Assembly: GCA_017857175.1 (NCBI GenBank)
Contig: JAFMDS010000001.1
Coordinates: 55,088 to 119,087, forward strand
From: Candidatus Nanopelagicales bacterium
GTDB lineage: Bacteria > Actinomycetota > Actinomycetes > S36-B12
DNA: 64,000 nucleotides
Direction: 5' to 3'
The notes beneath the pieces are model-generated. The model had not been told where the DNA came from. It searched no databases and was given only the letters and a program-made list of their open reading frames with translations. Below, piece by piece: positions 1 to 64,000 of the stretch. Position 1 is the first letter of the stretch. The number at the start of each line of letters is the position of its first letter. Made by a program: the position numbers and the translations under genes.

Positions 1-467
1 TTCCCCAGAGCATTCTTCATATTGCCAGAGATCCTCTCGATCCCCATTTCTCATTTAATCCCTTTGCTCAGAAGCTCCATCGAAAGAAAACGGAGATAAA
101 GAGGGCGCTCTTGGATCAATCACTCATTTCAGGCGTGGGAAATATTTATGCGGATGAAGCATTGTGGCGATCCAGAGTGCATGGCAATTTTAAGGCCGAC
201 CAACTGTCTGACGTAGTGGTTGAGCAACTTGTGCATAATGTTAAGGAAGTTATGCATGAGGCCCTTGAGCAAGGTGGCACGAGTTTCGATTCCTTGTATG
301 TCAATGTCAACGGCGAGTCCGGCTATTTTTCGCGCAATCTCAACGTTTATGGGCGTGAGTCTGAACCATGTGACCGATGTGGATTTCCCATTGAGAGGCT
401 TAAATTCATGAATCGGTCAAGCTTTTATTGCCCTTTGTGTCAATCCCTTGAGCAGGGCATTGCATGA
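1..467 (+). CDS. mutM: formamidopyrimidine-DNA glycosylase (Fpg/MutM), C-terminal part; the 5' end lies outside the window
   Basis: The frame is open from nt 3 ([16 protein letters not shown]...). H2TH motif [12 protein letters not shown] and C-terminal zinc finger [25 protein letters not shown]. Confidence 0.9.
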
Positions 468-682
468 TTCATTCAGCACCAACTGCGCACTCAGTTTGAT
501 CTTGTCGCGCACTGGTCGTGGGCTCACAAGAATGTGATCAGGAACCGCTAGGCTAATGCCTGCTCGAGGAGGTATTTCAAGTAAGTCGCAACCTGGGCAG
601 CGAACGCCAAGATCACATATCAAGATCGCAAATTAGAATCGCGAATTAGGTTCAACGAGGCAGATGGGATGTATGAGTAGCC

Positions 683-3600
683 GTGCATTTGAAGACACTC
701 ACCCTTAAGGGGTTCAAGTCATTTGCTTCGGCGACCACGCTGCATTTTGAGCCAGGAGTAACTTGCGTAGTCGGCCCGAATGGCTCCGGTAAGTCAAATG
801 TTGTTGATGCACTCGTGTGGGTTATGGGTGAACAAGGCGCAAAATCTCTCCGTGGTGGAAAAATGGAGGACGTCATATTCTCTGGCACCACAGGTCGGGC
901 TCCCTTGGGCCGAGCAGAAGTTTCCCTGACAATCGATAACTCCGACGGCGCGCTCCCTATTGAATTTTCTGAAGTCACAATCTCGAGAACCCTGTTTCGC
1001 AATGGTGGTTCTGAGTACGCCATCAACGGTGAAGCATGTCGCCTGCTCGATGTCCAGGAGTTGCTCAGCGACTCGGGAATTGGGCGGGAGATGCATGTCA
1101 TCGTCGGTCAAGGCCAGTTGGACACAGTCTTACGCGCAACACCCGAGGATCGCCGCGGCATCATCGAAGAAGCCGCAGGAGTTCTTAAGCATCGCAAACG
1201 CAAAGAGAAAGCATTGCGCAAGCTTGATTCCATGGAGGGCAATCTAACCCGACTCAATGACCTCACCGCAGAACTGCGCCGCCAGCTCAAGCCGTTGGGA
1301 AGGCAAGCCGAAGTAGCGCGGCGAGCGACTGTGATCCAAAGCGATGTTCGTGACTCACGCTTGCGTTTGATGGCCGATGACCTGGGCCAATTGCGTTTAG
1401 CTCTCGCCGCTGAGGTGGCTGATGAAAGCGCCCTTCGGGAACGGCAAGCCGAGGTAGAGGGCAAGATCGCGGGTCTTCGGGAGCGAGAAGCCACGGCAGA
1501 ATTCGCTGAAGTTGAGCTAGCTCCTGAGCTTGTTCGGACCCAAGAAACCTGGTTTGCGTTGAGTGGATTGCGAGAGCGCTACTTAGGGCTAGTGCAATTA
1601 GGTTCGGAGAAGGTTAGAAATCTTGCGCCCGAGCCCGAAGAGGAACAACTTGGACGAGATCCGGAGACAATCGATGCGGAAGCCCGCTCCCTTCGATCGA
1701 CTGAATTCGAACTTGGTCGGGAAGTCGAATCTCTCAGTGAATCGCTGAGTCATGCGGGAACCTCTCGTGAAGCATCTGAAACAGCTCTGCAGACCGAGGT
1801 CAACCGAATTCTGAGGATTGAACAGGAATTAACGGAGCGAGGAAATTCGATTACTCGTCTCAAGGCTCAATGTGAAAACGTTCAATCCAGAATTGACACT
1901 CGTGGCGCTGAAATCGAGCGCCTGACTCAGCAAATCAATGATGCCCGCGAGCGTAGCCGTAAAGCACAGGCGGATTTCCAAGCTATTGAGGCTCAGGTCG
2001 TTTCGCTCGGAGACGGTGAACAGGGCCTTGACGTTGAACATGATCGCGCCCTCAAATCTCTGGCTACCGCTGATTCGAGGGTGCGTGAACTCGTAGCAGA
2101 ACAGGCCACTTTGGAACGCGAGAAAGCGTCGTTGACTGCAAGAGTTGACGCATTGGCCATGGGCCTAGAGCGAAAAGATGGATCCGCTGCTTTGGCTGAT
2201 GCTCCCGGTGTGATGGGGACCATAACTTCCCACCTGCACATTGAACACGGATGTGAAGTTGCAGTCGGAACTGCACTAGGTGAACTTGCTGGCGCAGTCG
2301 TGGTGGCAGATATTGATGCGGCGATGAATTCATTGATCTTCCTGAAAACCGAAGATGCAGGTCGCTCCAGCATTGTGGTAGCAACAGGGAATTCGCAATC
2401 AACGCAGAACCTCGAACCTGCTCCGGTTGGACGGTGGTTGACGGAATGCGTTCGGGCCGATGAACTGATCGGGAATGCTATTCACTCGTTACTTCGCGAC
2501 ACAATTCTGGTTGACAATGTTGGTGAGTTGCGCGCTGCTGTCGAACTAGCACCGACAATGACCGTTGTGACCCGCGATGGAGACATCCTGCGTTCGGGTG
2601 TGGCGACGGGTGGATCTCCTGCCGGACCCGGTCTGATCGAAGTTCAGGTCGCTTTCGATGAAGCGCAAGATGCGCTTGTCCGTATTGAGAGTGCACTGCA
2701 ACGTAACGCTTTTGAAGTGTCTACTGCCAAATCAACGCAGGAGAGGGCTGCTCAAGAGGTTGAAACTGCGCTGAGCCGCCTCCATGAGTCCGATGCACAA
2801 TTGGCAGCTGTGGCCGAGAAGTTGGGTCAGTTGGGTCAACAGTCGCGAAGTGCTGCGGCTGAGGCAGACCGATTGGATGCTGCTCGGCTCTCCGCTCAAG
2901 AAGCTCTGGCTCGCGATACCCAATCACTTGTTGATTACGTGGAACAGTTGACCAGTGCTGAGAATGAATCTGCCCCTGACATTGGTCAGGATAATCGTGA
3001 GGAACTAACTGAGAATCTGGCGCGAGCGCGTGCCGCCGAGGTCGAAGCGCGCTTAGCGGTTCGCACGGCCGAGGAACGAGTCAGGGCCGTGGGGGAGCGG
3101 GCTGCAGGACTCGAGCGCGATGCCGAAAATGAACGAGTTGCTAGAGCGGCAGCAATCGAACGACGGGAACGCAGAGCCCAAGCTCTTGTGGTTGCACAAG
3201 CCGTGTTGGCTGGCGCCCGCATTGCCCTCGCATACACCGAAGTATCGGTGAATCATGCCCAAAGAATGCGCACGCGAGCTGAGTCACTGAAGAAAGAACG
3301 CGACTCAGAGTTGGCCTTTGTGCGTACTGAGGTTCGTGGGCTCGTTGAAATCCTCGAAGGCTTGAAAGACAGTGTTCACCGCGACGAGGTGGCTCGGACA
3401 GAGCAGCGCATGCGCATTGAAACTCTTGAGATTAAAGCCTTTGAAGATTTTGGAATTGAACCTGAAGTTTTGGTGACCGAGTACGGACCCGACCAACTCG
3501 TGCCACCGAGTTTGATAGCACCAGGCGATGAAATCGATCCTGATGCTCCAGAACCTGAGCCTTACCCATTTGTGCGCGATGAGCAGGAAAAGCGACTCAA

Positions 3601-4240
3601 GTCCGCTGAAAAGCAGCTAGCGCTCTTGGGCAAAGTGAACCCACTGGCGCTTGAAGAGTATTCAGCGATGGAAGAGCGGCAGCGTTTCTTGACTGAGCAG
3701 CTAGATGACCTTCGACGTACCAGAGATGATCTCCTTGACATCGTCAAGGAAGTTGATTCTAGGGTGGAACAGGTATTCACAGAGGCTTATGCCGAAATCC
3801 AAAAGGAATTTGAGGGAGTCTTCTCTCGACTATTCCCTGGTGGGGAGGGACGACTAGTCCTGACAGATCCGGACAACATGTTGACCACTGGCGTTGACGT
3901 TGAGGCGCGGCCTCCGGGCAAAAAAGTAAAACGCCTTTCGCTGCTCTCGGGCGGGGAACGCTCACTGACGGCAGTTGCATTCCTCGTTGCTCTGTTTAAG
4001 GCGAGGCCTTCGCCGTTCTACGTCCTCGACGAAGTTGAAGCAGCCTTGGACGATGTCAACCTTGGCAGGCTCATTGACATCATTGAAGAGTTGCGCTCCA
4101 CTTCGCAATTGATCGTGATTACTCACCAAAAGCGCACCATGGAGATCGCTGATGCTCTCTACGGTGTTTCTATGCGCGGTGATGGAGTCACACAGGTAAT
4201 CGGTCAGCGATTGCGTGAATCAGAGGCCGTTGGGGTTTAG
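683..4240 (+). CDS. smc: chromosome partition protein SMC
   Basis: 1185 aa. N-terminal Walker A GPNGSGKSN, long Ala/Glu/Arg-rich coiled coils, hinge, C-terminal signature LSGGERSL and Walker B FYVLDEVEAALD. Confidence 0.97.
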   Translation: MHLKTLTLKGFKSFASATTLHFEPGVTCVVGPNGSGKSNVVDALVWVMGEQGAKSLRGGKMEDVIFSGTTGRAPLGRAEVSLTIDNSDGALPIEFSEVTISRTLFRNGGSEYAINGEACRLLDVQELLSDSGIGREMHVIVGQGQLDTVLRATPEDRRGIIEEAAGVLKHRKRKEKALRKLDSMEGNLTRLNDLTAELRRQLKPLGRQAEVARRATVIQSDVRDSRLRLMADDLGQLRLALAAEVADESALRERQAEVEGKIAGLREREATAEFAEVELAPELVRTQETWFALSGLRERYLGLVQLGSEKVRNLAPEPEEEQLGRDPETIDAEARSLRSTEFELGREVESLSESLSHAGTSREASETALQTEVNRILRIEQELTERGNSITRLKAQCENVQSRIDTRGAEIERLTQQINDARERSRKAQADFQAIEAQVVSLGDGEQGLDVEHDRALKSLATADSRVRELVAEQATLEREKASLTARVDALAMGLERKDGSAALADAPGVMGTITSHLHIEHGCEVAVGTALGELAGAVVVADIDAAMNSLIFLKTEDAGRSSIVVATGNSQSTQNLEPAPVGRWLTECVRADELIGNAIHSLLRDTILVDNVGELRAAVELAPTMTVVTRDGDILRSGVATGGSPAGPGLIEVQVAFDEAQDALVRIESALQRNAFEVSTAKSTQERAAQEVETALSRLHESDAQLAAVAEKLGQLGQQSRSAAAEADRLDAARLSAQEALARDTQSLVDYVEQLTSAENESAPDIGQDNREELTENLARARAAEVEARLAVRTAEERVRAVGERAAGLERDAENERVARAAAIERRERRAQALVVAQAVLAGARIALAYTEVSVNHAQRMRTRAESLKKERDSELAFVRTEVRGLVEILEGLKDSVHRDEVARTEQRMRIETLEIKAFEDFGIEPEVLVTEYGPDQLVPPSLIAPGDEIDPDAPEPEPYPFVRDEQEKRLKSAEKQLALLGKVNPLALEEYSAMEERQRFLTEQLDDLRRTRDDLLDIVKEVDSRVEQVFTEAYAEIQKEFEGVFSRLFPGGEGRLVLTDPDNMLTTGVDVEARPPGKKVKRLSLLSGGERSLTAVAFLVALFKARPSPFYVLDEVEAALDDVNLGRLIDIIEELRSTSQLIVITHQKRTMEIADALYGVSMRGDGVTQVIGQRLRESEAVGV

Positions 4241-4381
4241 GGCAGCAGCAGGATTTTCCAAGCCGAGATAGTTCATAGCCCCGACACAGGTCGAAAGATC
4301 GGAATATTGGAAATCTGGGCGAGGGCAATTGCGTCCATTTGGCTGCAGGTGGCCAGTCTCTGAAAATGATCTCTACCCCCA

Positions 4382-5629
4382 GTGGCAGGATTCGATGCCA
4401 TGGACACATTAACCATTGGCATTTTGGTTGCCGCTCTTATTCTTATCGGCCTGCTCGTGGTTGGACTCCTTGTATTCAACAGGTCTCGTCATAATTCGAC
4501 GAATCTGATCACACCTGCCCCAAGAACTGGGCTGGATTACATCCCAGGAGTGGGTGACGATGCCACTGAGCCCAGAGATACCCCGCGAAAGGCCGTTGAA
4601 TCGATCACCGTTGATTTAGGTGGAACTCCGATCCAAGCATCCGATGCCCTATCAGGTGATCTCGCTGATCTCGGTGCATCCGACCAAGCTATATGGGAAA
4701 TTGAAGTCCCCGAATCCAGCGTTGGCCGCTTGGGAAGACTGCGCGCACGATTAGCCCGTTCTAATAATGTGTTTGGCAAGGGGCTACTTTCTATTCTGTC
4801 CGGAGGATCTCTCGACGATCAGGCCTGGGATGACGTGGAGGCAACGCTGCTCAGCGCGGACTTGGGTGTTGCTGCATCAAGTGAGCTCATCGGGAATCTG
4901 AAAATGCGCATTGCAGCGAGTAATGATTCGAGCCCCGAAGCAATGAAAGCCGCGCTGACGCAGGAGTTGACGGCGCTGATTGATCCTTCAATGGATCGGT
5001 CCCTGGCCCATAACAAGGGGGATCGACCTGTCGTCATCATGGTCGTTGGGGTCAACGGTACGGGGAAAACCACGACGGTGGGAAAACTTTCCCGAGTCTT
5101 GGTCTCCGAAAATAAAACGGTCGTTATGGCAGCTGCGGACACTTTCCGCGCGGCAGCAGCCGACCAACTGCAAACCTGGGGTGACAAGGTTGGTGCGGCT
5201 GTTGTTCGCGGGCCAGCAGGTGGTGACCCGGCATCCGTGGCTTTTGAAGCCGTTCAGATCGGTCAAGACAGTGACGTAGACGTGGTGGTGGTGGATACAG
5301 CCGGACGCCTTCACACCAAGACGGGTCTCATGGATGAACTTGGCAAGGTTAAGCGTGTAATTGAAAAACAAAGCCCGGTCGATGAAGTTCTCCTCGTGCT
5401 GGATGCAACCACCGGACAAAATGGTCTTACCCAGGCCAAAGTGTTCAGCGAAGTTGTCGATGTCACTGGCATCGTGCTAACAAAATTGGACGGTACTGCG
5501 AAGGGCGGAATTGTTATCGCAGTTCAACGTGAACTGGGTGTGCCTGTGAAGCTCGTTGGTCTCGGCGAGGGCCCTGATGATTTGGCACCATTTGAGGTCA
5601 ATGAATTTGTCGCAGCGCTTCTGGCTTAA
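4382..5629 (+). CDS. ftsY: signal recognition particle receptor FtsY with N-terminal membrane anchor
   Basis: SRP54-type GTPase motifs GVNGTGKTTT, DTAGRLH, TKLDGTAKGG. N-terminal hydrophobic helix ILVAALILIGLLVVGLLVF. The start could be the ATG at 4400. Confidence 0.93.
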   Translation: MAGFDAMDTLTIGILVAALILIGLLVVGLLVFNRSRHNSTNLITPAPRTGLDYIPGVGDDATEPRDTPRKAVESITVDLGGTPIQASDALSGDLADLGASDQAIWEIEVPESSVGRLGRLRARLARSNNVFGKGLLSILSGGSLDDQAWDDVEATLLSADLGVAASSELIGNLKMRIAASNDSSPEAMKAALTQELTALIDPSMDRSLAHNKGDRPVVIMVVGVNGTGKTTTVGKLSRVLVSENKTVVMAAADTFRAAAADQLQTWGDKVGAAVVRGPAGGDPASVAFEAVQIGQDSDVDVVVVDTAGRLHTKTGLMDELGKVKRVIEKQSPVDEVLLVLDATTGQNGLTQAKVFSEVVDVTGIVLTKLDGTAKGGIVIAVQRELGVPVKLVGLGEGPDDLAPFEVNEFVAALLA

Positions 5630-5640
5630 TCCAACGGGCA

Positions 5641-5729
5641 TCAGAGTTCACATGTCAGAGTTAACATGAATGACACAGAACGGGCATTTTCTTCACATTC
5701 CTGAAACTCAGAGTGACCGTACTTGAAAC
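5641..5729. promoter_or_regulatory. candidate GlnR-type operator array upstream of amtB-glnK-glnD
   Basis: Tandem 14-nt repeat tcagagttcacatg/tcagagttaacatg (5641-5668). Then TTCAC-n6-GAAAC-n5-GTGAC-n7-GAAAC (5692-5729), ending 73 nt before the amtB ATG. This resembles the actinobacterial GlnR box (gTnAc-n6-GaAAc). Confidence 0.5.
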
Positions 5730-5801
5730 GCTCATACGCGATTCTTGCGCCACGACCTCCTCCCGCCGTGGGATGAGGAGTGGATGGCAAGGAGGAAGCG
5801 C

Positions 5802-7438
<1,637 letters not shown>

Positions 7439-7447
7439 GGGTGAACC

Positions 7448-9769
7448 ATTAGTAAGCAACTAGATGAGCTACGGCTCGATGCGTCTCGGCGCTCAGACCT
7501 CACATGGTCTGAGCGCCGTAGGCGTTTTGCCATATCGATTGATGAGTGGCTCGTTGAACTATTTGAGTCGGCGATAGCGGGGGCTCTGGCTGATTCGAGT
7601 GAATTTTGTTTAGTGGCTGTAGGGAGCTACGCACGTGGGGAGTTGAGTTTCCACAGTGACTTGGACCTCGTGCTCGTGCATTCCGGCTCAGAAACGGTGG
7701 CCAAGGACGTGGCCCAATTGCTGTGGTACCCATTGTGGGATTCAGGCATAGGCCTTGACCACAGTGTGCGAACGATTAAACAAGCGCAGGAGGTGGCAAA
7801 GGCCGATGCAAAGGCCTTAACCGGCTTATTAGATGCCCGCTCGATTGCGGGCAACGATGAACTGTGCGCCGAACTTCGAGCAGCAGTTCACTCTGAGTGG
7901 AGAGCATCGGCAAAGAAGCTGGTTCCAGAGTTGCGCAACCTGGTTACTGAAAGGCGAAACAATTTGGGGGAGATCTATCAACTGATTGAGCCCGATGTGA
8001 AAGAAGCTTATGGAGGCTTGCGCGAGGCGGGTATCATCAAAGCCCTCAGGGCAACGCAATTGGTGGATGTCCCTCATGGTGCGTGGGAAAGCGATTTGGC
8101 TTTCCTTCTCGATGTCCGTTGCGCACTGCACACACTCGGTACAAAGGACAAACTGCGACTCCAAGACCAGCAGGCCGTTGCAGAGCTCATGGGTATTCCA
8201 ACAGCACAGGATCTATTGCGAGAGGTGTATCTGGCGGGAAGGTCTTTGGCCTATGTCAGCGACGTTGCGTGGAATCGAGCGACGCAAGTATTTTTGTCCA
8301 AGCCTCAGGAGTCGTTGGTTGGACGTTTAAGGAGTCGCGGTCAGCGCGGATCGGATCGCACACCTTTGGCTCAAGGTGTTGTTGCTGCTGGTGACGAAGT
8401 CGCACTCGCTCGCGATACCAGTCTGAAGGATGATCCGGGGCTAATTTTCAGAGTGGCCGCAGCAGCAGCTGAGAATGGATACTCCATTTCACCTGCTCTC
8501 TTGGAGTTATATGCAAAGAGTGAAATAGATATTCCAGTCCCCTGGACACGGGAGATCAGAGAGTCCTTTGTGGCCCTTTTAGGTTCAGAACTCTCCATGC
8601 TGCAGACCTGGGAAGCATTAGAAAACTACAACATTATTTCTCGATGGATCCCAAAGTGGGAATTCGTACGATCGCTACCGCAATTCAATCCCTTGCACGA
8701 ATTTACGGTTGACCGACACCTCGTGGAATGTTGCATGCGTGGCCAAGACTTGGTTCGAAGCGTTGACCGTCCTGACTTGCTACTCATGGCCTGCTTGTTC
8801 CATGACATTGGCAAAGGTCGCGGTGGTGATCACAGTCTGATTGGTGCTGAGCTCACCCGAGAAATCGCTCCAAATCTGGGATTTGACGCCGATGACACTT
8901 CAACACTCGCCACATTGGTGGAGCATCACTTGCTATTGGCGGATATTGCCACCAAGCGTGATCTGGATGATTCCGTTGTCATTGAACAGTTGTGCCAAGC
9001 GGTGGGTTCGCTCAGGAATCTGGAGCTACTGCACGCATTGACCATTGCGGACTCCCGAGCCACTGGAGCATCATTGCGTTCAAAGTGGCGCGAAAATTTG
9101 ATGGGTGATGCACTGCGTCGGGGCCGGGCCTACTTTGGAAAGGTCCCCAAAGTCATCGACCCGTTGGATAGTTCGTGGATGACGTCTGGTTTGTCACCGG
9201 AAGAGATTCATCTATCAATAAATTCAGAAAGTGATGGCTTTGCCATTCACTTCACCGCACCCGATCAAAAGGGACTTCTTGCGAGTTTCGCTGGTGTCCT
9301 AGCCCTTAATCGACTGCAGGTCAGGGCAGCGCGTGTTGAAAATATCGGTCCGAGGGCCGTGCAAACTTGGTATGTCCGGCCGCTTTTTGGTGAGCCTCCC
9401 ACTCAGGCGAAGCTCATGACTGACGTGCAGCGAGTGCTCAATGGCACATTCGATGTTTCCGAGCAGTTGGCGAGGAGTCAAAGATCGGACACGCGGCGTG
9501 GCCCGCGGATCGCCCCAGAGGTTGAGATCTATGAGGTCTCGGAAACTCAAACTGTTTTAGAGGTTCGAGCCCACGATCGCAAGGGCCTGCTCTTCGATAT
9601 CACGGCGGTGATAGCGGATCGTGGTCTCATGATTACGGGCTCAAAAATCTCGACACTTGGTGTCGATGCAGTGGACGTATTTTTCCTCCGAGACGGTTCG
9701 GGTAGAGCGCCATCTGAGGAGGCACAGCGTGAGTTAGTTCATGAGTTGCGCCTGCGACTCACTGCCTAG
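7448..9769 (+). CDS. glnD: [protein-PII] uridylyl/adenylyl-transferase GlnD. The 5' end is uncertain: the first canonical start is GTG 7613, but the homologous frame is open from 7445.
   Basis: Nucleotidyltransferase motif GSYARGELSFHSDLDL, HD domain LFHDIGKG, two C-terminal ACT-like repeats. The N-terminal helical region (ISKQLDELRLDASRR...IDEWLVELFESA) is encoded upstream of 7613. Confidence 0.85.
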   Translation: MSKQLDELRLDASRRSDLTWSERRRRFAISIDEWLVELFESAIAGALADSSEFCLVAVGSYARGELSFHSDLDLVLVHSGSETVAKDVAQLLWYPLWDSGIGLDHSVRTIKQAQEVAKADAKALTGLLDARSIAGNDELCAELRAAVHSEWRASAKKLVPELRNLVTERRNNLGEIYQLIEPDVKEAYGGLREAGIIKALRATQLVDVPHGAWESDLAFLLDVRCALHTLGTKDKLRLQDQQAVAELMGIPTAQDLLREVYLAGRSLAYVSDVAWNRATQVFLSKPQESLVGRLRSRGQRGSDRTPLAQGVVAAGDEVALARDTSLKDDPGLIFRVAAAAAENGYSISPALLELYAKSEIDIPVPWTREIRESFVALLGSELSMLQTWEALENYNIISRWIPKWEFVRSLPQFNPLHEFTVDRHLVECCMRGQDLVRSVDRPDLLLMACLFHDIGKGRGGDHSLIGAELTREIAPNLGFDADDTSTLATLVEHHLLLADIATKRDLDDSVVIEQLCQAVGSLRNLELLHALTIADSRATGASLRSKWRENLMGDALRRGRAYFGKVPKVIDPLDSSWMTSGLSPEEIHLSINSESDGFAIHFTAPDQKGLLASFAGVLALNRLQVRAARVENIGPRAVQTWYVRPLFGEPPTQAKLMTDVQRVLNGTFDVSEQLARSQRSDTRRGPRIAPEVEIYEVSETQTVLEVRAHDRKGLLFDITAVIADRGLMITGSKISTLGVDAVDVFFLRDGSGRAPSEEAQRELVHELRLRLTA

Positions 9770-9889
9770 GCCCACAGAGAAGTGAACCGAGCGCAGGGTT
9801 TGAGGCGTACATACCCATTATTGGTAGAGTCGTGCGAAATGCGATCATCGATCGCGTCATGATTGTGGCTTTGTTCAAGGAGAATAAAC

Positions 9890-11425
9890 GTGTTCGCTTC
9901 ATTGTCTGATCGCTTGGCAACCACCTTCAAGGGCTTGCGTGGCAAAGGGCGTCTGAGCGAATCCGACATCGATGCCACAGTTGCCGAAATTCGCACTGCG
10001 CTCCTCGAAGCTGACGTTGCGCTGCCCGTGGTGCGCACCTTTTGTGCGGATGTAAAAAAGCGAGCACTTTCAGCAGAGGTTTCAGGTGCGCTCAATCCAG
10101 CTCAGCAGATTGTCAAAATTGTTCACGAGGAACTGATCGCAATCTTGGGTGGGACAACGCGACCCCTAGTCTTTGCCAAATCTGGCCCAACGGTCATATT
10201 GTTAACGGGGCTTCAGGGTGCGGGAAAGACAACCCTCGCGGGCAAGTTGGCCAAGTACCTTGTTTCCCAGGGACACACGCCTGTTCTTGTAGCGGCAGAT
10301 CTTCAGCGCCCAAATGCTGTCGATCAACTCAAGGTTGTTGGTGAACAAGCAGGTGTTCCAACGTTTGCTCCAGAACCCGGTAATGGAGTTGGAGATCCTG
10401 TCGAAGTAGCTCGTGCAGGAAAGCAATTTGCCGTGGACAAGTTGCATGATGTTGTCATAGTTGACTCGGCAGGTCGTCTTGCGATTGATCAGGAACTCAT
10501 GGGGCAACTTTCGCGAGTGAGAGATGCAGTTGCGCCTGACAATGTTTTGTTCGTGGTTGATGCCATGATCGGACAAGATGCAGTCATCACTGCATCCGAG
10601 TTTGAAAAACAGGTGGGCTTTGACGGTGTTGTCCTAACCAAGCTTGACGGCGATGCTCGAGGCGGTGCCGCTCTATCCATTGTTTCGGTTGTGGAACGGC
10701 CCATCATGTTCGGTTCGACAGGTGAGAAGCTCGACGACTTCGAGGTATTCCATCCCGACCGCATGGCATCGCGCATCCTTGATATGGGTGACCTCATGTC
10801 TCTCATTGAGCAAGCCGAACGGGCATTCGACGCCGAGCAGACCGATCGATTCACCAAGAAGATGTCCCAAGGCGAGGACTTCACCCTGGATGATTTTCTT
10901 GAGCAGATGCAGGCTGTCAAGAAAATGGGTTCCATTGGCAAATTAATGGGAATGTTGCCAGGCATGGGGGACATGAAAGCGCAACTTGATCAAGTCGATG
11001 AACGTGAGCTCGATCGAGTCGCCGCAATAATTCAATCGATGACTCCGGCTGAGAGAGCAGAACCGAAAATTTTGAATGGCTCGCGACGGGCGAGGATCGC
11101 TGCGGGCTCGGGAACCAAGGTCAACGACGTCAACAATCTTGTCGAGCGATTTACCCAGGCTCAAAAAATGATGAGACAGATGGGTAAAGGTGGCATGCCG
11201 GGCATGGGTGGCATGCCGGGCATGCCAGGAATGGGCGGCATGGGCGGTGGAAAAAAGTCCAAGGGCAAGCAGCAGAAGTCGGTCAAACCGGCCAAGGGGC
11301 AAAAGGGGCGCAGCGGAAATCCGGCAAAGCGCGCGCTGGGTCAGGCTGGTGGTAGCACGGGAGAGCCAGGACAAGAGCCAGACCTTGGCAGTTTGCCACC
11401 TGAACTGCGCAAATTACTTCAGTAG
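9890..11425 (+). CDS. ffh: signal recognition particle protein Ffh
   Basis: GTG 9890 follows AAGGAG. VFASLSDRL N-terminus. G-domain motifs GLQGAGKTT, DSAGRL, TKLDGDARGG. Met-rich M domain GMPGMGGMPGMPGMGG plus a basic tail. Confidence 0.96.
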   Translation: MFASLSDRLATTFKGLRGKGRLSESDIDATVAEIRTALLEADVALPVVRTFCADVKKRALSAEVSGALNPAQQIVKIVHEELIAILGGTTRPLVFAKSGPTVILLTGLQGAGKTTLAGKLAKYLVSQGHTPVLVAADLQRPNAVDQLKVVGEQAGVPTFAPEPGNGVGDPVEVARAGKQFAVDKLHDVVIVDSAGRLAIDQELMGQLSRVRDAVAPDNVLFVVDAMIGQDAVITASEFEKQVGFDGVVLTKLDGDARGGAALSIVSVVERPIMFGSTGEKLDDFEVFHPDRMASRILDMGDLMSLIEQAERAFDAEQTDRFTKKMSQGEDFTLDDFLEQMQAVKKMGSIGKLMGMLPGMGDMKAQLDQVDERELDRVAAIIQSMTPAERAEPKILNGSRRARIAAGSGTKVNDVNNLVERFTQAQKMMRQMGKGGMPGMGGMPGMPGMGGMGGGKKSKGKQQKSVKPAKGQKGRSGNPAKRALGQAGGSTGEPGQEPDLGSLPPELRKLLQ

Positions 11426-11608
11426 GACATCTTGCCTTGCGGTCACCCCACGCACGGGTGAAATTCGAGTCGGGTAGCATTACGACGCTCTTGTGAGCAA
11501 CGAGGACCCTCTCAACCTGGTAGCCCACAACCCGCAAGAAATTTCAACAGGCGTGCCCCCACGTGTTTGTTGCATTTTCACCCATAAACACAAGGAGATA
11601 AGCCCACC

Positions 11609-12232
11609 GTGGCCGTAAAAATCAAGCTCAAGCGCGTTGGAAAGATCCACGCCCCGCAGTACCGCATTGTTGTTGCTGACTCGCGCACCGCCCGTAACGG
11701 TCGTGCTATCGAGGAAATTGGCATCTACCAGCCAGTTCAGAATCCAAGTCTTATTCAGGTCAAGTCCGATCGCGCTCAGTACTGGCTCGGCGTAGGCGCT
11801 CAGCCCACTGAAGCAGTTATGGCGATTCTCAAGGTGACAGGCGATTGGCAGAAATTTAAGGGCCTCCCTGGTGCTGAAGGAACCCTTCAGGTTGCCGAGC
11901 CCAAGCCCAACAAGGTCCTGGCTTACGAAGCTGCGGTCACCGAGGCAGCCAATGAGCCTAAGAAGCCCAAGGTAAAGAAGCTTGCTGTTGATACCGAAGC
12001 TGCCGCCGCCGATGTTGCTAAGGCTGCCGAGGCAGTTGTGGACAAGACTGCAGACGTCGTTGAAGACGTTGTGGACAAGGTCGCTGACGTTGTTGAAGAC
12101 GTCGTTGACAAGGTGGAAGAAGCTGTTGAAGCCGTGGCTCATGCAGTGGCAGATGCTGCCGAAGCTGTCGAACACAAGGTGGAAGAAGTCTTGCACAAGG
12201 GCGACTCTGAGGAATCGGAAGCGACTTCCTAA
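11609..12232 (+). CDS. rpsP: 30S ribosomal protein S16 with a long acidic repeat-containing C-terminal extension
   Basis: N-terminus [36 protein letters not shown]. Total 207 aa, of which roughly the last 120 aa are an Ala/Glu/Asp/Val-rich tail. Confidence 0.95.
12041..12139 (+). repeat. in-frame 33-nt (11-codon) tandem repeat inside the rpsP tail
   Basis: gacaagactgcagacgtcgttgaagacgttgtg / gacaaggtcgctgacgttgttgaagacgtcgtt / gacaaggtggaagaagctgttgaagccgtggct, encoding [11 protein letters not shown] / [11 protein letters not shown] / [11 protein letters not shown]. Confidence 0.85.
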
Positions 12233-12471
12233 TGTTAGAAGACGCATTAGCTCACTTAGTGCGCGGAATCGTTGACAACCCCGATGACGTCAGTGTCAGC
12301 ATGCGCTCAGACAGGCGTGGCAAGGCACTCGACGTGCGGGTGAATCCTCAGGACATGGGTCGAGTCATTGGTCGTTCCGGTCGCACGGCTACAGCTCTGC
12401 GCACGGTTATCACGGCTCTTAATGATGGCCGCGGAGTGCGCATCGATTTCCTTGACGTAGCCGAGCGCTAA
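12232..12471 (+). CDS. KH-domain RNA-binding protein (YlqC-like)
   Basis: 79 aa between rpsP and rimM, the conserved position. VIGRSGRTATALRTV motif. TAATG overlap with the rpsP stop. Confidence 0.85.
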   Translation: MLEDALAHLVRGIVDNPDDVSVSMRSDRRGKALDVRVNPQDMGRVIGRSGRTATALRTVITALNDGRGVRIDFLDVAER

Positions 12472-12476
12472 TCACC

Positions 12477-12989
12477 GTGCGGGTTGTTGTCGGTCGGATT
12501 GGCAAACCACACGGAATTCGCGGTGAAGTCACCGTTGAACCACGTACCGATGAACCGGATGTGCGCTTTGTAGCTGGCGCTGAATTAATGCGTCACAATG
12601 GTGGTCTACTGCTGATCGAATTGGCGCATTGGCATTCGGGTCGATTACTGGTGAAGTTCTTAGGATGCGATACCCGCAATGACGCCGAGGAGCTTCGGGG
12701 AACTCTGCTTGAAGTAGAACGCGATCCAGAGGAACTGCCACAAGGCGATGATGAGTTTTATGACTCGCAACTTATCGGGTGCAAGGCCGTCACCTTAGAT
12801 GGAGATCCAATTGGCGAGGTAAAGGATGTTTTGCATTTACCGTTACAAGATGTCCTTGTGGTGGTTGCAGGTGATGAGGAATATCTCATCCCATTCGTCT
12901 CCGAAATCGTGCCTGAAGTTGACCTCGAGACGGGCCTGGTGAAGGTTAATCCACCTCCTGGCTTGCTATCAGAATTGGCCGATGAATGA
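12477..12989 (+). CDS. rimM: 16S rRNA processing protein RimM
   Basis: VVGRIGKPHGIRGEV N-terminus, PRC-barrel C-terminus, position between KH and trmD. Confidence 0.93.
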   Translation: MRVVVGRIGKPHGIRGEVTVEPRTDEPDVRFVAGAELMRHNGGLLLIELAHWHSGRLLVKFLGCDTRNDAEELRGTLLEVERDPEELPQGDDEFYDSQLIGCKAVTLDGDPIGEVKDVLHLPLQDVLVVVAGDEEYLIPFVSEIVPEVDLETGLVKVNPPPGLLSELADE

Positions 12990-13687
12990 TCATCGACATC
13001 GTCTCCATCTTTCCGGAGTATTTGGAGCCGCTGTCTCTGTCCCTTGTTGGCAAGGCCCAAGAGACCGGAAAGTTAACTGTTCGAGTTCATGACCTCCGTG
13101 ATTGGTCGGCGGCGCCGCACCACAGGGTTGATGACACCCCCTATGGCGGCGGGCCGGGCATGGTGATGGATGCACCGACGTGGGGTAGGGCCCTCGATGA
13201 GATCGCCCAGTCCTGCGACTCAAAGCCGTTGTTGGTCATCCCAACTCCGTCGGGAAAAGTATTCGATCAGCCTACGGCCCGTTCATGGGTTGGGAATCAA
13301 TCAATTGTGATTGCTTGCGCTCGCTACGAAGGAATCGATTCTCGCGTGTCCCAGCATTATCAAACTCGCTCTGACTGGGCGGGCGTCCAAGAGGTGAGCA
13401 TTGGCAATTACGTCTTGGCGGGTGGAGAAGCGGCCGCACTTGTCATGGTGGAAACAGTTGCTCGGCTTATTCCTGGGGTCCTGGGTAATCCGGAGAGCGC
13501 GCCAGATGACACCTTCTCGCGTGCTGATGGTCTACTCGAAGGCTCCGTCTACACCAAGCCACCGACCTGGCGTGATCTTGAGGTCCCTCCTGTTCTGCTC
13601 AGCGGAAATCATCAGGCAATAGATCAATGGCGAGCGGCATCTGCTGAAGAGAAAACACGGAATCTCAGGCCCGATCTGCTGCCGTGA
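12986..13687 (+). CDS. trmD: tRNA (guanine37-N1)-methyltransferase
   Basis: IIDIVSIFPEY, DDTPYGGGPGMVM, CARYEGIDSRV. ATGA overlap with rimM. Confidence 0.96.
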   Translation: MIIDIVSIFPEYLEPLSLSLVGKAQETGKLTVRVHDLRDWSAAPHHRVDDTPYGGGPGMVMDAPTWGRALDEIAQSCDSKPLLVIPTPSGKVFDQPTARSWVGNQSIVIACARYEGIDSRVSQHYQTRSDWAGVQEVSIGNYVLAGGEAAALVMVETVARLIPGVLGNPESAPDDTFSRADGLLEGSVYTKPPTWRDLEVPPVLLSGNHQAIDQWRAASAEEKTRNLRPDLLP

Positions 13688-13846
13688 GCGTGGTTGTGGC
13701 AGACTACGCAGGCTCGGTAATCGGAGATCTGCCATAGGGGACCCGAAACTGCCAGAGCGAACAGTGCGAGCGGTGCGAACCGCTCGTCACGCTGAAAACA
13801 ACCCATAACCGTGGGCGACCTATGGCGCTTGCAGGAAGAAGTAATA

Positions 13847-14209
13847 ATGAAGAAGCTCGACGCAGTAGATCAAAGTTCATTCCGCACCGACATTCCTGCC
13901 TTTCGCGCCGGGGACAATTTAAAGGTCTACGTCAAGGTCGTTGAAGGCAACAAGACCCGTGTCCAGATGTTCCAAGGTGTCGTTATCGGGCGTCACGGCT
14001 CGGGAATCGGCGAGACCTTTACAGTCCGCAAAGTGTCCTACGGAGTTGGCGTCGAGCGTAAATTTCCGCTGCACACCCCGATCATTGAGAAAATAGAAGT
14101 TGCAAGTCGCGGAGATGTTCGCCGCGCGAAGCTCTACTACCTCAGGGATCTGCGTGGCAAGAAGGCGAAGATTCGCGAGTTGCGCGAAACTCCAAAGTCT
14201 GACAGCTAA
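13847..14209 (+). CDS. rplS: 50S ribosomal protein L19
   Basis: [29 protein letters not shown]. The ATG at 13847 (MKKLD) is preferred over the ORF-track start at 13811. Confidence 0.95.
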
Positions 14210-14248
14210 GACTCTTTTCTGCTCTGTTGCAGAGTTGGTGCTCGAGCC

Positions 14249-14782
14249 ATGAAATTTGTTCTATGGCTCGGTATTGTGATCGCTGGCCTGTGGTTGGTAA
14301 CGCAATTTGTGGTTCAACCATTCTCCATTCCTAGTGACTCAATGGAGCCGGGCTTGGAAATCGGTGATCGAATCGCAGTGAACAAAATGGCTTATCTCTT
14401 TGCGCCCATTGAAAGAGGAGACATAGTTGTCTTTAACGGCCAAGACTCGTTTTCCTCAGGTGATAAGGACTATGTCAAACGGGTCATAGGTATCGGCGGC
14501 GATCGTGTCGTTTGCTGCGATGAAGCAGGTCGCATAACTGTCAACGGTGAATCTGTGAACGAGGGTGCGTATCTCGATTCGACTATGGAACCCAGCGGTG
14601 TGACCTTCGATGTTGAAGTTCCTCAAGGAAAGTTGTGGCTGATGGGGGACAATCGAGCAAATTCGGCTGACTCACGCTCCCACCTCGGGGATCCCGGCGG
14701 TGGATTCGTCTCGCAGTCTAAGGTTGAGGGCAAGGCGATGGCTGTTATTTGGCCACCGCAACGAATTAAGGTTCTCGATTGA
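14249..14782 (+). CDS. lepB: signal peptidase I (short paralog)
   Basis: Catalytic Ser box IPSDSMEPGL, Lys box KRVIGIGGDRV, GDNRANSADSR. One N-terminal TM helix. Confidence 0.92.
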   Translation: MKFVLWLGIVIAGLWLVTQFVVQPFSIPSDSMEPGLEIGDRIAVNKMAYLFAPIERGDIVVFNGQDSFSSGDKDYVKRVIGIGGDRVVCCDEAGRITVNGESVNEGAYLDSTMEPSGVTFDVEVPQGKLWLMGDNRANSADSRSHLGDPGGGFVSQSKVEGKAMAVIWPPQRIKVLD

Positions 14783-14832
14783 CTGACTTGGTTTGTGTGT
14801 TGAAAATCTATTTATACGAGAGTGAGTAGTTA

Positions 14833-15588
14833 GTGGCCATCCCTGCCCGCGAGGCTCCTGAGAATTCTTCAAACGTGGAATCTTCATCAGCAGCTACCAA
14901 GAAGCGCGGCAACTCATTCCTGCGCAGCGTCCTCGAGTTTGTCATCATCATTGTTATCGCTCTCGGAATCGCTACCTTCATGAGAGCTTTCCTCATCCAA
15001 CCCTTTTATGTCCCTAGCGGCTCTATGGAACAAACCCTCCAAATCAACGACCGCGTCGTTGCCTCAAAAATCACGACAAGCATTTCAGGCGTGAACCGTG
15101 GAGAGATCATGGTGTTTAAAGATCCAGGCGGGTGGCTTCCAGAGTTCGACAACTCAAAGGAGGGGCTGAGTGGCGCTCTCTCCCAGGCCTTAACCTTCAT
15201 TGGCTTGCTCCCCAGTGACTCCGGGGACGACCTGGTCAAGCGCGTCATCGGTATTGAAGGTGATCGCGTTGCCTGCTGCAATGAGGCAGGTCAGATTGTT
15301 CTGAATGGTGTGGGGCTTGATGAGTCCGCATATATCAACGGGCCAACTGACCAGGTTCTCTTTGATGTCACGGTACCCAAAGGCGGCATGTTCATGATGG
15401 GCGATAACCGCGGGAATTCCGCAGACAGTCGATTCCACTTGGACCAAAATGATGGTGCTGTCCCGACGAACAACGCGGTCGGCAGAGTGGTTCTAGTTGT
15501 TTGGCCTTTCGACAGATTAAGCACCGAGCCAATCCCTGAGATATTTGGCAACCCTGCAATCGCTGCGGGCAACGCTTACGGCAAGTAG
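14833..15588 (+). CDS. lepB: signal peptidase I (long paralog)
   Basis: VPSGSMEQTL, VKRVIGIEGDRV, GDNRGNSADSR. Extended N-terminal cytoplasmic segment plus a TM helix. Confidence 0.92.
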   Translation: MAIPAREAPENSSNVESSSAATKKRGNSFLRSVLEFVIIIVIALGIATFMRAFLIQPFYVPSGSMEQTLQINDRVVASKITTSISGVNRGEIMVFKDPGGWLPEFDNSKEGLSGALSQALTFIGLLPSDSGDDLVKRVIGIEGDRVACCNEAGQIVLNGVGLDESAYINGPTDQVLFDVTVPKGGMFMMGDNRGNSADSRFHLDQNDGAVPTNNAVGRVVLVVWPFDRLSTEPIPEIFGNPAIAAGNAYGK

Positions 15589-15611
15589 TTGGGTGTCGAT
15601 CAAGCGGTGAG

Positions 15612-16289
15612 TTGCTTGTGAACTCTCCAAGTCTTGAGCCCGATTTGCAATTTGAGTCAACGCTGTTGGCTCGTGACGTCAACTATCTCGCTTGTCTCGA
15701 TGAGGTAGGTCGGGGTGCCTTAGCCGGACCCGTTGCCCTCGGGGCGGTGTTAATTTCTCGCGATGTTGGCCAGATTCCTGCAGGATTGCGTGACAGCAAA
15801 CTTCTCACGGCAAAATCCCGCAATGATCTGTTGCCTAAAATCCGGAGCTGGGTCTTGTGCCAGGCAGTGGGCTTTGCTTCAGCCGCAGAAATCGATGACC
15901 TTGGAATTATCGGAGCGATGCGCGTGGCTGGAGTGCGGGCCCTTGAGCAATTGTGCGCCCTCCCTGACCTGATTCTGTTGGATGGAAATCATGATTATTT
16001 GTCATCAGGTGGGGTGAAACGCGAAGCAACGCTTTTCGATGTTCCTGATACAAAAGGGATACCTCCTGTTGTAACCAAAATTAAAGCCGACATGACGTGC
16101 GCTGGAGTGGCTGCCGCAAGTGTTGTGGCTAAATGTGCACGCGATGCGCTGATGATCGAACTCGCCTCCAAGCTCCCGGGATATTCATTTGAAAAGAACA
16201 AGGGGTATTCATCACCTGACCACATTCAGGGACTGCGTGCCCATGGACTGAGCGAAGTGCACCGTCACTCGTGGAAGATGCCCGTTTAA
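15612..16289 (+). CDS. rnhB: ribonuclease HII
   Basis: LDEVGRGALAGPV (DEDD site), DSKLLT, GYSSPDH. Confidence 0.93.
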   Translation: MLVNSPSLEPDLQFESTLLARDVNYLACLDEVGRGALAGPVALGAVLISRDVGQIPAGLRDSKLLTAKSRNDLLPKIRSWVLCQAVGFASAAEIDDLGIIGAMRVAGVRALEQLCALPDLILLDGNHDYLSSGGVKREATLFDVPDTKGIPPVVTKIKADMTCAGVAAASVVAKCARDALMIELASKLPGYSFEKNKGYSSPDHIQGLRAHGLSEVHRHSWKMPV

Positions 16290-16361
16290 TCAGGCGCGTG
16301 GATATCCACAGTCATTGGATTGGGGGTTTTGTTCCCCGTTACGTTCCATCATTCTGAGTGC

Positions 16362-16715
16362 ATGAAACCAAAGGATGCATTGGGCAAATATGGTGAAGAA
16401 TTAGCGGCTCGCCATTTGATGGTGAAAGGTTTTGTAATTCTTGAAAGAAACTGGCGGTGCGATCTGGGCGAGATCGATCTCGTGGCTCGGGAGGCATCCG
16501 ATCTGGTCGTCTGTGAAGTAAAGACTCGAAGGTCAGATGCTTTTGGTACACCCGTGGAAGCCGTTAGCGCCCGAAAGGTACGCCGCATGCGCACATTGGC
16601 CCTGAGATGGCTGGATGAAAGAAACGTGAATCCGCGCGATATTCGCTTTGACGTGGTGGGAATTGTCCAGCCACTTGTTGGACCTCCGCAAATCACGCAT
16701 TTGCGGGGGGTGTGA
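16362..16715 (+). CDS. YraN-family (UPF0102) endonuclease-like protein
   Basis: About 117 aa. GEIDLVA...LVVCEVKTR restriction-endonuclease-like core. Conserved position before comM. The start at ATG 16362 is inferred. Confidence 0.8.
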   Translation: MKPKDALGKYGEELAARHLMVKGFVILERNWRCDLGEIDLVAREASDLVVCEVKTRRSDAFGTPVEAVSARKVRRMRTLALRWLDERNVNPRDIRFDVVGIVQPLVGPPQITHLRGV

Positions 16716-16716
16716 G

Positions 16717-18240
16717 GTGACCCTCGCCCGTTCTTTTGGAGCCGTCATTTCAGGTGTTGCGGGTCAAATTGTCACGGTGGAAGTTGATCACTCGAGAGGT
16801 CTCCCCGGCGTTGGCATGGTTGGACTGCCTGACTTGTCGGTCAGCGAAGCACGACACAGGGTGAGAACCGCGCTCTTAAATCAAGGACTTACCTGGCCGC
16901 GCGGACGGGTGACAATAAGTCTCTCGCCGGCTGAGGTGCGCAAACAGGGTGCGGGTCTCGATTTGGCAATTGCGGCAGGAGTTCTTGGCGCGACCGCGCA
17001 GTTGAGCGAAAGGGCGCTGAGAGAAACGGTCTTTGTCGGAGAGCTAGGCCTTGATGGGAGCATCCGAAAAACTTCGGCTGCATTACCTTGCACCGTGGCA
17101 GCATCCAAGGAGGGTTTTGCCAGGGTTGTTGTGCCATTTTCTGATATCGCCCAATGCTTGATGGTCCCCGGTATTGAGGTGGTTTCCTATACCAGCATCA
17201 CCCACCTGATTGCCGGGCTGGATTCAGGGGAGTCGCCACTTGCACCGCCAGCGCGAGCAAGCGCTAATAGAGCACCCTTCCCGGATCTGAGTGATTTCCT
17301 TGGGCACTCGGAGGCGAGAGCGGCTTTGGAGATCGCAGCTGTGGGCGGGCACAACATTCTTATGGTCGGAGCCCCTGGAGTTGGCAAAACTCTGTTGGCA
17401 GAGCGCTTACCAGGCATTCTGCCGAGGCTGACACCCGAACAATCTCTTGAAGTTACGTCCATCCACTCCGTTGCAGGTGCCTTTTCAGGTACAACTTTTG
17501 ATTCCCCGCCACTTGACCACCCACCATTTATTGCCCCGCATCACTCATCGAGCCTGGCGGCACTTGTGGGCAGCGTCAGTGGGAGTCGGGTGCAGCCTGG
17601 CGCGCTCACGCTGGCTCATAGGGGTGTTCTTTTCCTCGATGAAGCCCCCGAATTTCCCAGGAATGCGATGGAATCATTGCGGCAACCCCTCGAGTCGGGA
17701 GTTCTGAGATTGAGCCGATCGACATGGAGTGGTGCGCTGCCCGCTGACTTTCAGCTGGTCATGGCGATGAACCCGTGTCCGTGCGGACACGCACTACCGG
17801 GCTCGGGCTCTCGCTGTGATTGTTCATCCTTGGCCAAGCGCAACTACGCGCAGCGCATCTCGGGGCCTCTCAGGGATCGAATCGACATCACGCTGGCCAT
17901 GCCTGTTATCAAGTCCAAAGCGATAGGAGACTCCACCTCGGTTACGGCCGCACGAGTCAACGAGGCGCGCGAACGAGCCAGGCACCGTTTTCGAGATAAT
18001 GAGTGGGAAGTCAATGCCCGAATTCCACCACACGCACTGCAGAAAACTTTTACACCTGCATTGCCCGCACAGGAACTTCTCGATCAGTTCCAGCGGAAGT
18101 TAGGCGGGTTGCGCGGAGCGCATCGCGCCTTGCGAGTGGCTTGGAGCATCGCTGACCTAGCGGGTAGGTCTCGACCAGACAGGGACGACATGGCGTGGGC
18201 ACTGCACCTGCGCGCATCAGATTGGTCCAAAGCAGCGTGA
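16717..18240 (+). CDS. comM: YifB/ComM-family Mg-chelatase-like AAA+ ATPase
   Basis: N-terminal Lon-like domain, Walker A GAPGVGKTLLA, Walker B LFLDEAPEF, C-terminal ChlI-like region. GTG 16717 lies 1 nt after the yraN stop. Confidence 0.9.
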   Translation: MTLARSFGAVISGVAGQIVTVEVDHSRGLPGVGMVGLPDLSVSEARHRVRTALLNQGLTWPRGRVTISLSPAEVRKQGAGLDLAIAAGVLGATAQLSERALRETVFVGELGLDGSIRKTSAALPCTVAASKEGFARVVVPFSDIAQCLMVPGIEVVSYTSITHLIAGLDSGESPLAPPARASANRAPFPDLSDFLGHSEARAALEIAAVGGHNILMVGAPGVGKTLLAERLPGILPRLTPEQSLEVTSIHSVAGAFSGTTFDSPPLDHPPFIAPHHSSSLAALVGSVSGSRVQPGALTLAHRGVLFLDEAPEFPRNAMESLRQPLESGVLRLSRSTWSGALPADFQLVMAMNPCPCGHALPGSGSRCDCSSLAKRNYAQRISGPLRDRIDITLAMPVIKSKAIGDSTSVTAARVNEARERARHRFRDNEWEVNARIPPHALQKTFTPALPAQELLDQFQRKLGGLRGAHRALRVAWSIADLAGRSRPDRDDMAWALHLRASDWSKAA

Positions 18241-19352
18241 ATCAAATCGTGTCGGATGCTTACTTGACTCTCGCTCACTGGTGTGAACCCGCGGATCCGG
18301 GCATCGTCGCTGCCCTGGAACGGTGGGAACCACCAACTGTTGTAGAGCGCATTAAAAATGGGAAAATTGAGAGAAATATCCGGCCGGAAACCGCGAAAAA
18401 AATTGCACAGTTCTCACTTCAACGCGAACGCGACTATGCACACTCCATTGGAGCTTCGATTGTCACACGTGGCGAATCAGGGTGGCCAACACAACTGGAG
18501 GATCTCAAGGGACAAGAACCCTTTGCGCTGTGGTCATTGGGCAATGCTGACTTCCGGCTCATGGCTGCACGGTCCATCGCCATCGTGGGGACTCGAAACT
18601 GCACGCCGTACGGGCGTCAGATTGCACGGGACTGGGCTGCAGAATTCGGTCAAGCGGGTGTAACAGTTGTTTCAGGGGGAGCCCTTGGAATTGACGTCGC
18701 CGCCCATCAAGGTGCATTAGACGTTGAAGCCCCAACAATTTGCGTGCTTGCGGGCGGTGTCCAATCTCGCTATCCCAAGGCCAATGAGTCCATTTTCGGG
18801 CAGATCCTTGATTCCGGGGTGCTCATTAGTGAGTCACCTCCTCGTGAGTCGCCTCGACGCCAACGTTTCATAACGCGAAATCGCATCATCGCTGCATTAA
18901 GCAAGGCCACAGTGATCGTGGAAGCCGCGGAGCGAAGTGGTACGGAATCCACTGCGAATCGTGCGCATGAAATGAATCGCTTGGTGTTTGGTGTACCTGG
19001 TTCAGTGCATTCATCCGCATCAATGGGCGTACATGAGCTGATCCGGCAACGGACTGCATCAATCGTCCAATCTCCCGACGATGTACTCGACTTAATCGAT
19101 GTGCGAAAGCGAGATGATGAGCAGCTAGCGGGGAAAACAAAAAGTACTTCGGTTCCTGAGAGTTTTGACTGGCGTTCGCTGAAACAGCGTGAATTGGATG
19201 TGTGGGAATCCATGCCCATTCGCGGGGCACTGCTTGTTGCAGATCTTGTTGATAGTTCAGGACGAAGCATGTCAGCCGTCCTTGGGGCACTCGCGGAACT
19301 GGAATTGATGGGACTTGTTGCACGGGACGGATTATTCTGGAAACGCCTCTAA
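18237..19352 (+). CDS. dprA: DNA-processing protein DprA
   Basis: Rossmann-like core VSGGALGIDVAAHQGAL, ESPP...RFITRNRIIAAL, C-terminal winged-helix-like tail. GTGA overlap with the comM stop. Confidence 0.9.
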   Translation: MNQIVSDAYLTLAHWCEPADPGIVAALERWEPPTVVERIKNGKIERNIRPETAKKIAQFSLQRERDYAHSIGASIVTRGESGWPTQLEDLKGQEPFALWSLGNADFRLMAARSIAIVGTRNCTPYGRQIARDWAAEFGQAGVTVVSGGALGIDVAAHQGALDVEAPTICVLAGGVQSRYPKANESIFGQILDSGVLISESPPRESPRRQRFITRNRIIAALSKATVIVEAAERSGTESTANRAHEMNRLVFGVPGSVHSSASMGVHELIRQRTASIVQSPDDVLDLIDVRKRDDEQLAGKTKSTSVPESFDWRSLKQRELDVWESMPIRGALLVADLVDSSGRSMSAVLGALAELELMGLVARDGLFWKRL

Positions 19353-19436
19353 GGAACGGAGGAATTCTGGTGCCAATCTGGGCTAAATATTGCGCGGCTC
19401 CTTCCAATTCGCCCATGGGACCGACACGATAGGAAC

Positions 19437-20351
19437 ATGCGGGAATTTTCGCCAACCATCGAAAACGAGATCTCAGGATTCCGTGCCTATATTCGCGATG
19501 AAAAGAAACGTAGCGAACACACGGTTGCCGCATATGAATCTGACGTACGGAGCATTTTTGCTTTCAATGAAGATGCAGCGACCGTCAAAGATTTAACTTT
19601 GATGAGCCTGCGGGCTTGGTTGGCTGACCTGAATTACAAAGGGCAGGCTAAGGCAAGCATCGCACGCAAGGCCGCCGCTGCGCGTTCATTTACTGCGTGG
19701 GCAAAACGTCGGGGAATTATTGAATTTGATCCAGGTGTTCGCCTCGTGAGTCCAAGTGTGTCTAAAACCTTGCCGCAGATTATGAGTATGGAGCAGGCCG
19801 AGAGAGTGGTGACTCATCGGTCTGAGGATTCTAGTCCCGCGCATGTTCGCGATTTGGCCATACTTGAATTGCTCTACGCAACGGGAATAAGAGTGGCAGA
19901 ACTGTGCGGGGCTGATGTCGATGATCTCGACCGCCAGCGCAATGTGCTTCGCGTGATGGGCAAAGGGCAAAAGGAACGCATGGTGCCATTTGGTTTACCT
20001 GCAGCGAAAGCTTTAACAAATTGGCTAGATGTGAGAAACAAACTGGCGCGAAATTCAACCGCCCTATTCGTGGGAACGCGCGGTTCGCGAATCGACAGCA
20101 GGATGGTTCGATCCATTGTTAACCGCGCTACTCGTGAGGTCACGGGGCAAAGCATGTCCCCGCATGCCTTGCGACACACTGCCGCAACACATGTGCTTGA
20201 AGGTGGAGCCGACATGCGGGTCGTTCAAGAACTGCTCGGGCATGCATCCATGGCAACAACTCAACGGTACACACACGTCAGTGTGGAGCGTCTGCGAAAA
20301 ACTTTTGAACTTGCCCACCCACGTGCAGCCTCGGATTCTGAGGGCTCATAA
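19437..20351 (+). CDS. xerC: tyrosine recombinase XerC
   Basis: N-terminal SAM-like core-binding domain. C-terminus HALRHTAATHVLEGGADMRVVQELLGHASMATTQRYTHV (R-H-R-Y active site). Conserved synteny after dprA. Confidence 0.9.
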   Translation: MREFSPTIENEISGFRAYIRDEKKRSEHTVAAYESDVRSIFAFNEDAATVKDLTLMSLRAWLADLNYKGQAKASIARKAAAARSFTAWAKRRGIIEFDPGVRLVSPSVSKTLPQIMSMEQAERVVTHRSEDSSPAHVRDLAILELLYATGIRVAELCGADVDDLDRQRNVLRVMGKGQKERMVPFGLPAAKALTNWLDVRNKLARNSTALFVGTRGSRIDSRMVRSIVNRATREVTGQSMSPHALRHTAATHVLEGGADMRVVQELLGHASMATTQRYTHVSVERLRKTFELAHPRAASDSEGS

Positions 20352-20982
20352 ATCTTTTTGACTGAACATTTTCGGAACCCTGATCTTTTGTTGGCAAAAG
20401 CACAGAAGCCCTTCTCCAGAGCATTTCAGGGTTCATGTAATTCGAAACGCCATATTTGAGACCAACGTGTAGGCAGATATCGGCACAATGACTTGATTGA
20501 GTGCCCGGTGACGTTTTCCCGATCAGTTGGCCTGCACCGACCTTGTCACCGATTGTGAGTGAAGACTTGACGGGTTCATAGGTAGTCCTTATTTCTGAAG
20601 CACTGATTCGGGGGTGAATGCCGTGTGAGATGGAGATCACTGGCTTGCCCGCGATGAGGCCCGCGAATGCAACCACCCCTTGACCAATCGCATAAACAGG
20701 AGTCCCTGTCGGGGCCAAGAAGTCAATCCCACGATGGCCACTGGCAAATTGCGTCACAGGGGGATCAAACGGCCTCAAGAGGATTGGCGCGCCATGGAGT
20801 GGGGGTGCCCAATTGACCCTGGACTGGGGGAGAACCTGTTGCTCAAGGGCTGGCGAGGGCTTCATGGTGACGGGGTGTCCCGTGGAACAGAATGCCCCCA
20901 CACTCATCACGATGACAGCCGTGAGTACCGTGGAAATTTGAGTTGGCTTTCTAAGCCTTCTGGGCCAATGTTTACGTGTCAT
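20278..20982 (-). CDS. M23-family metallopeptidase, membrane-anchored or secreted
   Basis: N-terminal basic segment plus TM helix. HRGIDF and a later His-containing segment (SSHCADICLHVGL) typical of LytM/M23. The 3' end overlaps xerC convergently by 74 nt. Confidence 0.75.
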   Translation of the reverse strand: MTRKHWPRRLRKPTQISTVLTAVIVMSVGAFCSTGHPVTMKPSPALEQQVLPQSRVNWAPPLHGAPILLRPFDPPVTQFASGHRGIDFLAPTGTPVYAIGQGVVAFAGLIAGKPVISISHGIHPRISASEIRTTYEPVKSSLTIGDKVGAGQLIGKTSPGTQSSHCADICLHVGLKYGVSNYMNPEMLWRRASVLLPTKDQGSENVQSKRFMSPQNPRLHVGGQVQKFFADAPH

Positions 20983-21290
20983 GGTTCATGGTGAATGCCT
21001 GAGGGGGTGCAGGGGATCCCAAGCCGAAATCTGTGAGGAATGGGGTGAGGCCGACCTGATCTGTGGATACCCCTAGACTCAGCCTCGCATCATCAGTTTC
21101 ATAGCTCCACAAATACGCGTGGCTTAATCCGGTAGTCCGGCCGGCTCCATACGGTCTGCACTGCTCCTGAAAAGGGGCACGGCAGGAAATGGAACCGAAG
21201 TCACCAGGAGGAACACCAACCGGTGTTACCTAACAACCGTAAGCGGCCACTGGTCGCTGAATTGGGCTGCACGCCCGCAAGGAGTACGTC
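20983..21290 (+). promoter_or_regulatory. long (308 nt) rpsB upstream region with several short hairpins; possible r-protein leader
   Basis: Hairpins seen by eye: ctgcactgctcct-GAAA-aggggcacggcag (imperfect), aacacc-aacc-ggtgtt, gcggcc-act-ggtcgc, gggc-tgcac-gccc. An internal AGGAGG at 21206-21211. Confidence 0.3.
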
Positions 21291-22109
21291 ATGGCAGTCG
21301 TAACAATGCGACAAATGCTGGACAGCGGTGTTCACTTCGGACACCAAACCCGGCGCTGGAATCCCAAGATGAAGCGTTTCATTTTCACCGAACGCAATGG
21401 CATCTACATCATCGATCTACAGCAGTCACTGTCATACATTGACCGCGCCTATGAATTTGTCAAGGAAACCGTGGCACATGGTGGCAGCATCATGTTTGTT
21501 GGTACCAAGAAGCAAGCTCAAGAGGCAATCGCAGAGCAGGCGACGCGAGTTGGAATGCCTTATGTCAACCACCGCTGGTTGGGCGGCATGCTCACGAACT
21601 TCAACACCGTGCACAAGCGCCTACAGCGCCTCAAAGAACTCGAAGTCATCGATTTCGATGACGTGTCGGGCTCTAATCTGACCAAAAAGGAACTGCTTGT
21701 TCTTCGTCGTGAAAAGGAAAAGTTGGAGCGAACCCTTGGTGGTATCCGCGATATGGCAAAAATCCCAAGTCTGGTGTGGGTCGTTGACACCAACAAGGAG
21801 CACATTGCCGTCCAGGAAGCCCACAAGCTCAACATTCCAGTAATCGCTATGTTGGATACCAACTGCGATCCCGATGTCGTTGACTTCCCAATTCCTGGCA
21901 ATGACGACGCAATCCGCGCCGTAGCACTGCTCACCCGCGTTATCGCGGATGCAGTCGCTGAAGGCCTTATTGCTCGCTCGGGTGGATCTGCAGTCGAAGA
22001 GGTCGAGCCTCTCGCAGAATGGGAGCGCGAACTGCTTGCAGGGAGTGAGACTCCCGACGCTGTTGTGACCGAAACGATCGTCGCTGAAACGCCCGCAACT
22101 GAGGCTTAG
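21291..22109 (+). CDS. rpsB: 30S ribosomal protein S2
   Basis: [27 protein letters not shown]..., 272 aa with an acidic C-terminal tail. Confidence 0.97.
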
Positions 22110-22213
22110 TCCACTTGATGAGAGTCCCGACCGCGCGCACTCGGCTTGTCGCATGCCTGTCGGTCGGGGCTTTCACTCGGCTGAATTAATTACGAAAAGG
22201 AAGTAGATTCATA

Positions 22214-23029
22214 ATGTCCACGATTAGTGCCGCTGATGTCAAACGACTGCGGGAAGCAACATCTGCCGGAATGATGGAGTGTAAGAAGGCACTCGAAGAA
22301 GCCGGTGGCGATTTTGACAAGGCTGTTGAGGCACTGCGTATTTCCGGTGCAGCCAAGGCCGCAAAGCGCGGTGCGGAGCGCACGACTTCAAATGGAATTG
22401 TGTCCAATGAAGGCAATGCATTGGTAGAGCTCCTATGTGAAACCGACTTTGTGGCTAAGAGCGAAGATTTTCAGGCTCTTGCGAATTCGATTGCACAGGC
22501 CGCTCATTCAAGCCAGGTAGCGTCTGCTGAAGCTCTTTCAGCAGTTGAACTCAGTTCGGGAACTACTGTCGCCAATGCAATCGCGGAACTAGCTGGAGTT
22601 ATAGGTGAGAAGGTCGAACTTGGTCGCGTGGCAGTCCTTGAGCAGCCGGTTGCTTTGTATATGCACAAGCGCGCGTCAGACCTGCCTCCCCAGGTGGGTG
22701 TCATCGTTGCCTACTCCGGTGATGAAGAAGCAGCACGTGGCATTGCAATGCAAATTGCCGCCATGCGACCTCAATTCCTCACTCGTGAAGAAGTTCCCGC
22801 AGAAACGGTTGAGAGCGAGAAGCGAATCGCGGAAGAGACCGCAAAGGAAGAAGGCAAGCCCGAACAGGCAATGCCCAAAATCATCGAGGGACGTGTCAAC
22901 TCTTATTACAAGGATGTTGTCCTTCTCGAGCAACCCAGCGTGATCGATAACAAGAAGACGGTTGCCCAAATCCTTGCGGACTCAAACACGACCGTGACCG
23001 CTTTCGCCCGGTTCGAGCCAGGACAGTAG
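22214..23029 (+). CDS. tsf: elongation factor Ts
   Basis: [34 protein letters not shown] (UBA-like N-terminus), 271 aa, directly after rpsB. Confidence 0.97.
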
Positions 23030-23061
23030 ATAGCACGCTAGAAACCACACCGGAAAGGGGC

Positions 23062-23853
23062 ATGATCATCGCCGTGGATGAATCTCAAGGTTCAGTTCAA
23101 CCAACTCTTTACGGAACAATTGACTTGTGGCCCGGTGTGCCAGAAGGTGGCTGGAAGCGTGTGCTGCTCAAACTAAGTGGTGAAGCATTTGCGGGTGAAG
23201 GAACTCTCGGTGTCGATCCTGACGTCGTTAGTTCCATCGCCCTGCAAATCAAAGGTGTGGTGGATTCGGGTACCGAAGTTGCCGTGGTCATTGGCGGCGG
23301 CAATTATTTTCGTGGTGCTGAACTTTCCGAGCGTGGAATGGAACGTGCCCGTGCCGACTACATGGGGATGCTTGGCACGGTTATGAACTGCCTCGCGCTC
23401 CAAGACTTCTGTGAGAAAGCGGGCATTGACACGCGAGTTCAGACCGCAATTGCCATGGGACAGGTGGCTGAACCTTATGTCCCGCGGCGGGCAATGCGCC
23501 ACCTCGAAAAGGGAAGAGTAGTCATTTTCGGTGCAGGCCTCGGGCAGCCTTATTTTTCCACCGACACGACCGCGGCCCAGCGTGCACTCGAAATCGGTGC
23601 CGAAGTTGTCCTCATGGCCAAGGGTGTGGATGGCGTCTATGACGATGACCCTCGCCAGAACCCTGAGGCAACCAAATATGACCGTCTAACTCCCTCTGAA
23701 GTTTTGGCTCAAGGTCTCAAAGTTGCCGACGCCACAGCTATTAGTTTGTGTCAGGACAATGATCTACCCATTGTGGTCTTCAACCTCTTGGTCAAGGGAA
23801 ATATCGCGCGTGCCGTGCGTGGCGAGAGTATTGGAACACTCGTTCGCTCCTAA
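23062..23853 (+). CDS. pyrH: UMP kinase
   Basis: [31 protein letters not shown]. The start may be further downstream. Confidence 0.95.
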
Positions 23854-23901
23854 GGTGGAGTGCGCGATGCTAATAGGGAATGACAAAGGATAGGACCCAA
23901 T

Positions 23902-24468
23902 ATGTCTGAAGAAATCGATGTAATCCTCATAGAAGCCGGCGAGAAAATGGAGAAGGCCATCGCCGTAGCTCGTGAAGATTTCTCCACAATTCGCACGGGG
24001 CGTGCAACGCCATCGATGTTCAACAAGATTTCCGTTGACTACTACGGAACCGCAACGCCTGTGAATCAATTGGCTTCATTCCAAACCCCTGAAGCGCGAA
24101 TGATCCTCATTACGCCCTACGACAAGGGTGCGGCTGCAGGAATTGAAAAGGCTCTGCGCGACAGTGACTTGGGCATCAACCCAACGACCGATGGAAATGT
24201 GATCAGAGTCGTTCTACCGCAACTGACCGAAGAGCGTCGCAAGGAGTACATCAAGTTGGCCAGGACAAAGGGCGAAGAGGCAAAGGTTTCTGTGCGCAAT
24301 ATCCGTCGTCATGCCAAAGAAACTCTTGACAAGATGCAAAAAGACGGCGAAGCGGGCGAGGACGACATTCGCCGTGCAGAAAAGTCACTTGATGAGATTA
24401 CACACAAGAATACTGAGCACATCGATGAAATCCTGAAGACCAAAGAAGCAGAGTTGCTCGAGGTCTAA
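23902..24468 (+). CDS. frr: ribosome recycling factor
   Basis: 188 aa. [31 protein letters not shown]. Confidence 0.97.
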
Positions 24469-24471
24469 TTC

Positions 24472-25326
24472 ATGTCACCCGGTGCGAATGCGGCAAAAGC
24501 GGGGAGAAATCTGCCCGCTGCCGTGGCATCGGGCGTTGCCCTTGCGGCGATAGTTATTTTCTCTTTGGCAACATGGAAATGGATCTTTGGAATTGTTGCA
24601 ATCATTGCACTGGTAATCGCAGTGCATGAATTTGTCATGGTTTTAAAGACGCGGAATATATACGTTGCGCGAACGCCCGTTTACCTGGCTGCGGTGGTGA
24701 TCCCCGCTGTTGCTTATTTGTGGGGTTTTGAAGCACAGTTGGTAGCAACGGGCTTTTTCGTTCTTGTCGTCATGATGTGGCGAATAAGGCGAGGCACAGA
24801 AGGTTTTTTCGCTGATATCAGCGCCTCTGTTCTCTTAATCGCCTATTTACCATTCATGGCTGCGTTCCTCATGCTGACGCTGGCAGCCGAAAACGGATCC
24901 TGGCGAGTGGTCGTCTTCATCCTATTGACCGTGGCGAACGATATCGGCGGATATGCGTTCGGTGTTTTCTTTGGCAAACACCCAATGGCACCGCATATCA
25001 GTCCCAAGAAGTCATGGGAAGGTTTTGCTGGTTCGATAATCTTGCAGTCGATCGTTGGCATCTTGGCATTTATTTTTATTTTCGATGCACCATGGTGGCA
25101 GGGACTGGTGGCAGGGCTCATCCTGACGGTTACCGCTACGGGCGGTGACTTCGTGGAAAGCGCAATCAAGCGCGATCTCGGAGTTAAGGACATGGGGTCA
25201 ATTGTTCCGGGGCACGGAGGCATGATGGATCGGTTGGATTCACTCGTGCCGAATGCTTTTGCGTCATGGGCCGTATTCACGGTGTTCCTCGGTTCAGGCA
25301 TTGCCGTTTCAGCGATGGGGATGTAA
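24472..25326 (+). CDS. cdsA: phosphatidate cytidylyltransferase
   Basis: Multi-TM protein. Signature [28 protein letters not shown]. Confidence 0.95.
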
Positions 25327-26426
25327 TGCCGCAGCCAGGTGAGTTGGTTTTTGAGTCGCCTAAACGGGGCAAGCCACCAATACATTTTCTCGACTTGACT
25401 GCGGCCGAGCGAAAGAAAGCGGTCAGCGAATTGGGTCTTCCGGGATTCAGGGCGGACCAAGTGTCAAAACATGTATTCGAGCATTTAGACAAAAGGCCTG
25501 AGGATTGGTCCGACGTTCCATTGGACGCTCGAACCGCAATCACTCAGGCGCTTATGCCGGAACTACTCGAACCAGTTCGAACGATTGAATGTGACGATGG
25601 GGAGACCGTCAAAACATTGTGGCGGCTACACGACTCTTCGCTGGTAGAGAGCGTGCTGATGCGCTACCCCAATCGGGTGACAATGTGCATCTCCTCCCAG
25701 GCTGGGTGCGGAATGAACTGTCCATTCTGTGCTACCGGTCAGGCCGGCTTGACTCGAAATTTGTCGACAGCGGAGATCTTTGGGCAAGTATTGGCTGGGG
25801 CACAAGCTCTAGCGCGCGACGAAATCGCTGGTGGTCCTGGGCGGGTGTCGAATGTTGTGTTCATGGGCATGGGAGAGCCTTTGGCAAATTACAACGCGGT
25901 AATGGGTGCCATCCATCGCATTATTGACCCGTCCCCTGAAGGACTCGGCATTAGTGCAAGGGGAGTGACGGTTTCCACTGTCGGGTTGGTGCCTCGTATC
26001 AAGCAGCTTGCAACTGAGGGGCTGCCCGTAACCCTCGCGCTGTCGTTGCATGCCCCCGATAACGAATTGCGCGACACACTAGTCCCCATCAATACCCGAT
26101 GGTCTGTTGAGGAAGTCCTTGATGCACTCTGGGAATACGCGGATGTGAGCAAGCGGCGGGTAAGTATCGAGTATGCACTAATCAAAGACATCAACGACCA
26201 GCCGGAGCGTGCAAGATTGCTTGCGCAGCGGTGCCAAGGCCAACTCGTTCATGTCAACTTGATTCCACTGAATCCAACGCCTGGTTCAAAGTGGACGGCT
26301 TCACGCAAGGAAGATGAGCGCGCTTTTGTCAGAATACTTGAGAATGCAGGTGTGGCTGTAACAGTTCGCGACACGCGGGGTCGGGAGATTGACGGAGCAT
26401 GTGGGCAACTTGCAGCCTTGGAGTAG
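25326..26426 (+). CDS. rlmN: 23S rRNA/tRNA A2503/A37 C2-methyltransferase (radical SAM)
   Basis: Radical-SAM cluster [21 protein letters not shown]-terminal catalytic Cys (DGACGQL). TAATG overlap with cdsA (ATG 25326). Confidence 0.93.
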
Positions 26427-26453
26427 TCATACATTCGTCGATCGATTCACAAA

Positions 26454-27017
26454 TTGGGGAGCGCGAAAATGAATGAAGGCATGGCAAGTGGGAGAGCAGT
26501 GTTGAGTTTGTGGAAATTAATTCTTTATATCGTTATACGCACCGTTTTACTATTATTGATCGTCACATTTTTGCTGAGTCAATTCCCCGAGAAAATGGAA
26601 GCGCGCAGTTATGGAATCGCGGTGGTGGTTGCCGGGCTCTGTGTTATCTATCTGGTGTTTTTCCTTTTTCAAATTCGTCAGATTAAGAATTCAAAGTACC
26701 CCTCGCTGAGAGCGGCCGAGGCGATCTTTTCATCGGCGATACTTTTCCTTGCCGCATTCTCAGCGATTTACGTTCTTATAGATGGAACTGAACCTGGATC
26801 TTTCACACAAGATTTGTCACCATTTGATGCCTATTATTTTGCGATGACCGTGCTGTCTACCGTGGGTTTCGGTGACATTTCTCCAGTGTCAACGGCAGCG
26901 AGAACTGCAAGCATGATCCAAATGGCGTTAGACCTCGTTTTTATTGGCGTAGTCGTGCGTATTTTCGCTGCGACAGCAAAGAAAGGTGGCTCCAAGAAAG
27001 CTGTCGCTGATGAGTAG
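26454..27017 (+). CDS. small potassium channel family protein
   Basis: 187 aa, four hydrophobic helices, canonical selectivity filter TVGFGD (LSTVGFGDISP). No cytosolic RCK domain. Confidence 0.8.
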   Translation: MGSAKMNEGMASGRAVLSLWKLILYIVIRTVLLLLIVTFLLSQFPEKMEARSYGIAVVVAGLCVIYLVFFLFQIRQIKNSKYPSLRAAEAIFSSAILFLAAFSAIYVLIDGTEPGSFTQDLSPFDAYYFAMTVLSTVGFGDISPVSTAARTASMIQMALDLVFIGVVVRIFAATAKKGGSKKAVADE

Positions 27018-27018
27018 C

Positions 27019-27069
27019 GCGAGACTGAACACTCACGTCCACGGGGGTGAGGACAATGTTCAGCCTCGC
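27019..27069. terminator. long composite hairpin in the convergent spacer (K+ channel vs CoA-transferase)
   Basis: gcgagactgaaca (27019-27031) pairs with tgttcagcctcgc (27057-27069) at 12/13 bp. Inner stem ctcac/gtgag. No clear U-tract. Confidence 0.5.
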
Positions 27070-27088
27070 TGGAAAAATTGTACGAAAT

Positions 27089-28216
27089 CTATGTGTCCGG
27101 GTAATCCAGATTCAATAATTCAATGATCTCTTTAGAATCTGCACCGAGTATGGGTGCGGGTGCGTTATAACCAACTGGAGTTCTGCTGAGATTAATTGGG
27201 CTGGCTACCTGACCGTGCGTTATGGGGTTGAGCCCCAAAGATTGGGCTAAAGCGAATGATTGCTCAATATTGTTTATTGGTCCTGCCGGTACGCCTGCGG
27301 CAACGAACTTGGCATGCCAGTCGTCGGCGTTGAGTTCGAAGAGTTTAGATTCAATAATTTCTTTGAGTTCCACTCGGTGCGCAACTCGATTGCTGTTGGT
27401 TGAGAATCGAACTTCTTGTGCTAGTGCGGGCAGGTCAAGTGCCTTCATTAACTGCTGAAACTGTTGGTCATTGCCCACGGCGATGATCAGTGCTCGATCG
27501 CGAGCTTGAAAGAGTTCATAGGGTGCAATGCTGGGATGGGCATTGCCCATCATGCTTGGAACCGCGCCACCCAACGCAAAGCCTGCACTCTGATTCACCA
27601 TTGAGGCCAGGAGTACAGAAAGAAGGTTTACTTCGATTAGTTGCCCGAGTCCGGACTTGTCCCTCTCGTGCAGCGCCGCGAGTATTGCAACGCATGCATG
27701 AAGGCCGGTCAAGACATCGACCAGAGCCACTCCAACCTTGGTCGGAGAGTCCTCTCCCGTAATACTCATTAGTCCACCCATAGCTTGCACCAAAAGGTCA
27801 TATCCGGGCAAGTCCCGACCTGCACCCGCGCCAAAACCGCTGATGCTGCAATAGATGAGACGGTCATTGCTGGCGCTGAGGGTGGGGTAGTCGAGCCCAT
27901 ATTGTTCCAAGCCACCGACTTTGAAGTTCTCAACCATCACATCAGCCTGAGCGATCAGTTTTTCGGCGCGTACCCGATCGTGCTGTTGATTAAGGTCCAG
28001 TGTGAGTGACTTCTTATTCCGGTTGATACTTTCGAAGTAGGTCGATGTGCCGTCAGCAGTGAAGGGCGGACCCCAAGCGCGCGTGTCGTCGCCGAGCACC
28101 GGTCGTTCTACCTTGATCACGGTCGCACCAAGGTCGGCGAGAAGCATTGTTGCATAGGGTCCTGCGAGTACGCGGGAGAAATCTGCAACCAAGATCCCGT
28201 CAAGTGCGCCCGTCAA
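27089..28216 (-). CDS. family III (CaiB/BaiF) CoA-transferase, glutarate/succinyl-CoA transferase-like
   Basis: 375 aa. N-terminus GILVADFSRVLAGPYATMLLADLGATVIKVERP..GDDTRAWGPP, typical of family III CoA-transferases. Sits immediately downstream of the acyl-CoA dehydrogenase gene. Confidence 0.85.
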   Translation of the reverse strand: MTGALDGILVADFSRVLAGPYATMLLADLGATVIKVERPVLGDDTRAWGPPFTADGTSTYFESINRNKKSLTLDLNQQHDRVRAEKLIAQADVMVENFKVGGLEQYGLDYPTLSASNDRLIYCSISGFGAGAGRDLPGYDLLVQAMGGLMSITGEDSPTKVGVALVDVLTGLHACVAILAALHERDKSGLGQLIEVNLLSVLLASMVNQSAGFALGGAVPSMMGNAHPSIAPYELFQARDRALIIAVGNDQQFQQLMKALDLPALAQEVRFSTNSNRVAHRVELKEIIESKLFELNADDWHAKFVAAGVPAGPINNIEQSFALAQSLGLNPITHGQVASPINLSRTPVGYNAPAPILGADSKEIIELLNLDYPDT

Positions 28217-28225
28217 TTGAGGGTC

Positions 28226-29407
28226 CTAACGAAAGGCGGGAAGCCCGGTTAATGCCTGCCCGATAACAAGGGTATGCATTTCGTTGGTGCCTTCGTAGGT
28301 AAAAACCGACTCCAAATTATTCATGTGGCGGATGATGGGGTATTCGAGTGTTATCCCATTGCCACCCAGAATGCTGCGACATTCGCGTGCGATGTGAAGG
28401 GCTTCACGAGCATTATTGAGTTTGCCCAGTGAAATCTGCTCGGGAGTCACGCCGATTGAGTCCTTGAGTCGTCCAATGTGTAGGGCTAAGAGCATGCCTT
28501 TGCCCAGTTCAAGGGTCATATCAGCCAACTTCATTTGGGTGAGTTGATAGCCCGCAATTGGTCGATCGAATTGCACCCTATTAATTGAGTAGTCAATTGC
28601 AGTCTGGAGGCAGTCGCGAGCAGCTCCAAGTGTGCCAAATGCAATTCCAAATCGCGCTTCATTCAAGCAAGAGAGCGGGCCCTTCAGTCCTCGGACACCG
28701 GGCAACATGGAGTGCGCAGGCAATCGTAGGTTTTCAAAAACCAGTTCACTTGTAATAGATGCTCGCAGTGACATTTTTTTGTGAATTACGCTCGCGGTAA
28801 AACCGGGGGTGGCGGTTGGAACAATAAAACCGCGAATTCCATCGTCTGTTTGAGCCCAGACAACAGCTACATCAGCCACGCTTCCGTTGGTGATCCACAT
28901 TTTTGAACCGTTGAGAATCCAATCCGAATTCGCGTCGCTTCCATCACGTTTTGCATTGGTTCGCATGCCCTGGGGGTTTGATCCAAAGTCGGCTTCAGTG
29001 AGTCCAAAACAACCAACGATGTCACCTGCGGCCATGCCCGGAAGCCACTCGTTTTTCTGCTCCTCCGAACCAAATTCGTGAATCGCATACATTGCGAGTG
29101 AGCCTTGGACGCTCACGAGGGAGCGAATACCTGAATCACCCGCTTCAAGTTCCATTGCGGCCAGACCATAGGCAACGGCAGATGTGCCGGCGCAGCCGTA
29201 GCCCTCAAGGTGCATGCCCAAAAGACCCAATGAGCCGAAATCTTTGGCGAGCGAACGAGCGGGTATGTCACCTTTCTCGAACCAGTCCGCTATCTGGGGA
29301 GAGATACTTGCTTCCACATACTCGCGAACAACTGATGAGATGGCTCGTTCCTCCTCAGACAGGAGGCTGTCAATGCCGAAAAGGGCGAGTGGAGAGGTTA
29401 CGGACAC
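28226..29407 (-). CDS. gcdH: acyl-CoA dehydrogenase, glutaryl-CoA dehydrogenase-like
   Basis: 393 aa. GLTEADFGSNP, WITNGS, C-terminus YEGTNEMHTLVIGQALTG. Paired with a family III CoA-transferase, as in gcdG/gcdH loci. The specific substrate is inferred. Confidence 0.8.
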   Translation of the reverse strand: MSVTSPLALFGIDSLLSEEERAISSVVREYVEASISPQIADWFEKGDIPARSLAKDFGSLGLLGMHLEGYGCAGTSAVAYGLAAMELEAGDSGIRSLVSVQGSLAMYAIHEFGSEEQKNEWLPGMAAGDIVGCFGLTEADFGSNPQGMRTNAKRDGSDANSDWILNGSKMWITNGSVADVAVVWAQTDDGIRGFIVPTATPGFTASVIHKKMSLRASITSELVFENLRLPAHSMLPGVRGLKGPLSCLNEARFGIAFGTLGAARDCLQTAIDYSINRVQFDRPIAGYQLTQMKLADMTLELGKGMLLALHIGRLKDSIGVTPEQISLGKLNNAREALHIARECRSILGGNGITLEYPIIRHMNNLESVFTYEGTNEMHTLVIGQALTGLPAFR

Positions 29408-29488
29408 GGGGGAAGGTTAGCAAGTTTACATCTGGAATCCAAAGATTGGATCCAATTTGAATTATGAGGACGGACTATTGTTCCTTCG

Positions 29489-30406
29489 GTGAGTGAGCGC
29501 AACGCCCTGCGTCTTGGTCAGTGGACCATGTTGATCCTGGCGGTATTGGGATTGATCGCCTACTTTTTGTCCTCGGCCGCTGCACTTTCAATCGATGCCG
29601 CATATTCAATGCTCAATTTTGTTAGTGCGATAGTCGCACGCAAGGTACTGGTTTCCGCTCGAGCTCGCCCTGATCATGATCACCCTTATGGCAACGGTTC
29701 GGTGGAAAATTTTTACGTCATGGCACGCAGTCTGATCATCGTTGGCATGATCGGCTTGGCATTCATAGGAGCGGTTGTTTCGCTCCTGAACTACTTCCTT
29801 TACGGCGAGAGTGAAGATATTCATTTGGGAATTGCCGGTGGTTATGGTGTCCTTGCAGGCCTTATCTTTTTTGGGCTTTCCATGAACTATGCCAGGGCCG
29901 AACGTGTTACGAACTCCGGTGTACTCCACGCCGAGCGCAAGGCAACGAAACTCGACGCAATCATGAGTGCGGCGACTGGAGTGACATTCATAGCAGTTGC
30001 CATGATTCCATCAGGAACCTTTCTCACGAGCGCCGAATTCGACATTCGACAAATCGCGGATTCGCTACTAGTCATCGTGCTGGTGGTGCTCCTGGTCCCT
30101 GAACCATGGCACACGATTCGGGCAGAGTTTGGACGCATAACGGGATCACGCATGGATATAGAACTGGAGGATCAAATTCGTCAGTTGCTCGTAACGATTC
30201 CTGCTTTAGAGGTCACCGATGTCTATGCCGTCAAGCGAGGTTCTCTCATTGAAGCTGATGTTCGAGTGTCATTTCACAGTGCAGTGGACATAGAAAGACT
30301 CGATCATTGGCGCATGGAAATTTTCACGATCCTCAATGGGAAACTAGGCAGAACGCGCGTTCATGTTGTTTTTACCAAGATTTCTATTGATGCTTCTAAC
30401 GAGTAG
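29489..30406 (+). CDS. cation-diffusion-facilitator-like transporter (divergent)
   Basis: 305 aa. About 6 TM helices plus a C-terminal alpha/beta cytoplasmic domain (VTDVYAVKRGSLIEADVRVSF). CDF-like TM2/TM5 segments, but with degenerate metal ligands. Confidence 0.55.
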   Translation: MSERNALRLGQWTMLILAVLGLIAYFLSSAAALSIDAAYSMLNFVSAIVARKVLVSARARPDHDHPYGNGSVENFYVMARSLIIVGMIGLAFIGAVVSLLNYFLYGESEDIHLGIAGGYGVLAGLIFFGLSMNYARAERVTNSGVLHAERKATKLDAIMSAATGVTFIAVAMIPSGTFLTSAEFDIRQIADSLLVIVLVVLLVPEPWHTIRAEFGRITGSRMDIELEDQIRQLLVTIPALEVTDVYAVKRGSLIEADVRVSFHSAVDIERLDHWRMEIFTILNGKLGRTRVHVVFTKISIDASNE

Positions 30407-30429
30407 TTCACCGCCAAACTTTCGCGGAA

Positions 30430-31815
30430 TTAGTGTCCGAGGAGTTTGCCCACTAGTTGAACTGTTTTTGATTCTTTGCCGGTCCGATCTTCGTAGGAGT
30501 CGGCTCGCTGCATAACCTGAAGCCCAGCATTGGCTCCAAGCCAGCGGAAGGGTTCTGGCTCCCATTTGCGTGAGCGGTGATTTACCCACGGAAGTCCAGT
30601 GATCTCTGAGGGTGCTCCCGTAATCAGGTGGGCCAGTGTCTTACCCCCGAGGTGGCTCGTTCCAAGCCCGTCGCCCACATACCCACCAGACCAGGCCTGT
30701 CCTGTCGCTGGGTCGAACCCGCAGGAGGCCCACCAGTCACGTGCGATTCCCAAAGGGCCACCCCACGTGTGCGTGACACGGGTTTTGTGCAAGGCAGGGA
30801 ACATGTCGGTTAAAACACCCCACAATCCCTGATGAACGCTTGCGTTGTGGTCATTACGTGCTTCGATTCGGGATCCAAAATGATAGGGCGCCCCGCGCCC
30901 GCCAAAGGCAATCCTGTTATCTGCCGTGATTTGACCATAAATGATGAGATTGCGAAAATCTGAGAACGTTTCCCGGCTAGCGAGTCCAATAGAGGAGCGA
31001 ATCTCAGGGGTAAGAGGTTCCGTTGCCAGCATCATGGAATAGACGGGGGCAAGATTTCTTTCCAAGCCCGTCAGAGAGGCGGTGTAACCCTCCGTAGCGC
31101 GGATCGTGATCGGGGCGTTAACCGAGAATTGATGACCAATGATTCGGCCAGATTCGATGGCAGTAACAGGAGAGTTTTGATAGATCTTCACGCCACGAGA
31201 TTGGAGGTGGCCGGTGAGAGCGCACACTAATTTATATGGATTTATCGCGGCACAATGTGGAGTGAATGTGCCACCAAGGACATCGGTTGCGTTGATCCGA
31301 TCGAGTGTCTCGCTCCTATTGAGATAGACAAGATCAGAGTCGAAGCCCCATTTTGTCAGTTCCGCGACTTCAGTGTGAGCCCTTCGATTTTGAACCGGAG
31401 TTCTAGCGGCAACAACAGTTCCTCCATGTGCCCAATCGACGTTCCAGCCATGTTCCTCGATAGCAAGACCGATGTCTGAGACGTTCTCCCTCATGGCCGT
31501 GTGCATGTGGCGCGCTTGATCTTTTGAACTTGCTCGTGCCAGAGCGCTGAGATGGGCGGGGAAAAGGGCAGACACCCAGCCACCATTTCGCCCACTTGCG
31601 CCATAACCTGGGTAATGAGCATCCACGATCACGATACGCACACTTGGATCAAGCTTTGTCAGGTAGTAGGCGCTCCACAAACCCGTAAAGCCAGCGCCAA
31701 CTATCGCGACATCGGCGTCAACATGGGAACGGAGTGGTTCGCCAACAGGTTCCAGAACATCAGAAGAGTCAGCCTGGACCCACAAAGATGTGTTCACGGC
31801 TAGTTTCGGCCCCAC
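30430..31815 (-). CDS. FAD-dependent oxidoreductase (DAO/PuuB-like amine oxidase family)
   Basis: 461 aa. Dinucleotide fold DVAIVGAGFTGLW, GASGRNGGW. Paralog of 52312-53730. 16-nt overlap with the upstream gene. Confidence 0.8.
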   Translation of the reverse strand: MGPKLAVNTSLWVQADSSDVLEPVGEPLRSHVDADVAIVGAGFTGLWSAYYLTKLDPSVRIVIVDAHYPGYGASGRNGGWVSALFPAHLSALARASSKDQARHMHTAMRENVSDIGLAIEEHGWNVDWAHGGTVVAARTPVQNRRAHTEVAELTKWGFDSDLVYLNRSETLDRINATDVLGGTFTPHCAAINPYKLVCALTGHLQSRGVKIYQNSPVTAIESGRIIGHQFSVNAPITIRATEGYTASLTGLERNLAPVYSMMLATEPLTPEIRSSIGLASRETFSDFRNLIIYGQITADNRIAFGGRGAPYHFGSRIEARNDHNASVHQGLWGVLTDMFPALHKTRVTHTWGGPLGIARDWWASCGFDPATGQAWSGGYVGDGLGTSHLGGKTLAHLITGAPSEITGLPWVNHRSRKWEPEPFRWLGANAGLQVMQRADSYEDRTGKESKTVQLVGKLLGH

Positions 31816-32471
31816 GTTTTGAGGTAATCAGGCACGGGGGTTCCGCTCGGTACATATTGATCTGGGATGGGGATTCCCAATTGTTCGGTGATGGGCACGA
31901 CTCCAGCCCATAGGGATGATCCTTCAGTGGATGTCAAGTCCTGATCCAGATCGTCAGGAGGACCTTCGCTCACTTTCACGGACCATCGATCGAGCTTGAG
32001 CTCGAGAGTCATGGTGGCTTTAAGTTCTTGAGACGTTGGCTGACGTGCATGGTTCCAGCGACCAGGCATGAGGTGTTCGGTGATGATTCGTAAGCCCTCG
32101 ATTTCGTCATCACCCTCGAGACGGTGTGTGATACCAAACGCCATCACACACCGATAATTCATGCTTGACTCGAACAAACTGCGCGCAAGAACAAGACCAT
32201 CGAGCAAAGTGACCGTGACGCTTGCAGGCGCTCCGCTGTCCAATAGTTTGAAAAGCCGCGAAGCCGATGATCCATGAATGAGCAGTCTATTTCCGTCTCG
32301 GGCATAGCCCACAGGCACAACGATTGGTTGATTCCCGTCTACGACTCCAACGTGAGCCACGATGCCGGCATCAAGAATGCTGAACATCGTGGTGGCGTCG
32401 GTCCGCACTTTATCCGGCAGACGTTTAACTTGCGTAAACGAGTCAGCCGTAGCCTTTGTTTCGCGAATCAT
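31800..32471 (-). CDS. pyridoxamine 5'-phosphate oxidase-like flavin-binding split-barrel protein
   Basis: 223 aa. The size and pattern (ILDAGIVAHVGVV.DGQPIVVPVGYARDGNRLLIHGS...) resemble the PNPOx-like/COG3467 family. Family assignment is by eye only. Confidence 0.5.
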   Translation of the reverse strand: MIRETKATADSFTQVKRLPDKVRTDATTMFSILDAGIVAHVGVVDGNQPIVVPVGYARDGNRLLIHGSSASRLFKLLDSGAPASVTVTLLDGLVLARSLFESSMNYRCVMAFGITHRLEGDDEIEGLRIITEHLMPGRWNHARQPTSQELKATMTLELKLDRWSVKVSEGPPDDLDQDLTSTEGSSLWAGVVPITEQLGIPIPDQYVPSGTPVPDYLKTWGRN

Positions 32472-32480
32472 TGCTATGCG

Positions 32481-33893
32481 TCAGAGGATTTCAAGGGCAC
32501 TGGTCAGCACTGAACGCAGTTTCTGCTCGATTTCATCAAACTCTGGCTGACCGATTATGAGCGGTGGCGCCAATTGAATGACAGGGTCGCCGCGGTCATC
32601 GGCACGGCAATAAAGACCGCTGTCGAATAGAGCTTTGGACAGGAATCCACGCAGGAGTCTTTCGGCTTCCTCGCCGCTAAAGGTCTCTTTGGTTTTCTTG
32701 TCTTTGACCAGTTCGATTCCATAGAAGTAGCCGGCGCCGCGTACATCACCCACAATGGGAAGGTCAGTTAGTTTCTCAAGGGTGCGACGGAAGTTTCCTT
32801 CATTGTTTTGGACGTTTTCATTGAGGCCTTCGCGCTCGAAAATGTCCAGGTTTGCCATAGCGACGGCGGCTGAAACAGGATGCCCGCCCCACGTGTAACC
32901 ATGGAGAAATGAGGTTGTGCCGTTTTTGAATGGCTCAAAGAGTCGATCACTTGCGATCATCGCGCCCAAGGGGGAGTATCCGGATGTCATTCCTTTGGCG
33001 CAGGTAATAATGTCTGGGGTTATGCCAAAACGGTTAACCGCAAAGTAATCGCCGATCCGACCAAAAGCGGTAATGGTTTCGTCAGCGACCATGAGGACGT
33101 CATATTCGTCGCAGATTTCGCGCACTCTTTCCAGATAACCGGGGGGAGGCGGAAAGCACCCACCAGAGTTTTGCACTGGTTCGACGAATACGGCGGCAAC
33201 GCTGTCAGGGCCTTCGAACTCGATTGCCTCAGCGATTCTATTGGCTGCCCAGAGTCCAAAAGCTTTTTCATCGCCCTGAAATTCCTCGGGAGCACGGTAA
33301 TAGTTCGTGTTAGGAACCTTTACGCCACCGGGAACGAGTGGTTCAAATGGAATCTTGGCATCAGGGATGCCCGTAATGCTCAACGCGCCCTGTGGGGTTC
33401 CGTGATAAGCAACCGCCCGGCTTATTACTTTGTGCTTAGTGCCTTTGCCCGTCAGCTTGAAAAATTGCTTGGCCAGTTTCCAAGCGGTTTCAACGGCTTC
33501 ACCGCCACCGGTGGTGAAGAAGACGCGGTTAAGGTCTCCGGGTGCCATGTGCGCCAGGCGCTCGGCAAGAAGAATGGCCTGGGGGTGTGCGTAAGACCAG
33601 ATGGGGAAAAACGCAAGTTCCTTCGCTTGCTTGGCCGCAGCATCAGCTAATTCATGCCGCCCATGACCGGCTTGCACGGTAAAAAGTCCGGAGAGCCCAT
33701 CAAAATATTTGTTACCTTGATCATCCCAAACGTAGGCACCCTCGCCTTTGGTGATGATGGGCACGTGATGGCCTTCAAAGTATGTTGAATGGCGCGTGAA
33801 GTGCATCCATAGATGGTCACGAGCCTTGTCAGCAAGGGCATCGGATCCGGATTCTGTTACGTATTGCGGAGTGGTTGTCATTTGGTTCCCCAT
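32481..33893 (-). CDS. class-III (omega) aminotransferase, putrescine/beta-alanine:pyruvate type
   Basis: 470 aa. FFTTGGGEAVETAWK, VADETITAFGRIG, PLP lysine in CAKGMTSGY. Confidence 0.88.
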   Translation of the reverse strand: MGNQMTTTPQYVTESGSDALADKARDHLWMHFTRHSTYFEGHHVPIITKGEGAYVWDDQGNKYFDGLSGLFTVQAGHGRHELADAAAKQAKELAFFPIWSYAHPQAILLAERLAHMAPGDLNRVFFTTGGGEAVETAWKLAKQFFKLTGKGTKHKVISRAVAYHGTPQGALSITGIPDAKIPFEPLVPGGVKVPNTNYYRAPEEFQGDEKAFGLWAANRIAEAIEFEGPDSVAAVFVEPVQNSGGCFPPPPGYLERVREICDEYDVLMVADETITAFGRIGDYFAVNRFGITPDIITCAKGMTSGYSPLGAMIASDRLFEPFKNGTTSFLHGYTWGGHPVSAAVAMANLDIFEREGLNENVQNNEGNFRRTLEKLTDLPIVGDVRGAGYFYGIELVKDKKTKETFSGEEAERLLRGFLSKALFDSGLYCRADDRGDPVIQLAPPLIIGQPEFDEIEQKLRSVLTSALEIL

Positions 33894-34348
33894 GTGTAGG
33901 TTTGTTTTCGGAGTTTGAGATAGACGAAAGTTTCTGTCGAGGCGACCCCTGGAATAGATCTCACTTGAGTGTTGGTCAGGTGCAGAAGCTGTTCATCGTC
34001 AATGGTTACGCATTCGGCCAAAATGTCGTATTTACCTGCAACCACGACGAGATAATCGATTTCAGGGAGTTTCTCTAATTCTTGGGCTACCGCCTCCACA
34101 TCGCCGTGAACTGTTATTGCGATCATTGCTGACCGGTTAAATCCCACCTGGGCAGGATCGGTGACCGCCACAATTTGCATGACACCTGTGTCGTACATTT
34201 TTTGAACACGTTGGCGCACCGCTGCTTCAGAGAGCCCCACAGCTTTACCGATGGTTGCGTAGGGCCGACGGCCATCCTGTTGCAGCTGTTCGATGATGGC
34301 TTTTGAGGCATCGTCAAGCTGCGGAGCGTTGCGGGGACGTGGGGCCAT
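33878..34348 (-). CDS. Lrp/AsnC-family transcriptional regulator
   Basis: 156 aa. HTH YATIGKAVGLSEAAVRQRV plus a C-terminal RAM/AsnC ligand domain. 16-nt overlap with the aminotransferase start. Confidence 0.9.
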   Translation of the reverse strand: MAPRPRNAPQLDDASKAIIEQLQQDGRRPYATIGKAVGLSEAAVRQRVQKMYDTGVMQIVAVTDPAQVGFNRSAMIAITVHGDVEAVAQELEKLPEIDYLVVVAGKYDILAECVTIDDEQLLHLTNTQVRSIPGVASTETFVYLKLRKQTYTWGTK

Positions 34349-34505
34349 ATATACATAATGACCTGATAAATCGCTTAAAGCAAGTGAATCCGCAATAAAT
34401 CATGGTTTTAACCACGAAAAGTTAAGTATTTTATGCAAAAGGATACCGAAAGCGTGAAACCGAAGGTAGGCTTTGGCTACGCAATTCGTGACTCTTGGAG
34501 GAACA

Positions 34506-35948
34506 ATGACTAGAACTTTACAAAACTTTGTTGGCGGAAAATTCGTTGAGACCCGAGAGGGCCAGTCCAGCGAATTGGTGAACCCAACCACGGGCGAGGT
34601 TTTTGCGTCAGCTCCCGTCTCAGGCGAAAACGACATTGACGCGGCCTATCAGATTGCTGCCACCGCATTCGAATCATGGAAAAACACCACTCCATCAGAG
34701 CGCCAGCAGGCATTGCTCAAGATTGCTCAAACTTTTGAGGATCATGCTGAAGAGCTTGTGGCTGTCGAAAGTGAGAACACCGGTAAGCCAATTCAGGTCA
34801 CCATGGATGAGGAAATTCCGCCCATGATCGATCAGATTCGGTTTTTTGCCGGAGCGGCGCGAGTGCTCGAAGGACGCGCTGCGGGTGAGTACATGACCGG
34901 GTTTACGTCAATGATTCGCCGCGAGCCAATCGGGGTTATTGGCCAGGTAACGCCCTGGAACTATCCCATGATGATGGCTGTCTGGAAGTACATCCCGGCC
35001 ATTGCTGCTGGAAATACCGTGGTGCTCAAGCCCAGCGATACAACTCCGGCCTCAACTCTGAAAATGGCCCAATTGATCGCTGACTCAGGTGCTCTACCTC
35101 CTGGTGTTTTCAATGTCGTTTGTGGTGACCGGAATACAGGTAAAGCACTCGTCGAACACAAGACGCCTCAAATGGTGTCCATTACTGGCTCGGTCCGCGC
35201 GGGTATTCAGGTAGCCCAGTCGGCAGCTCTGGACGTGAAGCGCGTTCATTTGGAACTGGGGGGTAAAGCTCCTGTAGTGGTTTTTGATGATGCGGATATT
35301 GCTGCTGCTGCGGAATGGCTTGCTGTCGCTGGCTTTTTCAATGCGGGTCAGGATTGCACCGCTGCAACTCGCATGCTGGTTGCCCCTGCAATCTATGACG
35401 ACTTCGTCGCGGCCATGGCCGAACAAGCGGCTGGTACGTCCACCACTTTTGTCGATGGTCCCACGGGTGATGGACTAGTTCCTCCCATGAATAACGTGAA
35501 TCAAATGAATCAGGTACTCGGCTTTCTCGATCGAGCCCCGAAGCATGCCCAAATTGTTGCAGGTGGTGCCCGACAAGGCGATAAAGGTTTCTACATTTCA
35601 CCAACAGTTGTCGCGGGCTTAAAGCAAGAAGATGAAATGATTCAGAACGAAATTTTTGGGCCAGTTATAACTATCCAGAAATTCGACGATGAAGCCCAAG
35701 CCTTGCAGTATGCAAACGGGGTGAATTATGGGTTGGCGTCATCAGTATGGACAAAGGACTTTGGTCGCGCCATGCGCATGGCAAAGGCTCTCGACTTTGG
35801 TTGTGTCTGGATCAACACGCACATTCCATTGGTCGCTGAAATGCCGCACGGTGGATTCAAACATTCAGGCTATGGCAAGGACTTGTCCATGTATGGTTTT
35901 GAGGACTACACCCGAATCAAGCATGTCATGGCAAATATTGATTCATAG
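34506..35948 (+). CDS. NAD(P)-dependent aminoaldehyde dehydrogenase (gamma-aminobutyraldehyde dehydrogenase-like)
   Basis: VTPWNYPMMMAVWK, VLKPSDTTP, ELGGKAP, catalytic Cys GQDCTAATR. ATG 34506 follows GGAGG. Divergent from the Lrp gene. Confidence 0.88.
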   Translation: MTRTLQNFVGGKFVETREGQSSELVNPTTGEVFASAPVSGENDIDAAYQIAATAFESWKNTTPSERQQALLKIAQTFEDHAEELVAVESENTGKPIQVTMDEEIPPMIDQIRFFAGAARVLEGRAAGEYMTGFTSMIRREPIGVIGQVTPWNYPMMMAVWKYIPAIAAGNTVVLKPSDTTPASTLKMAQLIADSGALPPGVFNVVCGDRNTGKALVEHKTPQMVSITGSVRAGIQVAQSAALDVKRVHLELGGKAPVVVFDDADIAAAAEWLAVAGFFNAGQDCTAATRMLVAPAIYDDFVAAMAEQAAGTSTTFVDGPTGDGLVPPMNNVNQMNQVLGFLDRAPKHAQIVAGGARQGDKGFYISPTVVAGLKQEDEMIQNEIFGPVITIQKFDDEAQALQYANGVNYGLASSVWTKDFGRAMRMAKALDFGCVWINTHIPLVAEMPHGGFKHSGYGKDLSMYGFEDYTRIKHVMANIDS

Positions 35949-35966
35949 ATTTTCGAGTTGCAAGCA

Positions 35967-35998
35967 TGAGGGGCGGTGCCAATTGGCGCCGCCCCTCA
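35967..35998. terminator. bidirectional GC-rich terminator hairpin between convergent genes
   Basis: tgaggggcggtgcc-aatt-ggcgccgcccctca: a 14-bp stem (one G-U pair) with a 4-nt loop, 19 nt after the ALDH stop and 21 nt after the SBP stop. Confidence 0.7.
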
Positions 35999-36018
35999 CT
36001 TGATCTATCGCGTTATTA

Positions 36019-37236
36019 CTAGCTGCCACCCTCATTGAGTGTGACCGTTAGTGGTGCGAATCCATCACCGGTGACATTGAGCCCCTCAGCCTCGAGTGCA
36101 GCGTCGGCTGCCTCCGCGTACTGATTTGTATAGGCCTCAGCGTCTGGCGCGCTTGAGATGATCGCCACACCTTCAAGGTTCTTGGTGTTTGTTGCCACGG
36201 CAACCGTCTGATCCCAGAGCGCAGGATCGGTGACGCCAACACCTGCGGGTGATGGCCACACCAGCTTGTTTACTTCGTTCATCATCCACAACTGGTGGCT
36301 TGCGCCAAGCATGGATCCATTGGCCGTGATGATGTCAGCACATTCCTGTGCGTTATCGCGGCAGTAAATCCAGCCCTTGAGAGATGCGGTGACAAAGCGC
36401 TGTGTCTGATCTTGGTAAGCAGAGTCAGACAAACGCTCCTGTGATGCCCAGATTGCGTCTTGGTACATGGCCACACCAAAATCATTCCAGTTCAATACAT
36501 TGAAATCGGCTGGCTGGTAAAGCTCACCGGTGTCGGGGTTGACTGCTTCAAGTACCATTGCGTACTCGTTGTAGGTCATGGCCTGTGCTGCATCAATCTC
36601 ACGGTTGAGCAGTGCCTGCATGTCAAATTGCTGTTGCACCATTTCCATATCGCCCGTTGGGGTCAAACCAGCGGCATCAATTGCGGCGAGGAGTTCATAT
36701 TCATTGCCGAATCCCCAGTTGCCGACCTTCTTGCCAGCTAGGTCTGCTGGAGTGCTGATACCTGAATCAGCCCACGAAACCTGAAGGGTTCCGGAGCGCT
36801 GGTATACCTGAGCAACATTGGTGATCATCGCGCCCTGTTCGCGCGATGACAGTGCCTTGGGAACCCACGCAATTGCGTAGTCGGCTCCACCTTGTGCAAG
36901 AACTGTCTGAGGAACGATGTCGAGGCCACCTTCGAGGAGTGTGACGTCGAGACATTGCTCTTCATAGAAGCCCTTGTCTTTGGCCGCGTAGTAGCCGCCG
37001 AATTGGGCCTGCACGAACCACTGCAGTTGCAGACTCACGGGTGTGAGTTCCGTGCACTCGCCTGTTCCTGCAGCGTCTGTTGCTGTTTCTTCTGCCGCAC
37101 TTTCCTCTGTGGTTGCCGTGGCATCAGCCGCAGTGTCAGTGGTGTCTGAACTGCTGCTGCACGCTGACAGAGCAAGCGCAACGACAGTTGCAACGCCGGC
37201 TATTTTGGCGATGCGACTATGTGCTTTTGCGCGCAT
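36019..37236 (-). CDS. ABC transporter substrate-binding lipoprotein, NMT1/THI5-like (NitT/TauT family)
   Basis: 405 aa. Lipobox ALALSAC, Ser/Thr/Ala/Glu-rich linker, then a periplasmic-binding fold. Last gene of the 8-gene operon. Confidence 0.8.
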   Translation of the reverse strand: MRAKAHSRIAKIAGVATVVALALSACSSSSDTTDTAADATATTEESAAEETATDAAGTGECTELTPVSLQLQWFVQAQFGGYYAAKDKGFYEEQCLDVTLLEGGLDIVPQTVLAQGGADYAIAWVPKALSSREQGAMITNVAQVYQRSGTLQVSWADSGISTPADLAGKKVGNWGFGNEYELLAAIDAAGLTPTGDMEMVQQQFDMQALLNREIDAAQAMTYNEYAMVLEAVNPDTGELYQPADFNVLNWNDFGVAMYQDAIWASQERLSDSAYQDQTQRFVTASLKGWIYCRDNAQECADIITANGSMLGASHQLWMMNEVNKLVWPSPAGVGVTDPALWDQTVAVATNTKNLEGVAIISSAPDAEAYTNQYAEAADAALEAEGLNVTGDGFAPLTVTLNEGGS

Positions 37237-37255
37237 TGTTCCTCCTTGTTATGTG

Positions 37256-38056
37256 TCAGGTCGACCGGGTTCGACCTGTCCAGGGTGTTGTCCACTTTTC
37301 AACAGCCACTACCACGAGGTAGAAGATCAGGCCGGTGATGATGGATGCCACGACGTATGCCCACGCTCGACCATATGCCGTGTTAGCTGCCGCACTTGCG
37401 ATGCGAGAGCCAAGTCCTTCTTGGGGGCCGCCAAAATACTCAGCGACCAATGCAGCAATGACCGCCAATGGCGCAGCCACTTTGAGTCCGGTGAAGAAAA
37501 ATGGAATTGCATTCGGAATACGTAGCACCTTGAGTGTGGTTCTCGGGTGCGCATTCATTGAGCGCATAAGTTCGAGTTGAACAGGCTTAACCTGAAGCAA
37601 ACCGCGCGTCACGTTCACGAACATGGGGAACAGAACGATGATCATGGTGACGAGAACCCGCGGGGTGCGGCTGGTGATGTTGAACATGTTGTTCAAAATA
37701 GGTGTCAAAGCAATGATTGGCACAGCCGCGAGGCCTGCAGCGAGCGGTGTCACCAAATGGTTGACGACGATGAAGCGTGATGCGAGTAGCGCCATGACCA
37801 ACCCAAGAACTGTTCCAAGTACAAGTCCAAGGAATGCTGTTGTCCCCGTGTAAAACGCTGCTGCCCACATGAGGGATAAGTCTGTGAAAAAATTAGTCAC
37901 GATCAGACTAGGCGCAGGGAGCAAATACGGCTGGATATCTCTGGCAACTACAAATATTTGCCAAGCAGCCAAGAAGAGGACTGCAATTAAAATAGGGGGC
38001 CAAATTCCGCTGAACCGGCCTGTCCTGCGTGATTGCGCAGCTGTTTGTGTAGACAT
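37256..38056 (-). CDS. ABC transporter permease (NitT/TauT family)
   Basis: 266 aa, 6 TM helices, binding-protein-dependent transport inner-membrane component pattern. Confidence 0.85.
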   Translation of the reverse strand: MSTQTAAQSRRTGRFSGIWPPILIAVLFLAAWQIFVVARDIQPYLLPAPSLIVTNFFTDLSLMWAAAFYTGTTAFLGLVLGTVLGLVMALLASRFIVVNHLVTPLAAGLAAVPIIALTPILNNMFNITSRTPRVLVTMIIVLFPMFVNVTRGLLQVKPVQLELMRSMNAHPRTTLKVLRIPNAIPFFFTGLKVAAPLAVIAALVAEYFGGPQEGLGSRIASAAANTAYGRAWAYVVASIITGLIFYLVVVAVEKWTTPWTGRTRST

Positions 38057-38874
38057 TAGAGTTCTTCAATCCGTGGCGGACTCGCTGAGGCGGAGCGCCC
38101 GCGCAGGGCTTCACGCACGGCAGTGACTCCAGCGTAAAAAGTATCTGTTTCGCGGGTGTCTTCATTGCGCTCACCGAGTTCGATGGGGACCGTATGTGTA
38201 ATGCGGCCGGGCCGTGGTGACATCACGATAACTCGGTCTGAGAGATACACGGCTTCAGGGATTGAGTGTGTGACAAAAATAATTGTCTTCCCCGTCTCCT
38301 GACAAATTCGGAGAAGTTCGTTTTGCATGCGCTCACGAGTCATTTCATCGAGTGCACCGAATGGTTCATCCATGAGAAGGAGTGGGGGATCAACGGCAAG
38401 TGACCGTGCAATGGCTACACGCTGTTGCATTCCACCGGAAAGCTCCCAAGGTCGGTGTTCGGCAAAATCGCTCAATTGCACAAGTTCTAGGAGTTCCAAT
38501 GCACGCTCACGCCGTTCCTTCTTGCCAAGTCCCTGCAGTTCAAGTGGCAACTCCACATTGCGACGCACCGTACGCCAATCAAAAAGGGCCGCCTGCTGGA
38601 ATGCGATTCCATACAGTTGCTTCTCGCGAGCGACAGGTGCCGTTTCACCAGCGATGAATACTTCACCACGCGTTGCACCCGTCAGATCACCGATAACACG
38701 GAGCAGGGTGCTCTTTCCACAGCCGGAGGGTCCAATAAGTGAGATGAATTCTCCGGGCTTAACGCTCAGATTGATATCTGACAGCGCGGTAACCTCGTTA
38801 TTGGAGCCTTCATTGAAAATCTTCCAGAGGCCTTGGACGTCCACGGCCTGATGTGATGTCTGAACACTGCTCAT
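38056..38874 (-). CDS. ABC transporter ATP-binding protein (NitT/TauT family)
   Basis: GPSGCGKSTLL, LSGGMQQRVAIARSL, LLMDEPFGALD. Confidence 0.93.
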   Translation of the reverse strand: MSSVQTSHQAVDVQGLWKIFNEGSNNEVTALSDINLSVKPGEFISLIGPSGCGKSTLLRVIGDLTGATRGEVFIAGETAPVAREKQLYGIAFQQAALFDWRTVRRNVELPLELQGLGKKERRERALELLELVQLSDFAEHRPWELSGGMQQRVAIARSLAVDPPLLLMDEPFGALDEMTRERMQNELLRICQETGKTIIFVTHSIPEAVYLSDRVIVMSPRPGRITHTVPIELGERNEDTRETDTFYAGVTAVREALRGRSASASPPRIEEL

Positions 38875-39767
38875 GCTTGTGACTCCTTGGGCAGATTGCG
38901 GGTCAGGTACAGGTCGAGAGCTGAAACTAGGGCAGCGGCTGCCAGCCCCAAAGCGATAGCTCCGAAGACTGCAACATAGACCTTTGCAGGTTGCGATGTT
39001 GTTTCTCGCGCATATTCAATGAGTAAACGACCCACGCCACCTTTAACGCCGGTCGAAATCTCCGCGACGACGGTGCCAACAACGGCCGCTGCGGCAGAAA
39101 CTTTGAGAGCCGGCACTAGATAGGGCACCGATGATGGGAAGCGAAGTTTCCATAGCATTTGGTTAGGGCGAGCGGCATATGAGCGCATAAGTTCTAGCGA
39201 TGTCGCACTGGGCGCTTGTAATCCACGCAAGGCTCCAACAGACAGAGGGAAGAACGCGAGGTATGCGGCGATGAACATAACGGAATACGTTGTGGTCCAC
39301 TCGATAGGTCCGAATGAAATCCGATTTCCAAGCCCAACGATGAGTGGTGCGAGGGCAATGAGGGGAACCGTCTGCGAGGCAATGACAAATGGCAGCAGTC
39401 CACGTTCAAAAAACGCGAACCGCTGCATGATGACCGCAAGAACAATTCCAAACGTGACTCCAATGGTAAATCCACCGAGAGCAATTTTGAGAGATGTCAA
39501 GGTCGCCGAAACGACAGCCTGGAGAACCGTTGTATCGGAACCACGAACCACCGGATTGCTAAATGCGTCCACCATGGTCCAAACATGCGGCATCGATGTA
39601 TCGGAAGTGTTGATCGGTAACTCGATGAAAGAACCCAGAAATTTAACGGCCTCCCACATGAGAACCACGAGGACCACACCAGCGAGTGCCCACAGAATGG
39701 AGATCACTCCACGCTGCACCCGCGTGCGCGTGGCACCGCGTTGTTTACCGCTAACAGGCTCGCTCAC
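38871..39767 (-). CDS. ABC transporter permease (NitT/TauT family), second subunit
   Basis: 298 aa, multi-TM. 4-nt overlap with the ATPase gene. Confidence 0.85.
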   Translation of the reverse strand: MSEPVSGKQRGATRTRVQRGVISILWALAGVVLVVLMWEAVKFLGSFIELPINTSDTSMPHVWTMVDAFSNPVVRGSDTTVLQAVVSATLTSLKIALGGFTIGVTFGIVLAVIMQRFAFFERGLLPFVIASQTVPLIALAPLIVGLGNRISFGPIEWTTTYSVMFIAAYLAFFPLSVGALRGLQAPSATSLELMRSYAARPNQMLWKLRFPSSVPYLVPALKVSAAAAVVGTVVAEISTGVKGGVGRLLIEYARETTSQPAKVYVAVFGAIALGLAAAALVSALDLYLTRNLPKESQA

Positions 39768-39770
39768 GAA

Positions 39771-40790
39771 TTACTCTTTCGCTAGCACTACGTCTGAGAT
39801 TGCCGGAATAATTTTCTCGCCGTACTGCGCGAGAGTGTGATCCTTGTCGTCGTGCTGCAAATAGAGCGCGAACTGATCCACACCCAATGCTTTGAGTTCT
39901 TCTAAACGGCGAATATGTTCTTCGGGAGGCCCAATGATGCAGAACCTGTCAATGATTTCGTCGGGGACAAAGTCTGTGTGAGTGTTGCCCGATTGACCAT
40001 GTTGGTTGTAGTCATATCCTTGGCGGTTCTTGATGTAATCGGTTAAAGCCTGCGGCACTGCACCACCATTGTCCCCGTAGCGCTCGACAATGTCTGCCAC
40101 ATGGTTTCCGACCATGCCACCGAACCAACGCAATTGATCCCGTGCGTGGGCGTGGTCCTCGGTGACGTATGCCGGAGCCGCAACGCATATGTAGATTGAT
40201 TCAGGATCCCTGCCTGCCGCTGCGGCTGCATCCTTGACCGCCTTAATTGTCCATTCAGCTATTGAAGGGTCAGCAAGCTGCAAAATGAATCCGTCGCCCA
40301 CCTCACCCGTGAGTGCTAGAACCTTGGGGCCATAGGCGGCAACCATGACATCGGTTCGACTCTCGCCGGCCCAAGGAAGTCGGATGTTGTTGCCCTTGTA
40401 CTCAACCGACTCGCCATTAACCAAACCTTTGAGCTCGAGCACGGACTGCCGCAATTCGCCGACGGTGACAGGTTTGCCGTTGGTGACCCTGACAGCTGAG
40501 TCTCCGCGTCCAATTCCAATCACTGTTCGGTTTCCGTACATCTCATTGAGTGTTGCAAAAACCGACGCGGTCACGGTGATGTCTCGTGTTGCGGGATTGG
40601 TCACCATGGGACCGATCTTGATTTTGCGGGTTTCATCGAGGATCTTGCTGTAAATCACGTAGGGCTCTTCCCACAAAATATGTGAGTCAAATGTCCACAC
40701 GTAACTAAAGCCAAAGGTCTCTGCGCGTCGAGCAAGGTCGACTACCCGTGCTGCTGGTGGTGTGCATTGAAGTACTACGCCGATATCCAT
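39771..40790 (-). CDS. luciferase-like (LLM) flavin/deazaflavin-dependent oxidoreductase, Mer-like subfamily
   Basis: 339 aa TIM-barrel LLM pattern: FGFSYVWTFDSH, GPMVTNPATRD, IGIGRGDS, AAYGPKVLALTGEVGDGFILQ. Overall resemblance to methylene-H4MPT reductase-type F420 enzymes, judged by eye. Confidence 0.75.
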   Translation of the reverse strand: MDIGVVLQCTPPAARVVDLARRAETFGFSYVWTFDSHILWEEPYVIYSKILDETRKIKIGPMVTNPATRDITVTASVFATLNEMYGNRTVIGIGRGDSAVRVTNGKPVTVGELRQSVLELKGLVNGESVEYKGNNIRLPWAGESRTDVMVAAYGPKVLALTGEVGDGFILQLADPSIAEWTIKAVKDAAAAAGRDPESIYICVAAPAYVTEDHAHARDQLRWFGGMVGNHVADIVERYGDNGGAVPQALTDYIKNRQGYDYNQHGQSGNTHTDFVPDEIIDRFCIIGPPEEHIRRLEELKALGVDQFALYLQHDDKDHTLAQYGEKIIPAISDVVLAKE

Positions 40791-40833
40791 CGTGATCCTC
40801 CTATTGATTCAGGGTCGTGAACTATTCGAGTTT

Positions 40834-42321
40834 TTAACGAGTGAGTGGGAAGCCGAGATCCACCGATGATGTTGATGGGTCAGGCCAACGGGACGTAACC
40901 GTTTTGGTGCGGGTGTAGAACTCGAGGCCTGCTGGTCCATACATATTGATGTCGCCGAACAGCGAGGCCTTCCAGCCGCCAAAGCTGTAGTAGCCAACAG
41001 GAACGGGGATGGGAACGTTGATTCCCACCATGCCAACTTGGATGTCAAACTGGAATTGACGCGCGGCTCCACCGTCACGGGTGAAGATCGCTGTGCCATT
41101 ACCGTATTGATGCTTGTTGATTAGGTCCACAGCGTCTTCATAGGTATCAACGCGAGTGATGCTCAGCACTGGTCCAAAGATCTCTTCGTCATAGACCTTC
41201 ATCCCAGGTTTGACATTGTCAATGAGTGACGGAGCAAGAAAGAAACCTTCAGCGGGAAGATCGTTCACACGACCGTCCACCACGAGTGTTGCACCTTCTG
41301 CTGCAGCACCCTCGAGATACGAGGCCACCTTGTCTCGATGTTCACGAGTGATAAGCGGACCCATTTCAGCAGTGGGGTCCGTGCCGGGGCCAGTGATCAA
41401 CTTGGGTAGGCGTTCCTGGATTGCTTCGATTAATTTGTCGCCGATTCCGCCCACGGCCACGACAACGGAGATAGCCATGCAGCGCTCACCGGCGGAACCA
41501 AAACCAGCACTGACAGCAGCGTCAGCAGCCATATTGATATCGGCATCGGGCAGAACCACCATGTGGTTTTTAGCTCCACCAAGTGCTTGAACGCGCTTAC
41601 CGTTGGCAGTTCCCGTTGAGTAGATGTAGCGCGCGATGGGAGTTGAGCCGACAAAGCTGATGGCAGCAATTGCGGGGTGTTCAAGCAGGCGATCAACAGC
41701 AACCTTGTCCCCTTGAAGAACGGTGAAGACGCCATCGGGTAGGCCGGCCTTTTTCAACAGCTCGGCCATGTAGAGGGAAACGGAGGGATCCTTTTCACTG
41801 GGCTTGAGCACAAAGCAGTTGCCTGTTGCGATGGCATTTGCAAACATCCACATGGGAACCATTGCTGGGAAGTTAAATGGAGTAATGCCTGCCACGACGC
41901 CGAGTGGTTGGCGGAGGGAATAAACGTCGATCCCGGATGACACCTGCTCGCTGTATCCACCTTTGAGCAACGTGGGGATACTGCACGCAAATTCGATGTT
42001 CTCAATTCCTCGAGCAAGTTCTCCGGCAGCATCGCTGGGCACTTTTCCGTGTTCGATGGATACGAGTTCAGCGATGTAGTCCCTGTTTTCTACAACCAAT
42101 TCACGAAACCGAAACATGATCTCGGTGCGCTTAGAAATTGACATGGAGCGCCAAGTGACATAAGCCCGTGCGGCTGACTCGATTGCTGCGTCAACTTCGG
42201 AGACGCTGGCCAGACCCACCTGGGCTTGTTGTTCACCCGTAGCAGGATTAAACACGGGGGCAAAAGAGCCCGAGGTAGATGGCGTTAGTTTTCCGTCGAT
42301 CCAATGGTCAATCGTCTTCAC
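40834..42321 (-). CDS. mmsA: CoA-acylating methylmalonate/malonate-semialdehyde dehydrogenase
   Basis: 495 aa. ITPFNFPAMVPMWMF, FVLKPSEKDP, catalytic Cys GERCMA, C-terminal FYTRTKTVTSRW typical of MmsA. Confidence 0.9.
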   Translation of the reverse strand: MKTIDHWIDGKLTPSTSGSFAPVFNPATGEQQAQVGLASVSEVDAAIESAARAYVTWRSMSISKRTEIMFRFRELVVENRDYIAELVSIEHGKVPSDAAGELARGIENIEFACSIPTLLKGGYSEQVSSGIDVYSLRQPLGVVAGITPFNFPAMVPMWMFANAIATGNCFVLKPSEKDPSVSLYMAELLKKAGLPDGVFTVLQGDKVAVDRLLEHPAIAAISFVGSTPIARYIYSTGTANGKRVQALGGAKNHMVVLPDADINMAADAAVSAGFGSAGERCMAISVVVAVGGIGDKLIEAIQERLPKLITGPGTDPTAEMGPLITREHRDKVASYLEGAAAEGATLVVDGRVNDLPAEGFFLAPSLIDNVKPGMKVYDEEIFGPVLSITRVDTYEDAVDLINKHQYGNGTAIFTRDGGAARQFQFDIQVGMVGINVPIPVPVGYYSFGGWKASLFGDINMYGPAGLEFYTRTKTVTSRWPDPSTSSVDLGFPLTR

Positions 42322-42375
42322 AGTATTAGCTCCATAGTTGATTGTTGTGATATTGATTTGGTTCCGATTGCGCTG

Positions 42376-43794
42376 TTAGGTCAAGTATTGCGAAAGTCCA
42401 CGCTTGAGGAACTTCCCGTGCCCCTTAGCGCCGTGGTATTCGTTGTTCTCGACAACGACCTTGCCGCGTGAAATCACCGTGTCAACATGTCCATCGATGA
42501 CGGTACCTTCCCAAGCGGAATGGTCCATATTCATGTGGTGGGTCTTGTTCAGCCCGATTTCTGTGCGGCCAGCTGGGTTGTAGATGACGACATCGGCATC
42601 GGATCCAGGAGCGAGAGCGCCCTTTTGTGGATAAAGCCCGAACATGCGGGCGGGGGTTGTTGAACACAATTCCACCCAGCGCTCCAAGCTGATTTGTCCA
42701 TCGACCACTCCCTGATAGATCAGATCCATGCGGTGTTCGACTGAACCAATGCCATTGGGGATTTTTGAGAAATCTCCTACTCCAAGTTCTTTTTGCTCCT
42801 TGAAGCAGAAAGGACAATGGTCAGTGCTGATGATTGAGAGGTCATTTGTGCGCAGGTAGCGCCAAAGTTCTTGTTGGTGTCCCTCTTCTTTGGATCGCAG
42901 TGGTGTCGAGCAGACCCACTTTGCACCTTCAAAGCCTGGTTGCGAAAGGTGATCTTCGAGCGAGAGGTAGAGGTACTGGGGGCACGTCTCCCCGAATACA
43001 TTCCAGCCTTCGTCTTTAGCGCCCTGCAGAACATTGACCGCTTGTTTCGCGGACATATGAACGATGTATAGGGGCGCGCCAGTCATCCGAGCCAACATGA
43101 TCGCCCTGTTAGTTGCCTCAGCTTCTGTTTCCCAAGGACGGGTGAGGGAGTGGTACTTAGGGTCCGTTTTGCCCTCGGCCAAGGCTTGGGCAACCAGAAC
43201 ATCGATAGCTATGCCATTCTCGGCATGCATCATGATCATGGACCCGTTGTTGACGGCCGTCTGCATGGCTCGAAGGATTTGACCGTCGTCACTGTAGAAA
43301 ACACCTGGGTAGGCCATAAACAGTTTGAAGCTGGTGATGCCTTCATTGACGAGTTCGTCCATCGCTTTCAAAGAGTCATCATCGACTCCGCCAATTATTT
43401 GGTGAAAGGAGTAATCGATATGACAGTTTCCCGCCGCCTTGCCATGCCAGGTGGCGAGTCCATCTTGGACGCGCTCACCATATTTCTGAACAGCGAAGTC
43501 GATGATGGTGGTGGTACCGCCCCACGCCGCGGCGCGAGTACCAGTTTCGAACGTGTCTGATGCGAATGTGCCACCAAATGGGAGCTCCATGTGAGTGTGC
43601 GAGTCGATGCCACCGGGAATCACATACTTATTTGTGGCATCGATAACGCGGTCCACGGAGTGTTCAATCTCAGAACCGAGTGTTGTGTCGCCAGGAGCAA
43701 TCACAGCCGCAATTGTTTCCCCATCAATCAGGACATTGGCCAGTGATGTTCCCAGCGGTGTAACCACTGATCCGTTCTTGATCAAAATCTTCAT
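42376..43794 (-). CDS. dihydropyrimidinase / D-hydantoinase
   Basis: 472 aa cyclic amidohydrolase: GGIDSHTHM, carboxylated-Lys context SFKLFMAY, MMHAENG, HMS, STDHCPF. Confidence 0.92.
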   Translation of the reverse strand: MKILIKNGSVVTPLGTSLANVLIDGETIAAVIAPGDTTLGSEIEHSVDRVIDATNKYVIPGGIDSHTHMELPFGGTFASDTFETGTRAAAWGGTTTIIDFAVQKYGERVQDGLATWHGKAAGNCHIDYSFHQIIGGVDDDSLKAMDELVNEGITSFKLFMAYPGVFYSDDGQILRAMQTAVNNGSMIMMHAENGIAIDVLVAQALAEGKTDPKYHSLTRPWETEAEATNRAIMLARMTGAPLYIVHMSAKQAVNVLQGAKDEGWNVFGETCPQYLYLSLEDHLSQPGFEGAKWVCSTPLRSKEEGHQQELWRYLRTNDLSIISTDHCPFCFKEQKELGVGDFSKIPNGIGSVEHRMDLIYQGVVDGQISLERWVELCSTTPARMFGLYPQKGALAPGSDADVVIYNPAGRTEIGLNKTHHMNMDHSAWEGTVIDGHVDTVISRGKVVVENNEYHGAKGHGKFLKRGLSQYLT

Positions 43795-43809
43795 GGTGTC
43801 TGGACCTTT

Positions 43810-44658
43810 CTATGGGCGTACGAGATCGTCGTAGGCATCGGGGCGGCGGTCACGGTAGAACTGCCAGCGGGTGCGAACCGTCGTAATGAGCTCGAGATCC
43901 AAGTCGCGCACAATGAGTTCAGGCTTATAGGCGTCACCTTTTTCGCCGACATAACTACCCTCTGGATCAATGAAATAGGACTGACCATAGAAGTCGTCAT
44001 CGCCAAGATCTTCGATTCCCACCCGGTTAATCGCCCCAACGTAATACTCGTTGGCAACGGCGGCGGCAGGTTGCTCAATTGACCACAGATATTGAGAGAG
44101 GCCACGTGAAGTTGCCGACGGATTGAACACGATTTGAGCCCCGTTCAGGCCCAATGCGCGCCAGCCTTCGGGGAAATGTCGGTCATAACAGATGTACACG
44201 CCAATTTTTCCGACCGCCGTATCAAAAACTGGGTAACCCCCGTTGCCTGGACGGAAGTAGAACTTCTCCCAAAAACCCTTGACATGTGGAATGTGCTGCT
44301 TGCGGTACTTGCCCAGATAGCTGCCATCAGCATCGACAACGGCGGCCGTGTTGTAGAGGAACCCAGGACCTGCATCCTCGTACATGGGGAGGACCATGAC
44401 CATTTCGAGTTCGCGGGCAAGTTTCTGGAATCTTTCAGTGGTGGGTCCTGGAATTGATTCAGCGTATTCGTAGAACTGAGCGTCCTGAACCTGGCAAAAG
44501 TACGGGCCATAGAAAAGTTCTTGGAAGCAAATGACTTTAACGCCCTGAGCCGCGGCTTCGCGTGCGTAGTCCTCGTGCTTCTGAATCATTGATTCTTTAT
44601 CTCCGGTCCAGTCTGTCTGGACGAGAGCCGCTCTAACTGTTGTCATCTGATCCTCCAT
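43810..44658 (-). CDS. nitrilase-superfamily N-carbamoyl amidohydrolase (beta-ureidopropionase-like)
   Basis: 282 aa. E-K-C triad contexts CFQELF, YRKQHIP, VYICYDRHFPE. First gene of the operon. Confidence 0.85.
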   Translation of the reverse strand: MEDQMTTVRAALVQTDWTGDKESMIQKHEDYAREAAAQGVKVICFQELFYGPYFCQVQDAQFYEYAESIPGPTTERFQKLARELEMVMVLPMYEDAGPGFLYNTAAVVDADGSYLGKYRKQHIPHVKGFWEKFYFRPGNGGYPVFDTAVGKIGVYICYDRHFPEGWRALGLNGAQIVFNPSATSRGLSQYLWSIEQPAAAVANEYYVGAINRVGIEDLGDDDFYGQSYFIDPEGSYVGEKGDAYKPELIVRDLDLELITTVRTRWQFYRDRRPDAYDDLVRP

Positions 44659-44703
44659 TGCCGCCCTGAATTGGCAGTTTTATTTTTACAAACCTATTGA
44701 TGA

Positions 44704-44761
44704 AATTGTGTTATTCAATAGACTAGACGAATCCAATTGTGTTACACAGCGTTTTAACACA
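44704..44761. promoter_or_regulatory. repeat operator candidate in the divergent promoter region (beta-ureidopropionase operon / MocR gene)
   Basis: AATTGTGTTA at 44704-44713 and again at 44735-44744 (31 nt apart). Inverted partner TAACACA at 44755-44761, giving GTGTTA-n10-TAACAC. The spacer is AT-rich. Confidence 0.5.
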
Positions 44762-44820
44762 TTCGTTACATGTCGCGGGACTGGAAGCCAGTCTCAGCGC
44801 CCTACGAGGGGGTGAGATCC

Positions 44821-46269
44821 ATGGCAATCGATTCTGTTTCACCGATGGTCGCGGCAAGGCACCAAATGGAGGATCCCCAGGAATTCGTTGCCTCGCTGCT
44901 CCACACCTCTGAAGACCGAACCGCCAAAGGCATTGCGGCCTCGGTGCACAGGTTGATCACGGCAGGAATTTTGCGCCCAGGTGACAGGCTGCCAACAGTC
45001 CGGGAAATCAGTGCCCAACTCGGGGTGAGTCCGGCAACCGTCAGTGAGGCCTGGCAGTCACTGGCCCTGGTCGGCGCCCTCACCACGAGAGGTCGCGCGG
45101 GTACCTTTGTTGCCCTCGCGACGCCCGGAACAGGACCAACTCGGTTCATGGGGCTGGGCGGTCCTCAGAGTGCGGTCGGCCTCGACCTTTCACGGGGCAC
45201 GCCTGACCCGGCACTTCTGCCATCGCTCCTCTCAGCCGTTGAAAGAGTCACCCGTGGCCAGAACGAATGGTCGAGCAGTTATTTCGATGAACCAGTGTTG
45301 GGCGCTCTGGAGGATGAATTGCGCCGAACCTGGCCATTTGCTCCTGAGCGGATCACCGTGGTCGATGGGGCCCTTGACGCGCTCTCTCGAATCATTGATC
45401 ACGTTGTTTCATTTGGTGACCGAATAGTTGTTGAATCCCCCGGATTTCCTCCGTTATTTGATCTGTTGGAGCGGGCTGGTGCACAAATGTTGGCAGTGTC
45501 CATGGACGAACAAGGAATCGTGCCTGAAGAGTTGGCCCGGGCATTGGAGTTTGATCCTGCGGCCGTTTTCATTCAACCGCGGGCCCAAAATCCCACGGGG
45601 ACAAGCATGACAACCCTTAGATCGTCCGAGTTAGCGCAAATTTTAAGTAGCTCAGCCTGTTGGATCATTGAAGATGATCACAGCGGAGACATCGCACAGG
45701 CGGACGATGTGAGTATCGGACGATACATCCCAGAGCGTTGCATTCACATTCGAAGTTACTCCAAGTCCCATGGACCTGACCTACGCATAGCTGCTCTGGG
45801 TGGCCCATCTGAAGTCATTGAAGCAATCATCAATCGAAGGATGCTCGGCCCAGGTTGGACCAGCAGGCTCCTCCAGGGAACCCTTGTCGAGTTGCTGACA
45901 CATGCAGAACCCATCGCGGCTGTGGCACACGCACGTGAGGCTTATGCCTTGCGCAGCACGCACCTGCGCGAATCGCTCATGGATCGAGGGATCGCCTGCA
46001 GTCCCGGTGATGGAATCAATGTCTTGGTCTCGGTCAATGACGAGCGCAGTGCCCTTGTAACGCTCGCAGCAGCAGGCATCAGGGTCGCACCGGGTGAACC
46101 ATTTCACCTTTCCAAAAACACAAGTTTGACGGGAAATGCACCTCGATCAGCATCGGTCCGGGTGACATCGGGAATGCTCAGTGATCATCCGGGAGAAATC
46201 GAATCCACGGCACAAAGTATCGCTATCGCGAGCCTGGGGGTTGAGGGCTTCGATGCGCATCGAAGATAA
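44821..46269 (+). CDS. MocR/GabR-type regulator (GntR wHTH fused to an aminotransferase-like PLP domain)
   Basis: N-terminus RLPTVREISAQLGVSPATVSEAWQSL (GntR HTH). C-terminal fold-type-I domain with SYSKSHGPDLRIAAL. ATG 44821 follows GGGGGTGA. The ORF-track start is 44770. Confidence 0.85.
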   Translation: MAIDSVSPMVAARHQMEDPQEFVASLLHTSEDRTAKGIAASVHRLITAGILRPGDRLPTVREISAQLGVSPATVSEAWQSLALVGALTTRGRAGTFVALATPGTGPTRFMGLGGPQSAVGLDLSRGTPDPALLPSLLSAVERVTRGQNEWSSSYFDEPVLGALEDELRRTWPFAPERITVVDGALDALSRIIDHVVSFGDRIVVESPGFPPLFDLLERAGAQMLAVSMDEQGIVPEELARALEFDPAAVFIQPRAQNPTGTSMTTLRSSELAQILSSSACWIIEDDHSGDIAQADDVSIGRYIPERCIHIRSYSKSHGPDLRIAALGGPSEVIEAIINRRMLGPGWTSRLLQGTLVELLTHAEPIAAVAHAREAYALRSTHLRESLMDRGIACSPGDGINVLVSVNDERSALVTLAAAGIRVAPGEPFHLSKNTSLTGNAPRSASVRVTSGMLSDHPGEIESTAQSIAIASLGVEGFDAHRR

Positions 46270-46327
46270 ACAGGATTCCGATATTCCGCCACGTAGCAAT
46301 CTAAGTCAAGCTAGTGCCATTTGCCTT

Positions 46328-46365
46328 GTGGGTCCACAACCTGCAATTATCGGTTGGTGGCCCAC
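46328..46365 (+). promoter_or_regulatory. hairpin that would sequester the ribosome-binding region of the downstream ALDH gene
   Basis: gtgggtccac (46328-46337) pairs with gtggcccac (46357-46365), about 9 bp with one bulge. The 3' arm ends at the ATG (46366) and contains the GGTGG SD-like element. Confidence 0.3.
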
Positions 46366-47820
46366 ATGAATGAGCGTGATGTAACCCAAGGCGACTGGAA
46401 AGTCATTAACCCAGCCAATGGCTCCGTTGTTGAGACGATCCAATTAGCAGGAGTTGAGCAGGTTCATCAGGCTGTTGCCGCGGCAAGGCAGGCGTTCCCA
46501 ATGTGGTCACGAACCACACCGGGGGAGCGCAGTGCGCTTTTGTTGGCCTTGGCACGCAGACTCGAGGAGCGCTTTGAGGAATATGTACAGGTTGAGTCCA
46601 CTCAAACGGGCAAACCATTGCGGTTGTGCCGAGAATTTGATGTCCCAGGATCAATCGACAACATCTACTTTTTTGCGGGTATCGCGCGAAACTTGGAAGG
46701 TAAAGCATCCGTTGAGTGGGTGAGCAACCTCAATTCAAGTATTCGCAGGGAGCCGGTGGGCGTGATTGGCTCAATTGCGCCATGGAATTACCCACTTCAA
46801 ATGGCAGTGTGGAAAATCCTCCCAGCGATTGCGGCCGGAAACACGATAGTTCTCAAGCCTGCTGAGCTAACGCCGCTGACAGCGCTAATGCTTGTTGAGG
46901 ACTGTTTGGCAGCGGGATTCCCACCAGGCGTGGTCAACGTGGTCGTGGGCATCGGGCGAATCGTGGGAGAAGCTCTGGTGTCACATCCCGAGGTAGACAT
47001 GGTCTCGTTTACCGGGTCAACGGCAGTTGGTCGAAGGGTCATGGAACTGGCCACTGGTGGTATCAAAAGGGTTCATCTGGAACTGGGGGGAAAGGCTCCA
47101 TTCGTAGTTTTTGCCGACGCCGATCTCGATGCTGCAATCCAAGGTGCGGCGGCAGGCGCTCTCATAAACACTGGTCAAGACTGCACGGCGGCAACGCGCG
47201 CCTACGTCGACTCGAGTATTTACCCTCAATTTGTTGAGGGTGTACGCACCCTTTTCGGTTCGATTCGTGTGGGTGATCCAGGCGATCCGTCCACCGATAT
47301 TGGACCCCTCACTTCGAAAGCGCAGCAAGAGAGAGTTGTTGGGTTTGTTAACCGTGCCCGCGATGCTGGAGCCCTCATCGAGGTAGGTGGGCAAGTGACG
47401 GGTGATCCCAATGGCGCCTACTACCTGCCGACAGTGATTACCGGAGCAGATCACGACTCAGAAATCGCCTCAGAGGAAATATTTGGCCCGGTGCTCGTGG
47501 TTATTCCATTTGATGGCGATGACGAAGGTCTAGCTTTGGCAAATGACAGTCGCTACGGCCTAGCGGCTTCGGCGTGGACGACATCGGTGATTCGTTCGGA
47601 GAGGGCTCAGCGAGAACTTAACGCTGGCACCGTGTGGATCAACGATCACATTCCCATCATGAGTGAAATGCCCCATGGTGGGTTCAACGGCTCCGGGTTT
47701 GGTAAAGACATGTCCACATACTCATTGGATGAGTACACCCGCATTAAGCATGTTGCGGTGGATATCTCGGGTGACGCGCAAAAAGAGTGGCATCGAACAA
47801 TATTTTCAATCAAGGAATGA
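46366..47820 (+). CDS. NAD(P)-dependent aldehyde dehydrogenase (aminoaldehyde/guanidinoaldehyde type), paralog of 34506-35948
   Basis: IAPWNYPLQMAVWK, VLKPAELTP, ELGGKAP, GQDCTAATR. C-terminus almost colinear with the other ALDH (EYTRIKHV). Confidence 0.88.
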   Translation: MNERDVTQGDWKVINPANGSVVETIQLAGVEQVHQAVAAARQAFPMWSRTTPGERSALLLALARRLEERFEEYVQVESTQTGKPLRLCREFDVPGSIDNIYFFAGIARNLEGKASVEWVSNLNSSIRREPVGVIGSIAPWNYPLQMAVWKILPAIAAGNTIVLKPAELTPLTALMLVEDCLAAGFPPGVVNVVVGIGRIVGEALVSHPEVDMVSFTGSTAVGRRVMELATGGIKRVHLELGGKAPFVVFADADLDAAIQGAAAGALINTGQDCTAATRAYVDSSIYPQFVEGVRTLFGSIRVGDPGDPSTDIGPLTSKAQQERVVGFVNRARDAGALIEVGGQVTGDPNGAYYLPTVITGADHDSEIASEEIFGPVLVVIPFDGDDEGLALANDSRYGLAASAWTTSVIRSERAQRELNAGTVWINDHIPIMSEMPHGGFNGSGFGKDMSTYSLDEYTRIKHVAVDISGDAQKEWHRTIFSIKE

Positions 47821-47979
47821 AATTAGGACAGGGAAAGGTCATTTCGGGCGATAATACGGCTAGATACACGGGATGAAACACTAGGATAAGTTTTGCTCGA
47901 AGATTTGATAGAAGGTCTTCGAGGCAATGAATTTGGTGGGGAGTGACCTCGCCGCAACGTTATAAGGGAGAGGAATTTC

Positions 47980-49197
47980 ATGACAACCAAGCGCCCCGAG
48001 GCCGTCGCTGCAATAGCAGGCCAGATGCGATCAGCCGTTTCACGTCGCAGGCTCCTGCAGGTTGCAGGTATTGGTAGCGCAGCCATGGTTGCTGCAGCCT
48101 GTGGTACAGGATCGAGTGACTCAGCAGGTGGCGAAGCAAGTGCGTCAGCTGCTGAAGACATGTCCGACACCGAAAAGGTTGTTAACTGGTCCAACTGGCC
48201 GCTCTATCTTGATGTCAACGAAGATACGGGCGAGTACCCCACGCTTGCCGCATTCGAAGAGGCAACCGGCATTGATGTCACTTACACCGAAGACGTCAAT
48301 GACAACAATGAATTCTTTGCCAAGGTTCGCACTCAACTAGAGCAGGGCCAAGATATTGGTCGAGATCTCGTCGTTTTGACCGACTGGATGGCGGCTCTGT
48401 GGATTCAATCCGGATTCGCGCAAAAGTTTGACAAAGCGATGATTCCGAACTCGGGAAACATCATCCCTCGCCTCGCTGAAGTTAGTTTTGATAAGCCTCG
48501 TGAGTACACCATGCCGTGGCAATCAGGTTTTGCTGGACTGGGCTACAACGTGCCCGCATTGCAAAGCGCAATGGGTAAGGATGCGCTCACGTCATTAGAT
48601 GAGCTATTTGACCCTGCTCTCAAGGGGCGCATCACCCTTCTCTCCGAGATGCGCGACACCATGGGCTGCATCTTGGCGTGGAAAGGGTTTGACCCATCCA
48701 ACTTCACCGATGCACAGTTCGAAGAGGCAATTGCTGCCTTGACCGAGCAAGTCGACAACGGTCAGGTCCGCCAGGTGACAGGTAACGATTACATTGCCGC
48801 AATGGAAAGTGGTGACGTCATAGCAGTTATTGGTTGGTCCGGGGACGTTATCGCTCTGGGAGAGGACTTTGGTTTCTCGCTTCCAGAAAGTGGTGGAACT
48901 CTGTGGACGGACAATATGTTGATCCCAGCCTTAGCTCAGCACAAGAAGAATGCTGAGATGGTTATTAACAACTATTACGACCCGGCAGTAGCGGCTGAAG
49001 TCGCGGCCTACGTCAACTACATCTGCCCAGTTGAAGGCGCTCAAGCCGAAATGGAAAAGATCGATCCTGATCTCGCAACAGATGAATACATTTTCCCATC
49101 GAGTGCCATGCTGGATCGCGCCTATGTGTTCATGGAGTTGACACCTGAGCAAAATGAGAGTTACAGCCGACTGTTTGAAAAGGCGATCGGAAACTAA
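47980..49197 (+). CDS. potD: spermidine/putrescine-type ABC substrate-binding lipoprotein (PotD/PotF family) with a Tat-like signal
   Basis: SRRRLLQVAGIGSAAMVAAAC (twin-Arg plus lipobox), then a PotD-like fold (NWSNWPLYLD, YNVP, GWSGD). Confidence 0.85.
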   Translation: MTTKRPEAVAAIAGQMRSAVSRRRLLQVAGIGSAAMVAAACGTGSSDSAGGEASASAAEDMSDTEKVVNWSNWPLYLDVNEDTGEYPTLAAFEEATGIDVTYTEDVNDNNEFFAKVRTQLEQGQDIGRDLVVLTDWMAALWIQSGFAQKFDKAMIPNSGNIIPRLAEVSFDKPREYTMPWQSGFAGLGYNVPALQSAMGKDALTSLDELFDPALKGRITLLSEMRDTMGCILAWKGFDPSNFTDAQFEEAIAALTEQVDNGQVRQVTGNDYIAAMESGDVIAVIGWSGDVIALGEDFGFSLPESGGTLWTDNMLIPALAQHKKNAEMVINNYYDPAVAAEVAAYVNYICPVEGAQAEMEKIDPDLATDEYIFPSSAMLDRAYVFMELTPEQNESYSRLFEKAIGN

Positions 49198-49202
49198 ACC
49201 CA

Positions 49203-49242
49203 GTGTGGGGGTCGATTAAATTCGATCCCCACACTTCTTTTT
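49203..49242 (+). terminator. rho-independent terminator/attenuator between potD and potA
   Basis: gtgtgggggtcga-ttaaat-tcgatccccacac: a 13-bp stem (one G-U pair) followed by TTCTTTTT. It starts 6 nt after the potD stop. Confidence 0.8.
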
Positions 49243-49262
49243 AAAAACAATAATTCCCCGCA

Positions 49263-50429
49263 ATGAAAGGACACATCGTGGCGAATGAGGGCACCCATAA
49301 TGTCGAGGACTTGCACCTTCAGAACCTGACCAAAAAGTTCGGTGAGGTGGCGGCTGTGGATGATCTAACCCTCACCATTCCCGCAGGATCCTTTTTCGCC
49401 CTCCTCGGCGCTTCCGGGTGCGGTAAGACCACAACACTTCGCATGGTCGCAGGTCTCGAAGAGCCGACATCGGGGTCAATTCATATCGGTCAGAACGACA
49501 TCACGAATCTTCGCGCATTTCAACGTCCGGTCAACACTGTCTTTCAGTCCTACGCACTGTTTCCGCATCTCGACATATTTGAAAACGTAGCGTTTGGCTT
49601 GCGACGCAGAAAAGTTAAAAATATTGATGCAGCGGTGAATTCCATGCTGGAACTCGTTGAACTCGCACCCATGGCTCGACGCAAGCCCACTCAACTTTCG
49701 GGTGGACAGCAGCAGCGTGTTGCCGTGGCCAGGGCTTTGATCAATCAGCCTGATGTTTTATTGCTCGATGAGCCCCTCGGTGCACTAGATCTCAAACTAC
49801 GCAGGCAAATGCAAATTGAACTCAAGCGGATCCAGACTGAAGTTGGTACCACATTTGTTCACGTGACCCACGACCAAGAAGAAGCCATGACCATGGCTGA
49901 CACCGTAGCCGTCATGAACGCTGGTCGTATCGAGCAGATGGGCCACCCCGCAGATATCTATGAACTCCCCAAGACCGTGTTCGTGGCAAATTTCTTGGGC
50001 CAGGCCAACCTGTTTGCGGGTGTGCGCACTGGGACGTCAAGTGATTCAATCGAGGTCGTTGCCAACGGCATTAATTTCCGAGTCCTTTCCGCGCGCAACT
50101 CGGCGCCCAGCGATGAAGTAATCGTTGGTATCCGTCCAGAGAAAATGACGATTCTTGATCTCCACGACAAGGAGACGATCCCGTCGGGCCACAACATGCT
50201 TGAGGGGCGGGTCATCGATGTTTCCTATGCTGGTGTGTCCACGCAATACCTGGTCGAAACGACATGGGGCCAAAATGTGACCGTTTTCGAGCAAAACGTG
50301 CTTGTGGGAGATCGAAGCAGTGTCGGTGACCCAGTGGTATTGCACTGGTCACCGGACCACACATTTGGTTTGGCTGGGGGAGAGACTGTTTTAGCTGACA
50401 CTGCACAGATCCTTGCAGTGGGCGCTTAA
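49263..50429 (+). CDS. potA: polyamine ABC transporter ATP-binding protein
   Basis: GASGCGKTT, LSGGQQQRVAVARAL, LLLDEPLGALD, C-terminal TOBE-like domain. The start may be GTG 49278. Confidence 0.92.
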   Translation: MKGHIVANEGTHNVEDLHLQNLTKKFGEVAAVDDLTLTIPAGSFFALLGASGCGKTTTLRMVAGLEEPTSGSIHIGQNDITNLRAFQRPVNTVFQSYALFPHLDIFENVAFGLRRRKVKNIDAAVNSMLELVELAPMARRKPTQLSGGQQQRVAVARALINQPDVLLLDEPLGALDLKLRRQMQIELKRIQTEVGTTFVHVTHDQEEAMTMADTVAVMNAGRIEQMGHPADIYELPKTVFVANFLGQANLFAGVRTGTSSDSIEVVANGINFRVLSARNSAPSDEVIVGIRPEKMTILDLHDKETIPSGHNMLEGRVIDVSYAGVSTQYLVETTWGQNVTVFEQNVLVGDRSSVGDPVVLHWSPDHTFGLAGGETVLADTAQILAVGA

Positions 50430-50431
50430 CC

Positions 50432-51322
50432 ATGGCGGCAGTCCTCCCCAGCGCGGGAAAGCAATCACAAGTCTCAGCTCAGCGTAAATCCCGCACCGGT
50501 TACTTTCTGCTTCTGCCCGGCATGACGTGGCTGGCAATTTTCTTCGCCATTCCGTTTGTGACCCTTTTCATGACCAGCCTTCAGGCTCCGGTTGCAGGCA
50601 AGTCTGGGCAGTATGTTCCGGCCTTCCAAGTCAGCAACTATCCAGATGCCCTGGCAGAGTATTGGCCACAGTTTCTTCGATCATTTTTTTACGCAGGGAT
50701 TGCAACTGGTCTGGCACTCCTTATCGCATATCCACTTGCATATTTCATAGCTTTTAAAGCAGGCCGGTGGCGCGCGTTGATGTTGGTGTTGGTCATTGCG
50801 CCATCGTTCGCCTCATTTCTGCTTCGCACATATGCATGGAAAACAATTCTCTCTGATGAGGGTTTCATAACAAGTTTTTTCAATGCGCTGCATCTGCTCC
50901 CAGACGATCGAATACTCAACACATCAATTGCCGTCGTCGCGGGCCTCACCTACAACTTTTTGCCATTCATGATCCTGCCCCTGTATGCGGCACTCGAAAA
51001 GATAGACCCACGTTTACTTGAGGCGTCAAATGATCTGTATGCCTCAGCATTCACCACTTTCCGCAAAATCACCTGGCCGTTGTCCCTCCCCGGCGTGGTT
51101 GCGGGAACGTTGCTGACCTTCATACCTGCCGCAGGTGACTACATCAACTCGGAGTTATTGGGATCCACGCAAGACCGAATGATCGGTAATGTGATTCAAA
51201 CAAACTTCATTGAGTTCAGGGATTACCCAACTGCGAGTGCTCTGTCCTTTGTCCTCATGGCAGTCATTTTGGTCATGGTGTTCACCTATATCCGCCGAGC
51301 GGGAACGGAGGATCTGGTCTAA
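50432..51322 (+). CDS. potB: polyamine ABC transporter permease
   Basis: 296 aa, 6 TM helices, EAA loop LEASNDLYASAFTTFRKITWPL. Confidence 0.9.
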   Translation: MAAVLPSAGKQSQVSAQRKSRTGYFLLLPGMTWLAIFFAIPFVTLFMTSLQAPVAGKSGQYVPAFQVSNYPDALAEYWPQFLRSFFYAGIATGLALLIAYPLAYFIAFKAGRWRALMLVLVIAPSFASFLLRTYAWKTILSDEGFITSFFNALHLLPDDRILNTSIAVVAGLTYNFLPFMILPLYAALEKIDPRLLEASNDLYASAFTTFRKITWPLSLPGVVAGTLLTFIPAAGDYINSELLGSTQDRMIGNVIQTNFIEFRDYPTASALSFVLMAVILVMVFTYIRRAGTEDLV

Positions 51323-52185
51323 TGCGTTGGATTAAAAGCAAACTCCTCAGTGTCATCGCAGTCTTGGTGCTCATTTATCTTTTCATTCCCATTGCCGTTG
51401 TTGCCACACTCAGCTTCAACAAGCCAGAGGGTAAATACAACACCAGTTGGAATCAATTTTCACTCGACGCTTGGACCAACATTTGTGGTGTTCCGGGCGT
51501 GTGCGACTCGTTTATGATCAGTGTACGAATCGGAATTATCTCAACTATCTTTGCCACAATTTTGGGCACCATGATCGCGTTTGCATTGGTGCGCTACAGA
51601 TTCAGGGGCCGAGCAACCACTAACCTTCTGATTTTTCTACCCATGACAACCCCTGAAGTGGTCATGGGTGCCAGCCTGTTAGCGCTTTTTCTTAATTTAC
51701 GGTTCCCACTGGGCGAGACCACAATCATCATCGCTCACATTATGTTCACGATTTCATTTGTTGTTGTTACTGTCAAAGCGCGACTACAAGGCATGGACCC
51801 TCGCCTCGAGGAGGCCGCTCGGGACCTCTATGCAAGTCCCCGAGCAACATTCCGCTACGTAACGTTTCCCTTGGTTGCCCCTGGGATCGCGGGCGCAGCC
51901 CTATTGGGCTTTTCGCTCTCATTTGATGATTTCATCATCAGTTTTTTCAATGCGGGAACAGTCGTGACATTCCCCATCTATATCTGGGGTGCTGCCCAAC
52001 GAGGCATTCCTGTTCAGGTGAATGCACTGGCAACTTTGGTCTTTGTGGTGGCGTTACTCATCGTGTTGACCTCGCAGTTTGTTTCCTATCGCAAGCGCAA
52101 AGCACTCGAGGCTGGAATGTCCTCAGATCCCGCCATTGCGGGCGCAAATGTGAAGGGCCTCGAAGCCGCAATGCCTCGTTCCTAA
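51322..52185 (+). CDS. potC: polyamine ABC transporter permease
   Basis: 287 aa, EAA loop EEAARDLYASPRATFRYVTFPL. 1-nt overlap with potB. Confidence 0.9.
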   Translation: MRWIKSKLLSVIAVLVLIYLFIPIAVVATLSFNKPEGKYNTSWNQFSLDAWTNICGVPGVCDSFMISVRIGIISTIFATILGTMIAFALVRYRFRGRATTNLLIFLPMTTPEVVMGASLLALFLNLRFPLGETTIIIAHIMFTISFVVVTVKARLQGMDPRLEEAARDLYASPRATFRYVTFPLVAPGIAGAALLGFSLSFDDFIISFFNAGTVVTFPIYIWGAAQRGIPVQVNALATLVFVVALLIVLTSQFVSYRKRKALEAGMSSDPAIAGANVKGLEAAMPRS

Positions 52186-52311
52186 CTACATGGCACACTT
52201 GAGGTTAAGAGAGCCTAGATTGCGGGCTCGTGATAAGTGATTGAAGGGATTGGTGGGACGTTCAGGCGCTCGGTCTGAATCGTTACGTGTACCCCAACGT
52301 AAAGGAGTCCC

Positions 52312-53730
52312 ATGTTTAATCTTGATCCATCCGAGCCGAGTTTTGGCAAAGTGCACAATCTGTGCCACACGCCATTTTGGCTTGACAGTGATGCACGTCC
52401 GCAGCCATTTGCGTCCTTGGAACTGGACGGTCACGCTTCTGTTGATTTGCTGATTATCGGAGGTGGGTTCACAGGACTCTGGGCTGCGGTGGAAGCCGCG
52501 CTTGAAAATCCTGACCAATCAATTATGTTGATCGAAGGTGACCGGATTGCGGGTGGGGCTACGGGGCGCAATGGCGGCTTTGTTGCCGCATCCCTCACCC
52601 ATGGTTTTAGCAATGGGTTGAGTCGTTGGGCTAGTGAACTTTCCGAGCTGGAGCGTCTCGGTCTTGAGAATCTCAATGAAATCGAAAGCAGAATTCATCA
52701 ATTCAACATTGACTGTGACTGGCTGCGATCAGGCGAACTCGATGTTGCGGTCGAGGATTATCAACTTCTTGAACTCGCAGAAGTGCACGAGCAAATGACG
52801 GGTTGTGGTTCTGCCTCGGAACTCCTTGGCGTTCGGGAACTGCGGCAGCGAGTCGATTCCCCCATGTACAAGGGAGCCCTGTTTGATCCCAACGTGGCCA
52901 TGGTTGACCCTGCGCGTTTGGCGTGGGGTCTATCGCGTGTGGCTGTTGAATTGGGCGTTGTTATTCATGAACACACGAAAGCAACTGATTTCGTAGATCA
53001 AGGCACCCACGTTGAAGTCAAAACCGCTGGTGCCACGATTCATGCTCATCGAGTCTTGTTGGCCACAAATGCCTATCCACCGCTATTGACGCGACTAAAA
53101 CATTATTTGGTGCCGGTCTATGACTATGTCATCATGACTGCTCCATTGACTGAAAGTGAACGCTCGAGCATCGGCTGGTCAGGGCGCGAAGGTATCGGTG
53201 ATTCAGGCAATCAATTTCACTACTATCGAATGACGCAGGACGGGCGAATCCTCTTTGGCGGGTACGATGCCAACTATCACAAAGGCAATGGAATGGGTCC
53301 GGAGTTTGATGTGGACCTCACCAGTTTTGCCCGCCTCGCAGATCACTTTGCACAAATTTTCCCTCAACTGGCCGAGGTGAAATTTACTCATGGCTGGGGT
53401 GGCGCCATCGATACCTGCACTCGCTTCAGCGCTTTTTGGGGCACTGCACATGGTGGAAAGACGGCCTATGTCGCTGGCTACACGGGTCTTGGAGTTGGTG
53501 CCTCGCGGTTTGGGGCACTGACCTGCCTTGATCTTCTTGAGGGGCGAGATACTGAACGAACCCGCCTCGACATGGTGAGAACCAAGCCACTTCCATTTCC
53601 ACCTGAACCACTTCGAAGTATCGGAATCGGCTGGACACGTCGATCGCTTCAAAAGGCGGATCGAGAACAAGGTAAACGCAACCTGTGGTTGCGAACCCTT
53701 GATTCCATGGGACTGGGATTCGACTCTTAA
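52312..53730 (+). CDS. FAD-dependent oxidoreductase (DAO/PuuB-like), paralog of 30430-31815
   Basis: VDLLIIGGGFTGLW, GATGRNGGF, THGWGG. Colinear with the other FAD oxidase. Confidence 0.8.
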   Translation: MFNLDPSEPSFGKVHNLCHTPFWLDSDARPQPFASLELDGHASVDLLIIGGGFTGLWAAVEAALENPDQSIMLIEGDRIAGGATGRNGGFVAASLTHGFSNGLSRWASELSELERLGLENLNEIESRIHQFNIDCDWLRSGELDVAVEDYQLLELAEVHEQMTGCGSASELLGVRELRQRVDSPMYKGALFDPNVAMVDPARLAWGLSRVAVELGVVIHEHTKATDFVDQGTHVEVKTAGATIHAHRVLLATNAYPPLLTRLKHYLVPVYDYVIMTAPLTESERSSIGWSGREGIGDSGNQFHYYRMTQDGRILFGGYDANYHKGNGMGPEFDVDLTSFARLADHFAQIFPQLAEVKFTHGWGGAIDTCTRFSAFWGTAHGGKTAYVAGYTGLGVGASRFGALTCLDLLEGRDTERTRLDMVRTKPLPFPPEPLRSIGIGWTRRSLQKADREQGKRNLWLRTLDSMGLGFDS

Positions 53731-53764
53731 GGAGTTTTTAGGCCAAGGGAGGTAGGGTCACAGC

Positions 53765-54790
53765 ATGAGCAGATATGGCGCGCAATTTGGACCGAACTTC
53801 ACTTTTCTAGGTGTCCCCGAATGCGACCTCGACGTGCCAGATACCTATGGTGATGCTGATGTGGTCATCGTTGGGGCACCATTTGATGGTGGCACTTCCT
53901 ATCGATCCGGAGCCAGGTTTGGTCCCAGTGCACTCAGGGCAGCTTGCTACCTCGAGCATGATGGGAGTCGCCCCTCGCTTGCCCTTCGTGTCGATGGACT
54001 CAAAGACATGAAAGTGGTTGATGCAGGTGACGTTGAGCTTTACAGCGGTGATGCGACTCGCTCTTGTGCGGACTTGGAAGTTGTCATAGAGAAAATCGCT
54101 CAGACAGGTGCAATACCTCTTGTACTTGGGGGTGACCACACAATCACCTGGCCCGATGTCACGGGTGTTGCTCGAGCGCGGGGGTGGGGCAAAATTGCGG
54201 TAATTCATTTTGATGCGCACGCAGATACCGGCGATATAACTTTTGGTTCCCTGGTTGGCCATGGCCAACCCATGCGGCGCCTCATTGAGTCTGGCGCTGT
54301 ACGGGGAGACAGGTTTTTCCAGATTGGTCTCCGAGGCTATTGGCCGGAGCCGGAAACCTTAGGCTGGATGGCCGAACAAGGCATGCGTTCCTATGAAATG
54401 ACCGAGATTGTTGAGCGTGGTTTAAGCGAATGTCTGACCGAGGTATTTGCACACTCGCTCGAAGATTGCGATGGTATTTTCTTAAGTGTTGACATCGATG
54501 TGTGTGATCCTGGACATGCTCCAGGGACAGGTACTCCTGAGCCTGGGGGATTAACGTCAAGGGAGCTCCTTGATGCCGTTCGCAGGATTTGTTATGAACT
54601 CCCGATTTTTGGCATGGATGTTGTTGAGGTTGCCCCGCCCTATGACCACGCAGACATCACCGCAATGTTGGGTAACCGAGTGATCCTTGAGGCTTTGAGC
54701 GCCATCGCCAGACGTCGACAGGATGACCGTGAAGGAACAACGTGGGATCCAGCCCAGCCCTTACTCGCAGACAGATTCCCAGGGGAGTAG
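53765..54790 (+). CDS. arginase-family ureohydrolase (agmatinase / guanidinobutyrase-like)
   Basis: Mn-site motifs GGDHTIT, HFDAHADT, SVDIDVCDPGHAPGTGTPEPGG. Confidence 0.88.
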   Translation: MSRYGAQFGPNFTFLGVPECDLDVPDTYGDADVVIVGAPFDGGTSYRSGARFGPSALRAACYLEHDGSRPSLALRVDGLKDMKVVDAGDVELYSGDATRSCADLEVVIEKIAQTGAIPLVLGGDHTITWPDVTGVARARGWGKIAVIHFDAHADTGDITFGSLVGHGQPMRRLIESGAVRGDRFFQIGLRGYWPEPETLGWMAEQGMRSYEMTEIVERGLSECLTEVFAHSLEDCDGIFLSVDIDVCDPGHAPGTGTPEPGGLTSRELLDAVRRICYELPIFGMDVVEVAPPYDHADITAMLGNRVILEALSAIARRRQDDREGTTWDPAQPLLADRFPGE

Positions 54791-54792
54791 TC

Positions 54793-56001
54793 ATGCGAAT
54801 ACTCGCGATTGGGGCGGGCGGCGTTGGCACGAGCGCTGCGTTAATTGCTGCGCGTCGCACATTTTTTGAACATTGGGTGTGTGCTGACTATGACCTAGAG
54901 CGCGCAAATGATCTTGTGCAGCAAGTGAATGATTCACGCTTTGTTGCATCTCGCGTGGACGCCTCGGACAGCGCCGACATTGAAAGGCTGATTCGTGAGC
55001 ATTTGATCACCCATGTTTTGAATGTTGTTGATCCACGATTTGTCATGCCGATTTTCATGGCGGCTCTGAATGCGGGTGCGAACTACATGGATACCGCCAT
55101 GAGCCTGTCTCGACCGCATCCCGTGGCACCATTTCAAGAAACTGGTGTCAAACTGGGTGACGAACAATTCGAAACCGAGCACCACTGGCGTGACAAAGGG
55201 CTACTTGCACTCTGTGGCATGGGGGTAGAGCCAGGTCTGGCAGACGTATTTGCTCGATACGCGGCTGACCACCTTTTTTCTGAGATCGACGAGATCGGAA
55301 TCAGAGACGGCGCAAATCTTCAGGTTGATGGCCATTCATTTGCTCCGACATTCTCCATCTGGACCACTATTGAAGAGTGTCTTAATCCACCTATCATCTG
55401 GGAAAAGACCAAAGGTTGGTACACGACCCAACCGTTCAGCGGGGCCGAAGTATTCGATTTCCCTGATGGAATTGGTCCACAGGAATGCGTGAACGTTGAA
55501 CACGAGGAAGTCGTACTCATTCCTCGATGGATCGACTGCAAGCGCGTCACATTCAAGTACGGCCTAGGTGATGAATTCATTGAGATTCTCAAGACACTGC
55601 ACAAGCTCAATCTCGATTCAACAAGTCCTGTTCTGGTCAAGGGCGTTGAAGTGAGTCCTCGTGACGTTGTCGCTGCTGCACTGCCTGATCCACTCACGCT
55701 CGGGGACAAAATGAGCGGGAAAACCTGTGCAGGAACTTGGGTGACAGGGTTAGGAAAAGACGGGCAACCGCGCTCGGTATACCTCTATCACGTTACTGAT
55801 AATGCTTGGTCAATGTCTGAATACGGAACCCAGGCGGTGACGTGGCAAACAGCGATGAACCCGGTCATAGCTCTCGAGTTGTTGTCCTCGGGTCAATGGC
55901 AAGGTTCAGGTGTGCTGGGGCCAGAGGCCTTTGATTCAGTTCCCTATCTTGAGCTGATGTCCAGTGGATTTGGGCAGCAGTTTGGCCTCCGTGAAGACTA
56001 A
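54793..56001 (+). CDS. saccharopine-dehydrogenase-family NAD(P) oxidoreductase (carboxy(nor)spermidine dehydrogenase/homospermidine synthase-like fold)
   Basis: MRILAIGAGGVGTSAA Rossmann N-terminus, about 400 aa, SDH-like C-terminal domain. ATG 54793 lies 2 nt after the ureohydrolase stop. Confidence 0.7.
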   Translation: MRILAIGAGGVGTSAALIAARRTFFEHWVCADYDLERANDLVQQVNDSRFVASRVDASDSADIERLIREHLITHVLNVVDPRFVMPIFMAALNAGANYMDTAMSLSRPHPVAPFQETGVKLGDEQFETEHHWRDKGLLALCGMGVEPGLADVFARYAADHLFSEIDEIGIRDGANLQVDGHSFAPTFSIWTTIEECLNPPIIWEKTKGWYTTQPFSGAEVFDFPDGIGPQECVNVEHEEVVLIPRWIDCKRVTFKYGLGDEFIEILKTLHKLNLDSTSPVLVKGVEVSPRDVVAAALPDPLTLGDKMSGKTCAGTWVTGLGKDGQPRSVYLYHVTDNAWSMSEYGTQAVTWQTAMNPVIALELLSSGQWQGSGVLGPEAFDSVPYLELMSSGFGQQFGLRED

Positions 56002-57362
56002 GCGCTGGTAGCTTCGAAAGCTTCTTCGAGTACTGACATGGCTTCTTCCAGTAGGTGCCGTGGCATGACAAGTGAGGGAAGGAACCTAAATACGTTGCCG
56101 TATGTTCCAGCCGTAAGAGTCACGACTCCATGTTGGTGACAGTACTTGTTTAAGGCTGCCGCCCGATCTGCATCAGGTTCCATCGTTCCAGGCTTGACTA
56201 GTTCAATTGCGATCATGGCTCCTCGGCCGCGAATATCACCGATCGTTGGGTGATTAATCTGCATGTCTTTGAGGCGGGGGAGCATGATGGATTCAATTTC
56301 CTTGGCTCGCTCGTTGGCATTATTGGCCTCCATCCATGCAATGGATCCGAGGGCGGCAGCACAGGCAACTGGATTTCCCCCGTAGGTGCCGCCGAGGCCG
56401 CCGACATGGACGCTGTCCATGATGTCTGCTCGACCGGTCACGGCCGCAAGGGGCATGCCACCTGCGATTCCCTTAGCGGTGGTGATCATGTCAGGCACGA
56501 CACCTTCAAATTCGCTCGCGAACCAACTGCCGGTTCGGCAGAATCCTGATTGAATTTCATCAGCGACGAAAACGATGCCGTTAGCCTGGGCAAAATCGGC
56601 CATCGCCTTGAAATAGCCCGGAGCCGGGACGATAAATCCACCTTCACCCAAAATAGGCTCAATGACGATGGCAGCAACATTGGTGGCACCCAATTCCTTT
56701 TCAATTTTAGAGATTGCCCAATTCGCAACCTCGGTTCCACCGTGTGGGCCGTCGTGAAATGGGTAGGAAATGGGCACGCGATAAATCTCGGGAGCAAAGG
56801 GTCCGAATGATTGCTTGTATGGCATGTTTTTGGCCGTCATGCCCATCGTTAGATTCGTTCGGCCGTGGTAGCCATGCTCCACAACGACAACTGCTTGCCG
56901 GCCGGTGAATGCCCTAGCGATTTTGACTGCGTTTTCTACGGCCTCGGCTCCCGAGTTGAAGAGCGCGGATCGCTTGTCGTGAGAGCCAGGTGTTAGCCGA
57001 TTGAGTGCCTCGCACACTTGCACATAACCCTCATAGGGCGTGACCATAAAACAAGTGTGGGTGAAATTGGCGGCCTGCTCCTGCACACCGGCAACAACCT
57101 CGGGATTCGCATTGCCAACGGTGGTTACCGCTATGCCAGAACCCATGTCAATTAATGAGTTTCCATCCGCATCGATGAGGACACCCCCGGCGGCTTTGGT
57201 GATGAAAGTTGGGAGACCGATTCCCACGCCCGCGGATACTGCATTCGCCTTCCGCGCGAGGAGTCCCTGAGATTGTGGACCCGGAATTTCGGTGACCAAC
57301 CGTCGCACCTGCTCCACCCCGTTGATGGTGTGCTCTGTTGCGAAATCTGATGTTGTTGTCAT
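55998..57362 (-). CDS. gabT: 4-aminobutyrate (omega-amino acid) aminotransferase
   Basis: FNSGAEAVENAVK, ADEIQSGFCRTG, PLP lysine TTAKGIAGGMPL. ATG 57362 follows GGAGG. The ORF-track start at 57449 is probably too long. Confidence 0.9.
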   Translation of the reverse strand: MTTTSDFATEHTINGVEQVRRLVTEIPGPQSQGLLARKANAVSAGVGIGLPTFITKAAGGVLIDADGNSLIDMGSGIAVTTVGNANPEVVAGVQEQAANFTHTCFMVTPYEGYVQVCEALNRLTPGSHDKRSALFNSGAEAVENAVKIARAFTGRQAVVVVEHGYHGRTNLTMGMTAKNMPYKQSFGPFAPEIYRVPISYPFHDGPHGGTEVANWAISKIEKELGATNVAAIVIEPILGEGGFIVPAPGYFKAMADFAQANGIVFVADEIQSGFCRTGSWFASEFEGVVPDMITTAKGIAGGMPLAAVTGRADIMDSVHVGGLGGTYGGNPVACAAALGSIAWMEANNANERAKEIESIMLPRLKDMQINHPTIGDIRGRGAMIAIELVKPGTMEPDADRAAALNKYCHQHGVVTLTAGTYGNVFRFLPSLVMPRHLLEEAMSVLEEAFEATSA

Positions 57363-57460
57363 GAAAACCTCCGCAGGTGTGCTTGGGGTAAGCGTGGACA
57401 CTTCTCCCGGGACGCAGTCTAAGGCCACGTTGGAGCAGGGGAAGAGCATAGGATGGATTC

Positions 57461-57739
57461 ATGAGTACTTCACATGAAATCAATGGGGTTCACATAAACC
57501 ATCACCAAAGGACCACGCTCGAGAAGGTGATGTCGCATCCAACTAACCATGACCTTCAGTGGAAAGACGTTATCCATCTGGCCGAAGCACTTGGTGAGGT
57601 GGATGAACGCCACGACGGCAAAATTAAACTGACCATTGGTGACATGAGTGAAGTTTTCGACCCCAACCACAGGAACATCAGCATGGATCAAATTGCGCAC
57701 CTGCGGCAAATGTTTACCGCCGCAGGCTTCACGATCTAG
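57461..57739 (+). CDS. small His-rich hypothetical protein (92 aa)
   Basis: ORF with an SD-like AGGATGG. 6 His in the first 30 residues (HEINGVHINHHQRTTLEKVMSHPTNHD). 9-nt gap to the next ORF. No family recognised with certainty. Confidence 0.6.
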   Translation: MSTSHEINGVHINHHQRTTLEKVMSHPTNHDLQWKDVIHLAEALGEVDERHDGKIKLTIGDMSEVFDPNHRNISMDQIAHLRQMFTAAGFTI

Positions 57740-57748
57740 GAGAACACG

Positions 57749-58201
57749 ATGGCTGCCCACGACGAATACAATGAAATAAATCTGCATGGGAAGTTTGCCG
57801 TTGCGGCTATTGACTTTCACGAAGCTCGAATTTTCGCCCTCGAAGGAGACAACACAGGTAGGCCTGAAAGGGTTGTGGCAGAAGACAAAGACGGATTTCT
57901 GCGTAAATTACATACGAAAACAAATAACGTCGAGGGTGACTACCACACCCCAGGTGACGAGTATTGGAAATCAATCGCAATTGTGCTGCAACGAGCCAAT
58001 GCCGTTGTTCTTCTTGGACATGGAAACGGGAAGGCCAATGCCTCGCATCAATTCATCGCATATGTTGAAAAGCATTACTCAGATCTTGGCGCAAAAATCT
58101 TGGGTGACTTACGCCTTGATATTGATGACCTCACAGATCCGCAGGTTCTTCGTATCGGACAAACATTCTTTGATGTTGCCCCCAAACGGAATATGCCCTA
58201 A
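57749..58201 (+). CDS. hypothetical protein (150 aa), possibly an eRF1-domain-like/host-attachment-like fold
   Basis: AGGAG 6 nt upstream of the start. Pattern AVAAIDFHEARIF ... VVLLGHGNGKANASHQFIAYVEKHY ... ILGDLRLDIDDLTDPQVL. Functional assignment is speculative. Confidence 0.6.
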   Translation: MAAHDEYNEINLHGKFAVAAIDFHEARIFALEGDNTGRPERVVAEDKDGFLRKLHTKTNNVEGDYHTPGDEYWKSIAIVLQRANAVVLLGHGNGKANASHQFIAYVEKHYSDLGAKILGDLRLDIDDLTDPQVLRIGQTFFDVAPKRNMP

Positions 58202-58239
58202 CCGTTGAGCGTGAATCAAGTGCGCCCTAATGAGACGAA

Positions 58240-59460
58240 TTGAACAGACCCCCTTCTAATCTGATCCGTGTTGCCATATTGGGCAGCACTGGGTCCATTG
58301 GAACCCAAGCACTGGACATCATTCGACGCAATCCATCGATGTTTACAGTGATGGGATTGAGTGCATCTGGTAACAATCCGGATCTCTATGCTCAACAAAT
58401 CCTTGAATTTCTGCCAGACGTTTTCGGTGTTAGCCGAGGCACGTGCGCACAGGACATTCAGATGCGGGTTTTCGCGGGCGCCCAGGAAGCAGGTTTCGCG
58501 GTTGGCGATTCACGAATCCCTGAAATGGTCGTTGGTCCCGATGCGTCAGCCCAAGTAGCATCACTTGGTGCCGACGTCGTTCTTAACGGAATTGCTGGGG
58601 CAGCGGGCCTTGTTCCCACGCTTCGGGCGCTTGAATCGGGCTCTACGTTGGCGCTGGCCAACAAGGAGTCTTTGATCATCGGCGGTGATTTGGTCAAGCG
58701 GCTGGCAGAACCAGGGCAAATAGTTCCTGTTGACTCGGAACATTCTGCACTCGCCCAAGCGATGCTTGCCGGTACACATACAGAGGTCTCAAAATTGATT
58801 CTGACGGCCAGCGGTGGGCCTTTCAGGGGTTGGACTTTGGAGCAGTTGGCCTCCGTGACTGTTGCTCAAGCATTGGCGCATCCCACATGGAGCATGGGGC
58901 CATTAGTGACAATCAACTCAGCGACGATGGTTAACAAGGGTCTCGAAGTCATTGAGGCGCACCTACTATTTGACATTCCCTTTGATGACATCGAAGTCGT
59001 CATTCACCCGCAATCGGTAGTGCACTCAATGGTGGAATATGTGGATGGCTCAACCATCGCTCAAGCGAGCCCGCCTGATATGCGCATACCCATCGCGTGG
59101 GGGCTGGCGGCTCCCCATCGCATTGAGGGAGCGGCAGCCCCATGTGACTGGTCGCAAGCTGCAACCTGGGACTTCTTCCCCGTGGACAACGCAGCATTTC
59201 CGGCGGTTGACTTGGCCCGATCCGCAGGGGCTGCAGGAGGAACGGCACCCGCTGTTTTTAATGCTGCTGATGAAATCGCCGTAGAAGCGTTTCTTGACGG
59301 GGCCATCGGGTTCGTTGACATCGTACCCATGATCAATTCTGTACTAGGTCAACATCTGGAGTCAGCCCATGTGTCAGGGAACGGGCTTACACTGGAGAAC
59401 GTCCAAGATGCTGACGCATGGTCCCGCGCCCGAGTGCGCGAGATCATCGCAGCACAATGA
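58240..59460 (+). CDS. dxr: 1-deoxy-D-xylulose-5-phosphate reductoisomerase
   Basis: VAILGSTGSIGTQ, LANKESL, PVDSEHSA, HPTWSMG. Confidence 0.96.
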   Translation: MNRPPSNLIRVAILGSTGSIGTQALDIIRRNPSMFTVMGLSASGNNPDLYAQQILEFLPDVFGVSRGTCAQDIQMRVFAGAQEAGFAVGDSRIPEMVVGPDASAQVASLGADVVLNGIAGAAGLVPTLRALESGSTLALANKESLIIGGDLVKRLAEPGQIVPVDSEHSALAQAMLAGTHTEVSKLILTASGGPFRGWTLEQLASVTVAQALAHPTWSMGPLVTINSATMVNKGLEVIEAHLLFDIPFDDIEVVIHPQSVVHSMVEYVDGSTIAQASPPDMRIPIAWGLAAPHRIEGAAAPCDWSQAATWDFFPVDNAAFPAVDLARSAGAAGGTAPAVFNAADEIAVEAFLDGAIGFVDIVPMINSVLGQHLESAHVSGNGLTLENVQDADAWSRARVREIIAAQ

Positions 59461-59510
59461 AAATAGTCCCGTCCAACAGTGTGCTCATGCACGACGCGTG
59501 AAGAGGTGGT

Positions 59511-60839
59511 GTGCAGGTGCTCGAGGTGATTGGGATTATCTTGTTTGCGGCGCTCATCGGGCTCTCGATTGCACTCCATGAAATTGGGCACCTTGTGCCA
59601 GCAAAAAAGTTCGGAGTCCGCGTAACCGAGTACATGGTCGGTTTCGGTCCAACACTGTGGTCAAAGGTACGCGGGGAAACCCAATATGGCATCAAAGGAA
59701 TTCCTTTAGGCGGGTACATACGAATGATTGGCATGCTGCCGCCAGCGCCGGATGATCCAGAAGGTCGTTCACGGTCCATGTCCACCGGTCGATTTGCCAC
59801 AATGGTTGCGCAGGCTCGTGCAGCATCATTTGATGAAGTCGTACCTGGAGATGAAAACCGGATGTTTTACAAGCTCCCGGTGCACAGGCGAGTGATCATC
59901 ATGCTCGGCGGCCCAATCATGAACCTGCTCTTGGCATTTGTGCTCTTTGCCATCGTTCTTGTTGGCATTGGGCTTCCCAAACCATCACTTTCTGTCGCAG
60001 CGGTCATTCCCTGCACGCCCACAATGGAACAGCCCACGGGCCAACCACTGCCATCGGGCTTATGCCCCACTGGCACCCAGTCCACACCGGCGGCAATGGC
60101 GGGCCTTGAGGTGGATGACACAATCCTTGCCGTCGGTGACATATCCGTGGCCGATTGGGATGCAGCAACAACTTGGATTTCTCAGAATCCGGGTGTAAGA
60201 ACGAGTCTCGCGGTGGAGCGATCTGGTTCTGTAATCTCACTGCCCATTACCGTTGCTGAGGTCACTCGCCCTGAGTACGACATCAACGGCAGGGAAACGG
60301 GCGCGAGCCAGACCGTCGGTTTCTTGGGCGTTCGTCCTGGTTTCTATAACCAACGGGAATCAATTCTTGCTGTTCCCGGATTCATGTGGGATTTGACAGT
60401 GCGATCAGTTGAAGCCCTCATCTCGCTTCCCGTCAGGGTCTACGAATTAGTCACGGACACATTGATCGGTGGTCAGGAGCGTGCGATTGATGGACCGGTA
60501 TCTGTGGTGGGCGCGAGCCGACTGGGTGGAGAAATTGCAGCAATGGAATCACCCCTTAACTCAAAAATTGCGACATTCCTGGGGCTTGCGGCATCGCTCA
60601 ACCTGTTCCTCTTTTTGTTCAACCTACTCCCGGTCCTCCCTCTTGATGGAGGTCATGTAGCTGGTGCGCTCTATGAAGCATTAAAGCGTTTCTACGCACG
60701 ATTGCGCGGCAGACCCGACCCTGGTCCGGTGGACACGGCCCGCCTCTTACCGGTGGCCTACGTTGTGGCTGGGATCCTTCTTGCCATGGGGGTTATCGTG
60801 ATTTGGGCCGATTTGGTCAAGCCCATCTCGCTTGGATGA
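59511..60839 (+). CDS. rseP: M50-family site-2 (RIP) zinc metalloprotease, RseP/Rip1-like
   Basis: HEIGH in TM1, internal PDZ-like segment, [12 protein letters not shown]. Confidence 0.92.
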
Positions 60840-62017
60840 TCCCAAGGACCAATAATGGTCCCGTGAGCATTGACTTAGGAATCCCTGCACCCCCACCACC
60901 CCTAGTCGCCCCGCGACGCAAGAGTCGGCAACTGATTCTCAAACATCACAGCAAGCCACTAGCAGTTGGTGGCGATGCTCCCGTGAGCGTGCAGTCCATG
61001 TGTACGACTTTGACCGCGGATGTCAATGCCACCCTTCAACAGATTGCAGAGCTCACGGCAACCGGTTGTCAGGCTGTGCGGGTGGCCGTACCAAGTCAAG
61101 ATGATGCGGATGCGCTGTCCCAGATTGCAAAGAAGAGTGGCATTCCGGTCATCGCAGATATTCATTTTCAACCTAAGTACGTTTTTGCGGCGATCGATGC
61201 AGGCTGTGCGGCGGTACGTGTCAACCCGGGAAACATCAAGAAATTCGATGACAAAGTGGGTGAGATCGCGAGGGCGGCCAATGACGCAGGCACACCGATT
61301 CGTATTGGTGTCAATGCTGGGTCACTCGATCCACGGTTGTTGGAAAAGTACGGCAAGGCCACACCTGAAGCACTTGTAGAGTCCGCGCTCTGGGAAGCAT
61401 CATTATTTGAAGAACATGGTTTCCAAGACATCAAGATTTCGGTCAAGCACCACGACCCGGTAATCATGATGTTGGCCTACATGCAGTTGGCGGAGCAATG
61501 TGATTACCCATTGCACTTGGGTGTCACTGAGGCTGGCCCTGCCTTCCAAGGAACGATCAAGTCGGCCGTAGCCTTCGGGGGATTGCTGTCTCGAGGCATC
61601 GGTGACACGATTCGTGTATCGCTGTCGGCACCTCCAGTCGAAGAAGTAAAGGTCGGCATTGGGATTTTGGAGTCTTTGAATCTACGTCAACGTGGACTCG
61701 AGATCGTTTCCTGTCCATCCTGTGGGCGTGCTCAGGTCGACGTCTACACCTTGGCGGAACAGGTGACTGCTGGCCTGGAAGGTCTTGAGGTGCCATTACG
61801 TGTAGCAGTCATGGGCTGTGTCGTTAACGGGCCAGGTGAAGCCCGCGAAGCGGATCTCGGCGTCGCATCGGGCAATGGCAAGGGGCAAATTTTTGTCCGT
61901 GGTGAAGTGATCAAGACAGTCCCGGAGGCTCAAATCGTGGAAACTCTCATCGAGGAAGCAATGAAACTCGCTGAGAATATGACAGACGAAGGTTCGCCAA
62001 CGGTCGTTACGGCGTAG
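60836..62017 (+). CDS. ispG: 4-hydroxy-3-methylbut-2-en-1-yl diphosphate synthase
   Basis: [36 protein letters not shown] overlap with the rseP stop (ATG 60836). Confidence 0.95.
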
Positions 62018-62037
62018 TAGTCAGCAGTGAAGAACCC

Positions 62038-62919
62038 ATGACAATCTCTCAACAGCGACCTTCTGGGCTCCGTTCCGGAAACCATGTTGGATGGGTGAGC
62101 CCTGTCCGGGAGAGTCATTTACCGCAGGCTTGGGAATTGGCCCAACGAGATGCGGTTGTAAATGCCTTTGTGTTGAGTCGCATCGATGCTGCACGAAAGG
62201 ACATGTGGCGACTTGGTGGTGCGTTGCTTGGCTATTTCACGGAAGCAGGTCTTCACTCATTGCTTTATGTCGGTGCGAATATCGTGCCGGTTCAAACCAA
62301 CGATGTTTCCCGGACCCTTTTTGCGCAGGAACTCATAAGAAGTGGGCGCAGGAGTTCGTCGATGTTGGGAAATCGGCATGAGGTCCTTGGTCTGTGGAGT
62401 CAATTGGAAAAAATCTGGGGCTTGCCTCGTGAGGTCCGCGATTCTCAACCGCTTCTTGCACTTCAATCGCGAGCGACGGGACCTCGCGATGCTCGAGTGG
62501 CTCACGTGACAGAGGACCAGCTATCCCTGCTATTTCCCGCGAGTGTTCACATGTTCACTGAAGAAGTTGGTGTCTCGCCACTACTGCACGGTGGTGAGGA
62601 TCAGTACCGGCGAAGGGTGGCAGAAGTAATTGCGGAGCGCAAAGCATTTGCGGTAATAGAGGATTCGCGGGCTATTTTCAAGGCTGAAGTGGGATTCGCG
62701 ACCCGCGAAGTCGCTCAACTGCAGGGAGTGTGGGTAATCCCCGAGCTTCGTGGACAAGGGTTGGCAGCCCCTGCTCTGGCCTCTGTCGTGGACTTTGTCC
62801 AAGAGGAAATCGCGCCCAATGTGACCCTTTATGTCAATGACTTTAATCGTGCGGCGCGAAATGTGTATGCGCGAATCGGTTTTGATCAGGTTGGAGAGTT
62901 TGCAACCGTACTGTTCTAG
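62038..62919 (+). CDS. GNAT-family N-acetyltransferase with an N-terminal accessory domain
   Basis: 293 aa. C-terminal GNAT core QLQGVWVIPELRGQGLA...ARNVYARIGF. Conserved position after ispG in actinobacteria. Confidence 0.8.
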   Translation: MTISQQRPSGLRSGNHVGWVSPVRESHLPQAWELAQRDAVVNAFVLSRIDAARKDMWRLGGALLGYFTEAGLHSLLYVGANIVPVQTNDVSRTLFAQELIRSGRRSSSMLGNRHEVLGLWSQLEKIWGLPREVRDSQPLLALQSRATGPRDARVAHVTEDQLSLLFPASVHMFTEEVGVSPLLHGGEDQYRRRVAEVIAERKAFAVIEDSRAIFKAEVGFATREVAQLQGVWVIPELRGQGLAAPALASVVDFVQEEIAPNVTLYVNDFNRAARNVYARIGFDQVGEFATVLF

Positions 62920-63017
62920 ATGGGAATTCACTGCGCGAGGCGATCACTCGTCAAGACCAGCCCCACACTATTCTCTGACTACCCAAAGCTAGGTACCCAA
63001 ACACGAGTGAGGCAATT

Positions 63018-64000
63018 GTGATTTCGCGCATGTCAACCATGTTCCTTCGAACATTGCGCGATGATCCAGCCGATGCTGAAGTCCCTAGCCACAAATTGCT
63101 AGTCCGAGGTGGCTACGTTCGCAGAATTGCGCCTGGCGTTTTCTCTTGGCTTCCCTTGGGTTACAAAGTCTTTCGAAATGTGGAACGAATTGTGCGCGAG
63201 GAAATGGACAAGGCAGGATTCCAAGAGGTTCATTTTCCCTCTCTACTGCCGCGCGAGCCATATGAAACTACGGGGCGTTGGACCGAATATGGCGACAATG
63301 TCTTCCGCCTGAAGGATCGTAGGGACAACGATTACTTGCTCGGTCCAACACATGAAGAGATGTTTACCCTGATGGTCAAAGGGGAATTTTCATCGTATCG
63401 AGATTTGCCTTTATCGATCTATCAAATTCAAACCAAGTTCCGAGATGAAGCCCGACCACGAGCAGGGATTTTGCGGGGTCGCGAGTTCGTCATGAAAGAT
63501 TCCTATTCATTTGATGTGGATCACGAGGGTCTGGAAGCTTCTTATGAACGTCACCGCAAGGCATACATCTCGACTTTTGATCGCTTGAATTTGGATTACG
63601 TGATTGTCTCCGCCATGGCAGGTGCAATGGGTGGGTCGCGCAGTGAAGAGTTCTTGGCTTCAGCAGAAGTCGGTGAAGATACCTATGTGAAATGTTCATG
63701 CGGGTATGCAGCAAATGTGGAAGCACTGATTATTCCAATGGCTGAATTTGACCCCGAGCTCAACCTGAATGTGGACCTTCCAAGTTCACATGTGGAAGAT
63801 ACTCCTCAGACTCCGACAATTGATTCCCTTGTTGCAATGTCGAATGCGCGGACGGACCTTGCTCGACCAGATCGTGCTTGGCTTGCATCAGACACTTTGA
63901 AAAATTTGTTACTCATGGTCAGGGATGGAAGCGGCACTGACCGTCCGCTCGCTATTGGCGTGCCCGGTGATCGAGAGGTGGACATGCGTCGGCTTGAAGC
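63018..64000 (+). CDS. proS: prolyl-tRNA synthetase, N-terminal part; the 3' end lies outside the window
   Basis: Absent from the ORF track because there is no stop in the window. My translation from GTG 63018: [48 protein letters not shown]...[25 protein letters not shown] (class II motifs). Confidence 0.92.

Follow-up and report, generated by a model that had tools for sequence, protein, structure and literature searches.

The operon described here raises the question of how reductive pyrimidine breakdown could begin where a recognised dihydropyrimidine dehydrogenase is missing. It occupies positions 36019-44658 of the window, that is the whole 64-kb stretch of DNA that was analysed, and an ORF and family check found all eight minus-strand ORFs reported in the initial annotation to be present and correctly named. 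These ORFs, the divergent regulatory region and gene, and an aminotransferase gene considered below are as follows:

43810..44658, minus strand, CN-hydrolase (PF00795), first gene of the operon
42376..43794, minus strand, dihydropyrimidinase (PydB/HydA; TIGR02033 equivalog)
40834..42321, minus strand, MmsA, CoA-acylating (methyl)malonate-semialdehyde dehydrogenase (TIGR01722)
39771..40790, minus strand, luciferase-like (LLM) oxidoreductase (Bac_luciferase, TIGR03842)
38871..39767, minus strand, ABC importer permease 1 (BPD_transp_1, PF00528)
38056..38874, minus strand, ABC importer ATPase (PF00005)
37256..38056, minus strand, ABC importer permease 2 (BPD_transp_1, PF00528)
36019..37236, minus strand, NMT1/ThiY-type substrate-binding lipoprotein (PF09084)
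44659..44769, divergent control region of 111 nt, candidate MocR operator
44770..46269, plus strand, divergent MocR-like regulator (GntR-type HTH plus aminotransferase-like domain)
32481..33893, minus strand, omega-aminotransferase (NF005102), candidate transamination enzyme

In the direction of transcription, the operon genes are separated by gaps of 15, 54, 43 and 3 nt, overlaps of 4 and 1 nt and a final gap of 19 nt. The operon is located inside a polyamine-catabolic island. Genes for all steps of the pathway after the first are present, and the LLM protein is the only enzyme left without an assigned step. Though it had been claimed to be the only redox enzyme of the operon, this is incorrect, as MmsA is a redox enzyme too.

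The assignment of the operon to reductive pyrimidine catabolism was borne out, with the dihydropyrimidinase, CN-hydrolase and MmsA passing or approaching the relevant models. The dihydropyrimidinase scores 545 bits against TIGR02033 (cutoff 393) and MmsA 708 bits against TIGR01722 (cutoff 448). The CN-hydrolase (228 bits against PF00795) has as its best solved relatives the beta-ureidopropionase of Drosophila (2vhh, 2.4e-53), an N-carbamoylputrescine amidase (5h8i, 2.3e-52) and human beta-ureidopropionase (6ftq), but its 246 bits against the aguB model TIGR03381 do not reach the cutoff of 410, and D-carbamoylases are far weaker matches (95 bits versus 185). On sequence grounds it is predicted to be an N-carbamoyl-beta-alanine/N-carbamoyl-beta-aminoisobutyrate amidohydrolase (beta-ureidopropionase). 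Among the window's proteins, the omega-aminotransferase (806 bits against NF005102) is the one most similar (37 % identity, 262 bits) to the AptA-type aminotransferase encoded beside the F420/pyrimidine cluster of Leisingera. It is a candidate, no more, for transaminating beta-alanine or beta-aminoisobutyrate; its gene belongs to a different unit, which is Lrp-linked and also contains amine-oxidase genes.

The reported lack of a PydA/PreT-PreA-type enzyme in the 64 kb holds. None was found among the annotated ORFs of the window, which include nearly all non-overlapping ORFs of at least 150 aa, and tblastn searches of the window with Escherichia coli PreT and PreA returned zero matches at E≤1e-3. 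Nor was a PreT/PreA homologue found by tblastn in 82 related loci. The same PreA query recovers homologues of 38-44 % identity across phyla, and the search was therefore sensitive enough. These results cover 64 kb of the host genome, and a canonical dehydrogenase may be encoded outside this stretch.

Profile-HMM classification using the NCBIfam profiles identified the LLM protein as a full-score member of TIGR03842 (571 bits, cutoff 295), an F420-class LLM model named F420_CPS_4043, from which no difference was noted. In contrast, it scores only 137 bits against the Mer model (cutoff 349). TIGR03842 is of the type 'hypoth_equivalog', and RefSeq names the homologues by this model only, with the GO term 'biological_process'. 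The present analysis adds a specific functional prediction for this hypothetical equivalog. The AlphaFold model (pLDDT 85) has its lowest confidence in the probable active-site loops, residues 36-40 and approximately 230-280. When it was compared to the PDB using Foldseek, the 17 best matches were all F420-dependent LLMs, the top one being Mer with F420 (8qpl, TM 0.77). Mer structures are the nearest solved (8qpl, 1f07 and 1z69; TM 0.75-0.77, 25-28 % identity), and Mer, which shares VTNP and GIGxGD motifs with the LLM protein, is likewise an F420H2-dependent reductase, the activity predicted here. However, Glu6 of Mer (mutated in 8qq8) is aligned with Val6 in the LLM protein, which thus lacks this residue and carries, at about 222-275, a conserved segment specific to its family (WFxxMVGNHVADIVERYG...GYDY..HGQ), and its context is pyrimidine genes of aerobic bacteria rather than C1 metabolism.

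RutA, the FMN-dependent pyrimidine monooxygenase of the Rut pathway, is also an LLM-superfamily enzyme acting at the first catabolic step on uracil or thymine. It cleaves the ring in an O2- and FMNH2-dependent reaction and has RutB-G as partners, whereas the LLM protein of the window belongs to the F420 clade and its partner dihydropyrimidinase requires a reduced ring. RutA is absent from the 25 best NCBIfam matches of the LLM protein, and the annotated ORFs of the window include no RutB-G genes.

Conservation of the gene neighbourhood was examined in 80 actinobacterial species from several lineages, including Acidimicrobiia and Solirubrobacteraceae. In 61 of the 65 informative loci, the LLM gene is immediately preceded by a same-strand dihydropyrimidinase gene, and an adjacent one is missing in the other four. 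The CN-hydrolase gene is upstream of this pair in 53/56 related loci, MmsA is encoded between dihydropyrimidinase and LLM in 33/56, and the NMT1-type ABC importer genes are downstream of the LLM gene in 42/58. Variants include CN-hydrolase-dihydropyrimidinase-LLM-FbiC-Fno in Streptomyces (locus L077) and dihydropyrimidinase-LLM-M20-aminotransferase in Williamsia (L070).

Homologues of the LLM protein were also found in ten alphaproteobacterial organisms, and in all ten the gene is beside F420-biosynthesis genes. In nine, where the protein shares 44-46 % identity, it is the final gene of a cofG-cofH-cofD-cofC-cofE-fno operon and in Aquimixticola it is divergent from a cofD-cofC-fbiC-LLM2-cofE operon. 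In five of the ten it adjoins genes for a dihydropyrimidinase, an M20 carbamoylase, an AptA beta-alanine-type aminotransferase, an NMT1 importer and/or a RutR-like TetR regulator. A dihydropyrimidinase gene is absent within 10 kb in Pukyongiella, Hoeflea and Shimia (3/10, cof-fno-LLM operons) and in Paracoccus and Aquimixticola. One alphaproteobacterial locus, L093, has the order cofGHDCE-fno-LLM-TetR-M20-dihydropyrimidinase-ATPase-permease-permease-NMT1, and the canonical cluster of Qingshengfaniella has the order preT-like, preA, TetR, M20, hydA, ATPase, permease, permease, substrate-binding protein. The seven genes common to both are 49, 67, 66, 71, 66, 64 and 82 % identical. Hence, cofGHDCE-fno-LLM occupies the preT-preA position of an otherwise orthologous cluster.

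The Qingshengfaniella cluster also bears on the importer, as it too includes an ATPase, two permeases and an NMT1 protein, and this supports the earlier suggestion that the NMT1 transporter imports a pyrimidine. Compared to their counterparts there, the binding protein of the window shares 40 % identity (205 bits), the ATPase 49 %, permease 2 35 % and the dihydropyrimidinase 39 % (to hydA). The binding protein (126 bits against PF09084) has an N-terminal lipobox (...LALSAC) and, after it, a low-complexity linker, its relatives among solved structures are 4nmy and ThiY (3ix1), which binds pyrimidines, and it is predicted to bind uracil/thymine or their dihydro forms. On this reading, the host, a freshwater actinobacterium, has a complete operon for uracil/thymine import and breakdown.

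We consider it probable that this is a self-contained operon for the import and reductive catabolism of uracil/thymine, in which the LLM protein replaces PydA/PreT-PreA using F420H2. The proposal that the LLM protein is a non-orthologous uracil/thymine reductase is well supported by comparative genomics, namely gene linkage, cof-operon neighbours and the displacement of preT-preA. Hydride transfer to C=N, C=O and activated C=C bonds is the obligate chemistry of F420H2-dependent LLM enzymes. The pyrimidine would be brought in by the NMT1-type ABC system, and the TIGR03842 LLM enzyme would reduce C5=C6 with F420H2, producing 5,6-dihydrouracil or 5,6-dihydrothymine. In the geometry inferred for this step, C6 would receive the hydride of F420H2, and C5 a proton donated by a conserved acid in the active site. 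Dihydropyrimidinase would then open the ring, the CN-hydrolase would release beta-alanine or beta-aminoisobutyrate with NH3 and CO2, an omega-aminotransferase whose gene is probably outside the operon would form malonate or methylmalonate semialdehyde, and MmsA would turn this into acetyl-CoA or propionyl-CoA. Genes for Fno, which draws on NADPH, or for Fgd would lie elsewhere in the genome and serve to regenerate F420H2.

In taking the C5=C6 reduction step, the LLM protein would therefore replace the FAD/FMN/[4Fe-4S] enzymes PydA and PreT-PreA (EC 1.3.1.1, 1.3.1.2), though unrelated to them. The predicted conversion of uracil/thymine into the 5,6-dihydro form and the pathway position are the same, as is the cluster position when L093 is compared to Qingshengfaniella, and the net electron donor of LLM plus Fno would again be NADPH. 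However, PydA/PreT-PreA comprise a DHODH-like FMN domain, a GltD-like FAD/NAD subunit and four [4Fe-4S] clusters, whereas the LLM protein is a TIM barrel with a predicted deazaflavin hydride carrier as cofactor, with no sequence or fold relationship to them.

Alternatively, the LLM protein could act downstream as an F420-dependent malonate-/methylmalonate-semialdehyde reductase, detoxifying the aldehyde in the role of PydE, RutE or YdfG, with a dihydropyrimidine dehydrogenase encoded elsewhere. Its structural neighbours do include the alcohol/carbonyl oxidoreductases Adf (1rhc), FGD and fHMAD, and the proteobacterial clusters often have no aldehyde dehydrogenase beside LLM. We regard this as very unlikely, as MmsA already handles the semialdehyde in the window operon and in 33/56 actinobacterial loci, the cof-fno-LLM block of L093 is exactly at the preT-preA position with the remaining module orthologous, and no PreT/PreA is near any of the 82 loci. 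Dihydropyrimidinases/hydantoinases and carbamoylases are promiscuous enzymes, and this, with a transporter ligand that is only predicted, a CN-hydrolase scoring almost equally against N-carbamoylputrescine amidase and the polyamine-catabolic surroundings, would suit an operon that degrades a related cyclic amide (a substituted uracil, an orotate-like or barbiturate-like compound, or an unsaturated hydantoin or imide), which the transporter would import and the LLM protein reduce. Such a substrate is unlikely given that the dihydropyrimidinase passes an equivalog model, beta-alanine/beta-aminoisobutyrate as products fit MmsA and the AptA-type aminotransferases, RutR-like regulators lie next to the proteobacterial LLM genes, the same module is attached to annotated preT-preA in the canonical cluster, and D-carbamoylases match the CN-hydrolase so much less well. 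That the LLM gene is a passenger, coincidentally adjacent to pyrimidine genes, is scarcely credible when the adjacency is kept in 61/65 loci across the 80 species and recurs in a second phylum.

The same reaction might use another cofactor in this host (FMN, or scavenged FO/F420), if the lineage is unable to make F420. One paper reports that streamlined 'Ca. Nanopelagicales' cannot (PMC7771536), no cof/fbi/fno genes were found in the window or in 10 kb past its 3′ end, and NCBIfam recognises FMN-reverted LLM lineages (TIGR03885). However, because its GC content is 53 %, the window may fall outside that streamlined low-GC family. The actinobacterial LLM clade and the cof-operon-fused proteobacterial clade have approximately 100 invariant positions in common, the F420-class model is matched with 571 bits, and other actinobacterial carriers (L077 and L080) encode FbiC/Fno or CofD next to the cluster. 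Hence, a different cofactor appears improbable and the LLM protein most likely uses F420.

The exchange of an iron-sulfur first enzyme for an LLM enzyme would extend to at least 80 actinobacterial species and to marine alphaproteobacteria. The searchable literature yielded no earlier account of it, and it has apparently not yet been described. [quoted passage not shown] In the latter, an LLM/F420 enzyme is likewise suggested to stand in for a dihydropyrimidine dehydrogenase-like one (YgfK/UacX) and would precede an amidohydrolase in the reductive breakdown of an N-heterocycle, but the pathway (uric acid/xanthine) and the phylum differ.

The divergent MocR-like regulator probably controls the operon. 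Its best NCBIfam matches are all MocR-like (PtsJ, 239 bits, EhuR, PdxR and GabR), each under its cutoff, and a MocR homologue is divergent from the CN-hydrolase gene in 25/80 related loci. A sigma-70 consensus scan of the control region gave nothing above chance. This region contains a direct repeat, ATTGTGTTA, at 44705-44713 and 44736-44744, 31 nt apart, with an inverted copy, TAACACA, at 44755-44761, and these repeats are a candidate MocR operator. Loci of Acidimicrobiia, Actinoplanes and Microbacteriaceae have similar boxes, ATTGT...ACAAT...ATTGT, between their MocR and CN-hydrolase genes.

All eight minus-strand ORFs of the operon (36019–44658) are present exactly as described in the initial annotation, in the order CN-hydrolase, dihydropyrimidinase (DHPase), MmsA, luciferase-like protein (LLM; 39771–40790, minus strand, 339 residues), permease, ATPase, permease and NMT1-type binding protein. 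Read from 44658 towards 36019, the genes are separated by 15, 54, 43 and 3 nt, then overlap by 4 and 1 nt, and the last gap is 19 nt. A consensus scan revealed no internal terminator-like site above chance within the operon, and no promoter or terminator site between 35800 and 45000 exceeded the shuffled expectation. This arrangement fits a single operon.

In profile searches, the DHPase (PydB) scored 545 bits against TIGR02033 (cutoff 393) and MmsA, the CoA-acylating methylmalonate-semialdehyde dehydrogenase, scored 708 bits against TIGR01722 (cutoff 448). The CN-hydrolase passed no NCBIfam model. Its best solved relative is the Drosophila beta-ureidopropionase (2vhh, 2.4e-53), but an N-carbamoylputrescine amidase (5h8i) scores near this, the human beta-ureidopropionase is also close, and D-carbamoylases are far weaker. 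Context, namely linkage to the DHPase in 53 of 56 actinobacterial loci, favours assignment of the CN-hydrolase as PydC. The polyamine genes around the operon had prompted a reading as N-carbamoylputrescine amidase, which was ruled out as the main one by the fixed pairing with DHPase and an aguB score below the cutoff. A D-hydantoinase/D-carbamoylase pathway was also rejected, because D-carbamoylases are much weaker matches and MmsA suits beta-amino acid products.

Upstream of the operon, the following features were found:

44659–44769, divergent region of 111 nt, containing ATTGTGTTA twice (44705–44713 and 44736–44744, 31 nt apart)
44770–46269, divergent from the operon, gene for a MocR-like regulator, for which the best NCBIfam matches are all MocR-like

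The regulator matches PtsJ (239 bits over residues 49–451), EhuR, PdxR, YczR and GabR, all under the cutoffs. The divergent region also includes an inverted TAACACA at 44755–44761, and related arrangements of ATTGT/ACAAT boxes recur between the MocR and CN-hydrolase genes at distant actinobacterial loci. We regard the repeats as a candidate operator for the MocR-like regulator. On the model of GabR, its effector would probably be an amine of the pathway bound through PLP.

The LLM is a member of TIGR03842. The profile-HMM classification proposed in the initial annotation gave 570.9 bits (cutoff 295.45), with residues 2–331 of 339 covered. This family is named 'LLM class F420-dependent oxidoreductase' and is of the NCBIfam type hypothetical equivalog. 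The fold is a luciferase-like (beta/alpha)8 barrel (PF00296, 209 bits), LLM barrels are the top Foldseek matches, and the AlphaFold model has a pLDDT of 85 and a pTM of 0.87, with low confidence in the likely lid loops. The nearest solved sequences and folds all belong to F420 enzymes, the closest being Mer with F420 (8qpl, TM 0.77, 28 % identity), followed in the structural ranking by Adf, FGD2/fHMAD and FGD1, with FMN-dependent luciferases and monooxygenases lower.

The LLM is nevertheless not Mer. It scores 136.6 against TIGR03555 (cutoff 348.7) and 143.5 against NF002619 (cutoff 276), and in a HMMER alignment to 8qpm its Val6 stands opposite Mer Glu6, which is the mutated position in PDB 8qq8. 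This position is hydrophobic or variable in the LLM family, and a segment at approximately residues 222–275 is strongly conserved and particular to the family. A RutA-type enzyme was also rejected, as RutA lies outside the 25 best NCBIfam matches of the LLM, and no Rut genes (rutB–G) were annotated among the window ORFs scanned. The canonical dihydropyrimidine dehydrogenase (DPD) combines a DHODH-like FMN subunit, which carries 4Fe-4S domains, with a GltD-like FAD/NAD(P) subunit, and the LLM has a different fold. The LLM is not a member of the canonical DPD class, though its function may resemble that of DPD.

For the actinobacterial neighbourhoods, one genome per species was used, giving 80 loci with 67–87 % identity onto which the window proteins were mapped. 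The carriers are Nanopelagicales, Ilumatobacteraceae and other Acidimicrobiia, Solirubrobacteraceae, Actinoplanes, Dactylosporangium, Streptomyces, Williamsia, Rhodococcus, Microbacterium, Agromyces and others. The co-occurrence of LLM and DHPase that the initial annotation asked about was seen in 61 of the 65 loci with enough flanking sequence, where the DHPase gene lies directly upstream of the LLM gene on the same strand. MmsA lies between the two in 33 of 56 loci, the permease-ATPase-permease-NMT1 importer follows the LLM in 42 of 58, and a MocR gene is divergent from the CN-hydrolase gene in 25 loci. Variants include CN-hydrolase-DHPase-LLM-FbiC-…-Fno in Streptomyces (L077), DHPase-LLM-M20 hydrolase-aminotransferase in Williamsia (L070), DHPase-M20-LLM in two Solirubrobacteraceae (L039 and L069) and CN-hydrolase-DHPase-LLM-aminotransferase in Rhodococcus (L082), with pntAB 7 kb away (18240–21024). 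To judge from gene order, the link between the LLM and pyrimidine genes is retained across the variants. An adjacent DHPase is missing from four of the 65 loci, and a Pfam search of the plus-strand ORFs upstream of the LLM found no alternative hydantoinase in L015, L049, L054 or L056.

Homologues sharing 44–46 % identity with the LLM were found in Paracoccus alcaliphilus, Leisingera, Pseudovibrio, Cohaesibacter, Hoeflea, Shimia, Pukyongiella, Aquimixticola and uncultured marine lineages. The homologue adjoins cof genes in all ten proteobacterial organisms, and in nine of the ten examined it closes an operon of cofG-cofH-cofD-cofC-cofE-fno; the tenth, Aquimixticola, has it divergent from the operon cofD-cofC-fbiC-LLM2-cofE. 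Hence, F420 biosynthesis, in nine cases together with the NADPH:F420 oxidoreductase, is packaged with the LLM enzyme. The second Bac_luciferase gene within the Aquimixticola soesokkakensis operon (L092, 3982–9683) could encode an enzyme that reduces F420 in the manner of Fgd, or some other F420 enzyme. From the cof-gene neighbourhoods, the FbiC and Fno genes in Streptomyces L077 and the F420 enzymes that are its structural neighbours, F420 is the predicted cofactor of the LLM.

In five of the ten organisms, pyrimidine genes adjoin the cof/LLM block. Leisingera carries pntAB, an AptA-type aminotransferase, an M20 carbamoylase-family hydrolase and hydA in divergent orientation to it, and Pseudovibrio has the same set minus pntAB. 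In Cohaesibacter, DHPase-ATPase-permease-permease-NMT1 is directly upstream of the block. Two further clusters lie on a single strand, namely DHPase-ATPase-permease-permease-NMT1-cofGHDCE-fno-LLM-aminotransferase in a Tara-abundant lineage, and cofGHDCE-fno-LLM-TetR-M20-DHPase-ATPase-permease-permease-NMT1 in the alphaproteobacterial cluster L093. For the TetR protein beside the LLM, much the best NCBIfam match is RutR, the pyrimidine-utilisation regulator (194 bits in Leisingera and 230 bits in Pseudovibrio, under the equivalog cutoff), and the L093 TetR has the same TetR_N/TetR_C_3 domains as these two. The proton-translocating transhydrogenase genes pntAB recur, being beside the cluster in Leisingera (L002, 3245–6271) and in the Rhodococcus locus, and may provide NADPH for Fno. 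In Cohaesibacter (L084), a formamidase-like FmdA_AmdA gene (11080–12024, minus strand) adjoins the M20 hydrolase gene, immediately downstream of the LLM and on the opposite strand.

The strongest argument for the role of the LLM comes from comparison of L093 with a plasmid-borne cluster of the canonical type in the Rhodobacterales member Qingshengfaniella alkalisoli, annotated as a preT-like oxidoreductase, preA, TetR, a Zn-dependent hydrolase, hydA, an ABC ATPase, two permeases and a binding protein. The shared proteins are 49 % (TetR), 67 % (M20), 66 % (DHPase), 71 % (ATPase), 66 % (permease 1), 64 % (permease 2) and 82 % (binding protein) identical, and the position of preT-preA is occupied in L093 by cofGHDCE-fno-LLM. 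This displacement indicates that the LLM, F420 and an F420 reductase together would do the job of DPD, and the comparison is likewise the strongest argument for placing the NMT1-type importer in pyrimidine catabolism. The window binding protein, ATPase and DHPase share 40, 49 and 39 % identity, respectively, with their Qingshengfaniella counterparts.

The proposal that the NMT1 transporter is a pyrimidine-catabolic importer is thus supported by an orthologous module in a canonical preT-preA/hydA cluster, and orthologous modules are also found in the F420-type clusters L084, L087 and L093. The importer consists of an NMT1-fold binding protein (PF09084) and two BPD_transp_1 permeases flanking the ATPase. 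The binding protein starts with a lipoprotein signal (…LALSAC) and a low-complexity linker, and its nearest solved relatives are 4nmy and the FAMP-binding ThiY (3ix1), with E ~1e-11. Its predicted ligand is uracil, thymine or a dihydro-form.

The absence of a PydA or PreT-PreA type enzyme from the 64 kb, as reported in the initial annotation, was borne out by both approaches used. None was found among the annotated non-overlapping window ORFs of at least 150 aa, and tblastn with the E. coli PreT and PreA queries (E<=1e-3) gave no matches in the window or in 82 LLM loci. This null result is meaningful, because the same PreA query recovers homologues that are 38–44 % identical in Alphaproteobacteria, Burkholderiales, Bacillus and Deinococcus. 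In the reductive pyrimidine cluster, the place of PydA is filled by the LLM. The PreT/PreA absence covers the 64-kb window, and a canonical dehydrogenase elsewhere in the host genome is possible.

Gene content, family membership, fold, conserved gene order and the displacement are direct observations, and the interpretation in the initial annotation finds strong comparative backing in two phyla. We consider it quite probable that the LLM is an F420-type uracil/thymine reductase catalysing the first step of the operon pathway. Uracil or thymine would be imported by the ABC system, and F420H2 bound in the LLM barrel would deliver a hydride to C6 of the pyrimidine, with a proton passing from a conserved acid to C5; candidate donors are the invariant residues Asp35-Ser36-His37, Asp97 and Asn229-His230. 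DHPase and the CN-hydrolase would then yield beta-alanine or beta-aminoisobutyrate, NH3 and CO2. An omega-aminotransferase would produce the semialdehyde, the nearby candidate at 32481–33893 being 37 % identical to the Leisingera AptA-type enzyme, and MmsA would convert this to acetyl-CoA or propionyl-CoA. Regeneration of F420H2 would fall to an Fno or Fgd whose gene lies outside the window.

A DHPase is not within reach in half of the proteobacterial cof-fno-LLM loci. In Pukyongiella (L086), Hoeflea (L090) and Shimia (L091), cofGHDCE-fno-LLM is present without a DHPase within 10 kb; the pyrimidine genes may be located elsewhere, or the substrate range of TIGR03842 may be broader. In Pukyongiella a TRAP transporter gene directly follows the LLM, and in Shimia a xanthine-dehydrogenase-type molybdoenzyme gene set adjoins the operon. 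Other explanations for the LLM are less parsimonious. It could reduce a different cyclic amide, act as an aldehyde reductase further down the pathway or be a passenger gene, the last two readings to be set against the gene order conserved in Actinobacteria and the exchange for preT-preA in L093.

A further alternative is that, in this host, the LLM carries out the uracil/thymine reduction with another flavin. CofG/H/D/C/E and Fno gave no tblastn match in the window, and the 10 kb past its 3′ end hold only housekeeping genes, with none for F420 biosynthesis or F420 reduction. Streamlined 'Ca. Nanopelagicales' have been reported as unable to synthesise F420 (PMC7771536), though the lineage of the window has a GC content of 53 %. 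This alternative is likewise less parsimonious than an F420H2-dependent uracil/thymine reductase.

In an otherwise known pathway, what appears to be new is the predicted first enzyme, which is non-orthologous and would rely on another cofactor. TIGR03842 is probably an unrecognised F420H2-dependent DPD that has repeatedly displaced PreT-PreA/PydA; it would then be the main, perhaps sole, reason that many marine Alphaproteobacteria carry a complete F420 biosynthesis operon and Fno, and reductive pyrimidine catabolism would be a widespread physiological use of F420 among Actinobacteria of water and soil. The open-access papers and bioRxiv preprints searched contain no account of a pyrimidine reductase that depends on F420, and Mascotti 2018 has nothing on the TIGR03842 clade. 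RefSeq gives the LLM homologues only the family name and the GO term 'biological_process'. A 2021 review of F420 noted that no F420-dependent enzyme had been studied from non-actinobacterial bacteria and described the role of F420 in Alphaproteobacteria as 'minor or niche-specific' (PMC8498797). An analogous suggestion, in which a luciferase-family F420 enzyme would stand in for a DPD-like reductase, was made in 2025 for uric-acid clusters in Chloroflexota (PMC12507026).

If correct, the proposed activity would add a fourth type of first step in bacterial pyrimidine breakdown to the NAD(P)H-dependent DPD, the ferredoxin-dependent DPD and RutA, give a function to the 'hypothetical' TIGR03842 family, and provide F420 with its first concrete physiological function in Proteobacteria. 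As a biocatalyst for uracil-type enone reduction, the LLM would be simple and consist of a single subunit. Carriers are abundant in nature, with the window LLM on 31 contigs and a marine homologue, P0299, on at least 79; hence the finding is relevant to the use of nucleobases as a nitrogen source by oligotrophic bacterioplankton. Speculatively, replacement of an enzyme with four Fe-S clusters could be important where iron is limiting.

Homologues that are 87–100 % identical carry the name of an uncultured 'Candidatus Nanopelagicales bacterium', a freshwater actinobacterium. The window has a GC content of ~53 %, and its left third is made up of housekeeping genes (smc, ftsY, amt, glnD, ffh, rimM, trmD, lepB, rnhB, rpsB, tsf, pyrH and frr). 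The pyrimidine operon is enclosed by an amine/polyamine catabolic island (27089–35948 and 46321–57449) that includes a CaiB-type CoA-transferase with an acyl-CoA dehydrogenase, two DAO-type FAD amine oxidases, an Lrp regulator, the omega-aminotransferase, two aminobutyraldehyde dehydrogenase paralogues, PotD/A/B/C, agmatinase, a GABA aminotransferase and a saccharopine-dehydrogenase-like protein, for which the carboxynorspermidine-synthase model scored below the cutoff. Between the omega-aminotransferase and a DAO oxidase lies the gene for a PPOX-like PF12900 (Pyridox_ox_2) protein (31800–32471, minus strand), which matches no F420-PPOX NCBIfam model, and this trio is kept in the close relatives L003, L005, L006 and L012. 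The genes amt, for an ammonium transporter, and glnD, for the PII uridylyltransferase, are located at 5745–9769, 26 kb upstream of the operon, a position that fits a nitrogen-scavenging neighbourhood.

Follow-up and report, generated by a model that had tools for sequence, protein, structure and literature searches.

A HicA-like protein paired with a predicted release-factor-like RNase H fold ahead of dxr in a freshwater actinobacterium

The systems closest to the gene pair analysed here are the HicA-HicB toxin-antitoxins and the bacterial relatives of the release factor aeRF1. HicB binds the toxin through a domain that folds as a partial RNase H, and HicA and HicB also occur fused in one protein (PMC10865869). 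On the release-factor side, the main text of the baeRF-1 survey predicts that those proteins keeping only the RNase H core are non-catalytic A-site binders, and it makes no mention of a HicA-like association (Burroughs and Aravind, 2019; PMC6514570). Among bacterial homologues of aeRF1, the three-domain Balon is encoded in stress operons and is a proven A-site hibernation factor (PMC10901736). The pair described below, whose two proteins have no curated family assignment, appears to join a toxin-derived RNA-binding domain to a predicted release-factor-like core. This combination is absent from the 14 contexts of the HicA survey and from the main text of the baeRF-1 survey, and within the literature covered such a conserved and often fused pair does not seem to have been described before. 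It probably acts on RNA or on the ribosome rather than as a toxin-antitoxin.

The window is a stretch of 64,000 nucleotides from a Candidatus Nanopelagicales bacterium, in which an earlier note, made from the letters of the sequence, had singled out two small coupled genes next to a catabolic block. The open reading frame list, the sequence itself and the homologues show both to be real, conserved genes: ORF-A (57461-57739, plus strand) encodes 92 aa and ORF-B (57749-58201, plus strand) 150 aa, each from an ATG start. The layout given in that note also stands. The two genes are 9 nt apart (57740-57748) and each has its own Shine-Dalgarno site, a Shine-Dalgarno-like AGGA at 57450-57453 (plus strand), read from the sequence 7 nt before the ATG of ORF-A, and an AGGAG at 57738-57742 (plus strand) that overlaps the ORF-A stop and lies 6 nt before the ATG of ORF-B. 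The pair is divergent from gabT and ends 38 nt before the start of dxr (DXP reductoisomerase; 58240-59460, plus strand), which is followed by rseP and ispG.

The upstream gene on the minus strand is gabT-like (Aminotran_3 in the syntenic loci), and probably starts at the CAT at about 57362-57364, with a GGAGG ahead of it on that strand. The intergenic region between this aminotransferase gene and ORF-A (57365-57460, no strand assigned) presumably holds the promoters of both; in an alignment with five syntenic loci, the GTCATG block at the aminotransferase start and short blocks ahead of ORF-A are kept. Around the pair, a scan for the sigma-70 consensus gave no match, and no RNA element was matched in Rfam. 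No terminator is predicted between ORF-B and dxr, which is probably co-transcribed with the pair; in this clade the two genes would then be transcribed as the head of a dxr-rseP-ispG operon. The local AT enrichment suspected by eye is real and modest, with a GC of 0.47-0.50 over 57400-58400 vs 0.52-0.57 on both sides. We rejected this dip as proof of recent horizontal transfer, because it is modest, a comparable dip occurs within the window at 63200-63800, and both proteins diverge in step with Dxr.

Protein A, the product of ORF-A, contains ten histidines among its 92 residues, six of which, the number given in the earlier note, fall within the first 30 (positions 5, 11, 14, 15, 26 and 30). 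A faint likeness to HicA or dsRBD-like folds had been suggested for it, and hhalign, PHROG and sub-threshold Pfam matches all bear this out: A belongs to the HicA family as a diverged member of the long form, with a remodelled set of conserved histidines. In hhalign, A aligned at full length (82 columns) with the HicA of Deinococcus sp. NW-56 (WP_234009273.1), an annotated toxin followed by HicB, at a probability of 98.4 % and an E-value of 8.6e-15, and with the long HicA of E. coli (WP_000598760.1) at 95.5 %. A plain HMM of the A family, which counts more than 1366 homologues, matched these two canonical HicAs at 1e-15 and 2e-10. The PHROG "toxin" family phrog_8887 matched A at E 1.2e-4 and was the only PHROGs match for the pair. 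Pfam HicA_toxin (PF07927) appeared below threshold in 15 of 56 A relatives (best 21.9 bits against a cutoff of 27); the window A itself lay below Pfam and NCBIfam reporting, and the A profile retrieved nothing meaningful from PDB sequences. The AlphaFold2 model of A (pLDDT 87.5) shows an alpha-beta3-alpha core, putatively of the dsRBD-like, RNA-binding type.

This predicted layout of a helix and an alpha-beta3-alpha core appears to be the same as in long-form HicA, and W34, G45, the Pro-His region and the C-terminal helix are common to both. The gene order is also similar: the HicA-like gene comes first in a tight pair, and the gene after it encodes an RNase H-like fold. The conserved residues differ, however. 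The signature of A is H26, P27, H30, N/D31, W34, G45, H51, D/N52, G53, R82, M84 and G89, and the alignment contains invariant columns, among them the A-specific His26, His30 and His51, where long HicAs have Q/E, S and N. The H-x-P-H motif is conserved in both long HicAs examined, and we take the histidines of this motif, FHRPH in its canonical form, to be the catalytic residues of long HicAs. In 85 of 93 paired A sequences, an Asp, Glu or Thr stands in place of the first of them, which is also replaced in most partnerless ones and retained in five of eight fusions; the second is kept or moved by one position. The position of the short-HicA histidine (GSxH) is occupied by K, R or S. The conserved, presumably catalytic histidine(s) of the HicA toxin were not recovered as such in A.

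Because A is truly homologous to HicA toxins that have HicB partners, the pair could be a HicAB-type type II toxin-antitoxin (or anti-phage) module, in which A would be an mRNA-cleaving toxin and the fused forms would correspond to the fused HicAB classes. The altered FHRPH motif argues against this reading, which we consider rather unlikely, and further evidence on it comes from protein B and from the genomic contexts below.

For protein B, the product of ORF-B, the earlier note had suggested the host-attachment or baeRF type of small protein. That resemblance is upheld by the predicted fold and by sequence matches that all remain below threshold; the database label "translational machinery protein", named with it, did not turn up, every public name for B being "hypothetical protein". 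The AlphaFold2 model (pLDDT 77, pTM 0.74) is a single domain with topology b-b-b-loop-a-b-a-a-b-a, and its predicted fold is that of the RNase H-like central domain of aeRF1, Pelota and Balon. Foldseek searches of this model against the PDB gave aRF1 (4af1) as the top match (E 2.6e-4), followed by Pelota (3oby, E 5.8e-4, and also 2qi2), eRF1 and Balon/Rv2629 (Balon 8v9k_z, E 2.8e-3, TMq 0.50). The probability was 0.98-1.00 for nearly all top matches, with modest TM-scores of about 0.4-0.5, and other RNase H-like folds were listed as well, namely uS11, RuvX/YqgF and resolvases.

By sequence, membership of B in the aeRF1 superfamily is not established. The window B matched no Pfam or NCBIfam family at E<=1. 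Among 109 B relatives, sub-threshold matches were obtained to baeRF_family12, 10, 3 and 2 and to Host_attach, the best being baeRF_family10 (5.9e-4), family12 (1.5e-3) and Host_attach (4.3e-3), and none of the family members tested reached a curated baeRF or Host_attach threshold. Neither a narrow nor a broad B profile found anything meaningful among PDB sequences. The family itself is large: a word-indexed search gave 68 homologues, and an exhaustive profile search 720 cluster representatives at E<=1e-3.

With the core-only baeRF-1 and Host_attach families (PF18844-PF18856, PF10116), B shares a single domain of about 140-160 aa, the predicted aeRF1/Pelota central-domain fold and the lack of a conserved glutamine where GGQ would be. 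It differs from them in its invariant motif LGHGxGKANASH (residues 89-100), of which GHGxGKANASH is unique to B, and in being tied or fused to a HicA-like domain rather than to HPF/RaiA. Balon (Rv2629, Msmeg1130) and Pelota/Dom34 have a central domain that resembles B structurally and likewise lack GGQ, but they show no similarity to B at the sequence level. Moreover, Balon, Pelota and eRF1 reach the decoding centre and the GTPase through N- and C-terminal domains that are missing from B, which, as a single domain, lacks the three-domain architecture, HP motif and EF-Tu-binding C-terminal domain of the Balon type. The loop that holds GGQ in release factors corresponds in B to about residues 44-69 and has no conserved glutamine; G63 and Y65 are kept and W73-R/K74 starts the following helix. 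This corresponds to the inactive pattern of baeRF-1 and Dom34, in which GGQ is lost and a basic residue is retained in the next helix. The loop is modelled with low confidence and is therefore probably flexible.

Within the narrow B family, D22, H91, K95, D124 and D126 are invariant or near-invariant, and from DSSP strand boundaries we presume that they stand at canonical RNase H-like catalytic positions. B could accordingly be read as an RNase H-like nuclease or a phosphate/nucleotide binder, whose site would comprise Asp22 in strand 1, the Gly-rich loop that follows strand 4 and the residues Asp124/Asp126 behind strand 5, and with A as the RNA-targeting subunit of a ribosome-independent RNA processing or repair activity. 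RuvX/YqgF and the Holliday-junction resolvases do occur in the Foldseek list (E 3e-3 to 1e-2), yet the best structural matches are the non-nuclease central domains of aeRF1 and Pelota, and no nuclease family was matched by sequence. The wider family, moreover, keeps only three near-invariant glycines and has D22, D124 and D126 replaced in many members. The GxGxGK[AS] loop bears a weak likeness to phosphate-binding loops, with tblastn matches to Walker A regions of ABC ATPases at chance level. Both an enzymatic B of this kind and the specific site proposed for it seem improbable to us. We further rejected B as a P-loop NTPase: its GxGxGK is one residue shorter than Walker A, and the tblastn matches to ABC ATPases had E-values of about 3.

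The association of the two proteins extends well beyond the window. The expectation that the pair would be conserved in other genomes is confirmed, since the same order is found in dozens of them. In 71 of 89 B-anchored loci, A is either the gene immediately before B or part of the same protein. Of the 150 best cluster representatives of the B family, 59 are fusions (58 with A ahead of B), with a median linker of 13 aa, and about half of the sequence clusters of that family have A and B in one polypeptide. Genomes with such fusions include Nostoc, Granulicella, Dormiibacterota and a Mycobacterium MAG. As separate genes, A and B overlap by 4 nt in other loci, compared with the 9-nt gap here. 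The pairwise identities of A are correlated with those of B (Spearman 0.76), and the divergence of both proteins with that of Dxr (0.56-0.58). Taken together, the back-to-back genes, their co-evolution and the A-B fusions indicate that A and B almost certainly function as a single physical unit. The partnership is facultative, as each protein also exists alone. Of 70 informative A-anchored loci, 41 have A without B; A on its own also occurs 8 nt upstream of dxr. B stands alone in 18 loci, and does so in Acidimicrobiia. An independent association is seen on a Frondihabitans plasmid, where the gene 15 nt upstream of an A homologue encodes a true baeRF_family2 protein (70 bits against a Pfam threshold of 26.9); an hhalign comparison of B with this protein gave a probability of 0.1 %.

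Several of these features would suit a HicAB-type module: the toxin-first order, small sizes and tight coupling are as in hicAB, the partial RNase H fold of HicB and the known HicA-HicB fusions (PMC10865869) point the same way, some copies of the pair are located on large plasmids, and the GC is somewhat below that of the flanks. B also recalls HicB in being encoded second after a HicA-family gene, in its RNase H-like beta-beta-beta-alpha-beta core and in its natural fusions to a HicA domain. However, HicB is not among the top 50 structural matches of B, similarity to HicB is undetectable by sequence (hhalign probability of 0.1-0.2 % against two HicB proteins), and no cognate HicB was found adjacent to A. 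The usual HTH or RHH DNA-binding domain of HicB is absent from B, which has instead a full RNase H-like topology and extra helices. B is, furthermore, unusually conserved for an antitoxin, with an invariant motif of 10 residues and with loci in which it persists without A. Partnerless A, for its part, is frequent, unlike what is seen for long-form HicA, and an active toxin would hardly be expected on its own just ahead of the essential dxr operon. The pair keeps its synteny, and its divergence follows that of Dxr; in contrast to long-form HicA, A is vertically inherited and absent from viral contigs, no relatives being found in IMG/VR. No PADLOC model was matched by the window proteins, the window B had no match among plasmids, and such a partner occurs in none of the 14 published HicA contexts. 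The solitary copies of A and B, the divergence in step with Dxr, the missing DNA-binding domain and the negative viral and PADLOC searches speak instead for a housekeeping or stress factor. Should the pair be a toxin-antitoxin after all, it would represent a new type of antitoxin for HicA.

From the identity of the two domains, we tentatively favour, at somewhat less than even confidence, a split, minimal factor, either of the A-site type or directed at RNA, for translation quality control, rescue or stress shutdown, rather than an addiction or defence toxin-antitoxin. The HicA-like domain would provide RNA binding, and perhaps endonucleolytic cutting, and would take the place of the N-terminal mRNA/decoding-centre domain of aeRF1, Pelota and Balon; B would provide a putative ribosome-docking core. 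A role in peptide release is not proposed, because B has no conserved glutamine where release factors carry GGQ. A more specific form of this split factor, which we regard as unlikely, is a "cut-and-rescue" or shutdown factor whose A domain binds or cleaves mRNA or rRNA at the A site through His26, His30 and His51, while the B core sits in the A site or on the peptidyl-transferase side. The unit would then be, and this too is doubtful, a toxin-domesticated two-piece functional analogue of Pelota/Dom34 with its nuclease, or of Balon. If the unit does act on ribosomes, it would be a new architecture among bacterial rescue and hibernation factors, and an instance of a toxin domain domesticated for housekeeping.

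The genomic neighbourhood agrees with the impression in the earlier note that the pair has no link to the adjacent amine catabolism, since the dxr-rseP-ispG side is where it belongs in this clade. Across 27 related loci, the median distance from B to the dxr gene downstream is 4 nt, and about a third of the loci are dxr-linked. That both genes are retained as the first two of an essential operon points to real selection. No third conserved partner was found: the B-anchored contexts form several unrelated neighbourhoods with varied metabolic genes, no translation gene was seen as a conserved neighbour, and the A-alone loci share no neighbour. Some apparent downstream open reading frames were discarded as antisense artefacts of high-GC DNA.

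Some recurrent neighbours have thiol-redox or metal functions. A DsbB gene is convergent downstream in 16 loci, genes for Redoxin/AhpC-TSA, DJ-1 and Rv2466c-like proteins adjoin A-alone genes, the Granulicella fusion is adjoined by Redoxin, DsbA and a P-type ATPase, and VIT and BON genes are found in Frondihabitans. Together with the His26/His30/His51 cluster and the further histidines of A, these would fit a stress module, for example one that is redox- or metal-responsive through the histidines of A and has no direct role in translation, the folds reflecting ancestry only. We give this little credence: the associations are few and largely phylogenetically non-independent, about a third of the loci are tied to dxr instead, no metal-binding or redox family was matched, and both domains come from RNA- or ribosome-directed superfamilies.

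Nanopelagicales are dominant freshwater bacteria with streamlined genomes. The module is widespread in this order and is shared by other Actinomycetota, while fused forms are seen in Cyanobacteria, Acidobacteria and Dormiibacterota. It is present in at least 215 species-level genomes with the strict motif, and the 80 best matches all come from uncultured MAGs.

The strongest result of this analysis is how tightly ORF-A, a 92-aa HicA-like protein, and ORF-B, a 150-aa release-factor-like protein, are linked genetically, by fusion and by co-evolution. In loci retrieved around ORF-B homologues, A lies directly upstream, overlaps or is fused in 71 of 89 cases, including one where A is cut by a contig end. 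The earlier note had proposed a co-occurrence test and counted lack of conservation of the pair as a refutation; homologue searches and these loci show both conservation and co-occurrence. Pairwise identities of A and B are correlated (Spearman 0.76). An exhaustive profile search (E<=1e-3) collected 720 cluster representatives of the B family at 50 % identity; of the best 150, examined for fusion, 59 are single polypeptides with both domains, in the order A-B in all but one (58/59), the linker having a median length of 13 residues. Outside Actinomycetota, fusions occur in Dormiibacterota and on plasmids of two cultured strains, Nostoc sp. C052 (pC052_A, L173:3671-4417) and Granulicella tundricola (pACIX903, L174:2538-3231). 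For Nostoc, the annotation begins the CDS (WP_218651868.1) at 3818, within the A domain, cutting A short; translation probably starts near 3719. In Granulicella a frameshift breaks the fusion into two parts, each annotated as a hypothetical protein. A Solirubrobacteraceae MAG (L087:5974-6755) has the only convergent arrangement among the loci examined, where A (6486-6755, minus) lies 3' of B on the other strand.

On plasmid 1 of Frondihabitans sp. PAMC 28766 (L170:2071-3255), an A homologue lies 15 nt 3' of a baeRF_family2 gene (2279-2971; Pfam 70 bits, threshold 26.9). A HicA-like gene is thus seen a second time beside an aeRF1-superfamily gene, here of a different baeRF family, which hhalign did not tie to ORF-B by sequence. 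Because the match begins at model position 39 and an annotated ORF (2071-2361) overlaps upstream, the baeRF2 gene may be frameshifted or its start miscalled. VIT-family and BON-domain genes follow.

The ORF list and raw sequence confirm the layout described from the sequence alone: ORF-A (57461-57739, forward strand) and ORF-B (57749-58201, forward strand) are 9 nt apart, each with its own SD, AGGA at 57450-57453 (7 nt 5' of the A ATG) and AGGAG at 57738-57742, which overlaps the stop codon of A and lies 6 nt 5' of the B ATG. As also described, the pair is divergent from an aminotransferase gene (class III) and directly 5' of dxr, which begins 38 nt 3' of ORF-B and is followed by rseP and ispG (all families assigned via syntenic loci), and A carries six His within its first 30 residues (ten in total). 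The supposed AT-richness holds as a modest GC dip, 0.47-0.50 over the pair vs 0.52-0.57 in the surroundings; it is not unique in the window, where 63200-63800 is similar (0.475). A search of 57000-58500 revealed no sigma-70-type promoter, terminator or Rfam element, making co-transcription of A-B with dxr plausible. The longest aminotransferase ORF (55998-57449, minus strand, 483 aa) is probably over-extended; the protein has 450 aa in syntenic loci, and alignment puts its start at a conserved CAT near 57362-57364, preceded by GGAGG, which would leave about 96 nt of intergenic region in common with ORF-A. The longest ispG ORF (TTG at 60803) overlaps the rseP end by 37 nt (60803-60839); the product has 385-404 aa in related loci, so the true start may be further downstream.

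The two genes are real and conserved but carry no curated names; no match to Pfam or NCBIfam at E<=1, or to PADLOC, was obtained for either window protein. An indexed search returned 68 homologues of B, named 'hypothetical protein' throughout the sources, and A-family homologues number more than 1366, some called 'HicA protein' in NCBI MAG records. The nearest relatives are from Candidatus Nanopelagicales MAGs.

Profile comparisons place A, in diverged form, within the long-form HicA family, bearing out the suspected HicA-like resemblance. In hhalign, the A-family alignment (56 sequences; invariant H26, P27, H30, W34, G45, G53, R82, G89) matched Deinococcus HicA (98.4 %, E 8.6e-15) over 82 columns, essentially the entire toxin, and the E. 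coli long HicA (95.5 %); a plain A-family HMM also matched both. Sub-threshold Pfam HicA_toxin matches span the whole 58-position model in 15 of the 56 members (best 21.9 bits, cutoff 27), and phrog_8887 ('toxin') matched the ORF-A protein at E 1.2e-4, with relatives reaching 8e-9. On plasmids, tblastn retrieved annotated 'type II toxin-antitoxin system HicA family toxin' genes with HicB genes next downstream. The AF2 model (pLDDT 87.5) has an N-terminal hairpin and helix, then an alpha-beta3-alpha core; the proposed Foldseek check listed HicA 6g26_E at rank 8 (TMt 0.59), below significance alone. By its sequence columns A is nonetheless atypical within the family. In 153 sequences of the family, of which 93 are paired, 52 partnerless and 8 fused, it keeps its own signature of H26, H30 and H51, where two canonical HicAs have Q/E, S and N. 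Paired and partnerless forms mostly have Asp, Glu or Thr in place of the first His of the canonical FHRPH, a residue that 5 of the 8 fused ones retain.

The earlier note had compared B to baeRF/eRF1-like proteins, and here the predicted fold agrees and sequence matches stay below threshold. With the AF2 model (pLDDT 77, pTM 0.74; b-b-b, a low-confidence loop at 49-64, then a-b-a-a-b-a), the highest Foldseek PDB match was aRF1 4af1 (E 2.6e-4); Pelota (3oby, 2qi2) and eRF1 in 80S complexes were also top-ranked, and the mycobacterial Balon homologue Rv2629 (8v9k_z) was found at E 2.8e-3 (TMq 0.50). Family profiles found nothing among PDB sequences, hhalign against a certified baeRF_family2 protein was negative, and among 109 diverse relatives matches to baeRF_family12 (n=8), Host_attach (n=4), baeRF_family10 (n=2), family3 and family2 (n=1 each) were all sub-threshold (best E 5.9e-4). 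The model thus supports kinship of B, a one-domain protein lacking GGQ, with the aeRF1/Pelota central domain; sequence does not prove it. Other RNase H-like folds (uS11, RuvX/YqgF, resolvases) appear lower in the list; that B is an RNase H-like enzyme to which A contributes RNA binding as a subunit seems improbable, the candidate catalytic Asp residues of B not being kept in the wider family. A narrow alignment (44 sequences) has invariant D22, G63, Y65, G90, H91, G92, G94, K95, N97 and A98, giving the motif LGHGxGKANASH (residues 89-100). The Gly-rich GHGxGK[AS] loop after strand 4 could be a phosphate-binding loop; its tblastn matches to ABC ATPases, at their Walker A regions, are at chance level (E ~3), and it is one residue shorter than that motif.

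Our tentative reading, held at somewhat less than even chances, is an RNA/ribosome-acting unit. A and B would form a complex in which the HicA-like domain binds, and possibly cleaves, RNA via its remodelled His cluster and B provides an aeRF1-type docking core; its role would be quality control, rescue or shutdown, with ribosomes or RNA as the target. This draws on the model predicted for core-only baeRF-1 proteins (PMC6514570) and on Balon, whose binding to the A site has been demonstrated (PMC10901736); the A-then-B fusion order mirrors the N-terminal and central domains of aeRF1 and Pelota. Both domain superfamilies are already known, and at fold level the unit is no surprise. The combination nevertheless appears undescribed: none of the 14 genetic contexts of HicA domains in Gerdes' survey has an aeRF1-like partner (PMC10865869), and the main text of the baeRF-1 paper reports association with HPF and does not mention HicA (PMC6514570). 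The A-specific His signature and B-specific GHGxGKANASH family likewise appear undescribed, as far as these texts go.

The Nanopelagicales are environmentally dominant bacteria, in which the A-B module is widespread, so far uncharacterised and amenable to experiment. A GHGxGKANA scan found relatives in at least 215 species-representative genomes; the best 80 are all MAGs, of Nanopelagicales, Acidimicrobiales, Frankiales, Streptosporangiaceae, Solirubrobacteraceae and Dormiibacterota. In 27 loci dxr comes next after B (median distance 4 nt); a second Nanopelagicales clade has SDR(-), A-B, DsbB(-), GFO/IDH/MocA, and the remaining contexts are diverse. Where the pair is linked to dxr, A and B have diverged along with Dxr (Spearman 0.56-0.58), consistent with vertical, syntenic inheritance. 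A search of IMG/VR viral contigs gave no relatives of either protein. The partnership is facultative, since both genes have partnerless copies: A is absent at 18 B loci, mostly Acidimicrobiia, and among the 70 A-anchored metagenome loci that extend far enough downstream to be classed, A is alone in 41, paired in 25 and fused in 4. An Actinobacteria MAG (GCA_016717115.1, L178:1895-7294) keeps A at the dxr position: after gabT(-) and a PucR-type regulator, a 97-aa homologue lies 8 nt 5' of dxr-rseP-ispG, and B is absent. Such orphans at an essential operon, the strong conservation and autonomy of B, the altered His motif and the lack of mobility make a HicAB-like toxin-antitoxin pair with B as replacement antitoxin unlikely, despite the ancestry of A and the gene order. 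The A-B unit contains no HicB or DNA-binding domain, and B has no similarity to HicB in hhalign. A may be a domesticated toxin domain partnered with a release-factor-like core.

A redox- or metal-linked stress module, for which the His cluster of A and the recurring neighbours DsbB, redoxin and DsbA speak, we consider doubtful. These neighbours could hint at a stress link or be coincidence. Thiol-redox genes (DsbB, redoxin/AhpC-TSA, DsbA, DJ-1, Rv2466c-like) recur in unrelated contexts beside A, B or the fusion (L037:6478-7329 and 15 related loci; L174:3281-4289; L175:5436-6041; L176:3801-4469), many of these loci being phylogenetically non-independent; DsbB is convergent, downstream of B.
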